From the NCBI GenBank assembly GCA_950097015.1, contig CATNEN010000025.1, positions 3,348,001 to 3,412,000 of the forward strand: 64,000 nucleotides of DNA. The letters run 5' to 3'. The stretch comes from Macrostomum hystrix (lineage: Eukaryota; Animalia; Platyhelminthes). A program made the translations under genes and the position numbers. Below, piece by piece: positions 1-64,000 of this stretch; position 1 is the first letter of the stretch, and every line of letters starts with the position of its first letter. The notes below the pieces were generated by a model. That model saw nothing but the letters and a program-made list of their open reading frames with translations. It was not told the DNA's origin and did not search any database.

Positions 1-85
1 GAATATCGTGACAGAAAAATAACTACTTTTGCCTATAAAACTATAGAAAAGTACGAGTATTTTATTCAGACGAACGACTTTTTAG

Positions 86-802
86 ATGATGACTAATGAA
101 GCTTGTGTAATGATGACCAATTAAGCTTGTGTAATGATGACAAATTAAGCTTGTGTAATGATGACAAATTAAGCTTGTGTAATGATGACTAATTAAGCTT
201 GTGTAATGATGACTAATTAAGCTTGTGTAATGATGACTAATTAAGCTTGTGTAATGATGACTAATTAAGCTTGTGTAATGATTACTAATGAAGCTTGTGT
301 AATGATGACTAATGAAGCTTGCGTAATGATGACTAATGAAGCTTGTGTAATGATGACTAATGAAGCTTGTGTAATGATGAATAATGAAGCTTGTGTAATG
401 ATGACTAATGAAGCTTGTGTAATGATGACTAATGAAGCTTGTGTAATGATGACTAATGAAGCTTGTGTAATGATGACTAATGAAGCTTGTGTAATGATGA
501 CTAATGAAGCTTGTGTAATGATGACTAATGAAGCTTGTGTAATGATGACTAATGAAGCTTGTGTAATGATGACTAATGAAGCTTGTGTAATGATGACTAA
601 TGAAGCTTGTGTAATGATGAATAATGAAGCTTGTGTAATGATGAATAATGAAGCTTGTGTAATGATGAATAATGAAGCTTGTGTAATGATGAATAATGAA
701 GCTTGTGTAATGATGAATAATGAAGCTTGTGTAATGATGAATAATGAAGCTTGTGTAATGATGACTAATTAAGCTCGTGTAATGATGACAAGTTTAGCTT
801 GT
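86..802. repeat. 24-bp tandem minisatellite (ATGATGACTAATGAAGCTTGTGTA)
   Basis: About 29 near-identical units; variants ACTAATT/AATAATG occur in blocks; explains ORF 278..772. Confidence 0.97.
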
Positions 803-1687
803 GTAGTATATAGGTTTCTTTATTGAATGCGTATTTTACTTAGTTTTACTGCGCGTTAAGAAATCTACAAATTGAGCTACTGCAATGAGTACAACTTACC
901 CTACAACTCAAGGTTTTTCTCGCTAATTGTGTTCGCTAATTGCATACCCACATGCACTTACCTATTGTTACTTCACTCGCGCCACTACTATTCTTATTTC
1001 ACCTCCTGACTGACCGGAAATACACATTTAGTTCTCGTCAGAAGGAATGGACACCTGACACCTCCTGGGGGGGCAGGTGGAGGCCGTGGGTGTTAGGCTC
1101 CCCTCTGCTGTGCGGGCGGAGTGGGATCTAGTGTCGTTGTGGAGTGACGAGATTAACAAATAGATAAGAAGATAGCGACGTAGATCAAAATTGCGACGTT
1201 GATAAACAAATTGACGTTTACAAACGTCAATCGACGTTAGTAAGGCGCTAATGAAATTTTAGACGTTGATAAAATTTCGAAAATTATTAACTATTCCGAC
1301 TTAATCTTCATTGATGCTGGATATTAAATGATAAAAAATTAAGTACACTTTGCCGGAAAAAAATCGTGAAAGAGTTTTGAATGACGCACTCGAAAAGTCA
1401 TTGAATTTCGAAGAAAATATCTGTGTCTTTAGCAAGTTTAGCCTGGATTAAGTGTTGAAGGCTTAAGTTTGGAAGGCTTTTGAAGGGCCAGGATCAGCTG
1501 TTGTGAATAGAAATTTCATCGCGGCTGTGCTAATCCTCACTGACTCTGAGCCACATGGTGTCAGATTTCGATTCAGAATTTTTTTAAATCCCAACAGCTT
1601 GAAAAGCCAACTGAGCGCTTCGACCTCTGACGGACGCTACGTTTTTGAATTCTAATAAAATCTACCACTTCTGATGGGAAAAGTAAA

Positions 1688-4600
1688 CTCTATCTCTACT
1701 CCAATCTCTACTCCAGTCTCTACTCCAATCTCTACTCCAGTCTCTACTCCAATCTCTACTCCAATCTCTACTCCAGTCTCTACTCCAGTCTCTACTCCAA
1801 TCTCTACTCCAATCTCTACTCCAGTCTCTACTCCAATCTCTACTCCAGTCTCTACTCCAATCTCTACTCCAATCTCTAATCCAGTCTCTACTCCAGTCTC
1901 TACTCCAATCTCTACTCCAATCTCTACTCCAGTCTCTACTCCAGTCTCTACTCCAATCTCTACTCCAATCTCTACTCCAGTCTCTACTCCAATCTCTACT
2001 CCAGTCTCTACTCCAATCTCTACTCCAGTCTCTACTGCAGTCTCTACTCCAATCTCTACTCCAGTCTCTACTCCAATCTCTACTCCAATCTCTACTCCAG
2101 TCTCTACTCCAATCTCTACTCCATCTCTACTAGAACCTCTACTCCAATCTCTACTCCAATCTCTACTCCAATCTCTACTCCATCTCTACTAGAACCTCTA
2201 CTCCAATCTCTACTCAAATCTCTACTCCAATTTCTACTCCAGTCTCTACTCCAATCTCTACTCCAATCTCTACTCCAATCTCTACTTCATCTCTACTAGA
2301 ACCTCTACTCCAATCTCTACTCCAATCTCTACTCCAATCTCTACTCCAGTCTCTACTCCATCTCTACTAGAACCTCTACTCCATCTCTACTCCATCTCTA
2401 CTAGAACCTCTACTCCAATCTCTACTCAAATCTCTACTCCAATCTCTACTCCAGTCTCTACTCCATCTCTACTAGAACCTCTACTCCATCTCTACTCCAT
2501 CTCTACTAGAACCTCTACTCCAATCTCTACTCAAATCTCTACTCCAATCTCTACTCCAGTCTCTACTCCATCTCTACTAGAACCTCTACTCCATCTCTAC
2601 TCCATCTCTACTAGAACCTCTACTCCAATCTCTACTCAAATCTCTACTCCAATCTCTACTCCAGTCTCTACTCCATCTCTACTAGAACCTCTACTCCATC
2701 TCTACTCCATCTCTACTAGAACCTCTACTCCAATTTCTACTCCAATCTCTACTCCAATCTCTACTCCAGTCTCTACTCCAATCTCTACTCCAATCTCTAC
2801 TCCAGTCTCTACTCCAATCTCTACTCCAATCTTTACTCCAGTCTCTACTCCGGTCTCTACTCCAATCTCTACTCCAGTCTCTACTCCAATCTCTACTCCA
2901 GTCTCTACTCCAGTCTCTACTCCAATCTCTACTCCAGTCTCTACTCCAATCTCTACTCCGGTCTCTACTCCAATCTCTACTCCGGTCTCTACTCCAATCT
3001 CTACTCCAGTCTCTACTCCAATCTCTACTCCGGTCTCTACTCCAGTCTCTACTCCAATCTCTACTCCAGTCTCTACTCCAATCTCTACTCCAGTCTCTAC
3101 TCCAGTCTCTACTCCAATCTCTACTCCAGTCTCTACTCCAATCTCTACTCCAATCTCTACTCCAGTCTCTACTCCAGTCTCTACTCCAATCTCTACTCCA
3201 ATCTCTACTCCAATCTCTACTCCAGTTTCTACTCCAATCTCTACTCCAGTCTCTACTCCAATCTCTACTCCAATCTCTACTCCAGTCTCTACTCCCATCT
3301 CTACTCTAATCTCTACTCCAGTCTCTACTCCAATCTCTACTCCATCTCTACTAGAACCTCTACTCCAATCTCTACTCCAATCTCTACTCCAATCTCTACT
3401 CCATCTCTACTAGAACCTCTACTCCAATCTCTACTCAAATCTCTACTCCAATTTCTACTCCAGTCTCTACTCCAATCTCTACTCCAATCTCTACTCCAAT
3501 CTCTACTTCATCTCTACTAGAACCTCTACTCCAATCTCTACTCCAATCTCTACTCCAATCTCTACTCCAGTCTCTACTCCATCTCTACTAGAACCTCTAC
3601 TCCATCTCTACTCCATCTCTACTAGAACCTCTACTCCAATCTCTACTCAAATCTCTACTCCAATCTCTACTCCAGTCTCTACTCCATCTCTACTAGAACC
3701 TCTACTCCATCTCTACTCCATCTCTACTAGAACCTCTACTCCAATCTCTACTCAAATCTCTACTCCAATCTCTACTCCAGTCTCTACTCCATCTCTACTA
3801 GAACCTCTACTCCATCTCTACTCCATCTCTACTAGAACCTCTACTCCAATCTCTACTCAAATCTCTACTCCAATCTCTACTCCAGTCTCTACTCCATCTC
3901 TACTAGAACCTCTACTCCATCTCTACTCCATCTCTACTAGAACCTCTACTCCAATTTCTACTCCAATCTCTACTCCAATCTCTACTCCAGTCTCTACTCC
4001 AATCTCTACTCCAATCTCTACTCCAGTCTCTACTCCAATCTCTACTCCAATCTTTACTCCAGTCTCTACTCCGGTCTCTACTCCAATCTCTACTCCAGTC
4101 TCTACTCCAATCTCTACTCCAGTCTCTACTCCAGTCTCTACTCCAATCTCTACTCCAGTCTCTACTCCAATCTCTACTCCGGTCTCTACTCCAATCTCTA
4201 CTCCGGTCTCTACTCCAATCTCTACTCCAGTCTCTACTCCAATCTCTACTCCGGTCTCTACTCCAGTCTCTACTCCAATCTCTACTCCAGTCTCTACTCC
4301 AATCTCTACTCCAGTCTCTACTCCAGTCTCTACTCCAATCTCTACTCCAGTCTCTACTCCAATCTCTACTCCAATCTCTACTCCAGTCTCTACTCCAGTC
4401 TCTACTCCAATCTCTACTCCAATCTCTACTCCAATCTCTACTCCAGTTTCTACTCCAATCTCTACTCCAGTCTCTACTCCAATCTCTACTCCAATCTCTA
4501 CTCCAGTCTCTACTCCCATCTCTACTCTAATCTCTACTCCAATCTCTACTCCAATCTCTACTCCAATCTCTACTCCAATCTCTACTCCAATCTCTTCTCC

Positions 4601-7600
4601 AGTCTCTACTCCAATCTCTACTCCAATCTCTACTCCAATCTCTACTCCATCTCTACTAGAACCTCTACTCCAATCTCTACTCCAATCTCTACTCCAATCT
4701 CTACTCCAGTCTCTACTCCAATCTCTACTCCAATCTCTACTCCAATCTCTACTCCAATCTCTACTCCATCTCTACTAGAACCTCTACTCCAATCTCTACT
4801 CCAATCTCTACTCCATCTCTACTAGAACCTCTACTCCAATCTCTACTCCAATCTCTACTCCATCTCTACTAGAACCTCTACTCCAATCTCTACTCAAATC
4901 TCTACTCCAATCTCTACTCCAGTCTCTACTCCAATCTCTACTCCAATCTCTACTCCAATCTCTACTCCAATCTCTACTCCAATCTCTACTCCAATCTCTA
5001 CTCCAATCTCTACTCCAATCTCTACTCCAGTCTCTACTCCAATCTCTACTCCAATCTCTACTCCAATCTCTACTCCAATCTCTACTCCAATCTCTACTCC
5101 AATCTCTACTCCAATCTCTACTCCAATCTCTACTCCAGTCTCTACTCCAATCTCTACTCCAATCTCTACTCCAATCTCTACTCCAATCTCTACTCCAGTC
5201 TCTACTCCAATCTCTACTCCAATCTCTACTCCAATCTCTACTCCAATCTCTACTCCAGTCTCTACTCCAATCTCTACTCCAATCTCTACTCCAATCTCTA
5301 CTCCAATCTCTACTCCAATCTCTACTCCAGTCTCTACTCCAATCTCTACTCCAATCTCTACTCCAATCTCTACTCCATCTCTACTAGAACCTCTACTCCA
5401 ATCTCTACTCCAATCTCTACTCCAATCTCTACTCCATCTCTACTAGAACCTCTACTCCAATCTCTACTCAAATCTCTACTCCAATCTCTACTCCAGTCTC
5501 TACTCCATCTCTACTAGAACCTCTACTCCATCTCTACTCCATCTCTACTAGAACCTTTACTCCAATTTCTACTCCAATCTCTACTCCAATCTCTACTCCA
5601 ATCTCTACTCCAATCTCTACTCCATCTCTACTCCATCTCTACTAGAACCTCTACTCCATCTCTACTCCATCTCTACTAGAACCTCTACTCCAATTTCTAC
5701 TCCAGTCTCTACTCCATCTCTACTCCAGTCTCTACTCCAGTCTCTACTCCAATCTCTACTCCAATCTCTACTCCGGTCTCTACTCCAGTCTCTACTCCAA
5801 TCTCTACTCCGGTCTCTACTCCAATCTCTACTCCGGTCTCTACTCCAATCTCTACTCCAGTCTCTACTCCAATCTCTACTCCGGTCTCTACTCCAATCTC
5901 TACTCCAGTCTCTACTCCAATCTCTACTCCAGTCTCTACTCCAGTCTCTACTCCAATCTCTACTCCGGTCTCTACTCCAATCTCTACTCCGGTCTCTACT
6001 CCAATCTCTACTCCGGTCTCTACTCCAATCTCTACTCCAGTCTCTACTCCAATCTCTACTCCGGTCTCTACTCCAGTCTCTACTCCAATCTCTACTCCAA
6101 TCTCTACTCCAGTCTCTACTCCAGTCTCTACTCCAATCTCTACTCCGGTCTCTACTCCAATCTCTACTCCGGTCTCTACTCCAATCTCTACTCCAGTCTC
6201 TACTCCAATCTCTACTCCGGTCTCTACTCCAATCTCTACTCCAGTCTCTACTCCAATCTCTACTCCAATCTCTACTCCAGTCTCTACTCCCATCTCTACT
6301 CTAATCTCTACTCCAATCTCTACTCCAATCTCTACTCCAATCTCCACTCCAATCTCTACTCCAATCTCTACTCCAGTCTCTACTCCAATCTCTACTCCAA
6401 TCTCTACTCCAATCTCTACTCCATCTCTACTAGAACCTCTACTCCAATCTCTACTCCAATCTCTACTCCAATCTCTACTCCAGTCTCTACTCCAATCTCT
6501 ACTCCAATCTCTACTCCAATCTCTACTCCATCTCTACTAGAACCTCTACTCCAATCTCTACTCCAATCTCTACTCCAATCTCTACTCCATCTCTACTAGA
6601 ACCTCTACTCCAATCTCTACTCAAATCTCTACTCCAATCTCTACTCCAGTCTCTACTCCAATCTCTACTCCAATCTCTACTCCAATCTCTACTCCATCTC
6701 TACTAGAACCTCTACTCCAATCTCTACTCCAATCTCTACTCCAATCTCTACTCCAATCTCTACTCCAATCTCTACTCCAATCTCTACTCCAATCTCTACT
6801 CCAGTCTCTACTCCAATCTCTACTCCAATCTTTACTCCAATCTCTACTCCATCTCTACTAGAACCTCTACTCCATCTCTACTCCATCTCTACTAGAACCT
6901 CTACTCCATCTCTACTCCATCTCTACTAGAACCTTTACTCCAATTTCTACTCCAATCTCTACTCCAATCTCTACTCCAATCTCTACTCCATCTCTACTAG
7001 AACCTCTACTCCAATCTCTACTCAAATCTCTACTCCAATCTCTACTCCAGTCTCTACTCCATCTCTACTAGAACCTCTACTCCATCTCTACTCCATCTCT
7101 ACTAGAACCTCTACTCCAATCTCTACTCCAATCTCTACTCCAATCTCTACTCCAATCTCTACTCCAATCTCTACTCCAATCTCTACTCCAATCTCTACTC
7201 CAGTCTCTACTCCAATCTCTACTCCAATCTCTACTCCAATCTCTACTCCATCTCTACTAGAACCTCTACTCCAATCTCTACTCCAATCTCTACTCCAATC
7301 TCTACTCCATCTCTACTAGAACCTCTACTCCAATCTCTACTCAAATCTCTACTCCAATCTCTACTCCAGTCTCTACTCCATCTCTACTAGAACCTCTACT
7401 CCATCTCTACTAGAACCTCTACTCCATCTCTACTCCATCTCTACTAGAACCTTTACTCCAATTTCTACTCCAATCTCTACTCCAATCTCTACTCCAATCT
7501 CTACTCCATCTCTACTAGAACCTCTACTCCAATCTCTACTCCAGTCTCTACTCCAATCTCTACTCCAGTCTCTACTCCAATCTCTACTCCAATCTCTACT

Positions 7601-8545
7601 CCAGTCTCTACTCAAATCTCTACTCCAATCTCTACTCCAATCTGTACTCCAATCTCTACTCCAATCTCTACTACAATCTCTACTCCAATCTCTACTCCAA
7701 TCTCTACTCCAATCTCTACTCCAACCTCTACTCCAATCTCTACTCCAATCTCTACTCCAATCTCTACTCCAATCTCTACTCCAATCTCTACTCCAATCTC
7801 TACTCCAATCTCTACTCCAATCTCTACTCCAATCTCTACTCCAGTCTCTACTCCAATCTCTACTCCAATCTCTACTCCAATCTCTACTAGAACCTCTACT
7901 CCAATCTCTACTCAAATCTCTACTCCAATCTCTACTCCAGTCTCTACTCCATCTCTACTAGAACCTCTACTCCATCTCTACTCCATCTCTACTAGAACCT
8001 CTACTCCATCTCTACTCCATCTCTACTAGAACCTTTACTCCAATTTCTACTCCAATCTCTACTCCAATCTCTACTCCAATCTCTACTCCAATCTCTACTA
8101 GAACCTCTACTCCAATCTCTACTCCAATCTCTACTCCATCTCTACTAGAACCTCTACTCCAATCTCTACTCAAATCTCTACTCCAATCTCTACTCCAGTC
8201 TCTACTCCATCTCTACTAGAACCTCTACTCCAATTTCTACTCCAGTCTCTACTCCAATCTCTACTCCAGTCTCTACTCCAATCTCTACTCCAATCTCTAC
8301 TCCAGTCTCTACTCCAATCTCTACTCCAATCTCTACTCCAATCTGTACTCCAATCTCTACTCCAATCTCTACTACAATCTCTACTCCAATCTCTACTCCA
8401 ATCTCTACTCCAATCTCTACTCCAATCTCTACTCCAATCTCTACTCCAATCTCTACTCCAATCTCTACTCCAATCTCTACTCCAATCTCTACTCCAATCT
8501 CTACTCCAATCTCTACTCCAATCTCTACTCCAATCTCTACTCCAG
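1688..8545. repeat. 12-bp satellite (CTCTACTCCAAT / CTCTACTCCAGT with CTCTACTAGAAC variants), ~6.9 kb
   Basis: Directly visible array; explains all STPI/GVEI/SRDW ORFs; contains 105-bp and 1221-bp higher-order repeats. Confidence 0.98.
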
Positions 8546-8673
8546 TATTTGCTAACCCCATCCATTCTCAGTCTCTGTGAAAGTCTCATTAAATCCACTG
8601 AGATGATCAATCTCGCAGTCTCTCTCAATCAAATGTCGAGCTGTCTTAGACCTGACATTCTGACTGCAACCAG

Positions 8674-8828
8674 ATGGAGAACATTTGTACACCGAGGCTT
8701 GGGACCAGTTTTTTCGCACCCAGGAATCCTCTGCTGCTGCTGCTCTGTGTCCCACTCTTATCTGCTGCAGAGCCACCTGTCAGATCTCCCACGGCGATGA
8801 TAAATATGAGGAGAAATGGCCAGACCAG
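8674..8828 (+). CDS. GPCR exon 1 (signal peptide)
   Basis: ATG MENICTPRLGTSFFAPRNPLLLLLCVPLLSA; donor AG|GTTGGG is phase 2, matching acceptor 9854. Confidence 0.65.
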
Positions 8829-11800
8829 GTTGGGCTGTATGATTAGACAGCCTGAGTGAGTGAAGGAGAGGGTAGAGAGGAGAGACGGTGGGGTAGTGAC
8901 TGCGATTTTTCAGCAGACTGACAGACTGTGCCTGTGTTAGCCCCTTCCAGCTGGTCTAGTTGAGAGCCAGTTTGACTGTAAGAAAAGTTTTGCTTTGCTT
9001 TCTTTCCCAGATGCCAAGAGGACAGTTGAAGAAAGTACGAGTCTTTTGCCAGATTCGACTGTGCTGCAGAAATCTGATGAGTGCAAGAAACAGCTGGCTG
9101 CCTGATAGGGAATCTAAAATGTTACATCAGGGATTGTGTGTCCAGTCCAACAGTGGGGAATGAAATGCGGATGCAGGGGGTGTTTCACGATACGATTGGG
9201 GTGTCAGATACGAGATGGGGTGTCAGATACGACATGGGGTGTCAGATACGACATGGGGTGTCAGATACGACATGAGGTGTCAGATACGACATGGGGTGTC
9301 AAATACGACATGGGGTGTCAAATACGACATGGGGTGTCAGATACTACATGGGGTGTCAGACAAAGCTGTGAAGTGTCACAGGCAGAGTGGTGTCAGATGA
9401 GGCGATGAGGTGTCAGATTGGGCAGTGGACTGTCAGTTGAGGTGGTGGGGTGTCAGATAAGGTGGCGAAATGTCAGATTGAGACAGTCGCATGTCATAAA
9501 ATATGGCTACGTGTCAGATTGTGCGGTGGGGTGTCAGATATGGTTGCGGGTTGTCAGATAAGGTTGCGGGATGTCAGATAAGGGGCGGGGTGTCAGATAA
9601 GGGGCGGGGTGTCAGATAAGGGGCGGGGTGTCAGATAAGGGGCGGGGTGTCAGATAAGGTGGCGAAATGTCAGATTGAGACAGTCGCATGTCATAAAATA
9701 TGGCTACGTGTCAGATTGTGCGGTGGGGTGTCAGATATGGTTGCGGGTTGTCAGATAAGGTTGCGGGATGTCAGATAAGGGGCGGGATAGAGCAGTTGGG
9801 AGTCAGACAGGAGGGCAATAAAGAACAAGTATAGAAAAAGTTCAAATGCGCAGCCCGCCAACATCCATCCAGTCTGCCGACGAAACTCTCTCATCAGCTG
9901 CGGCGGCCTCCGAGGCTGAGTTGCGACGCCAGGAGACGAAGTGCTCAGCCCTGACGGTGGCTTCATCGGTCCAGACGCTCATCGGCCTGATGGCCGGCGG
10001 CAGCGCCAGATTTTGCCCGGCCGTTTTCGATGGCTTCGCGTGTTGGCCTCGAACCCCGGCCGGAGCCGAGGCGAGGCTGCCCTGCCCAGTCGGCGCCTTC
10101 GACAACGCCGCCGACGGCATTGTCAACGGCAGCCTCGGCGTCGGCGCCTTCGCCTGGCGACGCTGCCGACTCGACGGCCGGTGGGAGTTTCCAACGGAGG
10201 CGGAGCTGACGAAAAACGGCACCGACAGTGAAGCTGGGACTTCAGTCACGAGCAGCGCCTACTCGAACTACAGCCTCTGCAGACAGTCAAAGGCTTACAA
10301 ATACCTGGCCGATAGGGTGAGCACAGAGAAGCAGAGAAATTTCATGGAAACAATTCGGAAACCAAGGATTAACTTAAGGATTATTGTGGATCAAATAGGG
10401 GATCATTTTTAATTAAATAGAGAATGATTGTGATTCAAACAGAGGATCATTGTGAATCAACCAGAGGATCATTGTGATTCAAACAGAGGATCATTGTGAA
10501 TCAAACAGAGGATCATTGTGAATCAACCAGAGGATCATTGTGAATCAAACAGAGGATAATTGTGAATCAAACAGAGGATCATTGTGAATCAAACAGAGGA
10601 TCATTGTGAATCAAACAGAGGATCATTGTGAATCAACCAGAGGATCATTGTGAATCAAACAGAGGATAATTGTGAATCAAACAGAGGATAATTGTGAATC
10701 AAACAGAGGATCCTTGTGAATCAAACAGAGGATCATTGTGAATCAAACAGAGGATAATTGTGAATCAAACAGAGGATCATTGTGAATCAAACAGAGGATC
10801 ATTGTGAATCAAACAGAGGATCATTGTGAATCAAACAGAGGATCATTGTGAATCAAACAGAGGATCATTGTGAATCTAACAGAGGATCATTGTGAATCAA
10901 ACAGATGGTCATTGTGAATCAAGTAGGGGATCATTATGACTCAAATAGGGGATCATTATGACTCAAATAGGGGATCCTTGTGAATCAAAAAGAGAATACC
11001 TCACTATTATTTTGGTGATCAATCACAATCAACTTACGGATCATTGCAGATCAACTTCACAATAAGCAAAGTTAAGGTCTAAGACAAACTTTTTCTTAGA
11101 CAGTATCGAATCAAATTGTTGAAGCTAAGGGCTAACAATCATATACTGTGATCTCATTAAGAGTCCAAGCCTTGTTAACTGCCAAACTGTCCCTAAGAAC
11201 TTTCCTACCTCTTGCCGTTAATTTCAGTGGATAAAATCGAATTGTAGCTACGTCAGACAAACACGCTCGCATGCAGAGTGGAAAATTAACTTTTTTTCTC
11301 CTGTCCACTAGGTCCAAGGGAAATAATTGTACTTTGACTTTTGTGCAGAAAAACCTATAGCGAAAATTGCCAGCGGGGTGCGCGGTTGCCGGGCGAGTTT
11401 TAATCGCCGGGTGTTTCGATAATGTTTGCCCTGGCAAGCCTGCTCTGCTCGTGTTTGTCTCCGCGTCCACCCGTGTGTGTCCCTCAATCCCAGGGCCACT
11501 CTGCCACACTTCATTCACGTATGCAGTCTCTATGGGCCTTCTGATCTGCCACATCATTGGCATCGTTTCAACTTTTCATCTTCTTGATTACTTCTTCATC
11601 GGCTTAAGTCTAAATTTACTGTCATCTAAAATCTAGCCTGTCAATCTCACACTGCCAATCTGAGCCTGTCAATATCACCCTGTCAATCTCACCCTGTCAA
11701 TCTCACCCTGTCAATCTCACCCTTCCAATCTCACATTGTCAATATCACCGTTCAACCTCTCACTCAATTAATCTCAGCCAAATAAATATAGCTAAGTAAA

Positions 11801-14800
11801 TATTACCCTGTTATTCCAAGCATGCATATGACTACACGATTTCTGTCAATGTCTACCTTCATATTAGTCTCTAACCCTAGCTCTACCTCACTATCTATCC
11901 CAATCTCTACCCCAATATCTACCCCAGTATCTACCACAATCTCTACGGGTCTCTACCCAAATATCTACCTGTCTCTATCCAATCTCTACCGTCTCTACCC
12001 CAATCTCTACCCTAATCTATACCAGTGTCTATCCCAATCTCTACCCCAATCTCTACCGGTCTCTACCCCAATATCTACCTGTCTCTATCCAATCTCTACC
12101 AGTCTCTACCCCAATCTCTACCCCAATCTATACCAGTGTCTACCCCAATCTCTACCGGTCTCTACCCCAATCACTACCCCAATCTATACCGGTCTCTACC
12201 CCAATCTCTACGGGTCTCTACCCCAATCTCTACGGGTCTCTAAACCAATCTCTACCTGTCTCTACTACAATCTCTACGGGTCTCTACCCCAATCTCTACG
12301 GGTCTCTACCCCAATCTCTACCTATCTCTACCCCAATCTCTATCACAATCTCTACCCCAATCTCTACCACAATCTCTGCCCCAATCTCTACCCCAATCTC
12401 TACCCCAATCTCAGTCTCAATCTCAACTCTACCAGGTATGTCTCAATCTCCTCCACTTACAACCAATCACACCATGTGTCTCTGTCCTGTCTCCAGGCAA
12501 TGCCAATTAGCCTGACAACACTTCCAGCCCTAGATCCCCAGTCAGATTTCGAAAGCGGCCATATCCCCGATTCGTTATGCCTAGTTACCACTTCAGTAAT
12601 GTCTTGTTTCTGACACTTTCAAGCTTTCATCATCAAAATTGTCTGCGGTCGTTTCTGCACTTTGCCTGCCCAAATACGAGTTCTTTGCTGATGAAAACCT
12701 GCGACACACTCGCCTCAATCTCCAAGTTGTCTTCCTTTTTTTCATAATTCACGTGAGCGTAAAAAATTGAATTGATGAATCGAACCTTTTCTTCGTGAGT
12801 CTCGCTGTCTCAACTCCAACCCCCTCCGTGGAAATTTGTAGACTGCTAATTTGGCTATCCATTTTGTTTTGCTAATCTTTCTTTGCCTAGCAAACACTCC
12901 ATCATCATCTGTCTCCAAGTCTGCTTCCTGGATGGAAAATGCCTTCCAATGGGACCCGGGTCAACACCTGTCACGCAGGCAGCAGGCTGCTGCTGCTATT
13001 GCTGCATCTGGAGGGCCTCAATGGATGTCAGGGTGGTTCTCGAAATTGCCAGAAATTTGGCCGAGTGGAAAACGGGGTAGAGAGAGAGAGAGAGAGAGAG
13101 AGTAACGGAAGTCTCTAAGCCTGAGTGCTCGAATAAATTGACCAATAGAAAAGTGCTGTGAAGATTCCAGCCTTATACTTGCTAGGCACTGCGGAATGAA
13201 TGTCAGTCTCGACTGGAAAGCATTTCAGTCTGCTAGAAAGTTGAATTCATCAACCTGTTAGACTGCTGGACATTCTCTAGGAGCAGACTTGCTTAGATTT
13301 AAGCACAGTCAGTCGGATTTGAGCAAAGTTAGTCACACTTGCGCATCGTCAGTCGGATTTGAGCACAGTCAGCCAGAATTGAGCACAGTCAGTCGGATTT
13401 AAGCACAGTCCGTCACACTTGAGCACAGTCAGTCGGATTTGAGCATAGTCAGTCGGATTTGAGCACAGTCAGTCGGATTTGAGCACAGTCAGTCAGATTT
13501 GAGCACAGTCCTTCACACTTGAGCACAGTCAGTCGGATTTGAGCACAGTCAGTCAGATTTGAGCACAGTCAGTCGGATTTGAGCACAGTCAGTCAGATTT
13601 GAGCACAGTCAGTCAGATTTGAGCACAGCCCTTCACACTTGAGCACAGTCAGTCGGATTTGAGCACAGTCAGTCAGATTTTAGCACAGTCAGTAAGATTT
13701 GAGCACAGTCAGTCAGATTTGAGCACAGTCAGTCAGATTTGAGCACAGTCAGTCAGATTTGAGCACAGTCAGTCGGATTTGAGCATAGTCAGTCGGATTT
13801 GAGCACAGTCAGTCGGATTTGAGCACAGTCAGTCAGATTTGAGCACAGTCAGTAAGATTTGAGCACAGTCAGTCGGATTTGAGCACAGTCAGTCAGATTT
13901 TAGCACAGTCAGTAAGATTTGAGCACAGTCAGTCAGATTTTAGCACAGTCAGTCAGATTTGAGCACAGCCCTTCACACTTGAGCACAGTCAGTCGGATTT
14001 GAGTACAGTCAGTCAGATTTTAGCACAGTCAGTAAGATTTGAGCACAGTCAGTCGGATTTGAGAGCACATTCAATCAGATTTGAGCACAGTCAGTAAGAT
14101 TTGAGCACACTTTTTTAGATTTGAGCACACTTTTTTAGATTTGAGCACACTAATCGATAAACCGTCGGCCTGCTAGACAGTTACCATTTTCGAACTGCCC
14201 ACAGCTGCGTGTAACCCAGGTGTCCAAGCTTCGGCAGTACCAGAGACTGGAGCTTGAGAATCGCACCTGCCAGTCCCTCATATCAGCCGCTTTAGCCAAC
14301 AATGCGACTGGCTGCTTGCCAACATTCGACAATATCATCTGCTGGCCTGGCGCCCGAGCCGGCAGCCGGGTGTACATGTCCTGCCCGGACTATGTCAACG
14401 AGCTCAACAGGGCCGGCATGGCCTGGCGAGTCTGCCTGAAGGACGGCAGCTGGCATCGTCCGGTTGGGAAGCCGGGCAGCGGCGAGGGTTGGACAAATTT
14501 CACCGACTGCTCAGTGAGGAAGAGCACCAATGCGGCTCTGGTGAGCTGCGATTCCTGCTGGATATCTGTTCGCATCTTCTAGGAGCAGACTTGCTTAGAT
14601 TTGAGCACAGTCAGTCACACTTGAGCATAGTCAGTCAGATTTGAGCATATCCACTGACAATTATTAATTACTGTCACGCAGATTAATGGAAATCTAAATA
14701 ATTTATCTTGTCAAAAATTATATTAAGCCGCTCCGGTTTATTTGTAAATATTACGATTTCAATTAAATAGTATATTCCCACATTCGCAGCAACTACGCGT

Positions 14801-17800
14801 GATTCACAGCATCGGCCACATCGGTTACGGCATTTCCTTGGTGTTCCTGCTGCTGGCTATATGCATCTTGGCTGCGTTCAGGTGAGCAAACGTAAAGATG
14901 ATCATGAGATGAAATCTCAATCATATAATTTTTCGCTTGCGATCTTTGTCATGCAATTTTGCTCATACGTATAAGCTTTTAAGATTTATCATAGAATGTT
15001 GATCGTAGAATATTGGTCATGGAATGTTGGTCCTGAATGTTGGTCATAGAATAATGGTCATAGAATTTTGGTCATAAAATGTTGGTCATAGAATGTTGAT
15101 CATAGAATATTAGTCATAGAATGTTGGTCCTGAAAGATGATCAGAATGTTGATAATAGAGTGTTGGTCATACAATGTTGATCATAGAATATTGGTCATGG
15201 AATATTGGTCATGGAATATTGGTCATGGAATATTGGTCATGGAATATTGGGCATGGAATATTGGTCATGGAATATTGGTCATGGAATATTGGTCATGGAA
15301 TATTGGTCATGGAATATTGGTCATGGAATATTGGTCATGGAATATTGGTCATGGAATATTGGTCATGGAATATTGGTCATGGAATATTGGGCATGGAATA
15401 TTGGTCATGGAATATTGGTCATGGAATATTGGTCATGGAATATTGGTCATGCAATATTGGTCATGCAATATTGGTCATGGAATATTGGTCATGGAATATT
15501 GGGCATGGAATATTGGTCATGGAATATTGGGCATGGAATATTGGTCATGGAATATTGGTCATGGAATATTGGTCATGGAATGTTAGTAATAAAATCTTGA
15601 CCATCGAACCTTAATTATGACCCTCGCCAATCCCAACTGGCGCAGGCGGCTCCACTGCCAGAGAAACTGCATCCACATCAACATGTTTGTGGCCTTCGCG
15701 TTGCGGGCGGTCAGCCACTTTCTTAATTATTTTGTTGCCGTGGAAAAACAAGTGAGGCTTCTACTGAGAATATATTATTGGCTTCCTACTAATGTTACCG
15801 TAGAGCAGGGAAAAAATTCCCAAGATTGCGGGCCACAAAGCTTCTGAATCCAACCCCCTGGCCCCTTTGAATCCCTCATCTCTCCCCTGTCTTATCTCTC
15901 CCCTGTCTTATCTCTCCCCTGTCTTATCTCTCCCCTGTCTTATCTCTCCCCTGTCTCATCTGTCCCCTGTCTTATCTCTCCCCTGTCTTATCTCTCCCCT
16001 GTCTTATCTCTCCCCTGTCTTATCTCTCCCCTGTCTTATCTCTCCCCTGTCTTATCTCTTCTCTGTCTTATCTCTCCCCTGTCTCATCTGTCCCCTGTCT
16101 CATATCTCCCCTGTCTCATCTCTCCCCTGTCTTATCTCTCCCCTGTCTTATCTCTTCTCTGTCTTATCTCTCCCATTCTCATCTTTCTCCTGTCTCATCT
16201 CTCCCCTGTCTCATCTTTCTCCTGTCTCATCTCTCCCCTGTCTCATCTCTCCCCTGTCTTATCTCTCCCCTGTCTTATCTCTCCCCTGTCTTATCTCTCC
16301 CCTGTCTTATCTCTCCCCTGTCTTATCTCTCCCCTGTCTCATCTGTCCCCTGTCTCATCTCTCCCCTGTCTTATCTCTCCCCTGTCTCATCTTTTCCCGA
16401 TCTAATCTCTCCCCTGTCTCATCTCTCCCTTGTCTCATCTCTCCCCTGTCTCGTCTTTTCCCGATCTAATCTCTCCCCTGTCTCATCTCCTCCCTGTCTC
16501 ATCTCCTCCCTGTCTCATCTCCTCCCTGTCTCCTCTCTGCCCTGTTTCCTGTCCCTCTTCCGTTAATATTATCCTCAGCCGAGCAAATTCCCAATTCCTT
16601 CAGCAGGTGGCAATCTGCCGTTCGCACCAGTCACTGCTAACCTACAGCGTAATCGCCAGCTTCACCTGGGTCTTTGTAGAAGCCCTACATCTATACATGT
16701 TGATCTTTGTTAATACAATGTCCAGCTCAAGGATGTCCACAGGATCCTACATGGTCATTGGATGGGGTAAGTATCAGAGTGGCTGAGCACCCACAGGTGT
16801 GTTACATCCGTGTCAGTGAATCAGTGTACACTCTCACTGTGCCTTTGGGACTCGGCCCTCATTAGGCTAATACCCTAGATTTTTCTTTTAAAAATCTCAT
16901 TAACGGAAGTTGGCAGAAAGTGGATCAAAAAATGATATTTTGTCTTTTTTTAATCAACGCTTCATAAAAAGAGGTCCATTAACTTAGGCTTAAAATTCCG
17001 TTTGTCTTTTAGGATAATTTATGAGAGGCTTTGAGACGAAAAAATGCTAATCAAGTTAATTCATTTCTTGAAATAAGTTGTCATAAAAAATTAAGGAGTG
17101 AAAGCTAGAGTGCATGAAATAAGTTAGACAAAGCTTTTTGAATCGGCTGCAACCTCCGCATCTGCTCCACTCTCCCACCTGCTGTCAGTTGCCAAGGGCA
17201 CTTGCTTTCTCTATGCACTTTTTCCGATTTTCTCTACTCTAGTTTACTCTACTCTACTCTCTACTCTTAGCTAGTTTCTTTCCTGTCTCCATCCTCTCTC
17301 CTCTCTCCGCTCTCCTCTCTCCTTTTATTTCTTCTCCCCTCTCTCCTCTCTCCTCTCTCCTCTCTCCTCTCTCCTTTTATTTCTTCTCCCCTCTCTCCTC
17401 TCTCCTCTCTCCTCTTTCCTCTCTCCTCTCTCCTCTCTCCTCTCTCCTCTCTCCTCTCTCCTCTCTCCTCTCTCCTCTTTCCTCTCTCCTCTTTCCTCTC
17501 TCCTCTCTCCTCTTTCCTCTCTCCTCTCTCCTCTCTCCTCTCTCCTCTCTCCTCTCTCCTCTCTCCTCTTTCCTCTCTCCTCTTTCCTCTCTCCTCTCTC
17601 CTCTTTCCTCTCTCCTCTCTCCTGTCTCCTGTCTCCTCTCTCCTCTCTCCTGTCTCCTCTCTCCTCTCTCCTTTCTTTTATTTATTCTCCCCTTTCTCCT
17701 CTCCTGTCTTATCTCTCCCCCTACCTTATCTTCTCTCTCCTCTATCCTCTTTGTTGTCTCTTCTCTGGTTTCTCTTCTCTCATTTCTCCTCTCCTCTCTC

Positions 17801-20800
17801 ACTCCCCTCTCTTCATTCTCGTTTTTCCTCCCTTCTGTCTAGTCTCTGGTTTCTCCCTCTCTCGCATTTCTATTATTTTTCCATCTGACTCCAAGCAGTA
17901 ATTCTCTGACTATTTGATGTCAGGCGCCCCCTGTCTGTTCACTGGCATCTGGGTGGCCCTCCGGCTTCGGTTGGACAATCGGGAGTGCTGGCGCAAGTAC
18001 ATGCCAATGGGAGCGGACATCTGGCTGCTGAATGTCTACCTCTGCCTGCTGGTGTTCGTAAGTTCCCGATATTGCTACTAAAGTACACAGTGATCGTGTA
18101 ACGCCGACCTCTGTGATCTGTTTAATAGATTTTCTCTCCTAAATGGATAATACCTGGCAAAACCACATCGTTGGATACGATTAGACCATAGACAACACAT
18201 TTTCTATTTTTTATCCTTTAAACTCTGCGTTTTGTTTAAGAGCGAATTATTATTATTGTTGATAAAAATAATATGCTAATTGATAAAAATAGAGCGAAGT
18301 TTATGTTAGCGACTGATAAAAGTACATTTCTAGAATAAATAATAGATAATTATGAACCCGTCAAAGAAAATAGACACACAGAAGCAATACGGAACAGCCG
18401 CCAAAGATATTTAGAAAGAATTCCAGTAAGAAATAGATGTAAACAAAATATTCTGTTACCCACTATTCAAAGAAGAAATTCTGAACATCCTTTCTGACGC
18501 CGTCAGGAACATTAAAGATTCTCGCTCCACCCGATCAACCGAACTTATAATAACAAATGGAAAGCTCTAACTGGTCCGTTATACCTATTTTGAAGTAGGC
18601 GGAACTTTTTACTGCTAACGGACAGAAGCACCAAGTAGAGATAAGCAGTGACACTGTGAGATAAGCAGTGACACTGTGAGATAAGCAGTGACACTGTGAG
18701 ATAAGCAGTGACACTGTGAGATAAGCAGTGACACTGTGAGATAAGCAGTGACACTGTGAGATAAGCAGTGACACTGTGAGATAAGCAGTGACACTGTGAG
18801 ATAAGCAGTGACACTGTGGGATAAGCAGTGACACTCACTGTGAGATAAGCAGTGACACTGTGAGATAAGCAGTGACACTGTGAGATAAGCAGTGACACTG
18901 TGAGATAAGCAGTGACACTGTGAGATAAGCAGTGACGCTGTGGGATAAGCAGTGACACTCACTGTGAGATAAGCAGTGACACTGTGGGATAAGCAGTGAC
19001 GCTGTGGGATAAGCAGTGACACTCACTGTGAGATAAGCAGTGACACTGTGGGATAAGCAGTGACACTCACTGTCAGATAAGCAGTGACACTGTCAGATAA
19101 GCAGTGACACTGTGAGATAAGCAGTGACACACACACTGTGAGATAAGCAGTGACACACACACTGTGAGATAAGCATTGGCAAACTTAGAATTTTTAATAT
19201 CAGCTGTGATATTCCGAGAGCATTGTGACTAATGTGACTCCATGGCCTGAAAGAATTTCACAATCTCACCTTTCTGTCCGAATTTGAGTCGATATTGACT
19301 GGCCCAAAGCATAGACCTTGCGATTTGAATTTGAATTTTTGAAGCGATGACACACAATTGTGTGGATGAGCTTTCGTGTGTGCGTGGCCGAAATCTGTCC
19401 CACTCAGACGTCGCTAACTAATCCCCCCTGAAAAAATCCCCAGGCAAAGCCTTTGCCTGTCAAAGCAAACTCGACGCCGCCAATCCACCCACGCCTTTTT
19501 TGTCACCATAGAGAAATTTCCTCATGCGATTTCCCCTCTGCTCTGCCCCACTCCAGGTAAATGCTGGCCTGTTCGCCAGGATTGTGCGAGAACTATTCGT
19601 GAAGATGCGAAATCAGCCGCGAACCAGTGCGGCCTCGCAGAACTACAGGTGAGACTCGAGTGGGCAGGCTAGTGGCAATTAGGAGACAAAATGGAGCACG
19701 ATGCGAGACAAACTGTGAGACAAAATAGGAGATAAACTGCGAGACAAACTGTGAGACAAAATAGGAGATAAACTGTGAGATAAACTGTGAGATAAACTGT
19801 GAGATAAACTGTGAGACAAACTGTGAGATAAACAGTAGCAAGTTAGCAAAAACCATTTAAATAGTCACAGCTTATTCATTCCTGACAAATTACAGAAAGC
19901 TGTGGAAATCCACCGCTGTACTGGTCATTGTGTTCGGAATCTACTATCTGATCTTCCTGCCGCTGTCCATGATTCCCAAAGATAAGCTGGGAGCCACGCT
20001 GGACTATATTAAGCTCGCCTATGAGCACTTCTTTAACTCATTTCAGGTAAGTGAAAAGCTAGGGAAAATTTGTTTGCCAAGGGAAAATATTTCAAGATAA
20101 GACAGACAGCCACCTCACTCCTCCTGCCTCACACTAGACACTAACACTGACAGCCACCTCACTCCTCCTGCCTCACACTAGACACTAACACTGACAGCCA
20201 CCTCACTCCTCCTGCCTCACACTAGACACTAACACTGACAGCCACCTCACTCCTCCTGTCTCAGACTAGACACTAACACTGACAGCCACCTCACTCCTCC
20301 TGCCTCACACTAGACACTAACATTGACAGCCACCTCACTCCTCCTGTCTCACACTAGACACTAACACTGACAGCCACCTCACTCCTCCTGCCTCAGACTA
20401 GACACTAACACTGACAGCCACCTCACTCCTCCTGTCTCAGACTAGACACTAACACTGACAGCCACCTCACTCCTCCTGCCTCACACTAGACACTAACATT
20501 GACAGCCACCTCACTCCTCCTGTCTCACACTAGACACTAACACTGACAGCCACCTCACTCCTCCTGCCTTACACTAGACACTAACATTGACAGCTACCTC
20601 ACTCCTCCTGCCTCACACTAGACACTAACACTGACAGCCACCTCACTCCTCCTGTCTCAGACTAGACACTAACACTGACAGCCACCTCACTCCTCCTGCC
20701 TCACACTAGACACTAACATTGACAGCCACCTCACTCCTCCTGCCTCAGACTAGACACTAACACTGACAGCCACCTCACTCCTCCTGCCTCACACTAGACA

Positions 20801-23800
20801 CTAACATTGACAGCCACCTCACTCCTCCTGCCTCACACTAGACACTAACATTGACAGCTACCTCACTCCTCCTGCCTCACACTAGACACTAACACTGACA
20901 GCCACCTCACTCCTCCTGCCTCAGACTAGACACTAACACTGACAGCCACCTCACTCCTCCTGCCTTACACTAGACACTAACACTGACAGCCACCTCACTC
21001 CTCCTGCCTCACACTAGACACTAACATTGACAGCCACCTCACTCCTCCTGCCTCACACTAGACACTAACATTGACAGCTACCTCACTCCTCCTGCCTTAC
21101 ACTAGACACTAACACTGACAGCCACCTCACTCCTCCTGCCTCAGACTAGACACTAACACTGACAGCCACCTCACTCCTCCTGCCTTACACTAGACACTAA
21201 CACTGACAGCCACCTCACTCCTCCTGCCTCACACTAGACACTAACATTGACAGCCACCTCACTCCTCCTGCCTCACACTAGACACTAACATTGACAGCTA
21301 CCTCACTCCTCCTGCCTTACACTAGACACTAACACTGACAGCCACCTCACTCCTCCTGCCTCAGACTAGACACTAACACTGACAGCCACCTCACTCCTCC
21401 TGCCTTACACTAGACACTAACACTGACAGCCACCTCACTCCTTCTGCCTCAGACTAGACACTAACACTGACAGCCACCTCACTCCTCCTGCCTCACACTA
21501 GACACTAACATTGACAGCCACCTCACTCCTCCTGTCTCACACTAGACACTAACACTGACAGCCACCTCACTCCTCCTGTCTCAGACTAGACACTAACACT
21601 GACAGCCACCTCACTCCTTCTGCCTCAGACTAGACACTAACACTGACAGCCACCTCACTCCTCCTGCCTCACACTAGACACTAACACTGACAGCCACCTC
21701 ACTCCTCCTGCCTCAGACTAGACACTAACACTGACAGCCACCTCACTCCTTCTGCCTCAGACTAGACACTAACACTGACAGCCACCTCACTCCTCCTGCC
21801 TTACACTAGACACTAACACTGACAGCCACCTCACTCCTTCCTGCCTCAGACTAGACACTAACACTGACAGCCACCTCACTCCTCCTGCCTCACACTAGAC
21901 ACTAACACTGACAGCCACCTCACTCCTCCTGCCTCACACTAGACACTAACACTGACAGCCACCTCACTCCTTCTGCCTCAGACTAGACACTAACACTGAC
22001 AGCCACCTCACTCCTCCTGCCTTACACTAGACACTAACACTGACAGCCACCTCACTCCTTCTGCCTCAGACTAGACACTAACACTGACAGCCACCTCACT
22101 CCTCCTGCCTCACACTAGACACTAACATTGACAGCCACCTCACTCCTCCTGTCTCACACTAGACACTAACACTGACAGCCACCTCACTCCTCCTGTCTCA
22201 GACTAGACACTAACACTGACAGCCACCTCACTCCTTCTGCCTCAGACTAGACACTAACACTGACAGCCACCTCACTCCTCCTGCCTTACACTAGACACTA
22301 ACACTGACAGCCACCTCACTCCTTCTGCCTCAGACTAGACACTAACACTGACAGCCACCTCACTCCTTCTGCCTCAGACTAGACACTAACACTGACAGCC
22401 ACCTCACTCCTCCTGCCTTACACTAGACACTAACACTGACAGCCACCTCACTCCTTCTGCCTCAGACTAGACACTAACACTGACAGCCACCTCACTCCTT
22501 CTGCCTCAGACTAGACACTAACACTGACAGCCACCTCACTCCTCCTGCCTCACACTAGACACTAACATGACAGCCACCTCACTCCTCCTGTCTCACACTA
22601 GACACTAACACTGACAGCCACCTCACTCCTCCTGTCTCAGACTAGACACTAACACTGACAGCCACCTCACTCCTTCTGCCTCAGACTAGACACTAACACT
22701 GACAGCCACCTCACTCCTCCTGCCTTACACTAGACACTAACACTGACAGCCACCTCACTCCTCCTGCCTCAGACTAGACACTAACACTGACAGCCACCTC
22801 ACTCCTTCTGCCTCAGACTAGACACTAACACTGACAGCCACCTCACTCCTCCTGCCTTACACTAGACACTAACACTGACAGCCACCTCACTCCTCCTGTC
22901 CTCACACTAGACACTAACACTGACAGCCACCTCACTCCTTCTGCCTCAGACTAGACACTAACACTGACAGCCACCTCACTCCTCCTGCCTCACACTAGAC
23001 ACTAACACTGACAGCCACCTCACTCCTCCTGCCTTACACTAGACACTAACACTGACAGCCACCTCACTCCTCCTGTCTCACACTAGACACTAACACTGAC
23101 AGCCACCTCACTCCTTCTGCCTCAGACTAGACACTAACACAGACAGCCACCTCACTCCTCCTGCCTCAGACTAGACACTAACACTGACAGCCACCTCACT
23201 CCTCCTGCCTCAGACTAGACACTAACACTGACAGCCACCTCACTCCTCCTGCCTCAGACTAGACACTAACACAGACAGCCACCTCACTCCTTCTGCCTCA
23301 GACTAGACACTAACACTGACAGCCACCTCACTCCTCCTGCCTTACACTAGACACTAACACTGACAGCCACCTCACTCCTCCTGTCTCACACTAGACACTA
23401 ACACTGACAGCCACCTCACTCCTTCTGCCTCAGACTAGACACTAACACTGACAGCCACCTCACTCCTCCTGCCTCACACTAGACACTAACACTGACAGCC
23501 ACCTCACTCCTCCTGCCTTACACTAGACACTAACACTGACAGCCACCTCACTCCTCCTGTCTCACACTAGACACTAACACTGACAGCCACCTCACTCCTT
23601 CTGCCTCAGACTAGACACTAACACTGACAGCCACCTCACTCCTCCTGCCTCAGACTAGACACTAACACTGACAGCCACCTCACTCCTCCTGCCTCAGACT
23701 AGACACTAACACTGACAGCCACCTCACTCCTCCTGCCTCAGACTAGACACTAACACAGACAGCCACCTCACTCCTCCTGCCTCAGACTAGACACTAACAC

Positions 23801-26298
23801 TGACAGCCACCTCACTCCTCCTGCCTCACACTAGACACTAACACTGACAGCCACCTCACTCCTCCTGCCTCAGACTAGACACTAACACAGACATTTTATT
23901 TCGGATGTTAGCCAGCGTCACACATGGATTTTGTCTCGCACGAACTAGAAAGGACAACAAAAACAATTTTGTAAATTTCCTACTTTGAGCTAAGCTTCAT
24001 AGCAAAGGTAAGCAGGCAGCAGAGTGTGGCACAGAAATAGTCGATTCTGCTTGTCACTTTCCGACACCCGAATAATCCAAGACAACACGAAATTTTGCTG
24101 CGGACATCTTTTTGAAGGCTACAGAGTGCCGCAGCTCAATGCATGTTCTCAGAATTATTTTGCAACCGCGCTCTGACTGTGACTATAAGCAGGCTCCACC
24201 TTGTCTCACTAAGGGATTGAGATGAAAGCGAGCAGGGTGAGATAAATCGCGGGCCCGGAGAGGCTTGAGTTGTCGATTTACTTCGCAATTCTTTTACGTT
24301 GCAGTTTCTAGAATTTTTTTTATCTGTGAAACTAAAGGAGCTACCGAAAATACATATTCGAAATTATCGGTCTACTTAACAGTTTCTGTCAGCTCTCTGT
24401 CAGTCCTTCAGTTCCTGTCAATTCTGTCAGTTCCTGTCAGTTCCTGTCAGTTCCTGTCAGTTCCTGTCAGTTCTCTGTCAGTTCCTGTCAGTTCCTGTCA
24501 GCTCCTTTCAGTTCTCTGTCAGTTCCTGTCAGTTCCTGTCAGCTCCTTTCAGTTCCTGTCAGTTCTCTGTCAGTTCCTGTCAGTTCTCTGTCAGTTCCTG
24601 TCAGTTCCTGTCAGTTCCTGTCAGTTCTCTGTCAGTTCCTGTCAGTTCCTGTCAGTTCTCTGTCAGTTCCTGTCAGTTCCTGTCAGCTCCTTTCAGTTCT
24701 CTGTCAGTTCCTGTCAGTTCCTGTCAGCTCCTTTCAGTTCTGTCAGCCCTGTCAGTTCTCTGTCAGTTCCTGTCAGTTCCTGTCAGTTCTCTGTCAGTTC
24801 CTGTCAGTTCCTGTCAGTTCCTGTCAGTTCTCTGTCAGTTCCTGTCAGTTCCTGTCAGTTCTCTGTCAGTTCCTGTCAGTTCCTGTCAGCTCCTTTCAGT
24901 TCTCTGTCAGTTCCTGTCAGCTCCTTTCAGTTCTCTGTCAGTTCCTGTCAGTTCCTGTCAGCTCCTTTCAGTTCTGTCAGCCCTGTCAGTTCTCTGTCAG
25001 TTCCTGTCAGTTCCTGTCAGTTCTCTGTCAGTTCCTGTCAGTTCCTGTCAGTTCTGTGTCAGTTCCTGTCAGTTCCTGTCAGCTCCTGTCAGTTACTGTC
25101 AGTTCCTGTCAGTTCTCTGTCAGTTCCTGTCAGTTCCGTCAGTTCCGTCTTGTACACAGCTATTTTATCTGTTAAACTGAACTTTAGTGTAGCAATACTT
25201 TTTATCTTAAAGGATCAATGTGTATTATCGACAATAAAGGATTTCTAAGAATTGAAACGTGAGCAAAATTTCCCTATATTGAATATCTTAGATGAAAATT
25301 TCATTACATCAAGACATGGAAACATCACAAGAAAAAAATACGTATACTAAAAATGAAAATTCCGAGAAACAAAATACCCCATGGTGAAACAATCCCTGCA
25401 TTAAATTATCCCAAATACTAGGCACTGAGCACATTTGCCGCAATTTTAAATTGTCCATGCAGGGGTTTTTCGTGTCCCTGTTGTTCTGCTTTGTAAATTC
25501 TGACGTACACAAGGAGCTCAAGCGAAACCTTCTCGAGACCAAACTGGGCCGGTGGCTCAAGCGGAAAGGCTACATTCGGCCTCTGCAGGATGTCTATGGC
25601 CTGGAGCCCGAGACCCGGCGGGCCAATCGGCGAACTCGAGCCAGACCCGACAATGGCAACGGAGTGAGTCACTCACGGACTGCTCACTGAAAGATTTCAG
25701 ATTGGTGATTGGTCACTCTGTTTACTGCCTGGTTAATGATTGGTCACTCTGTTGTTTACTGCCTGGTTAATGATTGGTCATTCTGTTTACTGCCTGGTTA
25801 ATGATTGGTCACTCTGTTTACTGCCTGGTTAATGATTGGTCACTCTATTTACTGCCTGGTTAATGATTGGTCACTCTGTTTACTGCCTGGTTAATGATTG
25901 GTCACTCTGTTTACTGCCTGGTTAATGATTGTTCACTCTATTTACTGCCTGGTTAATGATTGGTCACTCTGTTTACTGCCTGGTTAATGATTGGTCATTC
26001 TGTTTACTGCCTGGTTAATGATTGGTCACTCTATTTACTGCCTGGTTAATGATTGGTCACTCTGTTTACTGCCTGGTTAATGATTGGTCACTCTATTTAC
26101 TGCCTGGTTAATGATTGGTCACTCTATTTACTGCCTGGTTAATGATTGGTCACTCTGTTCACTGCCTGGTTAATGATTTGCCACTGTGTTCACCGCCCGA
26201 TTAATAGCAATAATGCAATTTACACTCATTTTTCACAGGTGGAAGACCCGAATCTACCTCTTAAGACGCAATGCGATGTTGCTGTAACAAACGAGTAA
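8674..26298 (+). CDS. Class B1 (secretin-family) GPCR, PTH-receptor-like, 11 coding exons (whole-gene span)
   Basis: Exons 8674-8828, 9854-10316, 14220-14540, 14790-14881, 15646-15751, 16607-16766, 17924-18057, 19557-19648, 19896-20046, 25463-25663, 26239-26298 join in phase into 1935 nt (644 aa). Motifs: [58 protein letters not shown]; signal peptide and 6-Cys hormone-binding domains. Confidence 0.93.
9175..9787. repeat. 19-20-bp GGGGTGTCAGATA-core minisatellite with a ~198-bp internal duplication
   Basis: Visible units GGGTGTCAGATACGACATGG and GGGGCGGGGTGTCAGATAA; GPCR intron 1. Confidence 0.9.
9854..10316 (+). CDS. GPCR exon 2: hormone-binding ectodomain 1
   Basis: C..CPAVFDGFACWPRTPAG..CP..AWRRCRLDGRW..NYSLC (all six Cys, FD, CW, GxW); CAG| acceptor; donor AGG|GTGAGC phase 0. 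Confidence 0.9.
10425..10990. repeat. 22-bp minisatellite (TGTGAATCAAACAGAGGATCAT)
   Basis: Tandem units directly after exon 2. Confidence 0.95.
11880..12430. repeat. Degenerate 12-bp repeat (TCTCTACCCCAA)
   Basis: Tandem units related to the 1.7-8.5 kb satellite. Confidence 0.85.
12891..13076 (+). CDS. Candidate alternative/leader exon of the GPCR, upstream of ectodomain 2
   Basis: Strong acceptor (GCTAAT branch-like site, TCTTTCTTTGCCTAG|); open phase-0 frame containing ATG 12939 MPSNGTRVNTCHAGSRLLLLLLHLEG; phase 0 donor GGG|GTAGAG compatible with exon 14220. Confidence 0.35.
13300..14150. repeat. 20-bp minisatellite (GAGCACAGTCAGTCGGATTT)
   Basis: About 40 units; a few more copies at 14585-14650 on the other side of exon 3. 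Confidence 0.95.
14220..14540 (+). CDS. GPCR exon 3: hormone-binding ectodomain 2
   Basis: C..[48 protein letters not shown]; phase 0 acceptor (14220 or 14205); donor CTG|GTGAGC phase 0. Confidence 0.93.
14790..14881 (+). CDS. GPCR exon 4 (TM1)
   Basis: QLRVIHSIGHIGYGISLVFLLLAICILAAF; CAG| acceptor and |GTGAGC donor; absent from the ORF track. Confidence 0.92.
14990..15585. repeat. 14-bp minisatellite (GGTCATGGAATATT)
   Basis: Tandem units; explains ORFs 15137-15614. Confidence 0.95.
15646..15751 (+). CDS. GPCR exon 5 (ICL1-TM2)
   Basis: [36 protein letters not shown]; phase 2 to phase 0. Confidence 0.93.
15870..16560. repeat. 16-bp minisatellite (TCTCCCCTGTCTTATC)
   Basis: Tandem pyrimidine-rich units. 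Confidence 0.93.
16607..16766 (+). CDS. GPCR exon 6 (TM3-TM4 start)
   Basis: [42 protein letters not shown] acceptor (16604/16607); donor G|GTAAGT. Confidence 0.92.
16783..16845 (-). mobile_element. Fragment of the tRNA-derived SINE
   Basis: Shares CACAGGTGTGT..ACATC and CAGTGTACACTCTCACTGTGCCTT with the copy at 59317-59603. Confidence 0.6.
17230..17870. repeat. Polypyrimidine (CTCTCCT)n tract
   Basis: Nearly pure C/T; gives the artefactual EERG ORF. Confidence 0.95.
17924..18057 (+). CDS. GPCR exon 7 (TM4-ECL2-TM5)
   Basis: GAPCLFTGIWVALRLRLDNRECWRKYMPMGADIWLLNVYLCLLVF; donor |GTAAGT. Confidence 0.92.
18640..19175. repeat. 20-bp minisatellite (GATAAGCAGTGACACTGTGA)
   Basis: Tandem units. 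Confidence 0.95.
19557..19648 (+). CDS. GPCR exon 8 (TM5 end-ICL3)
   Basis: VNAGLFARIVRELFVKMRNQPRTSAASQNY; polypyrimidine acceptor CTCCAG|; donor AG|GTGAGA. Confidence 0.92.
19700..19832. repeat. 12-bp repeat (GATAAACTGTGA)
   Basis: Short tandem array in the intron between exons 8 and 9. Confidence 0.85.
19896..20046 (+). CDS. GPCR exon 9 (TM6-ECL3-TM7 start)
   Basis: [37 protein letters not shown]; donor CAG|GTAAGT. Confidence 0.93.
20105..23892. repeat. 44-bp minisatellite (GACAGCCACCTCACTCCTCCTGCCTCACACTAGACACTAACACT), ~86 copies
   Basis: Highly homogeneous 3.8-kb array in the intron between exons 9 and 10. Confidence 0.98.
24385..25147. repeat. ~10-bp minisatellite (CTGTCAGTTC)
   Basis: Tandem units; explains ORF 24265..25248. 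Confidence 0.95.
25463..25663 (+). CDS. GPCR exon 10 (TM7-helix 8-tail)
   Basis: [21 protein letters not shown]..DNGNG; donor |GTGAGT phase 0. Confidence 0.93.
25703..26185. repeat. 31-bp minisatellite (GATTGGTCACTCTGTTTACTGCCTGGTTAAT)
   Basis: About 15 units filling the last GPCR intron. Confidence 0.95.
26239..26298 (+). CDS. GPCR probable last coding exon
   Basis: TTTTTCACAG| VEDPNLPLKTQCDVAVTNE* in phase 0; GA|GTAAGC at the stop could alternatively be a donor. Confidence 0.65.
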   Translation: MEDPNLPLKTQCDVAVTNE

Positions 26299-26584
26299 GC
26301 AAGTGTAGTTTGAATAATCTGACAGCAATTGTTTTCAGACACTCAGAATTTCTCGATTTCTTTACAATAACGCACGCGTTTCGGAAAGTTTGTATACAAC
26401 TGCACATTTCTGAAATATGCATATCTTAATTGTTCAAGGACCTATATCACTCCGCTTTGAATCCAGTACATTGATAGACATCACTAATTTCTTTGTTATT
26501 GAAGAATGTTAATTTTTATCTCTCTCAGCCACACTCCAAGCCGATGAAAGGCTGCCAATCACTCAATTTCACAGTAAAATTCTC

Positions 26585-27020
26585 GATAATACAGCCACCT
26601 CACTTGTCGCGGAATGGGCGACACTCGCCACCACGCTGCGTCTTCGGACCGCCCTGTGGATAAGTCAGTCACCTCACTCACAGCGCAGGGAAAACCCTCA
26701 CATAGACAGCCATCTCATTCCGCGTAGAGAAAACCTCGCAAAGACAACCACCTCACTCCCGCGAAGAGAAAACCTTTATGCAGACAACCACCTCACTCCC
26801 GCGCAGGGAAAACCATCGTATAGACAGCCACCTCGCTCCCGCGCAGAGAAAACCTTCATACAGACAGCCACCCCACTCCGGCGAAAAAACCTTCAATCAG
26901 ACAACCACCTCACTCCCGCGCAGAGAAAACCTTCATACAGACAGCCAACTCACTCCCGCGCAGAGAAAACCTTCATACAGACAGCCAACTCACTCCCGCG
27001 CAGAGAAAACCCCAGCATAG
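26585..27020. repeat. Degenerate ~40-bp repeat (CAGACAGCCACCTCACTCCCGCGCAGAGAAAACCTTCATA)
   Basis: About 9 diverged units downstream of the GPCR stop. Confidence 0.85.
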
Positions 27021-27771
27021 ATAATCAATGTTGCAATCTTTATGAATTAAATCTTTAACATTCATCATGTCCTCTAACTAACTGAACCAGTTTTGTGAAC
27101 TCTTGAAGATTTTTGTCATGAAAAGGACAAAGATTTCGGCGGAATTGGCACACTTAACTTTATTATAATCACATTCGCTTATAAAACTGTTTGAGCTCTT
27201 AGCACGAAGAGTATGCCAGCTGCACCTGTTAATCTTTTTCCTGAACTCTCATTACACTTGCCGCTAATTGCTTGAAGAATTGCATGCCGCACTTTTACCT
27301 GCCGGCGATTGACGTCTAACCTGCTAATCTTTTCATTATTTTGCTTTTGCAACCAGAAATCAGCGCCTCCGGCCTTTAAATACCAAACAGAGAAATTCCT
27401 TCGCATGGCAGTTGATTTAGTGCATTTTCACTGGACTACGAATGACGGAAACTACGAAAAAAAAACACTTTTTCCACGTGATTGTTTCTGTTTTACTTAA
27501 CGGATGAGTTGGAAAGCCCGATATTTAACCCACCAATTGCCGCTATGCTTCAGTGATTCTGTGTTAAATAAATGCAAAAATACACTGTTTGCAAACTATT
27601 CTTTTAATGAAAAACAGTTATGTAGTTGCTTGCGATCCTACACAAAGTATCCATGGTCTACTATGGGCTATTTGTCAGACAATCGAGCAGCCAATTCGGG
27701 ATAAGAATTTAACAGTACAAGGGAAAGAAAATTTAATCGAGAGATTGAGCCAGTGGGAGAGTATATTTCGA

Positions 27772-29782
27772 CAAGAGGAGAGTAGATGGGGTAGAGTGAG
27801 ACAAGAGGAGAGTAGATGGGGTAGATTAATACAAGAGAAGAGTAGATGGGGTAGAGTGAGACAAGAGGAGAGTAGATGGGGTAGATTGAGACAAGGGGAG
27901 AGTAGATGGGGTAGAGTGAGACAAGGGGAGAGTAGATGGGGTAGAGTGAGACAAGAGGAGAGTAGATGGGGTAGAGTGAGACAAGGGGAGAGTAGATGGG
28001 GTAGATTGAGACAAGGGGAGAGTAGATGGGTTAGATTGAGACACGGGGAGAGTTGATGGGGTAGATTGAGACAAGGGGAGAGTAGATGGGGTAGATTGAG
28101 ACAAGGGGAGAGTAGATGGGGTAGAGTGAGACAAGGGGAGAGTAGATGGGGTAGATTGAGACAAGGGGAGAGTAGATGGGGTAGAGTGAGACAAGGGGAG
28201 AGTAGATGGGTAGAGTGAGACAAGGGGAGAGTAGATGGGTAGAGTGAGACAAAGGGAGAGTAGATGGGGTAGAGTGAGACAAGGAGAGAGTAGATGGGCT
28301 AGAGTGAGACAAAGGGAGAGTAGATGGGGTAGAGTGAGACAAAGGGAGAGTAGATGGGGTAGAGTGAGACAAAGGGAGAGTAGATGGGGTAGAGTGAGAC
28401 AAAGGGAGAGTAGATGGGGTAGATTGAGACAAAGGGAGAGTAGATGGGGTAGATTGAGACAAAGGGAGAGTAGATGGGGTAGATTGAGACAAAGGGAGAG
28501 TAGATGGGGTAGAGTGAGACAAGGGGAGAGTAGATGGGGTAGAGTGAGACAAAGGGAGAGTAGATGGGGTAGAGTGAGACAAAGGGAGAGTAGATGGGGT
28601 AGAGTGAGACAAAGGGAGAGTAGATGGGGTAGAGTGAGACAAGGAGAGAGTAGATGGGGTAGAGTGAGACAAAGGGAGAGTAGATGGGGTAGAGTGAGAC
28701 AAAGGGAGAGTAGATGGGGTAGAGTGAGACAAAGGGAGAGTAGATGGGGTAGATTGAGACAAAGGGAGAGTAGATGGGGTAGATTGAGACAAAGGGAGAG
28801 TAGATGGGGTAGAGTGAGACAAAGGGAGAGTAGATGGGGTAGAGTGAGACAAAGGGAGAGTAGATGGGGTAGAGTGAGACAAAGGGGGAGTAGATGGGGT
28901 AGATTGAGACAAAGGGAGAGTAGATGGGGTAGATTGAGACAAAGGGAGAGTAGATGGGGTAGATTGAGACAAAGGGAGAGTAGATGGGGTAGAGTGAGAC
29001 AAAGCGAGAGTAGATGGGGTAGAGTGAGACAAAGGGAGAGTAGATGGGGTAGAGTGAGACAAAGGGAGAGTAGATGGGGTAGAGTGAGACAAAGGGAGAG
29101 TAGATGGGGTAGAGTGAGACAAGGAGAGAGTAGATGGGGGAGAGTGAGACAAGGGGAGAGTAGATGGGGTAGAGTGAGGCAAAGGGAGAGTAGATGGGGT
29201 AGAGTGAGACAAAGGGAGAGTAGATGGGGTAGAGTAAGACAAAGGGAGAGTAGATGGGGTAGAGTGAGACAAAGGGAGAGTAGATGGGGTAGAGTGAGAC
29301 AAAGGGAGAGTAGATGGGGTAGATTGAGACAAAGGGAGAGTAGATGGGGTAGAGTGAGACAAAGGGAGAGTAGATGGGGTAGAGTGAGACAAAGGGAGAG
29401 TAGATGGGGTAGAGTGAGACAAAGGGAGAGTAGATGGGGTAGAGTGAGACAAAGGGAGAGTAGATGGGGTAGAGTGAGACAAAGGGAGAGTAGATGGGGT
29501 AGATTGAGACAAAGGGAGAGTAGATGGGGTAGAGTGAGACAAAGGGAGAGTAGATGGGGTAGAGTGAGACAAAGGGAGAGTAGATGGGGTAGAGTGAGGC
29601 AAAGGGAGAGTAGATGGGGTAGAGTGAGACAAAGGGAGAGTAGATGGGGTAGAGTGAGACAAAGGGAGAGTAGATGGGGTAGAGTGAGACAAGGGGAGAG
29701 TAGATGGGGTAGAGTGAGACAAAGGGAGAGTAGATGGGGTAGAGTGAGACAAGGGGAGAGTAGATTGGGTAGAGTGAGACAA
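27772..29782. repeat. 30-bp minisatellite (GAGAGTAGATGGGGTAGAGTGAGACAAAGG), ~67 copies
   Basis: Tandem array; explains the 521/616/674-aa ORFs. Confidence 0.98.
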
Positions 29783-30645
29783 GCTATTCCAGTATTGTAA
29801 ATTACAAAATTGCAGCCCAAATAAAAGAAGCAGGGGAATGACGAGACCACAGTTATTGTTTGACAAGGCCAGTGAGAACACTGTTATTAATGGTTTGTTT
29901 TATTTCTATGAAAGTTTTCTCAGTTGATCTATAGTTTGAAAGTGACAGTGAGAACACTGTTTTTTATGGTTTGTTTTATTTCTTATAAAGTTTTCTCTTC
30001 AAAGACACGGAAAAAAGATTACTAAGGCTCGACAAGCAAGTTTTAAAACTTTGTTGGATTCAGTTACTGAGCCAAGTGCTCATTCTCACAAGAGTAAGTA
30101 GTTAAGCTTTTCAGCATTGTACATGTTCCAGAGTAGTAGCAGCGCAGGAAAATCAAAATGTTTTTAAAATGATAAACTATAGAGGCCGTAAGTAAATAAA
30201 GTTTGTTAATTCGCAGTGCGGATCAGGTCAAGCTCGCCAGCAGTTGCAGATTTAGGTCGAGTCGAATCTGGGCATCCGCAATCGCCTGAAGTGTGGCGTA
30301 GTTTTCATTGGATGCAAATTTAACAGATTCATCCAAACCTTTATCAGTAAGCTGCATTATCTAGGCTTGCATTCTCAATATGAAATAACACTAAATAGAT
30401 TGGTATAGATTTCTATGCAGATTAAATGGCTACAACTACGAGTATCATTTCTAGGGTGTATTAGCTACTGTTGATTGACAGCTTCATTTAGCAACTGATT
30501 ATCAGTGCCTAGTCAGGATTTGATAGCTAAAATCTCATAATTTTACACACAAAGTCGTGTTAGATAATTATAGACTATACCTCAACATCAAAGGCCTAAA
30601 AACTATGATGGAGCTTTGATGTTGTTCTGGATTTGAAATCTTGAC

Positions 30646-33600
30646 TCACGAATATTTATTAAAACTGCCAAATAACTGCTTTATGGCATCGAAATCCACG
30701 GAATCTATTTTGCCACTCGAGTTCTTATTGCTGCTGCTGTTGCTAGTGCCGCTGCTGCTGCTGCTGCTTATGTCGCTATCATCAGCGTTTGAAGTTAGGC
30801 CCGCTGCATGGTGGTTTAAATTCCTCTGTCGACCGTCGGGGAGACCCACAGAAGTGCAGCAAACACACACGACCTTGTTACCTAGGCAATCAGTAGGTGG
30901 TTGTTTAAGACTTTACACAGGTAGATGGGTGTTACAGCCAATTTGCACAGGTAGATGAGTGGTACAGATTGATGGGTGGTACAGACACTGTACACTGGTA
31001 GATGGGTGTTACAGACACTGTACACAGGTAGATGGGTGGTACAGACACTGTACACAGGTAGATGAGTGGTACAGACACTGTACACAGGTAGATGAGTGGT
31101 ACAGACACTGTACACAGGTAGATTAGTGTTAGAGATACTGTACACTGGTAGATGGGTGTTACAGACACTGTACACTGATAGATGAGTGGTACAGACACTG
31201 TACACAGGTAGATGGGTGTTACAGACACTGTACACAGGTAGATGGGTGGTACAGAGACTGTTCACTGGTAGAAGGGTTTAGCGGGTATTAGCAATGTTAC
31301 CTGTTACTTGATTGGGGATAAACAGCAGCTCAAGGAAATTGTATTCCTAGAACTTAGTTTAATCACAGACAGGAAAGCTAAAACAAATTTTTCCTTGGAT
31401 TTGTCCGTCCAAGCTAATAGAATACAGCAAGCGGGGTTCAACAAGGGACTTGTCCGTCAGAAAGGATCTTGAATTTCCGGGTGGACACGAGAGTCTAATT
31501 TTGCAGTTGCTCTAGGCAACAGAAAATTGTGGGAAATCTGCACAGACGACAGAGGAAATGAGAGCGACATCCATGAGGCAGTTGTACGACCCGTGGACTC
31601 AGTTTTATTTAGCGGAACCCTATTTCTAATATGCATTTTTGCAACTTGGGACGTTCATAAATGATATAGCAAACTAAACTTTTTAACGTGGAAAAGTGAC
31701 TTTACACTTAAACTTCTAAGAGTACAATGAAGGGATATGGAGTACAGTATCGGCAGTACCGGCGTATCGGACTGCCAATCTCTGATGAGTATTTCTCACA
31801 GCCTACTTTCGTCCATCTGTGACCTTGAAGCTGCACCTCACTCCACGAATGACCTTGAGGTAATCCCACTCCAGCGTGCCTAGTATGAACCAGAATTAGT
31901 ATTGTAGCGACATCTTTTGTGACCGTTAAAATTTAATTGAAGCGAACTTGCTCCCAAGCTTGACATATATTCACAAAACTTGGAAATACATGGCAGCACA
32001 ATCACTCCACACATGACAAGCTATCTCACTTTACATTAGGTACGACCTTGACACATCACTGACTAGACCTTGAAACTAAACTCAATCCACGCTTGACCTT
32101 GAAACCAACCTCACTCAACGGTTGACTTTGAAACCAACCTCACTCCAGGGTGGACTTTGAAACCAACCTCACTCCAGGGTTGACTTTGAAACCAACCTCA
32201 CTCCAGGGTTGACTTTGAAACCAACCTCACTCCAGGGTGGACTTTGAAACCAACCTCACTCCAGGGTTGACCTTGAAACCAACCTCACTCAACGGTTGAC
32301 TTTGAAACCAACCTCACTCCAGGGTGGACTTTGAAACCAACCTCACTCCAGGGTTGACTTTGAAACCAACCTCACTCCAGGGTTGACTTTGAAACCAACC
32401 TCACTCCAGGGTTGACTTCGAAACCAACCTCACTCCACGCTTGACCTTGAAACTAACCTCACTGCCACGGTTGACTTTGAAACCAACCTCACTCCACGGT
32501 TGACTTTGAAACCAACCTCACTCCATGCGTGACCTAAAGCTATCCCTTCCGATCCCCCCTGCAATCTAAAAGCGGAATTGAAATTATCTCCATCCCAGTG
32601 TGACTTTGAGCTTTGGTGCAATTACACTCTAAGACAAATTTCGATAATATTACGACCCATCTGAGCAACATTTTTCAACGAGCAATTAACTCACTGAGCA
32701 CTGGGACAGTAGCAGCCAAATTGTTATCATCCGATTCGCCAAGCTCAAACCGCTCGGTCAGGCTGTCCTCCAACAGATCCGCTCGGGCCACCCCCCCAGC
32801 ATCCAAGCCGTGGGCAGTACAACGGCTGGCTTGGTTGACCTTTTCCTCGGAGGCTTCGACGCGAAAATCGCTGATGTCGCTGGACACGCAGCTACGCTGA
32901 AGAAGCTGGCTGTAGCAGGATGCTTTTCTTTTTGAGGAGCCATCAGCTGAGTTGTTGACTGGCATGCTCGATCGCTCCAGCCTGTCTGCTTCAGTCGGTT
33001 TTGAAACAGGAATTCGAAATTTCGCTTTTCAAATTATCATTCTTGAACAGTTTGCAGCCCGAGGGAGATCTAAGCCCTAGTTATTATCGGAATTCTGACA
33101 AAGGAGTTGGGAGTCTGAGCACAAGGAAAACAAGTTGAGTACTTAGGCAGGAAACTTAATTCCCTTCTTCGTTGTGCTTCAGTTCAGTGAAATCGGTACC
33201 CACTTCAGATGGGGGAAGAATTTCGGTGGGTTTGGCGGCCTCTCCCAATCGACTGAACAATAAATGCGACTGTGCCACTCTGGCTGTACATCCGGACCAA
33301 CTGGGATCTACGTCAGAGAATGATTCAAGGTCAAAGGCCAAGGATAGCGAATGATGCAAGGTCAAAGACAGAGGTTAGCGAATGATGCAAGGTCAAAGAC
33401 AGAGGTTAGCGAATGATTCAAGGTCAAAGACAGAGGTTAGCGAATGATTCAACGTCAAAGACAGAGGTTAGCGAATGATTCAACGTCAAAGACAGAGGTT
33501 AGCGAATGATTCAAGGTCAAAGGCCAAGGATAGCGAATGATTCAAGGTCAAAGACAGAGGTTAGCGAATGATTCAAGGTCAAAGGCCAAGGATAGCGAAT

Positions 33601-35391
33601 GGTTCAAGGTCAAAGACAGAGGGTAGCGAATGATACAATGTCAAAGACAGAGGTTAGCGAATGATTCAAGGTCAAAGGCCAAGGATAGCGAATGATTCAA
33701 GGTCAAAGACAGAGGTTAGCGAATGATTCAAGGTCAAAGGCCAAGGATAGCGAATGGTTCAAGGTCAAAGACAGAGGGTAGCGAATGATACAATGTCAAA
33801 GACAGAGGTTAGCGAATGATTAAAGGTCAAAGGCCAAGGATAGCGAATGATTCAAGGTCAAAGACAGAGGTTAGCGAATGATTCAAGGTCAAAGGCCAAG
33901 GATAGCGAATGATTCAAGGTCAAAGGCGAAGGATAGCGAATGATTCAAGGTCAAAGACAGAGGTTAGCGAAAGATTCAAGGTCAAAGCTCAATGTCAGAG
34001 AATCAATAGGGGCCAACCCAAGATCTGGTATGACTTTTAGCGCGATAACTCACCATTAATCTTGCACACAATGCCCGCGATGGAGGCTTCAAACTCGCTG
34101 AGCGTCTGCCGGATGTCGCGCAGCAGGCAGCGCTCGCGCGCCTCGAGCTCCCGGCCGAACAGGTCGCGCAAGGTAGAAGACACGGCCTGGCTGAGTATTC
34201 TCTTCACCTCGCGAGGGTCTGTATTAGAATCGGCGATGTTAAATTTCTCCGAACATTCTACTTCAAGTAGAAATGTAAAAATATCGAATCAGTCAGAAAA
34301 GCACACAGGGGCAGACGCTCAGCTCACCAATGACAAGCATCGGTCGGCTGTTGCTGGAGCTGCGGACGCGTGATGCCGGTTGCTCGCGGTCAGCTCCTTG
34401 GAGTTGCGGCTCCGACCTTTTTAACTCGCTGTCGGTATTCGCCTCGGATTGATTTGACGGAAAGCTAAATGACGAGGCTAGGGAGGCAAATTGAAGGTAA
34501 AAAGATGTTGTTGATAAAATATATTGTGTAGGCGGATGCAGACAATGTATCGCACTCACTTTTCTCGTTGGATGCTAAATTTGCCAATTGGATTTCTACC
34601 GTTGTAGCTCTTGCGGAATCGGTCGGTTTTTGCTGCTTCTGGTTCTGTTTTTGTTGATTCGGCTGCTGAATTTTCTGGTGCTGCTGTATGTGCTTATGTT
34701 GGTGCTGCTGGTGGTGCTGCTGCTGTTGTTGTTGCTGCTGCTGCCGCTGATGCTGTTGCTGCGGCTGCCACGAAAACGCTTCGAAGCGAGCACTCGGTAC
34801 TAAAATGGGAGTCGATCGACTGCTAGTCGGACTCGCAGCCCGGGCCAGAAGTTCGCCGATGCCCTCAAGAAGACTGCTAGCCACTTCTAGCTCCTGGCCG
34901 TGGGCCATGGGCTTTTGCTGCCGCTGCTGCTGCTGCTGCTGCTGCTGCTGAGGCTGGTGATAGTTCTGCTGGTGACGCTGGTTGTCACGCTGCTGATACA
35001 GCTGACGCTGCTGGCGCTGACGCGATGAAGGCTGACGCTGGGCATCGATGGAGCGGCTGTACTCCTGGTAAAGGAGGCCGATGTCAACACTATCGGCTGG
35101 CTGAGCCAGGGTGGCTTTGTGCAGATTTTCCTTGACTAAGCAATAATCTTAAAATTTAGATTAATCTGCCAGCGAGCTCCAGCTAATCCAAAACTAATTT
35201 AAAACTATTTTAAAGCGAAGCTGCTCTGAAATTGGCTGCATTTAGAGAGTGCCTACGGCTTCAAGTAAATGCTTAAGGCCATAGACTATGAGAGCGCTTC
35301 GGCATTGAATCTGCTTCAAAATTATCCATCCTAAATTAGGTGCAGTGAGTGGCCTGATGGAAACTCGATTGAAAGAAGCCTTGCATTTAAT

Positions 35392-35428
<37 letters not shown>

Positions 35429-38400
35429 TAGGAGGTGTCGGTTAGAGTCGCACATGTTGCACCGATTGATTTTCGTCAAGGTTCGCGGGAAGCGTGCAGA
35501 AAGACCTGTTCCGCTGCTCGTTCCCAAAGAAATCGGAGAAATAGTGGATGAACTAGTTCGCACACGTCATTATCCTTCGAGTGACTATGTTTTCTGTAGT
35601 GGTACAAACGCAGGCTACATCTCACCGTTTGTTGCGAGAACAAGTGTTGTATCATCATGCAAAGATCTGAAGTACCCTAATCGACTTGCGTCCACAAACC
35701 TGCGAAAGTACATCGCTACAGTTTCACAGATTCTGTCACTTCAAGTAAACGAGCTAGGATGGCTGTCGCATCACCTTGGGCACAGCCGAAAGGTGCACCA
35801 AACGTTTTATCGCTTGCACGAGGATACAATTGAGCTCGCGAAAGTCGGAAAACTGTTGCTGGCTATTGAAGCCGGCCGATTTGAGCAGTTGAAAGGGAAA
35901 AGTATAGCTGACATCAACATCGACGAAATTAACATATTACATTAACATATATTGTTAATGTAAATTCTGCTCTTCAATGTTAATGTTAATGTTAATTTAC
36001 GAGCCGTACATTAACATTAACATAGAAGTGCAGAAGTCTGAGGAAATCGAGAACGAACCAAGCACTTGTGAAGAGGTTCAAAAAGGCTCGGAGCCACATG
36101 CTGTGGCATCAAAGCGTCGCAGTGCGAACAGTCCAGCGCGCATTAAATCGAAGAGGGTCCGTCCTGAAAGAGAATTTCTTCCTGAGCACGCGAATCAGAA
36201 AGACAAATACTCATACAGTCAAATGAACTGTCGGTCCGAAGAAGACGACTCTTATGAATTAATCGTGTCAGTGCATGAAGAAATGGCCGTAGATATTCGC
36301 GGTGCACCACTTTCAATGAAGCAAGTAGAGAAGAAAAAGATTCGAGCAGAAACACCACAAAACAGACAGGCAGTTGTCCTGGTCAAGGTGGACCATGTAT
36401 GAGAAAGCGTTTCTTTTAACAGATAGGCAGTTGTCCTGGTCAAGGTAGACCATATATGTGAAAGCGTTTCTTTTAACAGACAGGCAGTTGTCCTGGTCAA
36501 GGTAGACCATATATGTGAAAGCGTTTCTTTTAACAAACAGGCAGTTGTCCTGGTCAAGGTAGACCATATATGTGAAAGCGTTTCTTTTAACAAACAGACA
36601 GTTGTCCTGGTCAAGGTAGACCATATATGTGAAAGCGTTTCTTTTAACTAACAGACAGTTGTCCTGGTTTATGTTGACCACCCTATGAAAGCGTTCTTTA
36701 TTGGGTTCCACCCCGACCAAACTTCTTTTCGTTCAGCTCCAGAATGCGCCATTAATGTGTCATTTACTGAGCAACTTTTAACGGGTTTGTTTCTTTGTTT
36801 AAAATTTTTGTGGACAGTGGTCCTTGTCCAGGTAGACTGTCTAGTGAAAGCGCTTTTCTTTTTTATCCGCCCCGACCGCACTTAATTTCTTTCAGCTACC
36901 AAATCGTCATTAGTGTGTCATTTAATCAACATTTTAAGTGGTTTGTTTAATTGTTACAAGATTTTTGTGGACAGTTGTCCAGGTCTATGTAGACCATCAA
37001 TTGAAAGCGCTTATTGGGCTCCACCCCGACTGCACTTCATTTCGTTCAGCTCTCAAATGCGTCATTAATGAATGTCATTTATTCATCATTTTTAACTGGT
37101 TTGTTCCACTGTTTAGAATTTTTGTGGACAGTTGTCCTGGTCCAGGTAGACCGTCTAGTGAAAGCATTTGATTTAACAGACAGACAGTTGTCCTGGTCCA
37201 GGTAGACCGTCTAGTGAAAGCATTTGATTTAACAGACAGACAGTTGTCCTGGTCCAGATAGACCGTCTAGTGAAAGCATTTGATTTAACAGACAGACAGT
37301 TGTCCTGGTCCAGGTAGACCGTCTAGTGAAAGCATTTGATTTAACAGACAGACAGTTGTCCTGGTCCAGGTAGACCGTCTAGTGAAAGCATTTGATTTAA
37401 CAGACAGACAGTTGTCCTGGTCCAGGTAGACCGTCTAGTGAAAGCATTTGATTTAACAGACAGACAGTTGTCCTGGTCCAGGTAGACCGTCTAGTGAAAG
37501 CATTTGATTTAACAGACAGACAGTTGTCCTGGTCCAGGTAGACCGTCTAGTGAAAGCATTTGATTTAACAGACAGACAGTTGTCCTGGTCCAGGTAGACC
37601 GTCTAGTGAAAGCGCTTTTTACCACTCCGACCGCACTTCACTTATTTCAACTCCTATATGCGTCGTTGGTGTCATTTAATCAACATTTTTTTCTTTTTTG
37701 TTTAATTGTTAAAAAATTGAGTGGAAAGTTATCCTGACACGTGCCATTTATTAAGAAAATGTTATTTATTAGGCAATTTCATTCATCAATCTACTTTGAT
37801 TTTTTGGGCACATATCTGTGAAGTTAATTGTGCTTTTGCAAGTTTATCATATCATTACTACAAATATAACTTGTTGCTGTTTAAAATTTTGCCTGACCGT
37901 TAATTTGCACTTCTAACAAATTTATTTATGCAAAAAATGTTTTGCAATTGTTTTTTTGCTTTTTAGTAAGGATGAACGATTAGTGGCTCCGAAGCAAAGT
38001 GGAATTGAATGCATTATTAACGCTTTATTACATATTGCATTTGGGGCTTCTGTCACGTGACTGATTGTTGTCTTTTCTAGTGCTAAACAGTACTGGGTCG
38101 ATAATTACCACAATAGTCTGCTTAATAAATGATGATCCACCTAAACGGTGTCGTTTTTGAGGTCCACCTTAACAGGTCCGGCCTGGTCCAGCTATCCCAG
38201 TTTAAAGTGACATGCAGTTTCCACGAGATGGCTATTCTGTGGGCTTAACAAAAAAATAATTCACGCCAACTTTTCGTGTAGACACAATAGACACCGGTTT
38301 TACTAGGAAACTATGTGGTCCACCTAATGCATTAACTAAACTCTGGTCCCGCTAAAAACAAAGACACTGGTCTGTCTGTCTGTCTGTCTGTGAGGCTCTA

Positions 38401-38760
38401 AAACAGACTGGTACAGTGGTGTAAGCACAGTCTGTAGGTTAGCTGGACCAGCTCGACTAGAATGAGAAAGGCCAAATCTAAGCACTTTTGCAACAAGCTC
38501 ACCACAGTAGATTCAATCTCGTCTGATAGCTGAGCTGCGATGAGGCCACGACGGCTGTCCACCGGACTGACCAGCGTCTCAGGTGCCTCAGCTGACTTCT
38601 TAGCGGCGTCCAAACGTGAGGTCCAGAGTCGACTGAATGGCTCTTGGCCTTTGAATTCTTGAGTTGCTTCCGTCACTCGTCCGCCACGAAGCCGACTTGC
38701 CGTCTCCAGACTAGGCCAGTCAAAGTCGACATTTGTACGAGAATTCAGGATTGACAGTTC
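30646..38760 (-). CDS. Uncharacterised multi-exon gene with polyQ tracts and predicted coiled-coil (approximate span; ends uncertain)
   Basis: Phase-consistent exons: ~38760-38503, 35100-34560, 34477-34328, 34257-34054, 33307-33200, 32985-32695, 30803-30650/30646, mostly with GTGAG donors; no recognisable family. Confidence 0.7.
30915..31275. repeat. 30-bp minisatellite (GTACACAGGTAGATGGGTGGTACAGACACT)
   Basis: Tandem units. Confidence 0.93.
32085..32535. repeat. 29-bp minisatellite (GACTTTGAAACCAACCTCACTCCAGGGTT)
   Basis: Tandem units. Confidence 0.93.
32695..32985 (-). CDS. Exon of the polyQ gene
   Basis: Open frame of ORF 32675..32965; phase 1-1; donor A|GTGAGT. Confidence 0.7.
33315..33990. 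repeat. 31-bp minisatellite (GAATGATTCAAGGTCAAAGACAGAGGTTAGC)
   Basis: Tandem units with two alternating variants. Confidence 0.93.
34054..34257 (-). CDS. Helical exon of the polyQ gene
   Basis: ECSEKFNIADSNTDPREVKRILSQAVSSTLRDLFGRELEARERCLLRDIRQTLSEFEASIAGIVCKIN; TAG| acceptor, G|GTGAGT donor. Confidence 0.8.
34560..35100 (-). CDS. PolyQ-rich exon
   Basis: PADSVDIGLLYQEYSRS..QQQQ..MAHGQELEVASSLLEG..QQQQ..LASNEK; acceptor phase 0, donor A|GTGAGT. Confidence 0.75.
35454..35945 (+). pseudogene. 5'-truncated tyrosine recombinase (phage-integrase fold, Crypton-like)
   Basis: VRGKRAERPVPLL; STNLRKYIAT (HxLR-equivalent box); WLSHHLGHSRKVHQTFY (LGH plus catalytic Tyr); ELAKVGKLLLA; in-frame stop just upstream of the ATG. 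Confidence 0.8.
36370..37710. repeat. Nested repeats: 58-bp and 55-bp arrays (core GTTGTCCTGGTCCAGGTAGACC) within ~160-bp units
   Basis: 58-bp units 36370-36670, 55-bp units 37130-37615, ~160-bp units with CCACCCCGAC..GCACTTCATTTC. Confidence 0.9.
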
Positions 38761-41225
38761 ACAACTGATATCTGATATCCTACTGAGACTTTAAAAAGAC
38801 TGGCACAGTGGCGTCAGCACAGTCTGTAGGTTAGCTGGACCTCCTGCACTTTAATTCCACCTCCTATCTGTGAGACTCTAAAACAGACTGGCACAGTGGC
38901 GTCAGCACAGTCTGTAGGTTAGCTGGACCACCTTCAAGTTTTATGTGCACCGATTTGCTTACGTGGTAGACTTTGGTATTCGGTCCAGGAAAACATTTTT
39001 CTGAAATTTCGATTAAGGAGGTTTTTGTTGAGGCTCTTTGTTAAAGTTTATTCTACGTATATTCATGCCGAATAACAAATTTGTATTGGTACTTACTGCA
39101 GTTGGAATGCAGTTTTTCGACAACGTCGTCTGGAATATTTTTCTTTAGCTCCCAAGTATTGTTAGATCTAAAAGTCGAGTATTGTTTTATTACGTAGTAA
39201 ATTGTATGGCCCGTTTTTGCTGGAGAATGAAAACGCGAGGAAATTAAATTTTTTTCAATTGAAACAAATTTTTCATTTGGTGCTTACATTGATTATCCAG
39301 TCCACTTGATGTAGTATTTGTTACTGTTGCACTTCTCTATTTTCTCGACAAAGAACTGGGACTCTGTCTTGGCAGGATTTCTCTTGCGAGACATTCCTGT
39401 CTCCTCGGGGACTTGACTATTGACGAATGTTTCAGTCTAACCGAGATGCGAAATTAAGTGGTCTATGTAAGCCTGTTTTGCTTAGACCAAGGGGTTTTAC
39501 TTTGATAACGCTGCCTCTCTCTGACTCATTTAGTAGACGGACTGTCTGTCCCTTAGACTGCTTCTATTGGCTGGCATTCCCAGTGGGGGTGGTCCGAGTT
39601 TTACCAACCTCTTTCCGAAATCAGTCCTTAACCAGTGCAGTTCTAGTCTGTGTGAATTTGTTATGCGCTTTCAGTGTCGTTTACATGGACCTCAACAGAC
39701 GATTTTTGTGCGTGCAACCGGGACCCAGAGTAAACTAAAATAACAAATATCGATCCCGTCTTCCCTTTGGGCTTGGTGTGTTGCTCACCCCACCAAGGTT
39801 TCCTGAGAGCAAAATCTTCCTTCCTCTCAGAGCCGAAACTCTCAATCTTCTTTTCTTATTGTGGTTCAGTGTCATTTCAGTGTCAACAAATGGACATTCG
39901 AATGGCCCATGAGTTTGAACTTCCGTTTAAGTTCGATTTCCGTTTAATTTATTATGTATTATTATGATCAAGCTACGATAAATAGCTTAATTGTAGTAAT
40001 AGTACTAATCTAGGCTGTAGTGTTAGTACCTCAGACTCAGAGAAGAATCGTATTACAAGCCCTAGATATTTCGGCTTAACCGTCCTGACAATTAAATTTC
40101 CATAAATCAAATATAAATAAAAAATAAATCAAAGTGAACTAAAAGAAGCTTATTATCTAGATAAATATAATTGTGTAAAGGAAAGTCGATAGGCCTGTAG
40201 GATACAATATCCGTTCAACCTACTATAAGTAGCTTATGCGACAAAGGAACCGTCTTGGGAATAGTTTTCGGCACAAAACCGTGGGAAGGCTTTAAACAAA
40301 TATTTGCACTGTGTCTGCCTAATTTAAGATCGCGGAAATTCAATATATTCGTTTTTTGGCGTAAAATATGTCGCAAAAAATAAATTAGCAACAGACTGAA
40401 ACAGACTGGAAAAGACAAGATTCGGAAATTTTCGTTTACAATTTTTGTTTAGCTGGACCTCTTAGACCCAGTTTAGGTGGACATCGAAAAAGTCCATGTA
40501 AACTGAATGCATTTTTTTCTGAAGAAGAATGCCGATGATTGATGCAATTTGCAGCACGCCTTCGTGACATGCCCTGCTCTGTTTTGTGGTCCTTATAAAC
40601 CACTCAACGTTGTCTGGAGCAAAAATATTCGGTGGTCCATCTAAGGGATCTACCTTAGCTGGAGAGGTCCAGCTAATGCGGCAACTGAACCGACGAAAGG
40701 TCCAAGCAAACACACAGACAGGCAGGCAGGCAGAACTCTGAACTCTGACTATTATCGATCACTAGCGATACAGTTAATAAAGATATTTTCAAACCCGGAT
40801 GTTAAATAATTGAGTTGGAAAAATGCGGATAAGTTGTTAATGCAACTACTCGCACTCAACTCATTTTCCACACAACGAGTTATCCAGTGGAAGGACTTCC
40901 ATCTACGTGTCTGCAGTAACAATGAAAATTGAGCTTCTATTTATTTTTTTTCTACCCGGTCGCTAAAAAATTGCTATTGGCCAACACGTGGGCACTGCAC
41001 TCCACTAAGCTGTTAATAGTGTTTTGAGTTGTAAAACGCCCCCAGTTAGCTAAATTTAGAGGTGAAAAACCTGTTACAGCCAGTTCAGGCAGCAAGCTCT
41101 GGCGTGTCCTGCGCGTAATAGAACAGACGCCTTTGAAAAAAGTATATATATATTGAAGCCGTCGGTGAGAGTTGAGAAGGCCGGATTTCTGGGACAGGGG
41201 CAGCTTTCCACATCCCAGAGTAAAC

Positions 41226-41840
41226 ATGCGGCTTCAAAGCGGAGTTCTTCAACTACTAGCATTGTTGCTCAGTGCAGCGGCTGAGACAACTCCGCATCGT
41301 CTGGTCCGCTGTCCAGCGGAGTTCGGCACTCTGGTAGAGTCAGCTCCGGCCTCAATCGATCTGCCGGTGCTGACAACGGCGTCGGGTGTGCGGCTGCGAA
41401 CCGTCCGTTCAGCGGACAGCAACTCGGAACTTTTCGTTGACTCTGTTGGACAGTTGAGATTCAACGGCGCCATGAGATCCACTTTGGCCTCCGGCTCCGC
41501 CAATGAGCAGTTCAGCGGACCGCATCAGCTGGAATGCGAAGACAGCGAACATGACGCGGTCACCTTCTCACTGTACATCCGGCTGCCGACTGCCCTGAGT
41601 TCGACCCCTGCATCAGCGGCCATTGCAGCCACGCGCATTAGCTCGCTGGATGTGGGTCTCACCTGCCTGATCCTGCTGCTCACGCTGATCTGTTTCTGCC
41701 TGTCCGGGTGTCTCGTCTGCATCCATCGGCGAAGATTCAGAAGCAGGCAGGAGCAGACATCGAAGAAGACGGTTTTCAACGGACATCAGCAGCTGCTGAC
41801 GCAGGCTCCTCATTCGCTGGTTGGAGTAGATGATGTTTGA
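41226..41840 (+). CDS. Small type-I membrane protein, single degenerate cadherin-like domain (paralog 1, 204 aa)
   Basis: Signal MRLQSGVLQLLALLLSAAA; RLVRCPAEF..PVLT..DSVGQLRF..FSGPHQLEC; TM then RRRFR; TATA at 41143-41152; intronless. Confidence 0.85.
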   Translation: MRLQSGVLQLLALLLSAAAETTPHRLVRCPAEFGTLVESAPASIDLPVLTTASGVRLRTVRSADSNSELFVDSVGQLRFNGAMRSTLASGSANEQFSGPHQLECEDSEHDAVTFSLYIRLPTALSSTPASAAIAATRISSLDVGLTCLILLLTLICFCLSGCLVCIHRRRFRSRQEQTSKKTVFNGHQQLLTQAPHSLVGVDDV

Positions 41841-42899
41841 ATTGAGTCTACTTCGACTTCATATTTAGCTGTCATATTTTATAACTTTAGTCTCAATTTT
41901 CCGACATGATTTCAGTTGTAGTTTTCTTACATTCATTAGTTAGCAATAGCCCAACGAATACCTAATGGTACTCGTACAAGAAAGTTAAGAACTGACAGGA
42001 AAACTAGCGTTGTTCATAAAAAGACTATTTGAAATTAGAGAAAAAATACCACAATATAAATGACAATACAAATAATGTGATTTTGTGCGTAAAAATATAT
42101 TCAATATTTAACAACACAATCATTTTATTATTCGCCATTAAAAACTTTTCGTTCTGCGTGTGTTTTTTGCTTTCGCTTCTGCTTTCGTTTTTACACCTTT
42201 TTGATTCGGTTGTTTAGTGCCAACTCGCAGTTGCGATTAAATAAATAAAATAATATACAAGTAATATAAATAAAACCATACAACTATAAAAATATTCTAC
42301 ATTCTTCAAAAATTAAAACACATTTGTTATTATTACAGACGGTTTATTTCAAAAGGGCAAGCATAAACTGTTCAAACATATTTAAACGTAAATTTAAATT
42401 CACGTTGAAAAAATCAACCGGTATTACACCCATGTCAAAGAGCAAAATTGACACATGAAACACCAAAAAGTACGGCTCGTACCATTTTATTTTCTTCATA
42501 TTAAGCCACAAAACGGTTAAGAATCAAAGTTCACCAAGACGCATTTATTGTTAATAGCATATTTAATAAGCAGTTGAGAGTGAAAAGTACTAGACGCTTT
42601 TTACTATAGTAATTATTTCTCCGGGTTGACTGGCAGAAAAACTCAAGCAGTTTATCGTAAAAAGTACAATTTTCTGGTGAATACACGGCAAAAATGAAGT
42701 GCACATTAGGACGATGCTTTTGTGAACAGATGCGCAAAAACACCTAGTTCTCAGTTCTTAGAGAGATTATTCACAAAAGTCTGAGTATTTATGCTGCTTA
42801 ACACAGGAGAATGTGAGGCTCGTTATACAGACCAGCTGCAGAGAAACCAAATCGCATCGAAACACAATCACAGTTGCTATTCATAATTGCGTTAAGCAT

Positions 42900-43580
42900 T
42901 CAAACCTCGTTGAAAAGTGGGTCGATGCTGGCCGCACAGGCGGGTCCCGTGTAGATCCTGGCCTTCTGTTGCCGCCTACTTGGGACGAATCTGAAGCTGC
43001 AACATGCGAATGCGGAGACAACCGCGCCGCAGACGAGGAGGGCTACGACGAAGCCGATTCCGAAGCCGAAGGCAAACTCGGATGCATCTTTGCTGGCCTT
43101 GCCATGCATGGTGACATTTTTTACAGTCGCTGAGGGTCGAGAAGTTGCGGAAGCTCCGGCAGTTGTGGCTTCAGTTAGAGCGGCGGTGATCAAGTCGACA
43201 GTTTCGGTGTAAGAAATCGAGGCGGCCTTGATGAAGAGCGCAAAAGGAATCGGCCTGTTGTGGTCGCTGTCTGAGCACAGCAGAACGTGAGGTCCGCTGT
43301 AGTGACCATCGATGGTGCCGTTGAAACGCAACTGACCGGCTGAGTCCAGCTGCAGCTCCGAGTCCTTCAGGAAGCCGACAGTTCGCAGTTGCACGCCCGG
43401 GCCCGCTGTCAGTACCGGGTCGTCGGGCGAGGCCGGGAGTGACTTCACCACATTGGCGAACTCGGCCGGGCAGCGGACTAGACGCTGCAGTCCAAGCGTC
43501 GGGTTGCTGGCTGCGTTGCTGGCTGCACAGAGAGCTGCGAGCAGCGTTTGAAAAAAGAATTTTCTGGAGGTCGCTGCCAT
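42900..43580 (-). CDS. Small type-I membrane protein, cadherin-like domain (paralog 2, 226 aa)
   Basis: Signal; RLVRCPAEF..PVLTAGPG..DSAGQLRF..YSGPHVLLC; S/T/A stalk; TM; tail IYTGP..DPLF; TATATATA at 43662-43669. Confidence 0.87.
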   Translation of the reverse strand: MAATSRKFFFQTLLAALCAASNAASNPTLGLQRLVRCPAEFANVVKSLPASPDDPVLTAGPGVQLRTVGFLKDSELQLDSAGQLRFNGTIDGHYSGPHVLLCSDSDHNRPIPFALFIKAASISYTETVDLITAALTEATTAGASATSRPSATVKNVTMHGKASKDASEFAFGFGIGFVVALLVCGAVVSAFACCSFRFVPSRRQQKARIYTGPACAASIDPLFNEV

Positions 43581-44956
43581 TTTCCTATAAGGATCGAATC
43601 GTCAAGACAAGATGAGAAGCGAGAATTTTGAAACTGCAGAAACTGTGCCAATTATGCGAGCTATATATAGAGCCGATGCGTGATAATCTCGGGAAAACCA
43701 TGGCTTTTTAGACTTCGCTTTGGGCGATGACTCTCGGATAGTCCAAAAACTTTTCAACTATAAAGAAAGAGGAATTATCGAAACAGAGAATAAAATCGTA
43801 CAGTTCTAAAAATAGATAAAACGTACGTTTTTACTAGCGGCTCATTGTGCGTTGCAATTGCAGCTTTCTGCTTCTGCTCAGTTTGAACTGTACTAGCCCA
43901 GTGCAAGCATTCATTGGAAAATCCAAGACCACTAGACGCGATTGTCTAAAACGCTTTGTATTCTGTAAAAGAAATATTAGCTCATTTAGCATTCTGAAAA
44001 TTCTCAAGAATCTGCTATTATAAGCGAATTTTGTGTCCTTAGTATGTTTTGGCTCAACATTCTGATAGATTTTCTTTGACCGATTGCACTAAAAACGTTC
44101 TAGTTTGGACTTCTTCCTGTTGTTAATTTAGTTTTCCATCCTGTCGTGATCTGTTTTTATAAAAAATCCACTTTTTTCCTATTCCACTCTTGATTCGAAT
44201 GAAGGCACTGGTGCGAGATGTCGTCACATTTAAACCCATTGTTTGTTATTTAATTTGTAATTTCTTAACAGTAGGGGATGGACCACCGGGGTATTTCAAA
44301 CCCAACCTGCACTGCCTGCTTGACGATAGTTCCCAAACCGAATGACCGATTGTTGTGTTCTTGTCACACTTTGTGTCAGAGCACATTTATTAGTATCGTA
44401 ACACAGACTCGAAGCCTAACGAACACAAAGTGATATACACTACAGCTGCGACACAATTGTACGAGTAATGTACTCTCTAACTACACATAGCTATTCTCAA
44501 TTTCTCAGTTAATAGACCGCATCTGATACAAACACAACCACATTGTATTCATGTGTACACAGCCACAAACACAACTGTAGCGGCGATTTCTGATACGGCT
44601 TTATCCATGATTTTTGATACCATTCAGGCTAGGCCCGTGATTCATTTTTAGGTATATGTCGAGCTTTCGGCATCCTCAAGTTTGTTGCTGTTACAAAAGA
44701 AGAAATTCCTGCTATATTATCAGCCTGCCACTATGTTGGTAGTAGCTAGTACGTTGGTATTTATTTTAGATAGATAGAAATAAACTCAGGATTAAAGGAA
44801 GAAAATATCGATCTACATAGAAAATGATATGATATTTAAGATGTCTCTTGTAACGCATGTCACCTAATATATAAATGGTCGGATCTAATCATGAAAATTT
44901 AGTAGTGGTGTATTGAATTTCAAGTGGCGTAACATCTGAAGGTGGACTCAAAATGG

Positions 44957-45706
44957 TCACAGGTTGAGAAAGCCGGGCTGCTTGGTCTGGCCGAACAGAG
45001 GATCGGCGCTGCCTCTAGCAGGCGGCACATTGTAGATTGAACCCTTCATGCCGCGAACGCTGCGAGACGCCCGAAGGCTGCGGCGGCTGGTGATGGTTAG
45101 GGCGACTGCCAGAACGATCGAGATTAGGAGTAGCAGAGAAGCGACGATGGCGAGGCCAACGGTGAGTGGATCTTTGAAGTGGCTGCCAAAGACGCCTGCT
45201 TCGGCAGGGCAGGCAGTTTGAGCGGCCGTTGGAGTGGCGTCGGTGACACGAGCAGTGGACGAGACATCGGTAGGAGTAGAGTTGGCAGCGTCGGTGGGAA
45301 CTGTCGGGGTACCTGACGGAGGCTTGGAGTCTTGGCCAGTCTGTGCGAGCCTGATGAATAGCGAGAAGGTGATCAGCCTGCCACTGACACTGTCGGTGCA
45401 CAGCAGCACGTGCGGCCCGCTGAAGCGCCTGTCGACGGACTGAGAGGCGGAGTCCTTGAACATCAGCTGGCCTGTAGCGGAGTCCAGCTGCAGCTCCGAG
45501 TTGCTCTGAAAGTGTGTAGTCTGCAGGTGAACACCCGGCCCAACGGTCAGCACCGGCTGATCTGGGGCCTGCAGCGGCACCACCACGGTTTCGAACTCGG
45601 GTGGGCATCGGACCAGCCGTTGCGGCCCCGATCGGGGTCGGATTGCAACGGCATCGAAGGCGCTGAGCATTGTCAGCAGCCACAGCAGCACTTGTAAGAG
45701 ATACAT
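44957..45706 (-). CDS. Small type-I membrane protein, cadherin-like domain (paralog 3, 249 aa)
   Basis: Signal MYLLQVLLWLLTMLSA; same domain; long T/P/S stalk; TM; tail IYNVP..DPLF; TATAAA at 45806-45811. Confidence 0.87.
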   Translation of the reverse strand: MYLLQVLLWLLTMLSAFDAVAIRPRSGPQRLVRCPPEFETVVVPLQAPDQPVLTVGPGVHLQTTHFQSNSELQLDSATGQLMFKDSASQSVDRRFSGPHVLLCTDSVSGRLITFSLFIRLAQTGQDSKPPSGTPTVPTDAANSTPTDVSSTARVTDATPTAAQTACPAEAGVFGSHFKDPLTVGLAIVASLLLLISIVLAVALTITSRRSLRASRSVRGMKGSIYNVPPARGSADPLFGQTKQPGFLNL

Positions 45707-46308
45707 CTCGAGTTAAAGGGCCGCTTTAAGATTTTTAATTCTTAGTAAGCACGTTAGTGAAGGTTGCAAGTGCCAGCCGTGGAAAAACTTTTGCGGTGTC
45801 GACAATTTATAAGAGAGCTTTTAAACAGCTCTTTACCCTCTCGTCCCGCGGGTGTCCCGCGGGCAATAAGAGTGTAAGCGTATCATCATGATGCTAATAA
45901 TAGCTATCTTTGCTATGTTATGAGGGAGGAATAAGGTGCTATTATATTGTGTGAACATGGAACTTCATCGTATGAGTCATATCACAATTTGCTGCGAACA
46001 GAAAGTTACGTTGCGTTAATTTTATATTTAGTTAAACATTAGCGAACGTAGCTAAAGTAGGACAGTGAAAGAACATGAATCTCGAGAATCGAATTGTATA
46101 ATATGATATATAAATTGTAAATTAATAAATAAGTAAAAAAAATAATATGTGCTGAGAAATTGAAGACAACCAAGTGAACCCATTTCATATCTCACATTTC
46201 TCTCAATATTTTATCTCTGGCTTACCACTGTACAACGATCATAAACTTATAAATTATACTGTCGATTATTTTCTGTACATAAATTGTAAATAAAAGAAAA
46301 AATAAATT

Positions 46309-46661
46309 GGCAATGTTCTACTTCCGTTCGTTATATTATTTTTTTGTTTGCAAACGACAGATAACGACAAAAAACAAGTTTAACGGCAACAAAAAGTCAG
46401 TAGTTTGGTCACACAGTTCTGAAAAGTCTTGGTCAGTCTTTCTTCTTTCAAACCGGGTAATAGTGCCTAATCCAGTAGAGGAGGGCACCGAAGCTATTCT
46501 TGGGGTATAGACAGCGCCATTTGCCAGATTTTGCCATAGACATAGATCCAAGTGTCAAGTCACGGCAAAGCCACGTCAGCACAACTTTTTCAAACTCAGA
46601 ATCCATGTGTGGCACGAATACAAACGAAAAAAAATGTAGCGAACGGAAGTAGAACATTGCC
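46309..46661. mobile_element. MITE, 353 bp, 22-bp perfect TIRs (GGCAATGTTCTACTTCCGTTCG), 8-bp TSD AATAAATT
   Basis: 46309-46330 is the exact reverse complement of 46640-46661; AATAAATT at 46301-46308 and 46662-46669. Confidence 0.88.
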
Positions 46662-47313
46662 AATAAATTCGATAAGCATATGGTAGCAGTCATTTATTGT
46701 GTGTAAAACACTGGCTATAGGCTGCTTAAAATTTTAGTATAAAGGACCAGCTCATCGAACCCCCATCAAGATATTATAGGAGACTACAGTCATACAGCAG
46801 GTATCTGTTAGATAATAAAAATTAAAGCTTATAACGCTTATACTGACTAAGTTTCAGTTAGATTCGAATTTAAATGATAACTAAAAATTTTCCACCACTT
46901 GTAACTTTCTTCTGATTGACCTGCAAATAAGCCAAAAAGAGGCCATAGTAAAGAAATCGAACGGTTCCATTCTTTATATTTGTAATTATGGCAATACTTC
47001 ATATTCAATTATTAAATGGGCCAATATATACAAAAACAATTGCAACACATGCGAAATATAAGCATCTAGAAATGTTTAGATGCAAGATGTAATAACGCAA
47101 AAACTGTATGCCTAATTACGGATACAACCTAATCGTATTACGCGATAACAAAATAGCAGACTGAGAGGAGAGATCTGTCACCATGACACAATATGATATA
47201 ATTGTGAAATTGGGATGGGGTGGTTCATGTGGAGTGAGCAGAGGTCAATACGGGTGTGGAGTGGGGTCAGGCAGATCAAGCTGTCACTGTCGTTGTCTCT
47301 CTTTGGGTTTACA

Positions 47314-47907
47314 CTACACAACAACTTTTTCTATTGGAAGCTTCTGCGAGGCGATGAAATTCCGGAAGTCTCGGTAGGGTCGATCGGCCGTCAGAAACTG
47401 GCTTCGTCGACTACGACGATGACGAAGCGACACTGTCAAGATCACTATTAGGGTGACTGTGAGGGCGCCCGCGAGGGCGAAGGCGACGCCAATGATTAGG
47501 GCGAAAATTTCGCGAGTCTCATTGCTCAGCAAGTATAACTTATGAGTGCTCAGGCTAATTAGTAGCGAGAAGGTGGTCAGCCTGCCACTGACACTGTCGG
47601 TGCACAGCAGCACGTGCGGTCCGCTGAAGCGCCTGTCGACGGACTGAGACGCGGAGTCCTTGAACATCAGCTGGCCTGTAGCCGAGTCCAGCTGCAGCTC
47701 CGAGTTGCTCTGAAAGTGTGTAGTCTGCAGGTGAACACCCGGCCCAACGGTCAGCACCGGCTGATCTGGGGCCTGCAGCGGCACCACCAGGGTTTCGAAC
47801 TCGGGCGGACATCGGACCAGCCTGCGCGGCCCATCCGACGGTCGAGGCGACGCTGAGACGTCGGCGCTGAGAGAGCAGAGAATGACGAGCAGCAGCGGTA
47901 GAGTCAT
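47314..47907 (-). CDS. Small type-I membrane protein, cadherin-like domain (paralog 4, 197 aa)
   Basis: Signal MTLPLLLVILCSLSA; domain nearly identical to paralog 3; very short stalk; TM followed by RHRRSRR. Confidence 0.87.
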   Translation of the reverse strand: MTLPLLLVILCSLSADVSASPRPSDGPRRLVRCPPEFETLVVPLQAPDQPVLTVGPGVHLQTTHFQSNSELQLDSATGQLMFKDSASQSVDRRFSGPHVLLCTDSVSGRLTTFSLLISLSTHKLYLLSNETREIFALIIGVAFALAGALTVTLIVILTVSLRHRRSRRSQFLTADRPYRDFRNFIASQKLPIEKVVV

Positions 47908-48718
47908 TCTGACATATAGTGCAGGATTTGTTAAAAGTACAAAATCTAACCGTATTAGCTACGCTGGGTTGGTTGAGATGGACTGCGAAAAAGATGCGAG
48001 AGATATAATAAATGGATATGTTTAGTTAGTGTTTCCCGCGGAAAACACTTATTGCAAAACTTTGGACCCGGTAAACAAGGCACAGTCGCGCGCACGCGGG
48101 TATGTTATTCTATTTTTAGCAACTGCGTCAACGAATCCACATCGTGCGAGAAGGCCAAAGTCGAGCCCCAAGGTAAACTGTGCAGTGCACAGAATGTTTA
48201 TTTGCAATGCCGATGAGACAGACAATCACATTAAAACTTGCTGCGCTGGTTGATAACTTAAGAAAACAATGGGAACCACGCTTTCCTAACAGCATTGGGA
48301 AGAACAGTTTTGCTACTAGTGCATAAGGTCTCAAATTGTGTGCTCTCTAACAGCAAGAAATAAAAAATGCATGCATTTTTTCAAACCGAACTAGAACTTC
48401 AGGCAAAGGCGTTTCTTGTAGTTGTTCAATGCAAAACAGGTATTAACCTAAGGGTCGCTTCTGTGATTATTATAAAGATCCATTGGCAAAAAAGGACTGA
48501 CTGATTTATTGCTAATTTCTGATTAACAAGCACTTAGAAGACTAAAAAAATAAAAGTCAAGGGACAGAACTGGGGCTGTGTTGAATGTTTTAATGATTTA
48601 TTTTATTTAGTCTATTTCGGTCCATAGGCATCGAACCGATTTTTCCCTTTCTCGAGCTATCCGATTGGCTCATAGATAATCTCCTGTTGTGCTCTCGCCT
48701 CTGGAGGTCACGCTAGAT

Positions 48719-51325
48719 TCAGCGCTGTCTGAAAGGTGAGAAAAAATATTTAGTTTGACAGCTCAGTTTGGCAGTTTGGCAACAGTTCAGCTCACAGAAG
48801 TCAGTGCTGCTTTGCATCGAATTTCTAGCCGTAGTGCAGGAGTTGGCAGCGGGTTCTGATGTCAACGATCTGCGGCTATCAGTAAATTCGCTCGCCTCGC
48901 CGTAAACGTCATTTTCGCCTTCGCTCGACGAGGAGCCGTAAGATGAGTACAGAAAGTGGAGATACTTATCGTCGTCAATTCCACCAGCGTCTTCGCCACC
49001 CACTTCGCCGCCGCCGATTCCACCAGCGTCTTCGCCACCCACTTCGCCGCCGCCGCCTTCGTCGCTGCATTTGGCGCAGCCTTCGCTGCCGCCGTCCTCA
49101 CAGGCACTGACCACATTGTTGCACGCTGTGTCAAGCTTAGCAATGCTAAAGCTAGTTTTCGAGGAACACTCAGCAAAAATTTCGTCGCTGCCAACATCGC
49201 CGGTGTTGGCAGCTACGGTCAGTTCTAATGAGTCGCCGTCGGTCGGACTACGAAACGAAAGCAGCTCCCCGACACCAGGACTGCTGGACGATTCCAGTTC
49301 GTCTGCCACCTGCTGGCTCAGCCAGTGATCCGAAATTTGTAGTAATTAAATACACTATAATTAAAGCAGCAACTTACTAAAACTTGTGGGATTTTGAATA
49401 AAAGCAGAATTACTCACCAGCATGCTGAGTGCGGCCCACTTTGATGCCGCATTTGAGGTCGCTCGTTTGTGCAAAGAAGACCATTCAGTCTGAGGAGCGG
49501 AATGAGAATAGGCATGAGAATAGACTATAAATCCCAAAATATCGCAATGAGCACCTGTAAATCCAAAAAGCTTCGTGCCAGACACAATAATAATATTCTC
49601 AAGAGATCAATAAGAATATATTTATTTATAAGGAAATAAGAGATACCAGCTCAGAGATTGTCCATTCAGGCAACTAACCACGGTAGATGTGCTGACTGAG
49701 TCGCAGTCGGGAATCGATGCCGGATTGCCCTCGGACGAAGCTGCGTCATCCTCAGGGATTAACGATATGGACGCCCTCTCAGCTCTCTCTGTCAGCCACG
49801 CAGATAAGTCAGCTGCATCTGCGGCAGTGGAAGCTTCAGGTCCAGCAGCAGAAGCAGCGGCAGCGTCAAGACCAGCGTCAGCGTCACAGTATTCATCCGC
49901 ATCACCGTCAGCAGCGTCTTCAAAAGCTCTAGTGACAGCGTCAGCTTCAGCGTCAGCATCTGTAGTAGCAGCCGTGTCAGCGGCAGCGTCAGCAATAGCA
50001 GCGGCATCCGTCGATATGGCAACTTCTCTGATTGATGCTGAAGTCACCACGTCATCTTCTGACGTCTGACGTCTGACCTCATCGTCCTCATTGTCTGGCT
50101 CGTCGTCAGCGTCGGCGCAGCTCTCCCGCAGCGCGACTGGCTGAAGCTGGTGCGGCTGCCCTTTTTCTGCTAATCGAATAAAATGATTCGAGTTTAGAGC
50201 CAGGCCCACTCCATGCAGAGAAAAATAAACACTAAAAGTCCTGACTGCACAGGTTTTATAAAGATTCCTGCAAGACTGATTCCGCTCACCATTCCACACA
50301 TCTCCTTGTGTAGCTGGCTGATCAGTCCTTGACGTATTTAGCGTCGTATTGTCGCGCACAATGTCCAAGTCGTTAACCACTTCGGCTCTAAACTGGATGA
50401 CGACCGACTGGGAGCCGTCCGCGTCTGCACCGGGCCGCGGCAGCCGAACCTGACTGGTCAGCGGTCCGGTGTAGGCCAACGATGAGATCCACACCCGACG
50501 TCCACTGCGCCGATGATCGAACAGAATCCCGCCGACGCCGCCAGAGTCATCGACCTTTTGAAGCGTCAGCTGGAAACTGAGCAGCGGCCGGCAGTGCAAA
50601 CACAGTGGCGACTTCACCGGATGTTTGGTGGGGCAGCGCCATAGGCGATAGTCGCGGCCTGTCAGAGCGGCCAGGCTGGCAAAGCCCGAGTTGGGCAGTC
50701 GCTCCATCGGCTGGTGCTCGGACGGATGGCCGTAGCCGCGGTGGAAGAAGTAGGACGCCGACGCTTCCTGATCGGAATCTTCGCACATCTGGTCCTCGCG
50801 AAAGGCTTCGCTCCAGTCGACGATTTTATCGTCGAGGCCGAGACGAAAATTTCGACGTCCATGGCTGACGTCGCGCCGGAAGGTGACATCGGTTGTGGTA
50901 ACTATGATTTCACCACGCACGCGACAGACCTGGAGACGGTGCAGAGCTTTGTCCATCTCGCCGCCGGCTTTTTCGGAGTTGCTGGCAGTATTGGTGGCAC
51001 AGAAATCATTTGATGTTGAGCAGACCGGGTCGCAGATGTTGCTAATCATTTTAAAGTCAGCCAAGTCGGCCTGGGAGTCTTTACTCTCCAGGTTGAAGGG
51101 CGTCCCAGTTGCAATTATCAGATTGGAGCTGTCGCTGGACTCGAAAAGATTCTCAGACTTGCGATTTTCAATCTGCCCCATCTCAAAATCACTCTTGTCA
51201 CCTCCGCAGCATTGAAACTGCCTTTGCCTGCGACGATTTTGAATTGTGATGACGCTGAGAACTAACGTCACAGATAAAACAACGCAGACTAAACAAGTCG
51301 CAGCGATGACCACTGCGAAACTCAT
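48719..51325 (-). CDS. Probable 3-exon gene: N-terminal TM, divergent RLxRCP domain, acidic/Ala-rich low complexity (~769 aa)
   Basis: Exons 51325-49679 (GTG|GTTAGT), 49489-49418 (CCTCAG| acceptor, CTG|GTGAGT donor), 49309-48719, all phase 0. Confidence 0.65.
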
Positions 51326-52064
51326 CGCATCAGAGTTGCTGATTGAATGATACCTGGACTAACTGAGTCTTATTCTCGTAATAAAGTAATTAATCGACAG
51401 CTTCCGAACATGCTTTATTCTTTTGTTTGATTTTTCTCTGGTGAACTTTTCAAGTAGTGCAGTCAGTGTGCGAGAGAATGAAGGGATGCTTCAGTTGCCC
51501 GGCTTGCTTTCTCACTCCTACTATCTATGGTCAAAATGTACCCTTTACCGTGCAGTTGGTGTTGCATAAGAAAGTCAAGAGTTTAATCCGACAAGTGAAA
51601 AGTTGCACGAAAGCACTTTTATATTTTGACAAAAATTTTTATGTATATACTATAATGACCTCTCATTTTTTGTTCTATGGAAAAGAAAGCCCGAGAATGC
51701 ATTTTTAACGCCGGGGCAGCTTCAGATGCGGCTGAAGGCAGCATGTTTGGCAATATAAGTGTAACACAAGTAAAAGACGAACAATAAACAGCTATTGACT
51801 TTAATTAACTCTTTCATGCTCGCAACACACCAGAACAAGCCGGCAAACTTAACTAAAAAACAAAACTGGGAATAAAATGTAAACGAGCGGTGGCATGCAA
51901 TCGCCTTTTTATTTTTCTCAAAAATTACGACATTCTAGTTTACGAAGTTTTTTTCTTTTTAAGCAGAATACACAGATACTAAATACTAAATAAATAAGGT
52001 AAGGTATTCAGTATCTGTGGCAGAATAACAGTAACAAAATTTTGTGCAAGCCGAAAGCCGGATC

Positions 52065-52612
52065 TAGCTTTGTATCTCTTGCTTCGATTCTGGCTTTGTA
52101 TCTCTTGCTTCGATTCTAGCCATGTATTTTCTTGCTTCGATTCTAGCTTTGTATCTCTTGCTTCGATTCTAGCCATGTATCTCTTGCTACGATTCTAGCC
52201 ATGTATCTCTAGCTACGATCCTAGCCATGTATCACTTGCTACGATTCTAGCCATGTATCTCTTGCTACGATTCTCGCTTTGTATCTCTTACTTCGATTCT
52301 AGCCATGTATTTTCTTGCTACGATTCTCGCTTTGTATCTCTTGCTTCGATTCTAGCTTTGTATCTCTTGCTACGATTCTAGCCATGTATCTCTTGCTACG
52401 ATTCTAGCTTTGTATCTCTTGCTACGATTCTAGCCATGTATCTCTTGCTACGATTCTCGCTTTGTATCTCTTGCTACGATTCTAGCCATGTATCTCTTGC
52501 TACGATTCTAGCCATGTATCTCTTGCTACGATTCTAGCCATGTATCTCTTGCTACGATTCTCGCTTTGTATCTCTTGCTACGATTCTAGTTTTGCATCTT
52601 GCTTCGATTTTA
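52065..52612. repeat. 26-bp minisatellite (TATCTCTTGCTACGATTCTAGCCATG)
   Basis: Tandem units. Confidence 0.93.
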
Positions 52613-53084
52613 GAATTAATTGGCTATCTAAACAACACAAACTATAAATCAGTCTTTATATACTTTAATCGCAAAGTACAGTAGACAGAAAATCGATTGA
52701 GAGAAGCAAAAGGCAACAGAAATATAAAAAACACAGAATTGCCGAAATAAATAAGCAAATAAACATTAGCTGCGATTCGAAAAAAGCAAAAAATTGTGCT
52801 GGTTGACCTTGAGCAGAATGAACGAACACGCTACCTACCATAAATAAATAACAGGATAAGGACGAGTTGGTAATACGAAACGAAGCTACTAAGCTTATAA
52901 AAAAATTACCACAAAAGTAAATATTTGGGCCGCATTGTTACTGGTATAAAATGACACTACAGAGGTGCATACTCAGATTTTTAATTGGGAAATGTTTTGA
53001 ATTTAACGAAGTAATTAAGTTAATAATATTATTAACTACAAACTACAAACAGCATCCAAGCAAACAGGCAGCGTATACATTGAC

Positions 53085-53335
53085 GGGTGGGAGCAGCCAG
53101 GCTGAGAATGTACGTGGAGGGGTGGGTGAAGCCCGACTGTCAGTGTACATTTAGGAATGGGTGTAGCCCAACTGTCAATGTACATGAAGGGGTGGGTGCA
53201 AGCCAAACTGCGAATGTACATGGAGGGCGTAGCCCGACTGTCAGTGTACATGAAGGGGTGGGTGCAAGCCAAACTGCGAATGTACATGGAGGGCGTAGCC
53301 CAACTGTCAGTGTACATGAAGGGGTGGGTGCGGCG
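53085..53335. repeat. ~66-bp repeat, 3-4 copies with TGTACA half-units
   Basis: TGTACATGGAGGGCGTAGCCC..TGTACATGAAGGGGTGGGTGC repeated. Confidence 0.8.
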
Positions 53336-54570
53336 TGACTGATTGTAAATGGAGGAAAGAGCGTACATCGAGGGGTGAGTGGGGCTTGGCTGAGACTGTA
53401 CAAATAATGCAAAGGATGTGGTAGTTACGGATTGGCCTCGGCAAAAACATCCTGTTGCAAATTTATGCCCGCTGCTTACATAAAAAAGTGACAACAGAAA
53501 AAATGTCAATTTTTCGACAATTTTCATTTATTCTAAGCCAGTTGATGGAGCCTTTGAACCCAAAAACTTTGCAGGCCTAAAAATGCGAAACTGAAATTAC
53601 TATTACAAAATAGGACTAGGATTTTGTAAAATCCAAAAAACAAAATGGGGAGAGGTAGGAGGGAATAAGCGGAAATAGAGTAGCGAATTCTTGAATAAAA
53701 CAGTTTTTTATTCCGAAAAATGTGTTGCAAAATTGCTTGGAACATGCTTAGTTCACAGATAAGCAGTGAAATAGATAATACAGATCTTTTAAGCTAAATG
53801 TATTATAGAAGAGGTAACTATTTTATGTGTTGGATATTGCAGGATGTTTTTAATTTTAAAACATTTTCTATCTTAGGTGCAGTGATTTAACAACACATCG
53901 TTATAGTAATTCGTGAGTAAATAAAATGATATTTGTAATACTGCGTAAAAATCAAATATGCTTGCGCCACACGCATTTCTAAGCAGGCTAAGGATACCTA
54001 TAGAACTGAGATGCCGTTTAGCTTACTAACAGTAGCATGAAAAGCATGAAAATCTAAATTTTAGTCCGTTAGTATAATATAATATTTTAAAACCGATTTT
54101 AGTAAATCTAAAAATAGCAATCATTCATACTCGATTTAGGCATTCAAGCTCCTTTAAATAAAAGAAATAAGCAAGCCGATTCCAGGAATCCGAAACCATG
54201 AATCCAAAAAACCGCGCAATTTGTGTTGTATTTCTGTGTGCGCAAATAATATTCGGTTTCATAAGTGAGAGATAAGTGAGTTTAATAAGTGAGAGGGACG
54301 GGTGGTGAGCGCGAAGCGACAAGAGTTTCTGCAATGAACAGAAAACACATCTAAGAAAAAAGACCAGCAGTTTGATATAAATAATAAAGGCCGACCTAGA
54401 TTGGAGGAAACCGTTGTTGTTTTTTGTTTTACTAACAATTTAAAGTCACCGCAACATAAACAGAAAATCAATCAAACAAGCAAGCAAACAAACAAAATGC
54501 AAAGTATATTATAACTGATACACCAAGGCTATGCTTAGATTCTGTTGAATCAGTTTATATATTTGGGCGG

Positions 54571-54996
54571 TCAGTAGGGAGCGCCATCAGGTTGGCTGAT
54601 GCTGATCAGTTGCCAGTCGCGAAGCAGCTGCGTCAGCATCACCAGCAGGCAGCAGCAGAGGCCCAGTAGCAGCAGAAGAAAGCCGGGTAGGCTGACGCGG
54701 CCGCCGAAGTTGACAACTAATTCAGAGCTGGCGCCGCGGCAGGAGTTGCTGATTGAGGTGGTCACGGATTTGGTTGCTAATGGCGACGGTTGGCTGCTGT
54801 TGATCTCGGCCTCGCTAATTTGAGTCAGGAGGCGGTCGGTTTCGCTGCGCAACGCCCTGACGCGATTATTCATGTCGCTTAGGCGACCGACGAGCTCAGC
54901 GATGTCGATGTCAGTGAAGAGCTCCGAGGCGCTGTCTAGCTGCTGACGGCACTCGCTGATTACTGAGTCCATTTGTGAGCAGCAATAGTTGCACTC
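54571..54996 (-). CDS. Last exon: helical repeat, TM and KASH-like tail
   Basis: ECNYCCSQMDSVISECRQQLD..SLPGFLLLLLGLCCCLLVMLTQLLRDWQLISISQPDGAPY*. Confidence 0.85.
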   Translation of the reverse strand, partial: ECNYCCSQMDSVISECRQQLDSASELFTDIDIAELVGRLSDMNNRVRALRSETDRLLTQISEAEINSSQPSPLATKSVTTSISNSCRGASSELVVNFGGRVSLPGFLLLLLGLCCCLLVMLTQLLRDWQLISISQPDGAPY

Positions 54997-57900
54997 CTGG
55001 TGCGAAACAAATGATTTGGATTTTGGGATAAATCCTAGATTCGAAACAGGCGATTTGGATAGTTCCGTGTTTTAAACAGGTGAGATGGGATAAATGAAGT
55101 TTAAATGACGCAAATGAAGTTTCGCACCTGTATTTCGGCAGCCCGCACATCCCCCTGACTCAAAAGAAGCTTTAACTGGCCAGGCTGCAATTCTTTCAAC
55201 ACCGTGGCCCGCAGACGCATCTGAGGCTCTTTTTCGTCTAGGAACTGCTGACAGCTGGCGAATGCGGAGCCGACGCGACTTAAGAGCTCCTGAAGCCGGC
55301 CCAGCTTGAACAGCTGAGAGCCGCAGCTGCAAGGAAAGGGTAGCGAAGAGTGAGCACAGTGAGCACATCGTTCAATATGGCCCTTGACTACCGTTGAATC
55401 TCAATCCTGACTCTCATTCATTTTTTACTCCTGACTCTTGTTCATTCTCACCCCTGACTCTTGTTCATTCTAACCCCTGACTCTCATTCTTTCTCACCCC
55501 TGACTCTCATTCATTCTCACCCCTGACTCTCATTCATTCTCACCCCCTGACTCTTGTTCATTCTCCCCCTGACTCTTGTTCATTCTCACCCCTGACTCTT
55601 GTTCATTCTCACCCCTGACTCTCATTCATTCTCACCCCTGACTCTTGTTCATTCTCACCCCTGACTCTCATTCATTCTCACCCCTGACTCCTTGCATAGT
55701 TAAGTATTAGCAATGAATGAATATTAAAGCTAGAAGCAAACCTCTCTCGCATTGAGGCCAGCCAGCGTCCGTGCAGTTTAATCTGTTCGGCGTGACTTTG
55801 ACGAATCTGGGCCAACCGTTTCAGAAGCGGCTCGGACTCTGCCAGGCTGGTAAAGGTGGATTCAAGAATGCCGCAGGCTGTCTCTAGCCAGGTGTGCAGA
55901 TCGCGCAGCCGATTGAGCCAATCGTGCAACTGGGACTCGATGCTTTTCAACAACTGAATCTTATCGGCTAGGAGGCCGCACTCGCCGCTAACTGCGGCCA
56001 CTCGCAGGTTAGCCTGAGCAGTCTCAGAGTTGGCGCGCATTTCAATCAGTTCGGCGCCAATTTCCGTCAGCGCCTCGCTGGCTGTGGACAGGCGGGCCAG
56101 GCAGCGAGCTAGACGACTCCAATCGGCTGCTAGACGGCTGCGCGGCGACGTATTAGCCAAAGTGCAAGAAGACAACGACGTAGACGACGACGATAACGAA
56201 GACATCGATTCTGGCAATGTAGTCGACGATGATAAAACTATTTCTAAAACGGCGTCGGAATCGTGCGCCTCGCCTACCAGCTCGACTTGACGGCGTCGGG
56301 CCTCTCTGGCCAGCTGCGCCAGCCGGAAAGCCTCCGTCGGGTCGATGTCGCCGAAACGAGTAACGTATCGACGCAGCTCGGCTGACAGGCCGGCAAATGC
56401 GGCCTGCGACTCGGCCAGAAGCCCGTCGGCTGACTCGGACACCGGCTTGGTAGCAATGGACTCCGACTCGGACACGGAAGCTGAGGCTGCATTGGTTTCT
56501 CCAGGCTGCGATGAGCAGAAATAGGATTAGAGATGGTAACCCAGTGCTTGATTGTCTGAGTTCACTAACCAGTGCTGTTTAGTCAGTGGAGTCGGTGAGT
56601 ACTAGCGGTTAACGCGTCTGTCTCTCGCACCAAGGTCCCTGGGCTCGATTCCAAGGCTAGGCCACACTTATTTAAGGGGCACCCACGGAGAGAAGGCTTG
56701 GGGGCTTGTTGTGCAATTTACGCCCTTAAGGGCCAACCTCCAAGGCACAGTGAAAGTGTGCACTGCCTGACGATGAGAAAGTCAGGGCAGATGTGAACGT
56801 GTGCCTGCGTACAGTATCTGTGTGTGCTCAGGAGTCAGCGAAATGTGGGCAGAATTGCGAGTCTAGTGTCACCAATTGATGTGCCATTGCCCGCAGCCCT
56901 CCTGCAAATTTCAACTAATTACGGTCTCTTTTTGGCACAACACTTCATTATAGTATTTCATGAGTAAATAAAATGATGTGTAATACCACGTACAAATCTA
57001 ATTTGAAAGATACGAACTCCCGACCCCTCTAACCGCTGGACTGTATAAGCTCTTATTTCATAGTCAACGAAGTTTTAAACTAAAAACAATAAAAGAATAA
57101 ATTAGTTTATTGAACAGAGAATAGACTATTTGGCGGGTCGCGTGCAATCGGAACACATAAGTAGCCTAGAGAGTTAGACCGAGAGAAGGTGCACAAATTT
57201 TATTGTTGAGTCAAAAACCCCAAAGCTTGCGAACAGCTGTGTGGATTGAGCACAGATGACTCATACACACTAAGGTACTACTGGGCCAACAACCCGGCTC
57301 TTAGTGTGGGATCTCTAGTTCCGCTTAGGACTAAAGGGGAAAATGTATAGACTTTGGAAAATTAGAAAAAATGCTAGATGAGTCACACGTTTTAGTTAGC
57401 TATGGATTACAGCGATACCTTAGTAGTGAGGATCTGCTGAATAAGGCGATGCGCGCACCATAGGAACAAATTGTCCATCATTAAAATGTCAATAAAAATC
57501 AAATAAAAAACGAATCAATGAGCAAACTGTTCTACCTGTCCGGCATCGAACTGCTGCTGATCCGCCTCCCACTGCAGGTGACTGTCGTCAAGGCGCTCTT
57601 CCGCAGCCTCGTCGGCGCCAACCGGATACAGCTGGGGCTGGTAGTGATCCCACAGCTGGTCCAGATCATCGGGTCCCTCGGCGCAGCTGGCCACGCATTC
57701 CTCCTCGTTGTCAAGGCCTGAGGAATTGCGGATCAAGTTGATAGATTTTGATCACGTGACCAACTAGCTAAAGTACAAATCATGACTATACTATCAAATA
57801 AGGACACTGATATTAGTAGCTTAATGCTATTCTTGCATAAACAATTGGAGGCTTAAAATATAATAGACTAATAAGCTTTCGGCTATAGATAAAATTGCTG

Positions 57901-60900
57901 GAATTTGTTAATAGATTGGATAGATAGATTTGCACCAAGTTTCAGGTGCCATTTCTCTAGGGAATAAATTCGAACTCCCGACCTCTAGGTCAGAAGTCCG
58001 AAGCTCTAAACAATGGACTTAAACCTTTCTGTAAATATATAATATAAATATTGTTAGTATAATAATTAAAAATATTTAACAACTTTAAAAAAATGCTGAA
58101 AACATCATTGTCATCTCAGAAGCGTAAAAATTAAAACCAACAATTGAATCGATTGGGCAACAAATTCAACAGCAACTGGTTGAAATAAATAAAAGAACGA
58201 TTAAAAAGCTTCGGTTGGATTCATGCAGTATTTGAATACCGATGATAATTGCATCTTCGGACGATGTTGTAACAAAACTGGTAGCCGACGATGCTGACGT
58301 CACAGCGCTAGCTGCGGCGGCGGCTGACAAATCAGTTGACGCGGTTACAGAAATGACCGCGGTTACTGCCGCAGACACCAGTGTCTCATTGGAGCCGGAC
58401 AAGCCGACTGGGTTAATGTATTAAGGCGCTTATTAGGCTGGATTAAGCATTATCTTTAGAAAGTTTGAACGTTTGTTCATCGGAACGGGCGGAGAAAACT
58501 TTGATCCATGTGTTGGACTTTCACGAAAATCGGTCACTCGGTTTGATAACTATCGTAAAGTATGGCAGTTGGCATTTGAAATATCCCTATTCTAACGTTA
58601 AAAGATGGACGAATGATGAAGAGAAGAAATTAGCGACATGAGAATTAGAAATGCAGGAGTGATAGCAAAATAATGCCACAGTTCTGCGCCCGTCACGCAG
58701 GCAGGCTTAGAAACATAGAAAAATTGGAGGATTTCAGCGCCTTCGCCATGAACCTCCCGCGTCAGGCACTGCGACGCGTCGGGGCGACCTTGAGGGTGAA
58801 CTCTAAAACGACAAATAAAGCGACCAAAATATATGGATTTATCATCTCACCGCTGTGATCCTCCTGGCTGATGAAGCCGACAGCCGAGGCGCACAACTGT
58901 CCCGCCGACCTGGTGAAGTATCGCTCCGCCTTGCTAGCCAATCTACGGGCGTCAAGCCTGCGAGGCGTCGGCTGCGGCTGCTGACCAAAGACAGCCTCCC
59001 GACTTCGCAGTGGGCGAGGCCGAACGCGCTGCCGCCGATTCATCGTAGCCGTAGCCGAAGCCGACAATGCCGGCGGACGGCGAGGCATCAATCCGGTTGG
59101 CGTAGGCGCCGGCGCTGGCGACGGCGAAGGCGGACTCGAACTCTGGCCGCCAATCGAAGATTCGTCGGCCAACGAGCCGTCGGTTGAGTTGGGACTATGA
59201 GGGAACCATTGGGGTGGTACTATGTAGTTAAACCCAATAATAATAATATAATTGCAGGAGGGCTGCGGGCAATGGCAGATCATTTGGTGACACTAGACCC
59301 GCAGCCAGCGAGGAGGCAATTCTGCCCATTCCGCTGACTCCTGAGCACACACGCACACAGATAACGTACTCAGGCACACTCTCACACAGGTGTGTACATC
59401 TGCCCTGACTTTCTCATCGTCAGGCAGTGTACACTCTCACTGTGCCTTGGAGGTTGGCACTGAAGGGAGTAAATTGTAAAGACAAGCCCCCAAGCTTTCT
59501 CTACGCGGCTGCGCCCTAAATGAATGTGGCCTCCCCGTGGAATCGAACTTAGGGATCTTGGTGCGAGAGGCAAACCAGTTAGACCGGTCCGCCACCGGCC
59601 CTCGAGTTAAACCCAACTATAGCTAATGTTGGTACCCATTGTGGGTGAATACAGGCTATGGGGAAATAAATGTTATTCTTTACGATTAAAAAATTGTTTT
59701 CCTAGTGATGCTTAGATTCGAACTCCCGACCTCACTGTCAGTGCAGTAATTTTCCCTTTGCGCGCAAATCTTTAACTCAAGCTAGAACAAATAATGTTCT
59801 ACCCACCCACGCACAATTCGAGGCCAGTAGTTTGTTAAAAAAGCTGCTTTCGAGAAAATGAGAAAATGTCAACCGGCTGAGGGCCACTTACTGTTAGCAC
59901 TAGTTTAGCAGGACCGCCCGCTGACTCATCAAGTTGGACTGCTCAGGGATCTAGCCTGGCAGTAACCCCGCTGAAATTCCCATCTATTCTCGCAATGCAC
60001 TGCAATTAACTAGCAAAAATGATTAAACTATGATTATATTTACCGCAAACACCTGTACAGACAGCCTGACGGGCCCAGAGCGTTAGAAATGCAACTGAGC
60101 CCTTGCTCGTGTCTGCTAATAGATATACTGTAGCGCCCAGCCAATCAGCAAGCCCGAGCAGTGATTTGAATTTATCGATTGATTTCATCCTCAAACAGAT
60201 AAGAATGGCCAATAAAACTAGATTCCCACTATTGCCATCTATTCGAATGGTTGACGCGAAAAACTGACACGTTAACCTAGAGAACAGAAAGCAAGCCGGA
60301 GCGCCATTCTCGCCTGCTTGAATTGATTCACTGTCGAGCTAGGTTTTTTAGTGAACGGGCGGCTGGTTCAGAGTTTCAGAGTCCAAGTCAGATTAGTTAG
60401 TGCTGAGAATAATATCTCGGGTCTCCACATACAGCAGTGCTGCCCTTAACTCTGTAGCTTATCGCGTGGTTTCAAAATGGCAATTATAACATCCAACTCA
60501 CTCAACAAAATCGGACAGCCCAATGTTGGCATATCCAGGCTGCAGGTTGGACTCTGAGTTTGCCGTCTCCATAGGCATGAGAATGGACAGGCTGTCGTTT
60601 TTGCCGATGGCGCCAAGGCTGGCGGCGCGAGACATATGGTTGCCTAGCAACAGGGCGCCGGCGTCAACGTAGATCTCGCGCGTCACCACGGCTAATGGCG
60701 AGGAGGATCGGGTCCAGCGGCGCTTCTGGCCGGGCGAGCCGCTGCCGCAGGCGCCGCCACCGCCGCTGCTGCTGGAGTCTTCCTCGCCGACTAGATTGTC
60801 GCTTCGACGTGGCGTTGTCGCACTCGCCGTCGGCATTGCAGCTGGCGACGCTGTCGTCGCCGACGCCTCGACGGTAACCGACGGTCGGCTGCTGTCGTCA

Positions 60901-61189
60901 GAATCTGCGGCTGTCATAATGCGATAGTAGCAGCGCGACTGCTGCAATTGCTGCGGCTTCTGTCGCTCAAATAACAGCGTAGACTTTCGCTCGCCATTCA
61001 CTTTGTCAACTTCGCCGTCATTTATTCGATCCCGATTGCGACGCCGTCGACTCAGAGTCATCTCTGCGGCCTGGCGCTGATCGGTCAGCGAATGTCCTGC
61101 TGGTGTGCGCTCTCGTAGCCGCTGCTCAGAGTAGTCCAGTGCGAAGATGGGCTCGCTAGATTGGTTGCTGATTCTCTCGTATTCGTCTT
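54571..61189 (-). CDS. KASH-domain-like outer nuclear membrane protein (nesprin/Klarsicht/UNC-83-like), at least 7 exons
   Basis: Exons 61189-60502, 59194-58851, 58407-58240, 57717-57536, 56505-55742, 55326-55128, 54996-54571 join in phase (2771 nt plus 1 upstream base = 924 codons); spectrin-like helices (LHDWLNRLRDLHTWLE); ends with TM and a 20-aa tail ..QPDGAPY*; 5' end not found. Confidence 0.72.
55128..55326 (-). CDS. Internal exon in a frame not shown in the ORF track
   Basis: CGSQLFKLGRLQELLSRVGSAFASCQQFLDEKEPQMRLRATVLKELQPGQLKLLLSQGDVRAAEIQ; phase 2 to 0. Confidence 0.8.
55405..55690. repeat. 23-bp minisatellite (CCCCTGACTCTTGTTCATTCTCA)
   Basis: Tandem units. Confidence 0.92.
55742..56505 (-). 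CDS. Spectrin-repeat-like exon
   Basis: ORF 55678..56475 extended to acceptor CGCAG|CCT. Confidence 0.82.
56587..56856 (+). mobile_element. tRNA-derived SINE
   Basis: A-box-like TAGCGGTTAA and B-box-like GGCTCGATTCC head, then a body shared with the copy at 59317-59603. Confidence 0.78.
57536..57717 (-). CDS. Acidic exon with W-acidic motifs
   Basis: GLDNEEECVASCAEGPDDLDQLWDHYQPQLY..HLQWEADQQQFDAGQ. Confidence 0.82.
57966..58020 (-). other. Degenerate tRNA-like fragment (Arg-TCT-like), pseudo-tRNA or SINE head
   Basis: Minus strand GGACTTCTGACCTAGAGGTCGGGAGTTCGAA; related B-box fragments near 57012 and 59715; no acceptor stem. Confidence 0.5.
58240..58407 (-). CDS. Ser/Thr/Ala-rich symmetric exon
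   Basis: Phase 1-1, 168 nt; weak donor GTATTC. Confidence 0.6.
58851..59194 (-). CDS. Pro/Arg-rich exon
   Basis: CATAG| acceptor phase 2; G|GTGAGA donor phase 1. Confidence 0.75.
59317..59603 (-). mobile_element. tRNA-derived SINE (second copy, inverted)
   Basis: Minus-strand TGGCGGACCGG and AGTTCGATTCC boxes; shares blocks such as CCAACCTCCAAGGCACAGTG and ACTGCCTGACGATGAGAAAGTCAGGGCAGATGT with copy 1. Confidence 0.8.
60502..61189 (-). CDS. Low-complexity N-terminal exon
   Basis: ORF 60498..61220; donor GA|GTGAGT; acceptor CCTACAG| tentative. Confidence 0.72.
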
Positions 61190-61254
61190 CTGTAGGCGTA
61201 GGGGCGATGATAGAGGTCAAACAATAGGCAGCTGCTACTCGGCTTGCAATATTA

Positions 61255-61560
61255 GGCTTGGTTCGATTCTAGCTACAGCTCCTGCTTCGATTGTAGCCAC
61301 GATTCCTGCTTCGATTCTAGCTACGATTCTTGCAACGATTCCAGCTACGATTCCTGCTTCGATTCTAGCTACGATTCCTGCTTCGATTCTAGCTACGATT
61401 CCTGCTCCGATTCTGGCAACGATTCCTGGTTAGATTCCAACTACGATTCATGGTTAGATTCTAGCTACAGCTCCTGCTTAGATTATAGTTACGATTCCTG
61501 TTTCGATTTCTGGTTAAATTCTAGCTACGATTTCTGCTTAGATTCTTGCTTAAATTCGTG
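61255..61560. repeat. ~24-bp minisatellite (GATTCTAGCTACGATTCCTGCTTC)
   Basis: Tandem units related to the 26-bp repeat at 52 kb. Confidence 0.88.
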
Positions 61561-62334
61561 CCTTGATTCTAGCAACAACTTTTGACGAGTTGGAAAGCAG
61601 ATAATTAATCACAATTTAAGAAACTCCCACCGCAATGTCAACAGTAATCTTTTGCAAGCTTAATTAAGGCAGACACTCTGGCTGCCAATTAAAGCAAACA
61701 AAGTCACAGATTGATCTACTTTCACTAAGACACAGTGTTCTCGGTTGGTTAAGCTTGCTTTGCGTGATTGTTCCAGCAGTTCCCGGAGGGGGAGAATGAA
61801 TGACGGGAGGGGAAGGAGTAGGGAGAACTGGGGATATTACAAACTGACTCAGGCTAGCGTCTCAGCTGAGTGGCGCAACGAAACACATAAGAATCTCTAG
61901 CTAGAAGTAATAATACTTCAATACTCGCACGGGCCTCAGAGCTTAACGCGGAGGTATGCAAAAAATAATGCAATAAACTACGCGGAAACAGGAAGGCAAG
62001 ACAGAATGACGTAACAGCTATGCTAGACGAGGGGGGCAGAAGAAAGTAGACAAAGACGAGACGAACTGGATGAAGAATGAGTGTAGAGAAGAAGCCCCAA
62101 TACCTACGACGCGAGATTGGAGCGGAAAAGGTGCGGATAGTGAAGCGGAAAGAGGAGCAGAGCCAGTGGAACACAGCTGTCACTTTGTGTGCCTGCCTAG
62201 TAGCTTTATGTGGGATTCGGCAGCTGAACTGTGAAGCACAATCAGCAATATACGTAAGAAACTTATGTAATTCCAATAGGACTGCATTGCTCTCATTCAC
62301 TTTCAACATCGAGTGCCGTTTAAAACAACTCTAT

Positions 62335-63185
62335 CAGTTTTCATTCACCGTGACTTTGTGAGTTGTCATTCACCTTGACTCTGTCAGGTGTCATTCACTG
62401 TGACTCTGTCAGGTGTCATTCCTATGACTCTGTCAGGTGTCATTCCTATGACTCTGTCAGGTGTCATTCACTGTGACTGTCAGGTGTCATTCACTGTGAC
62501 TTTGTGAGTTGTCATTCACTATGACTCTGTCAGGTGTCATTCATTGTGACTGTCAGGTGTCATTCACTGTGACTCTGTTAGGTGTCAGTCACTATGACTC
62601 TGTCAGTTGTCATTCACTGTGACTCTGTCAGTTGTCATTCACTGTGACTGTGTCAGTTGTCATTCACTGTGACTCTGTCAGTTGTCATTCACTATGACGC
62701 TGTCAGGTGTCATTCACTATGACTCTGTCAGTTGTCATTCACTGTGACTCTGTCAGTTGTCATTCACTGTGACTGTGTCAGTTGTCATTCACTGTGACTC
62801 TGTCAGTTGTCATTCACTATGACTCTGTCAGTTGTCATTCACTGTGACTTTGTGAGTTGTCATTCACTATGACTCTGTCAGGTGTCATTCACTGTGACTC
62901 TGTTAGGTGTCATTCACTGTCACTCTGTCAGGTGTCATTCCTATGACTCTGTCAGGTGTCATTCACTGTGACTGTCAGGTGTCATTCACTGTGACTTTGT
63001 GAGTTGTCATTCACTATGACTCTGCCAGGTTTCATTCACTGTGACTCTGTCAGGTGTCATTCTCTATGACTTTATCGGGTGTCATTCCCTATCACTCTGT
63101 CAGGTGTCATTCACTGTCACTCTGTCAGGTGTCATTCACTGTGACTCTTGTCAGTTTTCATTCACCGTGACTCTGTCTGGTGTTA
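62335..63185. repeat. 25-bp minisatellite (GTCATTCACTGTGACTCTGTCAGTT)
   Basis: Tandem units. Confidence 0.94.
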
Positions 63186-64000
63186 TTCGCGTTATATATT
63201 GAATGTAATATAAACTGCAACTTTGACGACAACTTTATAATTAGCATTTTATTTAATAGCATCTATCCAGAACAGCTGCTGATTGCAGACATATGATTTT
63301 ACGAACTTATAATTATGCCTTGCCGTAATTACACAACTATAATTATAAAGATCTTGTTGATAAAGAAATTGTGATTAAGAATAAAGATTTAAGACCTAAT
63401 TATAGTGAAACTGCTATTTTAAACTATTTAAGCCCCATAAAACAAGCACATACAGGTAGATAGCTAGTTAGTTCACTTACAAACTGTCGAGTGTGTTGCC
63501 TTTGCGTGTCAGATAATAAAAAAAGTGAACAGTGTAAAGGCTTGAGTTTTGAGTTGACTTGCAACGATTAGGTTGTTTACATTCTCTGAGTCGTTTGATT
63601 TTCACTTGTCTTGGTCGCCAAAGTAAAGTTTCTCTGGACAGAAAAAAACTCGCCCCTTGTCAATCCAGTACCCTATATTTAAGTAACTATAAGGTATACA
63701 CCAACCCCCACCTACCGTAGCAGATTATTATAAGCAATTTTTTCGCATTGGTTAAGCCGACCCGAGATACGCGAGGTTGGTGGGCTGGGGAAAGGGGCGG
63801 TGGTGAACAAGCGGAGGTGGGGGTTAGACAGTGAAGACAGGCTTAAACTAACTGAGGGAGGAGGGGTGTTGTCGGGTCAATTAGTGAGGCCCTAGTCAAT
63901 AGGCATTCTCGCGAGTGTGAGTACTTATGCATGATGTACGCTCTCTCTCTCTCTCCTTAGATCAGTTCCAATCATAAGCGTAAGGTGTGAGAAGTTCTCG

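What the first reader, a model, noticed from the sequence alone, without database searches (positions are those of the whole stretch)
9854..14540. Class B GPCR with two complete, swappable hormone-binding ectodomains
Seen: exons 9854-10316 and 14220-14540 each encode a full six-cysteine secretin-family ectodomain with the FD, CW and GxW residues, yet are very divergent from each other. Both end in phase 0 with GTGAGC donors a short linker after Cys6, and ECD2 also starts in phase 0, so ECD1-7TM (537 aa), ECD1-ECD2-7TM (644 aa) and ECD2-7TM are all in frame. Established: class B1 receptors normally carry one such domain, which is the primary peptide-binding site. Inference: one 7TM core with either a tandem double ectodomain or a splice-selected choice of ligand-binding domain.
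Basis: partly seen in the sequence, partly recalled or inferred. Interest (0 to 1): 0.85.

Follow-up and report, generated by a model that had tools for sequence, protein, structure and literature searches.

The report
Flatworm hormone receptor with two ectodomains
A Macrostomum flatworm gene for a parathyroid-hormone-receptor-like GPCR carries two complete hormone-binding ectodomains on separate exons; they are most likely strung in tandem on one receptor rather than swapped by splicing, a layout that databases also predict for arthropods but that nobody has tested.

Summary
Exons 9854-10316 and 14205/14220-14540 each encode a six-cysteine class B ectodomain (Pfam HRM, E 2.9e-12 and 6e-17). 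They lie upstream of seven collinear 7tm_2 exons (14790-25690) with canonical GT-AG introns.

The closest relative is a Macrostomum lignano protein that also runs ECD1, a short linker, ECD2, then 7TM. Identity to it is 46-51% in ECD1 (the fold core is near-identical), 75% in ECD2 and 73-96% in the TM exons. Its ECD2-7TM part matches human PTH1R best.

- **Tandem reading favoured.** A predicted signal-peptide exon (8674-8855) ends in phase 2 and fits only ECD1.
- **Swap only half possible.** ECD2 (phase 0/0) can be skipped in frame, but ECD1 (phase 2/0) cannot. I found no convincing phase-0 leader exon for an ECD2-only form.
- **Not unprecedented.** HRM-HRM-7tm_2 also appears in arthropod RefSeq models and in one intron-free contig. 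I found no open-access paper that discusses it.
- **No RNA evidence.** No sequencing run was listed, so every junction is inferred.

The scan also noted, unchecked, a second gene with the same layout 1.6 Mb away in this genome.

Verdict: a real gene and a new variant of a known kind. Interest is moderate.

The parts
8674..8855 (+). Predicted exon 1: ATG plus a signal-peptide-like leader (MENICT...NPLLLLLCVPLLSAA|EPP...). The donor is GA|GTGAGT in phase 2.
   Evidence: Read from the sequence. It is the only strong ATG, hydrophobic stretch and consensus-donor candidate in the 9.8 kb upstream (one weak phase-2 candidate lies at 952-1085), and its phase matches the ECD1 acceptor. Prediction only; no RNA or homolog support.
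9854..10316 (+). ECD1 exon: the distal class B ectodomain, with an N-terminal helix carrying Cys1, six cysteines and FDGFACW / AWRRC / DGRW. Acceptor gcgcag|C is phase 2; donor AGG|GTGAGC is phase 0. An in-frame ATG lies at 9846, upstream of the acceptor.
   Evidence: Pfam HRM E 2.9e-12; fold model and PDB matches; 46-51% identical to M. lignano P0001 residues 7-143, with all six Cys kept.
10317..14204 (+). Intron between the two ectodomain exons, largely minisatellite arrays (10377-10994, 11630-11764, 11868-12412, 13295-14149).
   Evidence: No Pfam domain in its longest ORFs. The only phase-0 leader candidate is very weak (11422-11472).
14205..14540 (+). ECD2 exon: the membrane-proximal, PTH1R-like ectodomain. 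It has two in-frame acceptors, 14204|14205 and 14219|14220. It is phase 0 at both ends, with donor CTG|GTGAGC.
   Evidence: Pfam HRM E 6e-17; best PDB matches are PTH1R ectodomains at 1e-15; 75% identical to P0001 residues 144-255, including LRVTQ against LQVTK.
14790..14881 (+). TM1 exon (QLRVIHSIGHIGYGISLVFLLLAICILAAF-R), starting in phase 0 and ending in phase 2.
   Evidence: matches 7tm_2 profile positions 4-30. The TM1 sequence follows ECD2 directly in the M. lignano model P0061.
15646..15751 (+). TM2 exon (RLHCQRNCIHINMF...).
   Evidence: 7tm_2 positions 31-58, E 8e-6; 73% identical to P0001.
16604..16766 (+). TM3 exon, with a NAGNAG acceptor (16603/16606). It ends ...IGW-G in phase 1.
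   Evidence: 7tm_2 positions 76-125, E 4.6e-11; 87% identical to P0001.
17924..18057 (+). Exon for TM4, ECL2 and the first part of TM5. It completes the GWGAP motif and holds the ECL2 Cys-Trp.
   Evidence: read from the sequence. There is no separate Pfam hit. The M. lignano model reads this exon in the wrong frame.
19557..19648 (+). Exon for the rest of TM5 and ICL3 (VNAGLFARIVRELFVKMRNQ...).
   Evidence: 91% identical to P0001.
19896..20046 (+). Exon for TM6, ECL3 and the start of TM7.
   Evidence: 96% identical to P0001; best PDB matches are PTH1R and PTH2R; 7tm_2 positions 202-246.
25463..25690 (+). Exon for TM7 and the C-terminal tail, up to the stop codon. A possible further donor GTGAGT lies at 25664.
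   Evidence: 84-86% identical to P0001.

Best explanation
This is one gene of a Macrostomum flatworm (about 8674-25690, + strand, ten coding exons). Its product is a class B1 GPCR whose nearest human relative is PTH1R. The main product, about 643-648 aa, most likely has a signal peptide, a distal ectodomain ECD1, a roughly 33-residue probably helical linker, a proximal PTH1R-like ectodomain ECD2, a short stalk and the 7TM core. By analogy with the two-domain model of class B1 receptors (established knowledge), ECD2 sits where the canonical ectodomain sits and is the slowly evolving one. It probably captures the C-terminal part of a peptide hormone and presents the peptide's N-terminus to the 7TM core. 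ECD1 keeps the fold core almost unchanged between the two species, but its loops and helix drift. I infer that it is an accessory module, for example a second peptide site, a longer reach or avidity for the ligand, or a modulator of ECD2. Shown: two intact HRM domains, in-frame canonical junctions, and conservation of the arrangement in M. lignano. Inferred: that both exons sit in the same mRNA, and everything about ligand binding.
For: Both exons are significant HRM domains, and ECD1 folds as a class B ectodomain. All nine proposed introns are GT-AG, and every exon-to-exon frame closes. The TM exons match 7tm_2 in collinear order. The exhaustive search with ECD1 gave one strong hit, M. lignano P0001 (E 2.7e-34). 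P0001 holds two HRMs and 7tm_2 in one model and reads ...DYLAKR-LQVTK-VSKM... across the same junction. The core segments of ECD1 are 25/27, 13/15 and 8/10 identical between the species, and all six Cys are kept. That indicates purifying selection, not a relic. The leader exon's phase (2) fits ECD1 and not ECD2. The AlphaFold model of P0001 residues 1-262 shows two ectodomain modules joined by one long helix, residues 134-174. Tandem HRM-HRM-7tm_2 occurs in RefSeq models of Penaeus, Ischnura, Centruroides and Nymphon. It also occurs on an intron-free 2.4 kb contig that is collinear with the scorpion receptor. The ECD2-7TM part of P0001 scores 128 bits against PTH1R and 90 bits against the next family.
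Against: No RNA evidence exists: no sequencing run was listed for the stretch. P0001 is an imperfect predicted model. It reads through the donor after ECD2, lacks TM1 and reads TM4 in the wrong frame, so its ECD1-ECD2 join may be a gene-finder's choice. Exon 1 is my own prediction. ECD2 is a symmetric 0/0 exon, so a form that skips it is equally in frame. The tandem structure model has low overall confidence (pTM 0.41; linker pLDDT 52-81). The second M. lignano model P0061 starts exactly at LQVTK and therefore says nothing about what lies upstream.
Confidence: 0.6

Rival explanations
1. Cassette use of ECD2. The gene makes both a tandem receptor and an ECD1-only receptor (10316 joined to 14790, about 536 aa). 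One 7TM core would then carry two different ligand-binding fronts, chosen by splicing.
For: ECD2 is 336 or 321 nt and phase 0/0, so skipping it keeps the frame. The ECD1 tail after Cys6 (12 residues) would then sit before the TM1 exon at about the same spacing as the ECD2 tail. The ECD1 and ECD2 donors are the same hexamer, GTGAGC.
Against: ECD2 is the best-conserved extracellular part (75% against 46-51% for ECD1) and is the PTH1R-like domain. A form without it would rely on the fast-drifting domain alone. In-frame symmetry is expected for any duplicated or shuffled domain exon and is not evidence of skipping. No isoform of the arthropod tandem receptors that I compared differs in the HRM region. 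There are no RNA data.
Confidence: 0.17
2. A true swap. ECD1 and ECD2 are used alternatively, giving ECD1-7TM or ECD2-7TM, with the second form starting from an unrecognised promoter or leader exon inside or outside the window.
For: Both ectodomains are complete and both can be joined in frame to TM1. An unchecked note from this scan (s1-306090) reports another receptor gene in this genome with alternative ligand-binding cassettes.
Against: The flanking phases differ (2/0 against 0/0), so one leader exon cannot serve both. The ECD2 exon has no in-frame ATG before Cys1. The only phase-0 leader candidate in the intron is 17 aa long with a poor donor. The exon lengths differ (463 against 336 nt) and the sequences are only about 30% identical, unlike typical mutually exclusive exon pairs.
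Confidence: 0.07
3. ECD1, together with exon 1, is a separate unit: a small gene for a secreted HRM-only protein (read-through ends at the stop at 10410-10412), or an exon that is no longer spliced into the receptor.
For: Without splicing, the ORF closes 31 codons after the donor. An ATTAAA-like motif lies just there. ECD1 evolves much faster than the rest of the gene. Soluble ectodomain forms of class B1 receptors are known (my own knowledge: soluble CRFR2-alpha).
Against: The fold core and all six Cys are conserved right up to the donor (...YLA[DK]R) in two species. The donor is a consensus GTGAGC in a phase that fits the next exon. The same order and strand are kept in M. lignano and, per the unchecked note s1-402487, in a paralog. 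A relic would not stay open with a 25/27-identical core.
Confidence: 0.1
4. Assembly chimera or mis-join that places an unrelated HRM exon upstream of the receptor.
For: The introns are full of minisatellites, which can mislead assemblers.
Against: An independent species and assembly (M. lignano) has the same ECD1-ECD2 adjacency in one model.
Confidence: 0.02

Closest known systems
PTH receptors: vertebrate PTH1R/PTH2R and the insect iPTHR1/2 deorphanised in Tribolium (PMC7224569)
   Same: Class B1 7TM core. ECD2 and the TM6-TM7 exon have PTH1R/PTH2R as their best solved relatives. The M. lignano ortholog's ECD2-7TM part scores 128 bits against PTH1R and 90 bits against the next family. ECD2 sits at the usual distance before TM1.
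   Different: Those receptors are described with one ectodomain; here a second complete ectodomain lies N-terminal of it. The 7TM is divergent: single exons reach only E 1e-4 to 1e-5 against PTH1R. I made no phylogeny with invertebrate iPTHRs, because none was retrievable with the searches left.
Arthropod 'calcitonin gene-related peptide type 1 receptor-like' models with HRM-HRM-7tm_2 (for example XP_063595561.1 Penaeus indicus, XP_046396658.1 Ischnura elegans, XP_067131642.1 Centruroides vittatus, KAG1650523.1 Nymphon striatum)
   Same: Two HRM domains lie before one 7tm_2, and the distal one is the more divergent. The distal domains group weakly with Macrostomum ECD1 in a domain tree (67/76 support). 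One intron-free contig carries the whole layout.
   Different: Their 7TM and proximal HRM are calcitonin/CLR-like and only distantly similar to the flatworm's. Their inter-domain linkers are longer. The grouping of distal domains may be long-branch attraction, so shared origin is unresolved. They are predictions; I found no open paper that discusses the double domain.
Independent tandem HRM duplications: the dipteran PDF-receptor-like XP_055374844.1 (two HRMs) and the fish CGRP-receptor model XP_008287491.1 (four HRMs)
   Same: Extra HRM copies lie before one class B 7TM.
   Different: There the copies cluster with each other (100/96 and 98/95), so they are recent in-gene duplications. Macrostomum ECD1 and ECD2 do not cluster with each other and are old or of different origin.
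Known N-terminal splice variation in class B1 receptors: PAC1 short forms and the alternative first exons of CRFR2 alpha/beta/gamma (recalled from my own knowledge, not checked here)
   Different: Those variants change a segment or the leader of a single ectodomain. None chooses between two complete six-cysteine domains. Here the exon phases allow only skipping of ECD2.

Membership tests
Class B1 (secretin-family) GPCR | Seven-transmembrane core of the 7tm_2 type | tested here: met
   Exons match PF00002 in collinear order: TM1 exon positions 4-30, TM2 31-58, TM3 76-125, TM6/7 202-246. The ortholog P0001 matches at E 1.3e-23. The GWG-AP motif and the TM3 and ECL2 cysteines are read from the sequence.
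Class B1 (secretin-family) GPCR | N-terminal hormone-receptor (HRM) ectodomain with six cysteines and the conserved Asp/Trp core | tested here: met
   Met twice: E 2.9e-12 and 6e-17. C, W and D columns are invariant in a 26-sequence alignment. ECD1's fold matches GCGR, GLP1R, PTH1R and CLR ectodomains.
Class B1 (secretin-family) GPCR | Short stalk between ectodomain and TM1, with no GAIN/GPS autoproteolysis domain (which would make it class B2) | tested here: met
   About 20 residues separate Cys6 of ECD2 from the hydrophobic start of TM1. No other domain was found in the intron ORFs.
Class B1 (secretin-family) GPCR | Activated by a peptide hormone and couples to G proteins | not testable with these tools
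   Needs expression and cAMP/Ca2+ assays.
PTH-receptor type (PTH1R/PTH2R/iPTHR) | Groups with PTH receptors rather than other class B1 subfamilies | tested here: inconclusive
   PTH1R is the best solved relative for ECD2 (1e-15), for the TM6 exon (5e-5) and for P0001 residues 144-583 (4e-36, against 1e-24 for VIPR1). The TM3 exon prefers VIPR1 and GIPR, and language-model neighbours are CLR, CRHR2 and CTR clusters. No tree with invertebrate iPTHRs was made.
PTH-receptor type (PTH1R/PTH2R/iPTHR) | Activated by PTH-type or iPTH/PXXXamide-type peptides | not testable with these tools
   An unchecked scan note (s1-084984) reports iPTH-like peptide genes in this genome.
Tandem-ectodomain class B1 receptors (HRM-HRM-7tm_2) | Two HRM domains and one 7tm_2 in one polypeptide | tested here: inconclusive
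   Met at the gene level: same strand, in-frame canonical junctions, and the same order in the M. lignano model. The mRNA junction 10316-to-14205/14220 could not be checked, because no run was listed.
Mutually exclusive (swappable) ectodomain exons | Both alternative exons share the same entry and exit phases, so either fits between the same neighbours | tested here: not met
   ECD1 enters in phase 2 and leaves in phase 0. ECD2 enters and leaves in phase 0. The only good leader exon ends in phase 2.
Mutually exclusive (swappable) ectodomain exons | Transcripts contain one exon or the other, not both | not testable with these tools
   The look-up of sequencing runs listed no run, so read laying could not be used.

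The most novel reading that the evidence does not exclude
Splicing of the symmetric ECD2 exon gives this flatworm two pharmacologically different receptors from one 7TM core: a tandem ECD1-ECD2 form and an ECD1-only form. They would be tuned to different peptides, for example the two related iPTH-like peptides that another note reports in this genome. Alternatively, in the tandem form the distal ectodomain acts as a built-in co-receptor that reshapes ligand selectivity, as RAMPs do for CLR.
Probability: 0.17. Interest if true: 0.75.

Novelty: new variant of a known kind. Interest (0 to 1): 0.5.

Why it matters
The working model of class B1 receptors is built on a single ectodomain: it catches the peptide's C-terminus, and the 7TM core reads the N-terminus. 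This model underlies drugs against PTH1R, GLP-1R and CGRP receptors. A receptor with two complete ectodomains in series asks what a second one does, for example a second site, avidity, self-inhibition or a change of selectivity.

Such layouts sit unremarked in arthropod and flatworm gene predictions. Macrostomum lignano is a laboratory flatworm with RNAi and transgenesis, so the question is directly testable there. If the receptor is PTH-type, it would also give a receptor candidate for the PTH-like peptides reported in this genome.

If only the ordinary reading holds, it is a lineage-specific domain duplication in an otherwise standard neuropeptide receptor.

Tried and rejected
- **RNA evidence.** The look-up of sequencing runs on 9800-14900 listed no run. 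Its single use was then spent, so read laying could not be run.
- **M. lignano genomic DNA.** I wanted it for intron and splice-site comparison and for dN/dS. The look-up of encoding contigs had neither P0001 nor P0061 on record.
- **Word-indexed protein searches.** P0001 whole, its ECD2 region, and residues 60-257 returned only P0001 itself and the frameshift-ridden M. lignano model P0061. No further flatworm orthologs or transcript fragments spanning the ECD1-ECD2 junction were obtained.
- **Literature.** Searches for two, tandem or double HRM domains in class B receptors found nothing relevant, because 'HRM' mostly means high-resolution melting. The arthropod class B papers I read do not mention a double domain.
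- **Domain tree.** It did not resolve where ECD1 came from. ECD1 does not group with ECD2, and it joins the arthropod distal domains only weakly.
- **First leader-exon donor.** My first choice at 8828 (GTTGGG) was replaced by the consensus GTGAGT at 8855/8856. Both are phase 2.
- **Intron ORFs.** The ORFs at 11135-11563 (minus strand) and 12851-13102 have no Pfam domain.
- **Atlas neighbours.** They gave only generic class B1 clusters.
- **Joined model.** The spliced protein of this window was never assembled, searched or folded. All searches were exon by exon by reference, and the tandem fold used the stored ortholog P0001 residues 1-262.


Full report
**What is in the sequence**

The + strand between about 8.6 and 25.7 kb holds a multi-exon animal gene. 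Exon 9854-10316 is open from 9822, with an in-frame ATG at 9846. It encodes about 154 residues with six cysteines and the FDGFACW, AWRRC and DGRW motifs. Exon 14220-14540 encodes 107 residues with six cysteines and FDNIICW, AWRVC and DGSW.

Pfam scores both as HRM (PF02793): E 2.9e-12 and E 6e-17, against a 26.2-bit cut-off. This is far beyond chance. ECD2's best solved relatives are PTH1R ectodomains (1e-15), followed by CLR. ECD1 is more divergent, with its best matches at about 1e-4 to CRFR1 and the glucagon receptor.

An AlphaFold model of ECD1 built on a 26-sequence alignment has mean pLDDT 75.6. It shows a long N-terminal helix followed by short strands. In the PDB it matches only class B1 ectodomains, with probability 1.00 and TM-score by target up to 0.83 with CLR. 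The two domains are about 26-34% identical to each other.

**Gene model**

tblastn with the closest relative, plus reading of the splice sites, gives these downstream exons:

| Exon | Coordinates |
|---|---|
| TM1 | 14790-14881 |
| TM2 | 15646-15751 |
| TM3 | 16604 (or 16607)-16766 |
| TM4 / ECL2 | 17924-18057 |
| TM5 / ICL3 | 19557-19648 |
| TM6-TM7 | 19896-20046 |
| TM7 and tail | 25463-25690 |

- All introns are GT-AG with GT[AG]AG-type donors, and every phase closes.
- The exons match the 7tm_2 profile in collinear order.
- The GWG-AP motif and the TM3 and ECL2 cysteines are present.
- Only about 20 residues separate Cys6 of ECD2 from TM1, so there is no GAIN/GPS domain. The gene is class B1, not an adhesion GPCR.

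Upstream I propose a leader exon at 8674-8855 (MENICT...NPLLLLLCVPLLSAA|EPP...), with donor GA|GTGAGT in phase 2. This matches the phase-2 acceptor at 9853|9854. A scan for ATG plus hydrophobic stretch plus consensus donor found this as the only strong candidate in 9.8 kb upstream (a second, weak phase-2 candidate lies at 952-1085). It found no phase-0 candidate upstream, and only one very weak one inside the ECD1-ECD2 intron.

**Organism and relatives**

The exhaustive search of 1.84 billion representatives with ECD1 gave one strong hit. P0001 (E 2.7e-34) is a 583-aa UniRef protein of Macrostomum lignano. The window is thus from a related Macrostomum flatworm, which agrees with another note of this scan.

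Identity to P0001 differs by exon:

| Part | Identity to P0001 |
|---|---|
| ECD1 | 46-51% |
| ECD2 | 75% |
| TM exons | 73-96% |

Within ECD1 the drift is in the N-terminal helix and the loops, including a 12-residue insertion. The core segments are 25/27, 13/15 and 8/10 identical, and all six cysteines are kept. ECD1 is therefore under purifying selection on its fold and is not a relic.

P0001 contains two HRMs and 7tm_2. It reads ...DYLAKR-LQVTK-VSKMLQYKRLELENRTC across the junction. In the window the in-frame LRVTQ lies just upstream of 14220, behind a good acceptor (cccacag|CTG at 14204|14205). A second M. lignano model, P0061, starts exactly at LQVTK and then runs ECD2 directly into TM1. 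I therefore place the ECD2 exon start at 14205, with 14220 as a possible alternative 15 nt downstream. Both are phase 0.

P0001 is a flawed model. It reads through the donor after ECD2, lacks TM1 and reads TM4 in the wrong frame. It shows conserved adjacency and an in-frame join, but it is not proof of a transcript.

**Tandem or swapped?**

- ECD1 enters in phase 2 and leaves in phase 0. ECD2 enters and leaves in phase 0.
- The two exons therefore cannot be mutually exclusive between the same neighbours.
- The leader exon fits only ECD1, and the ECD2 exon has no ATG before its first cysteine.
- The in-frame options are both exons, or ECD1 alone by skipping ECD2. Skipping would remove the best-conserved, membrane-proximal, PTH1R-like domain.
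- The linker from Cys6 of ECD1 to Cys1 of ECD2 is 33 residues. In an AlphaFold model of the ortholog's first 262 residues it forms one continuous helix (residues 134-174) between two ectodomain modules. Confidence is modest: pTM 0.41, and linker pLDDT 52-81.

I rate a constitutive tandem receptor as the most likely main product (0.6). ECD2 skipping as a meaningful second isoform gets about 0.17. A separate or unused ECD1 gets about 0.1. A true swap from an unseen leader gets about 0.07.

No RNA evidence could be had.

**Which receptor family?**

The ortholog's ECD2-7TM part scores 128 bits (4e-36) against PTH1R, against 90 bits for the next family, VIPR1. The TM6-TM7 exon also prefers PTH1R and PTH2R. 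The TM3 exon prefers VIPR1 and GIPR. Language-model neighbours are generic class B1 clusters.

I call it PTH-receptor-like, but subfamily membership is not settled. Insect PTH-type receptors and their PXXXamide/iPTH ligand are known (PMC7224569). An unchecked note of this scan reports iPTH-like peptide genes in this genome. These would be natural ligand candidates.

**Is a double ectodomain new?**

Not as a database pattern.

- Other hits of the ECD1 search have two HRMs before one 7tm_2. They are RefSeq 'CGRP type 1 receptor-like' models of Penaeus indicus, Ischnura elegans, Hetaerina, Centruroides vittatus and Nymphon striatum. A PDF-receptor-like protein of a dolichopodid fly has two, and a fish model has four.
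- A 2.4 kb contig from run SRR19434712 is collinear with the scorpion receptor across HRM1, HRM2 and 7TM. It has no introns and one frameshift, so it is most likely mRNA-derived.
- RefSeq isoform pairs of these genes differ only downstream of the HRMs.
- In a domain tree, the fly and fish copies cluster with each other, which indicates recent duplications. Macrostomum ECD1 does not cluster with ECD2. It joins the arthropod distal domains only weakly (67/76), on long branches.
- The origin of ECD1, ancient tandem or independent gain, is therefore open. The flatworm 7TM is only distantly similar to the arthropod tandem receptors.

I found no open-access paper that discusses two HRM domains in a class B1 receptor. 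The arthropod class B papers I read do not mention it either.

**Verdict**

This is a real, intact receptor gene with two complete ectodomains, conserved as such in at least two Macrostomum species. An unchecked note (s1-402487) also reports the layout in a second gene 1.6 Mb away in this genome.

The tandem reading is favoured, and the 'swappable' reading is only half possible. It is a new variant of a known kind. Its interest is moderate and would rise if splicing or pharmacology shows that the two domains are used differently.

Noticed in passing
window 2001-8544, 10377-10994, 13295-14149, 14989-15599, 15878-16545, 17292-17811, 18638-19130, 20098-23893, 24380-25146, 27800-29900: Almost every intron and flank of this gene is filled with long minisatellite arrays, for example a 44-bp unit repeated 86 times at 20098-23893. 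Several are strongly strand-skewed, with GC skew about -0.85 over 2-8 kb and +0.8 at 28-30 kb.
   Followed up: partly
window 14204-14220 and 16600-16607: There are tandem in-frame acceptors: two AGs 15 nt apart before ECD2 (14204|14205 and 14219|14220), and a NAGNAG acceptor (tcagcag) before the TM3 exon. Either could give small isoform differences.
   Followed up: no
window 25664-25690: A consensus donor GTGAGT in phase 0 lies 24 nt before the stop codon of the last exon. The M. lignano relative has a different C-terminal end after ...NG, so a further 3' exon may exist.
   Followed up: no
P0061 (M. lignano, 256 aa, named 'Cytochrome b561 domain-containing protein'): This is a second M. lignano model of the same receptor type. 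It starts exactly at LQVTK and runs ECD2, TM1, TM3 and TM4/5 without introns, but with many frame changes. It may be a decayed or retro-copied paralog, or a model built on error-rich sequence. Its name looks spurious.
   Followed up: partly
P0020/P0060 (Stegastes partitus) and P0033/P0048 (Condylostylus longicornis): A fish 'CGRP type 1 receptor' model has four HRM domains in a row, and a fly 'PDF receptor' model has two. In both, the copies are each other's closest relatives. Extra ectodomains seem to have arisen repeatedly in class B receptors, or these are gene-model artefacts.
   Followed up: partly
window 35454-36402: Two adjacent ATG-started ORFs lie on the + strand, of 163 aa and 141 aa, and have no Pfam match. 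The first carries an H-x-x-R...Y-like stretch (LSHHLGHSRKVHQTFYRL) that recalls tyrosine recombinases of mobile elements. That resemblance is from memory and was not confirmed.
   Followed up: partly

What the first reader, a model, noticed from the sequence alone, without database searches (positions are those of the whole stretch)
41226..47907. Cluster of four intronless 'mini-cadherin-like' single-pass surface proteins
Seen: four ~200-250 aa ORFs share signal peptide + ~90-aa domain (RLVRCPxEF..PVLT..GVxLxT..SELxxDSxGQLxF..[FY]SGPHxLxCxDS..FxLxI, two invariant Cys) + variable stalk + TM + basic tail. Three have a TATA box 75-100 bp upstream, and they are intronless in an intron-rich region. 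Established: the pattern P-x-F / VLTV / xDSxTG / LDRE-like (VDRR) / hydrophobic-x-D follows one cadherin repeat, but the Ca2+-binding DxNDN, DxD and LDRE motifs are missing. Inference: a lineage-specific, Ca-independent, disulfide-stabilised one-domain adhesion or recognition family that I do not recognise; best candidate for an undescribed system.
Basis: partly seen in the sequence, partly recalled or inferred. Interest (0 to 1): 0.85.

Follow-up and report, generated by a model that had tools for sequence, protein, structure and literature searches.

The report
Flatworm-only family of small surface proteins
Four neighbouring, intron-free, transcribed genes of a Macrostomum flatworm encode small single-pass surface glycoproteins with a domain no database recognises; it may fold like a calcium-free cadherin repeat, and the family is real and undescribed but its function is unknown.

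Summary
Four ORFs (204, 226, 249 and 197 aa) share a signal peptide, a ~90-aa domain with two invariant Cys, a Ser/Thr/Pro/Ala-rich stalk, a TM helix and a basic tail.

Contigs of two public runs cover only the ORFs plus their UTRs, colinear and without mismatch. The genes are therefore very probably transcribed and unspliced.

Pfam, PDB sequences and a 1.84-billion-protein HMMER search find nothing except uncharacterised "hypothetical proteins" of Macrostomum lignano. These sit in a syntenic four-gene cluster, so the family looks Macrostomum-restricted and I found no paper on it.

New here:
- Ectodomains group by species, through a sharp 281-bp, 95% identical tract between genes 3 and 4.
- Cytoplasmic tails group by orthologue, which indicates domain-restricted gene conversion.
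- All the proteins end in Val or Leu.

The scan had already flagged the 3/4 identity (s1-402568). Function is inferred only: a surface recognition or adhesion receptor set.

The parts
41226..41840 (+). m1 gene CDS (204 aa): signal peptide, domain (DNA 41292-41585), 27-aa stalk, TM (about 41667-41723), and a tail with GHQQLL ending in DDV
   Evidence: Transcript-like contig 41199-42160 with 0 mismatches.
41143..41149 (+). TATA-like box of m1, 83 nt upstream of the ATG
   Evidence: The contig 5' ends at 41193/41199 lie about 50 nt downstream.
42137..42142 (+). ATTAAA polyadenylation signal of m1
   Evidence: The X4 contig ends at 42160, 23 nt after the signal starts.
42900..43580 (-). m2 gene CDS (226 aa): domain DNA 43224-43490, 55-aa stalk with two N-glycosylation sequons, TM (about 43002-43058), tail with IYxxP...DPLF ending in NEV
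   Evidence: Contig 42453-43534 with 0 mismatches. TATA at 43663-43669.
44957..45706 (-). m3 gene CDS (249 aa): domain DNA 45347-45625, 64-aa Thr/Pro-rich stalk, TM (about 45098-45154), tail with IYNVP...DPLF ending in LNL
   Evidence: Contigs 44844-45402 and 45373-45778. TATA at 45805-45811, 33 nt upstream of the contig end.
47314..47907 (-). m4 gene CDS (197 aa): domain DNA 47551-47829, short 18-aa stalk, TM (about 47440-47496), tail with RPYRDFRNF...QKLP ending in VVV
   Evidence: Its 3'UTR 46990-47179 lies in contigs of 609-617 nt that run on into the gene. The CDS itself lay outside the 6,000 letters laid.
45348..45628 (-). Gene-conversion tract in m3: 281 bp, 95% identical to m4 47552-47832, coinciding with the domain; the flanks are not alignable
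   Evidence: Domain dS 0.12 against 1.35 for the rest of the gene.
47552..47832 (-). Partner tract in m4

Best explanation
This is a tandem cluster of four intronless, TATA-driven, transcribed genes. They encode a Macrostomum-restricted family of small type I membrane glycoproteins. Each protein has five parts. (1) A cleavable signal peptide. (2) An all-beta ectodomain of about 90 aa, held by one conserved Cys pair near the mature N-terminus and in the penultimate strand. It most likely forms a cadherin/He_PIG-type beta-sandwich that needs no Ca2+. (3) A Ser/Thr/Pro/Ala-rich, probably O-glycosylated stalk of variable length that lifts the domain off the membrane. (4) A TM helix with juxtamembrane Cys. 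(5) A cytoplasmic tail of 30-45 aa. Shown: the architecture, transcript-like coverage, synteny and orthology in M. lignano, purifying selection, and mosaic evolution, in which ectodomains are homogenised within each species while tails keep paralogue-specific motifs across species. Inferred: the four proteins display essentially the same binding surface, so they see the same ligand or each other. Their different tails (IY/IFxxP...[DE]PLF; GHQQLL; RPYRDFRxF...QKLP), each ending in Val or Leu (a possible PDZ-ligand or ER-export signal), would couple that surface to different intracellular partners or sorting routes. On this reading they are a cell-surface recognition or adhesion receptor set.
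For: - Architecture and paralogy.
- Transcription and lack of introns: contigs of runs X4/X5 cover 41199-42160, 42453-43534, 44844-45778 and 46990-47179+ with 0 mismatches. Depth is zero in the intergenic bins, and contig ends sit beside TATA and poly(A) signals.
- Only relatives in 1.84 billion representatives: M. lignano hypothetical proteins P0001, P0002, P0003 and P0008, at E 5e-26 to 8e-22.
- Syntenic four-gene cluster beside the homologue of window ORF 49622-51325.
- Selection: between-species domain dN/dS is 0.22-0.58. Homeologue pN/pS in M. lignano is 0.16-0.69.
- Mosaic evolution: in the domain tree the four M. lignano domains form one clade (92/96) and W_m3+W_m4 another (100/99). Tail scores instead pair W_m4 with Ml_m4 (70), W_m3 with Ml_m3 (73) and W_m1 with Ml_m1 (36).
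- Nucleotide similarity among paralogues is confined to the domain segment in both species.
Against: - No experimental or expression-site data exist, and the runs used are not on record as RNA.
- Models are low confidence (pLDDT 52.6 and 59.5), and the segment carrying the first Cys is below 50.
- Language-model features of the domain alone gave nothing. The full-length hits at 0.80-0.81 are within the range that shuffled sequences reach.
- The tail motifs match no motif that I could test here.
- Only two species are available, and between-species dS is saturated for most pairs.
Confidence: 0.6

Rival explanations
1. The domain is a true but extremely diverged cadherin-clan homologue: a classical EC repeat, or a dystroglycan-type CADG/He_PIG domain as in alpha/epsilon-sarcoglycan. 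It would have been reduced to one repeat and have lost Ca2+ binding.
For: - Full-length language-model neighbours are He_PIG, dystroglycan, sarcoglycan and cadherin clusters.
- The C-terminal half reads like the EC consensus in spacing (L-x-L-D-S-x-G-x-L ... hydrophobic-x-hydrophobic-x-C-x-D ... F-x-L-x-I), read directly.
Against: - No PF00028 or PF05345 hit at E<=10 for any of 11 members.
- The HMM against PDB sequences finds no cadherin.
- DxNDN, DxD and LDRE are absent or not conserved.
- A shared fold would not by itself show homology.
Confidence: 0.3
2. The domain is an immunoglobulin-superfamily-like domain with the canonical B-F disulfide. The proteins would then work like CD8alpha/CD7-type receptors: one Ig domain on an O-glycosylated stalk.
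For: - The Cys-Cys spacing of 65-75 residues and the 'hydrophobic-x-C-x-D/S' context of the second Cys fit an Ig F strand.
- Some Ig domains (titin, myomesin, nectin, IgLON) appear among the weak Foldseek rows.
Against: - The first Cys lies only about 9-14 residues from the predicted mature N-terminus, leaving little room for an A strand.
- There is no conserved Trp in a C strand.
- Ig and FN3 domains, far more numerous in the PDB, are rare among the top VIA rows compared with cadherins.
- No Ig Pfam hit.
Confidence: 0.2
3. They are fast-evolving reproduction-related or defence-related surface proteins, for example sperm/egg or epithelial glycocalyx components, rather than signalling receptors. 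The stalk would be the main functional part.
For: - Orthologues are only 42-51% identical between congeners, with dN/dS up to 0.6.
- Stalk length and sequence are very variable, 18-93 aa.
- Rapid evolution of reproduction-related genes is documented in this genus (PMC7336406, title and abstract).
Against: - The domain and tail motifs are better conserved than the stalk.
- No M. lignano gene ID of the family occurs in the supplements of the positional RNA-seq paper or of two other papers; no supplement was held for a fourth.
Confidence: 0.15
4. The ORFs are chance or decaying open frames, or a mobile or viral insertion, with no host function.
For: They are intronless with their own TATA and poly(A) signals. 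One M. lignano copy is frameshifted (P0008, L002 8631-8873).
Against: - Four intact ORFs in each of two species in conserved synteny.
- dN/dS below 1 and transcript-like coverage.
- No repeat or transposon features flank the genes.
Confidence: 0.02

Closest known systems
Classical cadherin EC repeat (Pfam PF00028), e.g. mucin-like protocadherin CDHR5
   Different: There is a single domain instead of tandem repeats. There are no Ca2+-binding linker motifs and no Pfam match. A conserved Cys pair is present that EC repeats lack. The family is restricted to Macrostomum.
Dystroglycan-type cadherin-like / He_PIG domains (PF05345; alpha/epsilon-sarcoglycan, dystroglycan)
   Same: These are Ca2+-motif-free cadherin-like domains in type I membrane glycoproteins, next to mucin-like regions. 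They appear among the language-model and shape neighbours.
   Different: No sequence-level match. This protein is much smaller, and there is no evidence for a sarcoglycan-type complex.
Single-Ig stalked receptors such as CD8alpha (functional analogy, own knowledge)
   Same: One disulfide-bonded beta-sandwich sits on an O-glycosylated stalk, followed by a TM with juxtamembrane Cys and a short tail.
   Different: No Ig signature (no conserved Trp, no Pfam hit). Homology is not suggested.
Macrostomum lignano hypothetical proteins BOX15_Mlig008551, Mlig010170, Mlig009548 and Mlig007760 (PAA68283-5, PAA80333-4, PAA85389-90)
   Same: True orthologues and paralogues with the same architecture, the same four-gene cluster and the same neighbour gene.
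   Different: 42-51% identical. The two distal genes are inverted as a pair. The m2-like gene is not annotated there, and one m4-like copy is frameshifted.

Membership tests
Cadherin (PF00028) | Significant match to the cadherin repeat profile | tested here: not met
   hmmscan of the four full proteins and of 11 isolated domains at E<=10 gave no Cadherin hit. The only cadherin-named hits were TM or tail families well below cutoff.
Cadherin (PF00028) | Ca2+-binding motifs (E11/PENE, LDRE, DxD, DxNDNxP) at repeat boundaries | tested here: not met
   The alignment of 10-11 domains shows no conserved acidic motif at these positions. VDRR occurs only in m3/m4, and the domain ends in F-x-L-x-I-R-L followed by the stalk.
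Cadherin (PF00028) | Two or more tandem EC repeats | tested here: not met
   One domain per protein. tblastn and HMMER find one stretch each.
Cadherin (PF00028) | Cadherin-type Greek-key beta-sandwich fold | tested here: inconclusive
He_PIG / dystroglycan-type cadherin-like (PF05345) | Match to the He_PIG profile | tested here: not met
   No hit at E<=10. There are only shape and language-model neighbours.
Immunoglobulin superfamily | Ig profile match; B-F disulfide with a conserved Trp in strand C | tested here: not met
   No Ig Pfam hit. The Cys pair has Ig-like spacing, but no invariant Trp is present. Strand assignment of the first Cys cannot be tested on these models.
Type I single-pass membrane glycoprotein (architecture class) | N-terminal signal peptide, one TM, positive-inside tail | tested here: met
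   Hydropathy and charge analysis of eight members. Signal cleavage sites were read by the -3/-1 rule. No dedicated predictor was available.

The most novel reading that the evidence does not exclude
This is a genus-specific receptor set built on a new or unrecognisably diverged Ca2+-independent, disulfide-stapled one-repeat cadherin-like domain. Recurrent gene conversion keeps one common ligand-binding ectodomain across four paralogues. Each paralogue preserves its own conserved cytoplasmic motif, giving a 'one ligand, several outputs' design, the inverse of clustered protocadherins.
Probability: 0.25. Interest if true: 0.6.

Novelty: new variant of a known kind. Interest (0 to 1): 0.45.

Why it matters
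Macrostomum is a transgenic, RNAi-amenable flatworm model, and lineage-restricted surface proteins are candidates for its cell recognition, reproduction or adhesion biology. This family is compact and easy to clone, being intronless and about 0.6-0.75 kb per CDS. It has a domain unknown to Pfam. It also shows a clean case of domain-restricted concerted evolution against orthologous tails, which can be tested directly with the many Macrostomum transcriptomes. If the cadherin-like fold is confirmed, it would be an example of a single, Ca2+-free, disulfide-stabilised cadherin-type module used as a stand-alone receptor head.

Tried and rejected
- **Word-indexed protein search with m3 alone:** nothing found, not even the M. 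lignano relatives. This is a sensitivity limit of the tool, because the full-length alignment later recovered them.
- **Four longer HMMER hits:** P0004-P0007 (TSP1, NHL, bacterial repeat and tail-fibre proteins; E 1e-7 to 2e-4) are summed weak scores over 5-17 near-identical repeats. I rejected them as spurious.
- **P0010:** this UniProt 1147-aa 'ZU5 domain-containing protein' sits in the same 90% cluster as P0002. It is a chimeric gene model that fuses the m1-like gene with an antisense reading of the m2-like gene. It has no Pfam domain and is not evidence for a longer relative.
- **PDB sequence searches with both profiles:** only chance hits at E>0.3.
- **Language-model search with the domain alone:** no usable hit.
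- **Literature:** no paper text holds the four M. lignano gene numbers. The supplements of three papers do not hold them either, and no supplement was held for a fourth. 'Flatworm-specific' plus 'cadherin' returned nothing relevant by title or abstract.
- **Not possible here:** a profile-profile test against cadherin/He_PIG alignments, because no such sequences were available by reference and I did not type any from memory.
- **Reads:** Read laying was limited to 6,000 letters and one call.
Full report
**Observation.** The window holds four ORFs at the places given:
- m1: 41226-41840 on the + strand, 204 aa counted from the ATG.
- m2: 42900-43580 on the - strand, 226 aa.
- m3: 44957-45706 on the - strand, 249 aa.
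- m4: 47314-47907 on the - strand, 197 aa.

They align over their whole length. Over a 93-aa domain they share 39 invariant columns, including two Cys. tblastn between them gives E 1e-17 to 1e-59, and the 64-kb window contains no fifth copy.

A hydropathy and charge analysis shows the same layout in each protein:
- an N-terminal hydrophobic leader with a small-x-small cleavage site;
- the domain;
- a stalk of 18-64 aa that is up to 63% Ser/Thr/Pro/Ala;
- one 19-residue segment with Kyte-Doolittle 2.5-3.1;
- a net +4/+5 charge directly after it, which gives type I topology by the positive-inside rule;
- a tail of 30-45 aa.

TATA-like boxes lie 83, 89 and 105 nt upstream of the ATGs of m1, m2 and m3. 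m4 has only a TATTATAT-like stretch.

**Transcription and gene structure.** Two small runs of one 2020 study (X4, X5; kind not on record) give contigs with no mismatch at these places:
- 41199-42160, covering m1;
- 42453-43534, covering m2;
- 44844-45402 plus 45373-45778, covering m3;
- 46990-47179 and onward, covering the m4 3'UTR in contigs of 609-617 nt.

Depth is zero in the intergenic bins. Contig ends sit next to the predicted signals. The m1 contig ends 23 nt after the start of an ATTAAA hexamer at 42137, and the m3 contig reaches 33 nt downstream of its TATA box.

Coverage confined to ORF plus UTRs is what transcripts give and what low-coverage DNA would not. I therefore take the genes as transcribed and unspliced. 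This remains an inference, because the library type is unrecorded. The M. lignano gene models are also single-exon.

**Relatives.** Several searches found nothing:
- Pfam, for the full proteins or for 11 isolated domains, even at E<=10.
- HMM searches of PDB sequences.

An exhaustive HMMER search of 1.84 billion representatives with the domain profile found three real relatives (E 5e-26 to 8e-22) plus a fragment. All are 'hypothetical proteins' of Macrostomum lignano. Four longer hits are repeat proteins whose weak per-repeat scores add up, and I discard them.

The M. lignano genes lie in three homeologous loci (L001-L003). Each carries the same cluster next to a 666-671-aa gene. That neighbour is 48% identical to window ORF 49622-51325. 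The fourth gene of the cluster, the m2-like one (L002 17171-17965, - strand), is intact but unannotated.

Gene order differs by an inversion of the distal two-gene segment. The source of the window is therefore a Macrostomum species other than M. lignano. No paper or held supplement mentions the M. lignano gene numbers (none was held for a fourth paper).

**Selection and mosaic evolution.**
- Between species, dS is saturated for most pairs (0.7-1.5), and the domain dN/dS is 0.22-0.58.
- Between M. lignano homeologues, where dS is only 0.03-0.06, pN/pS is 0.16-0.69.

These are coding genes under moderate purifying selection that evolve fast; orthologues are 42-51% identical.

The parts of the protein have different histories:
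- In the domain tree, all four M. lignano domains form one clade (support 92/96) and window m3+m4 form another (100/99).
- The tails pair by orthologue instead: W_m4 with Ml_m4, W_m3 with Ml_m3, and W_m1 with Ml_m1.
- At DNA level, m3 and m4 share one sharp 281-bp tract of 95% identity that coincides with the domain, and the flanks are not alignable.
- Domain dS between m3 and m4 is 0.12, against 1.35 elsewhere in the gene.
- In M. lignano, similarity among paralogues is likewise confined to about nt 30-340 at 83-89% identity, except for the m2/m3 pair.

This is domain-restricted gene conversion in both lineages. It confirms and extends the scan's separate note on the m3/m4 identity (s1-402568).

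**Fold.** Two AlphaFold2 runs were made on shallow alignments of 10-11 sequences from two species. Both are all-beta but low in confidence:
- m3 domain: pLDDT 52.6.
- m2 domain with its mature N-terminus: pLDDT 59.5, with the core at 64-72.

No structural search reaches significance:
- Foldseek: best E 0.15-0.19.
- ESM-Atlas shape search: TM 0.48-0.55.

Even so, the lists are dominated by one kind of domain. For model 2, about 42 of the top 50 VIA rows are cadherin EC or cadherin-like domains. These include mucin-like protocadherin EC1, protocadherins, CDH23, PCDH15, RET CLD and the dystroglycan cadherin-like domain. The Atlas rows are Cadherin and He_PIG clusters. Ig and FN3 domains are far more numerous in the PDB but are rare in these lists.

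Language-model features of full-length m3 also pointed to He_PIG, dystroglycan, sarcoglycan and cadherin clusters. The score was only 0.80-0.81, which shuffled proteins often reach. The domain alone gave nothing.

I read this as follows. A beta-sandwich is likely. A cadherin-type topology is the best lead, at roughly even odds. Homology to cadherins is not shown.

The Cys pair is invariant in all sequences with 65-75-residue spacing. A disulfide is plausible but cannot be tested on models in which the first Cys lies in a segment with pLDDT below 50.

**Mechanism (committed, with steps marked).**

Shown:
- a secretory or type I architecture;
- a conserved ectodomain;
- a variable Ser/Thr/Pro/Ala stalk with few N-glycosylation sequons;
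- tail motifs specific to each paralogue and conserved across species: IY/IFxxP...[DE]PLF in the m2/m3 type, GHQQLL in m1, and RPYRDFRxF...QKLP in m4;
- a Val or Leu at the C-terminus of every member.

Inferred:
- The stalk is O-glycosylated and holds a small disulfide-bonded beta-sandwich above the glycocalyx.
- Conversion keeps that head alike in all paralogues of a species, so they bind the same partner or each other.
- The different tails connect to different cytoplasmic partners or sorting routes. The terminal Val or Leu could serve as a PDZ ligand or an ER-export signal.
- The juxtamembrane Cys could be palmitoylated.

I put about 0.6 on this overall picture. I put much less, about 0.35, on adhesion or recognition as the actual function. 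Rivals are listed with their tests.

**Comparison and novelty.** In layout the proteins resemble stalked single-domain receptors and mucin-like protocadherin. In membership they fail every sequence-defined criterion for cadherin, He_PIG and Ig. This is a genus-restricted orphan family, annotated only as hypothetical proteins, and I found no literature on it. Many such orphan surface families exist in animal genomes, so the surprise is moderate. The clean split between a converted head and orthologous tails is the most interesting tested result.

Noticed in passing
window 49622-51325 (-): A 567-aa ORF directly beside the cluster starts with a TM-like segment followed by RRRQRQ and has an acidic Ala/Asp-rich C-terminal part. 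It has no Pfam hit. A 48% identical homologue (666-671 aa) flanks the cluster in all three M. lignano loci. It may be the TM plus cytoplasmic exon of another single-pass protein.
   Followed up: partly
window 1692-8544, 20098-23893, 27770-29782 and about 30 other places: The window is packed with minisatellites, for example a 12-bp unit x577, a 44-bp unit x86 and a 30-bp unit x67. They explain the extreme GC-skew blocks and several long spurious ORFs, such as the overlapping ones at 27826-29881.
   Followed up: partly
window 44310-44351 and 46309-46589: Short dispersed repeats lie between the genes. Many run contigs match only these pieces and run on into unrelated sequence, with several variants.
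   Followed up: no
L002 17171-17965 (-) and L002 8631-8873: In M. lignano assembly GCA_002269645.1 the m2-like gene (264 aa, intact) is not annotated. One homeologous copy of the m4-like gene is frameshifted to an 80-aa product (P0008).
   Followed up: yes
P0010 (UniRef A0A1I8IJA8, 1147 aa): An older M. lignano gene model named 'ZU5 domain-containing protein' is a chimera. Residues 1-232 are the m1-like protein. The next part is an antisense reading of the m2-like gene. Later parts match window 34058-34219, 14151-14465 and 9920-10207, which suggests that synteny extends further.
   Followed up: partly
window 9846-10412 (+) and 55678-56475 (-): There is a hormone-receptor (HRM) domain exon (E 5e-12), consistent with the class B GPCR noted by the scan. 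There is also a sub-threshold CATRA-C match (E 9e-5, 23.6 bits against a cutoff of 24.6).
   Followed up: no
runs X1-X3 (2024 study, two other organism codes): Runs filed under other organism labels hold short contigs identical or nearly identical to parts of m1, m2 and m3 (0-2 mismatches). The same or a very close species is therefore present in those samples.
   Followed up: no
window 45015-45683 (-) and L002 9994-10731, 16024-16680, 17232-18182: Long alternative-frame or antisense ORFs overlap the family genes in both species. They are probably a by-product of codon composition, and one was mistaken for coding sequence in the chimeric model P0010.
   Followed up: no
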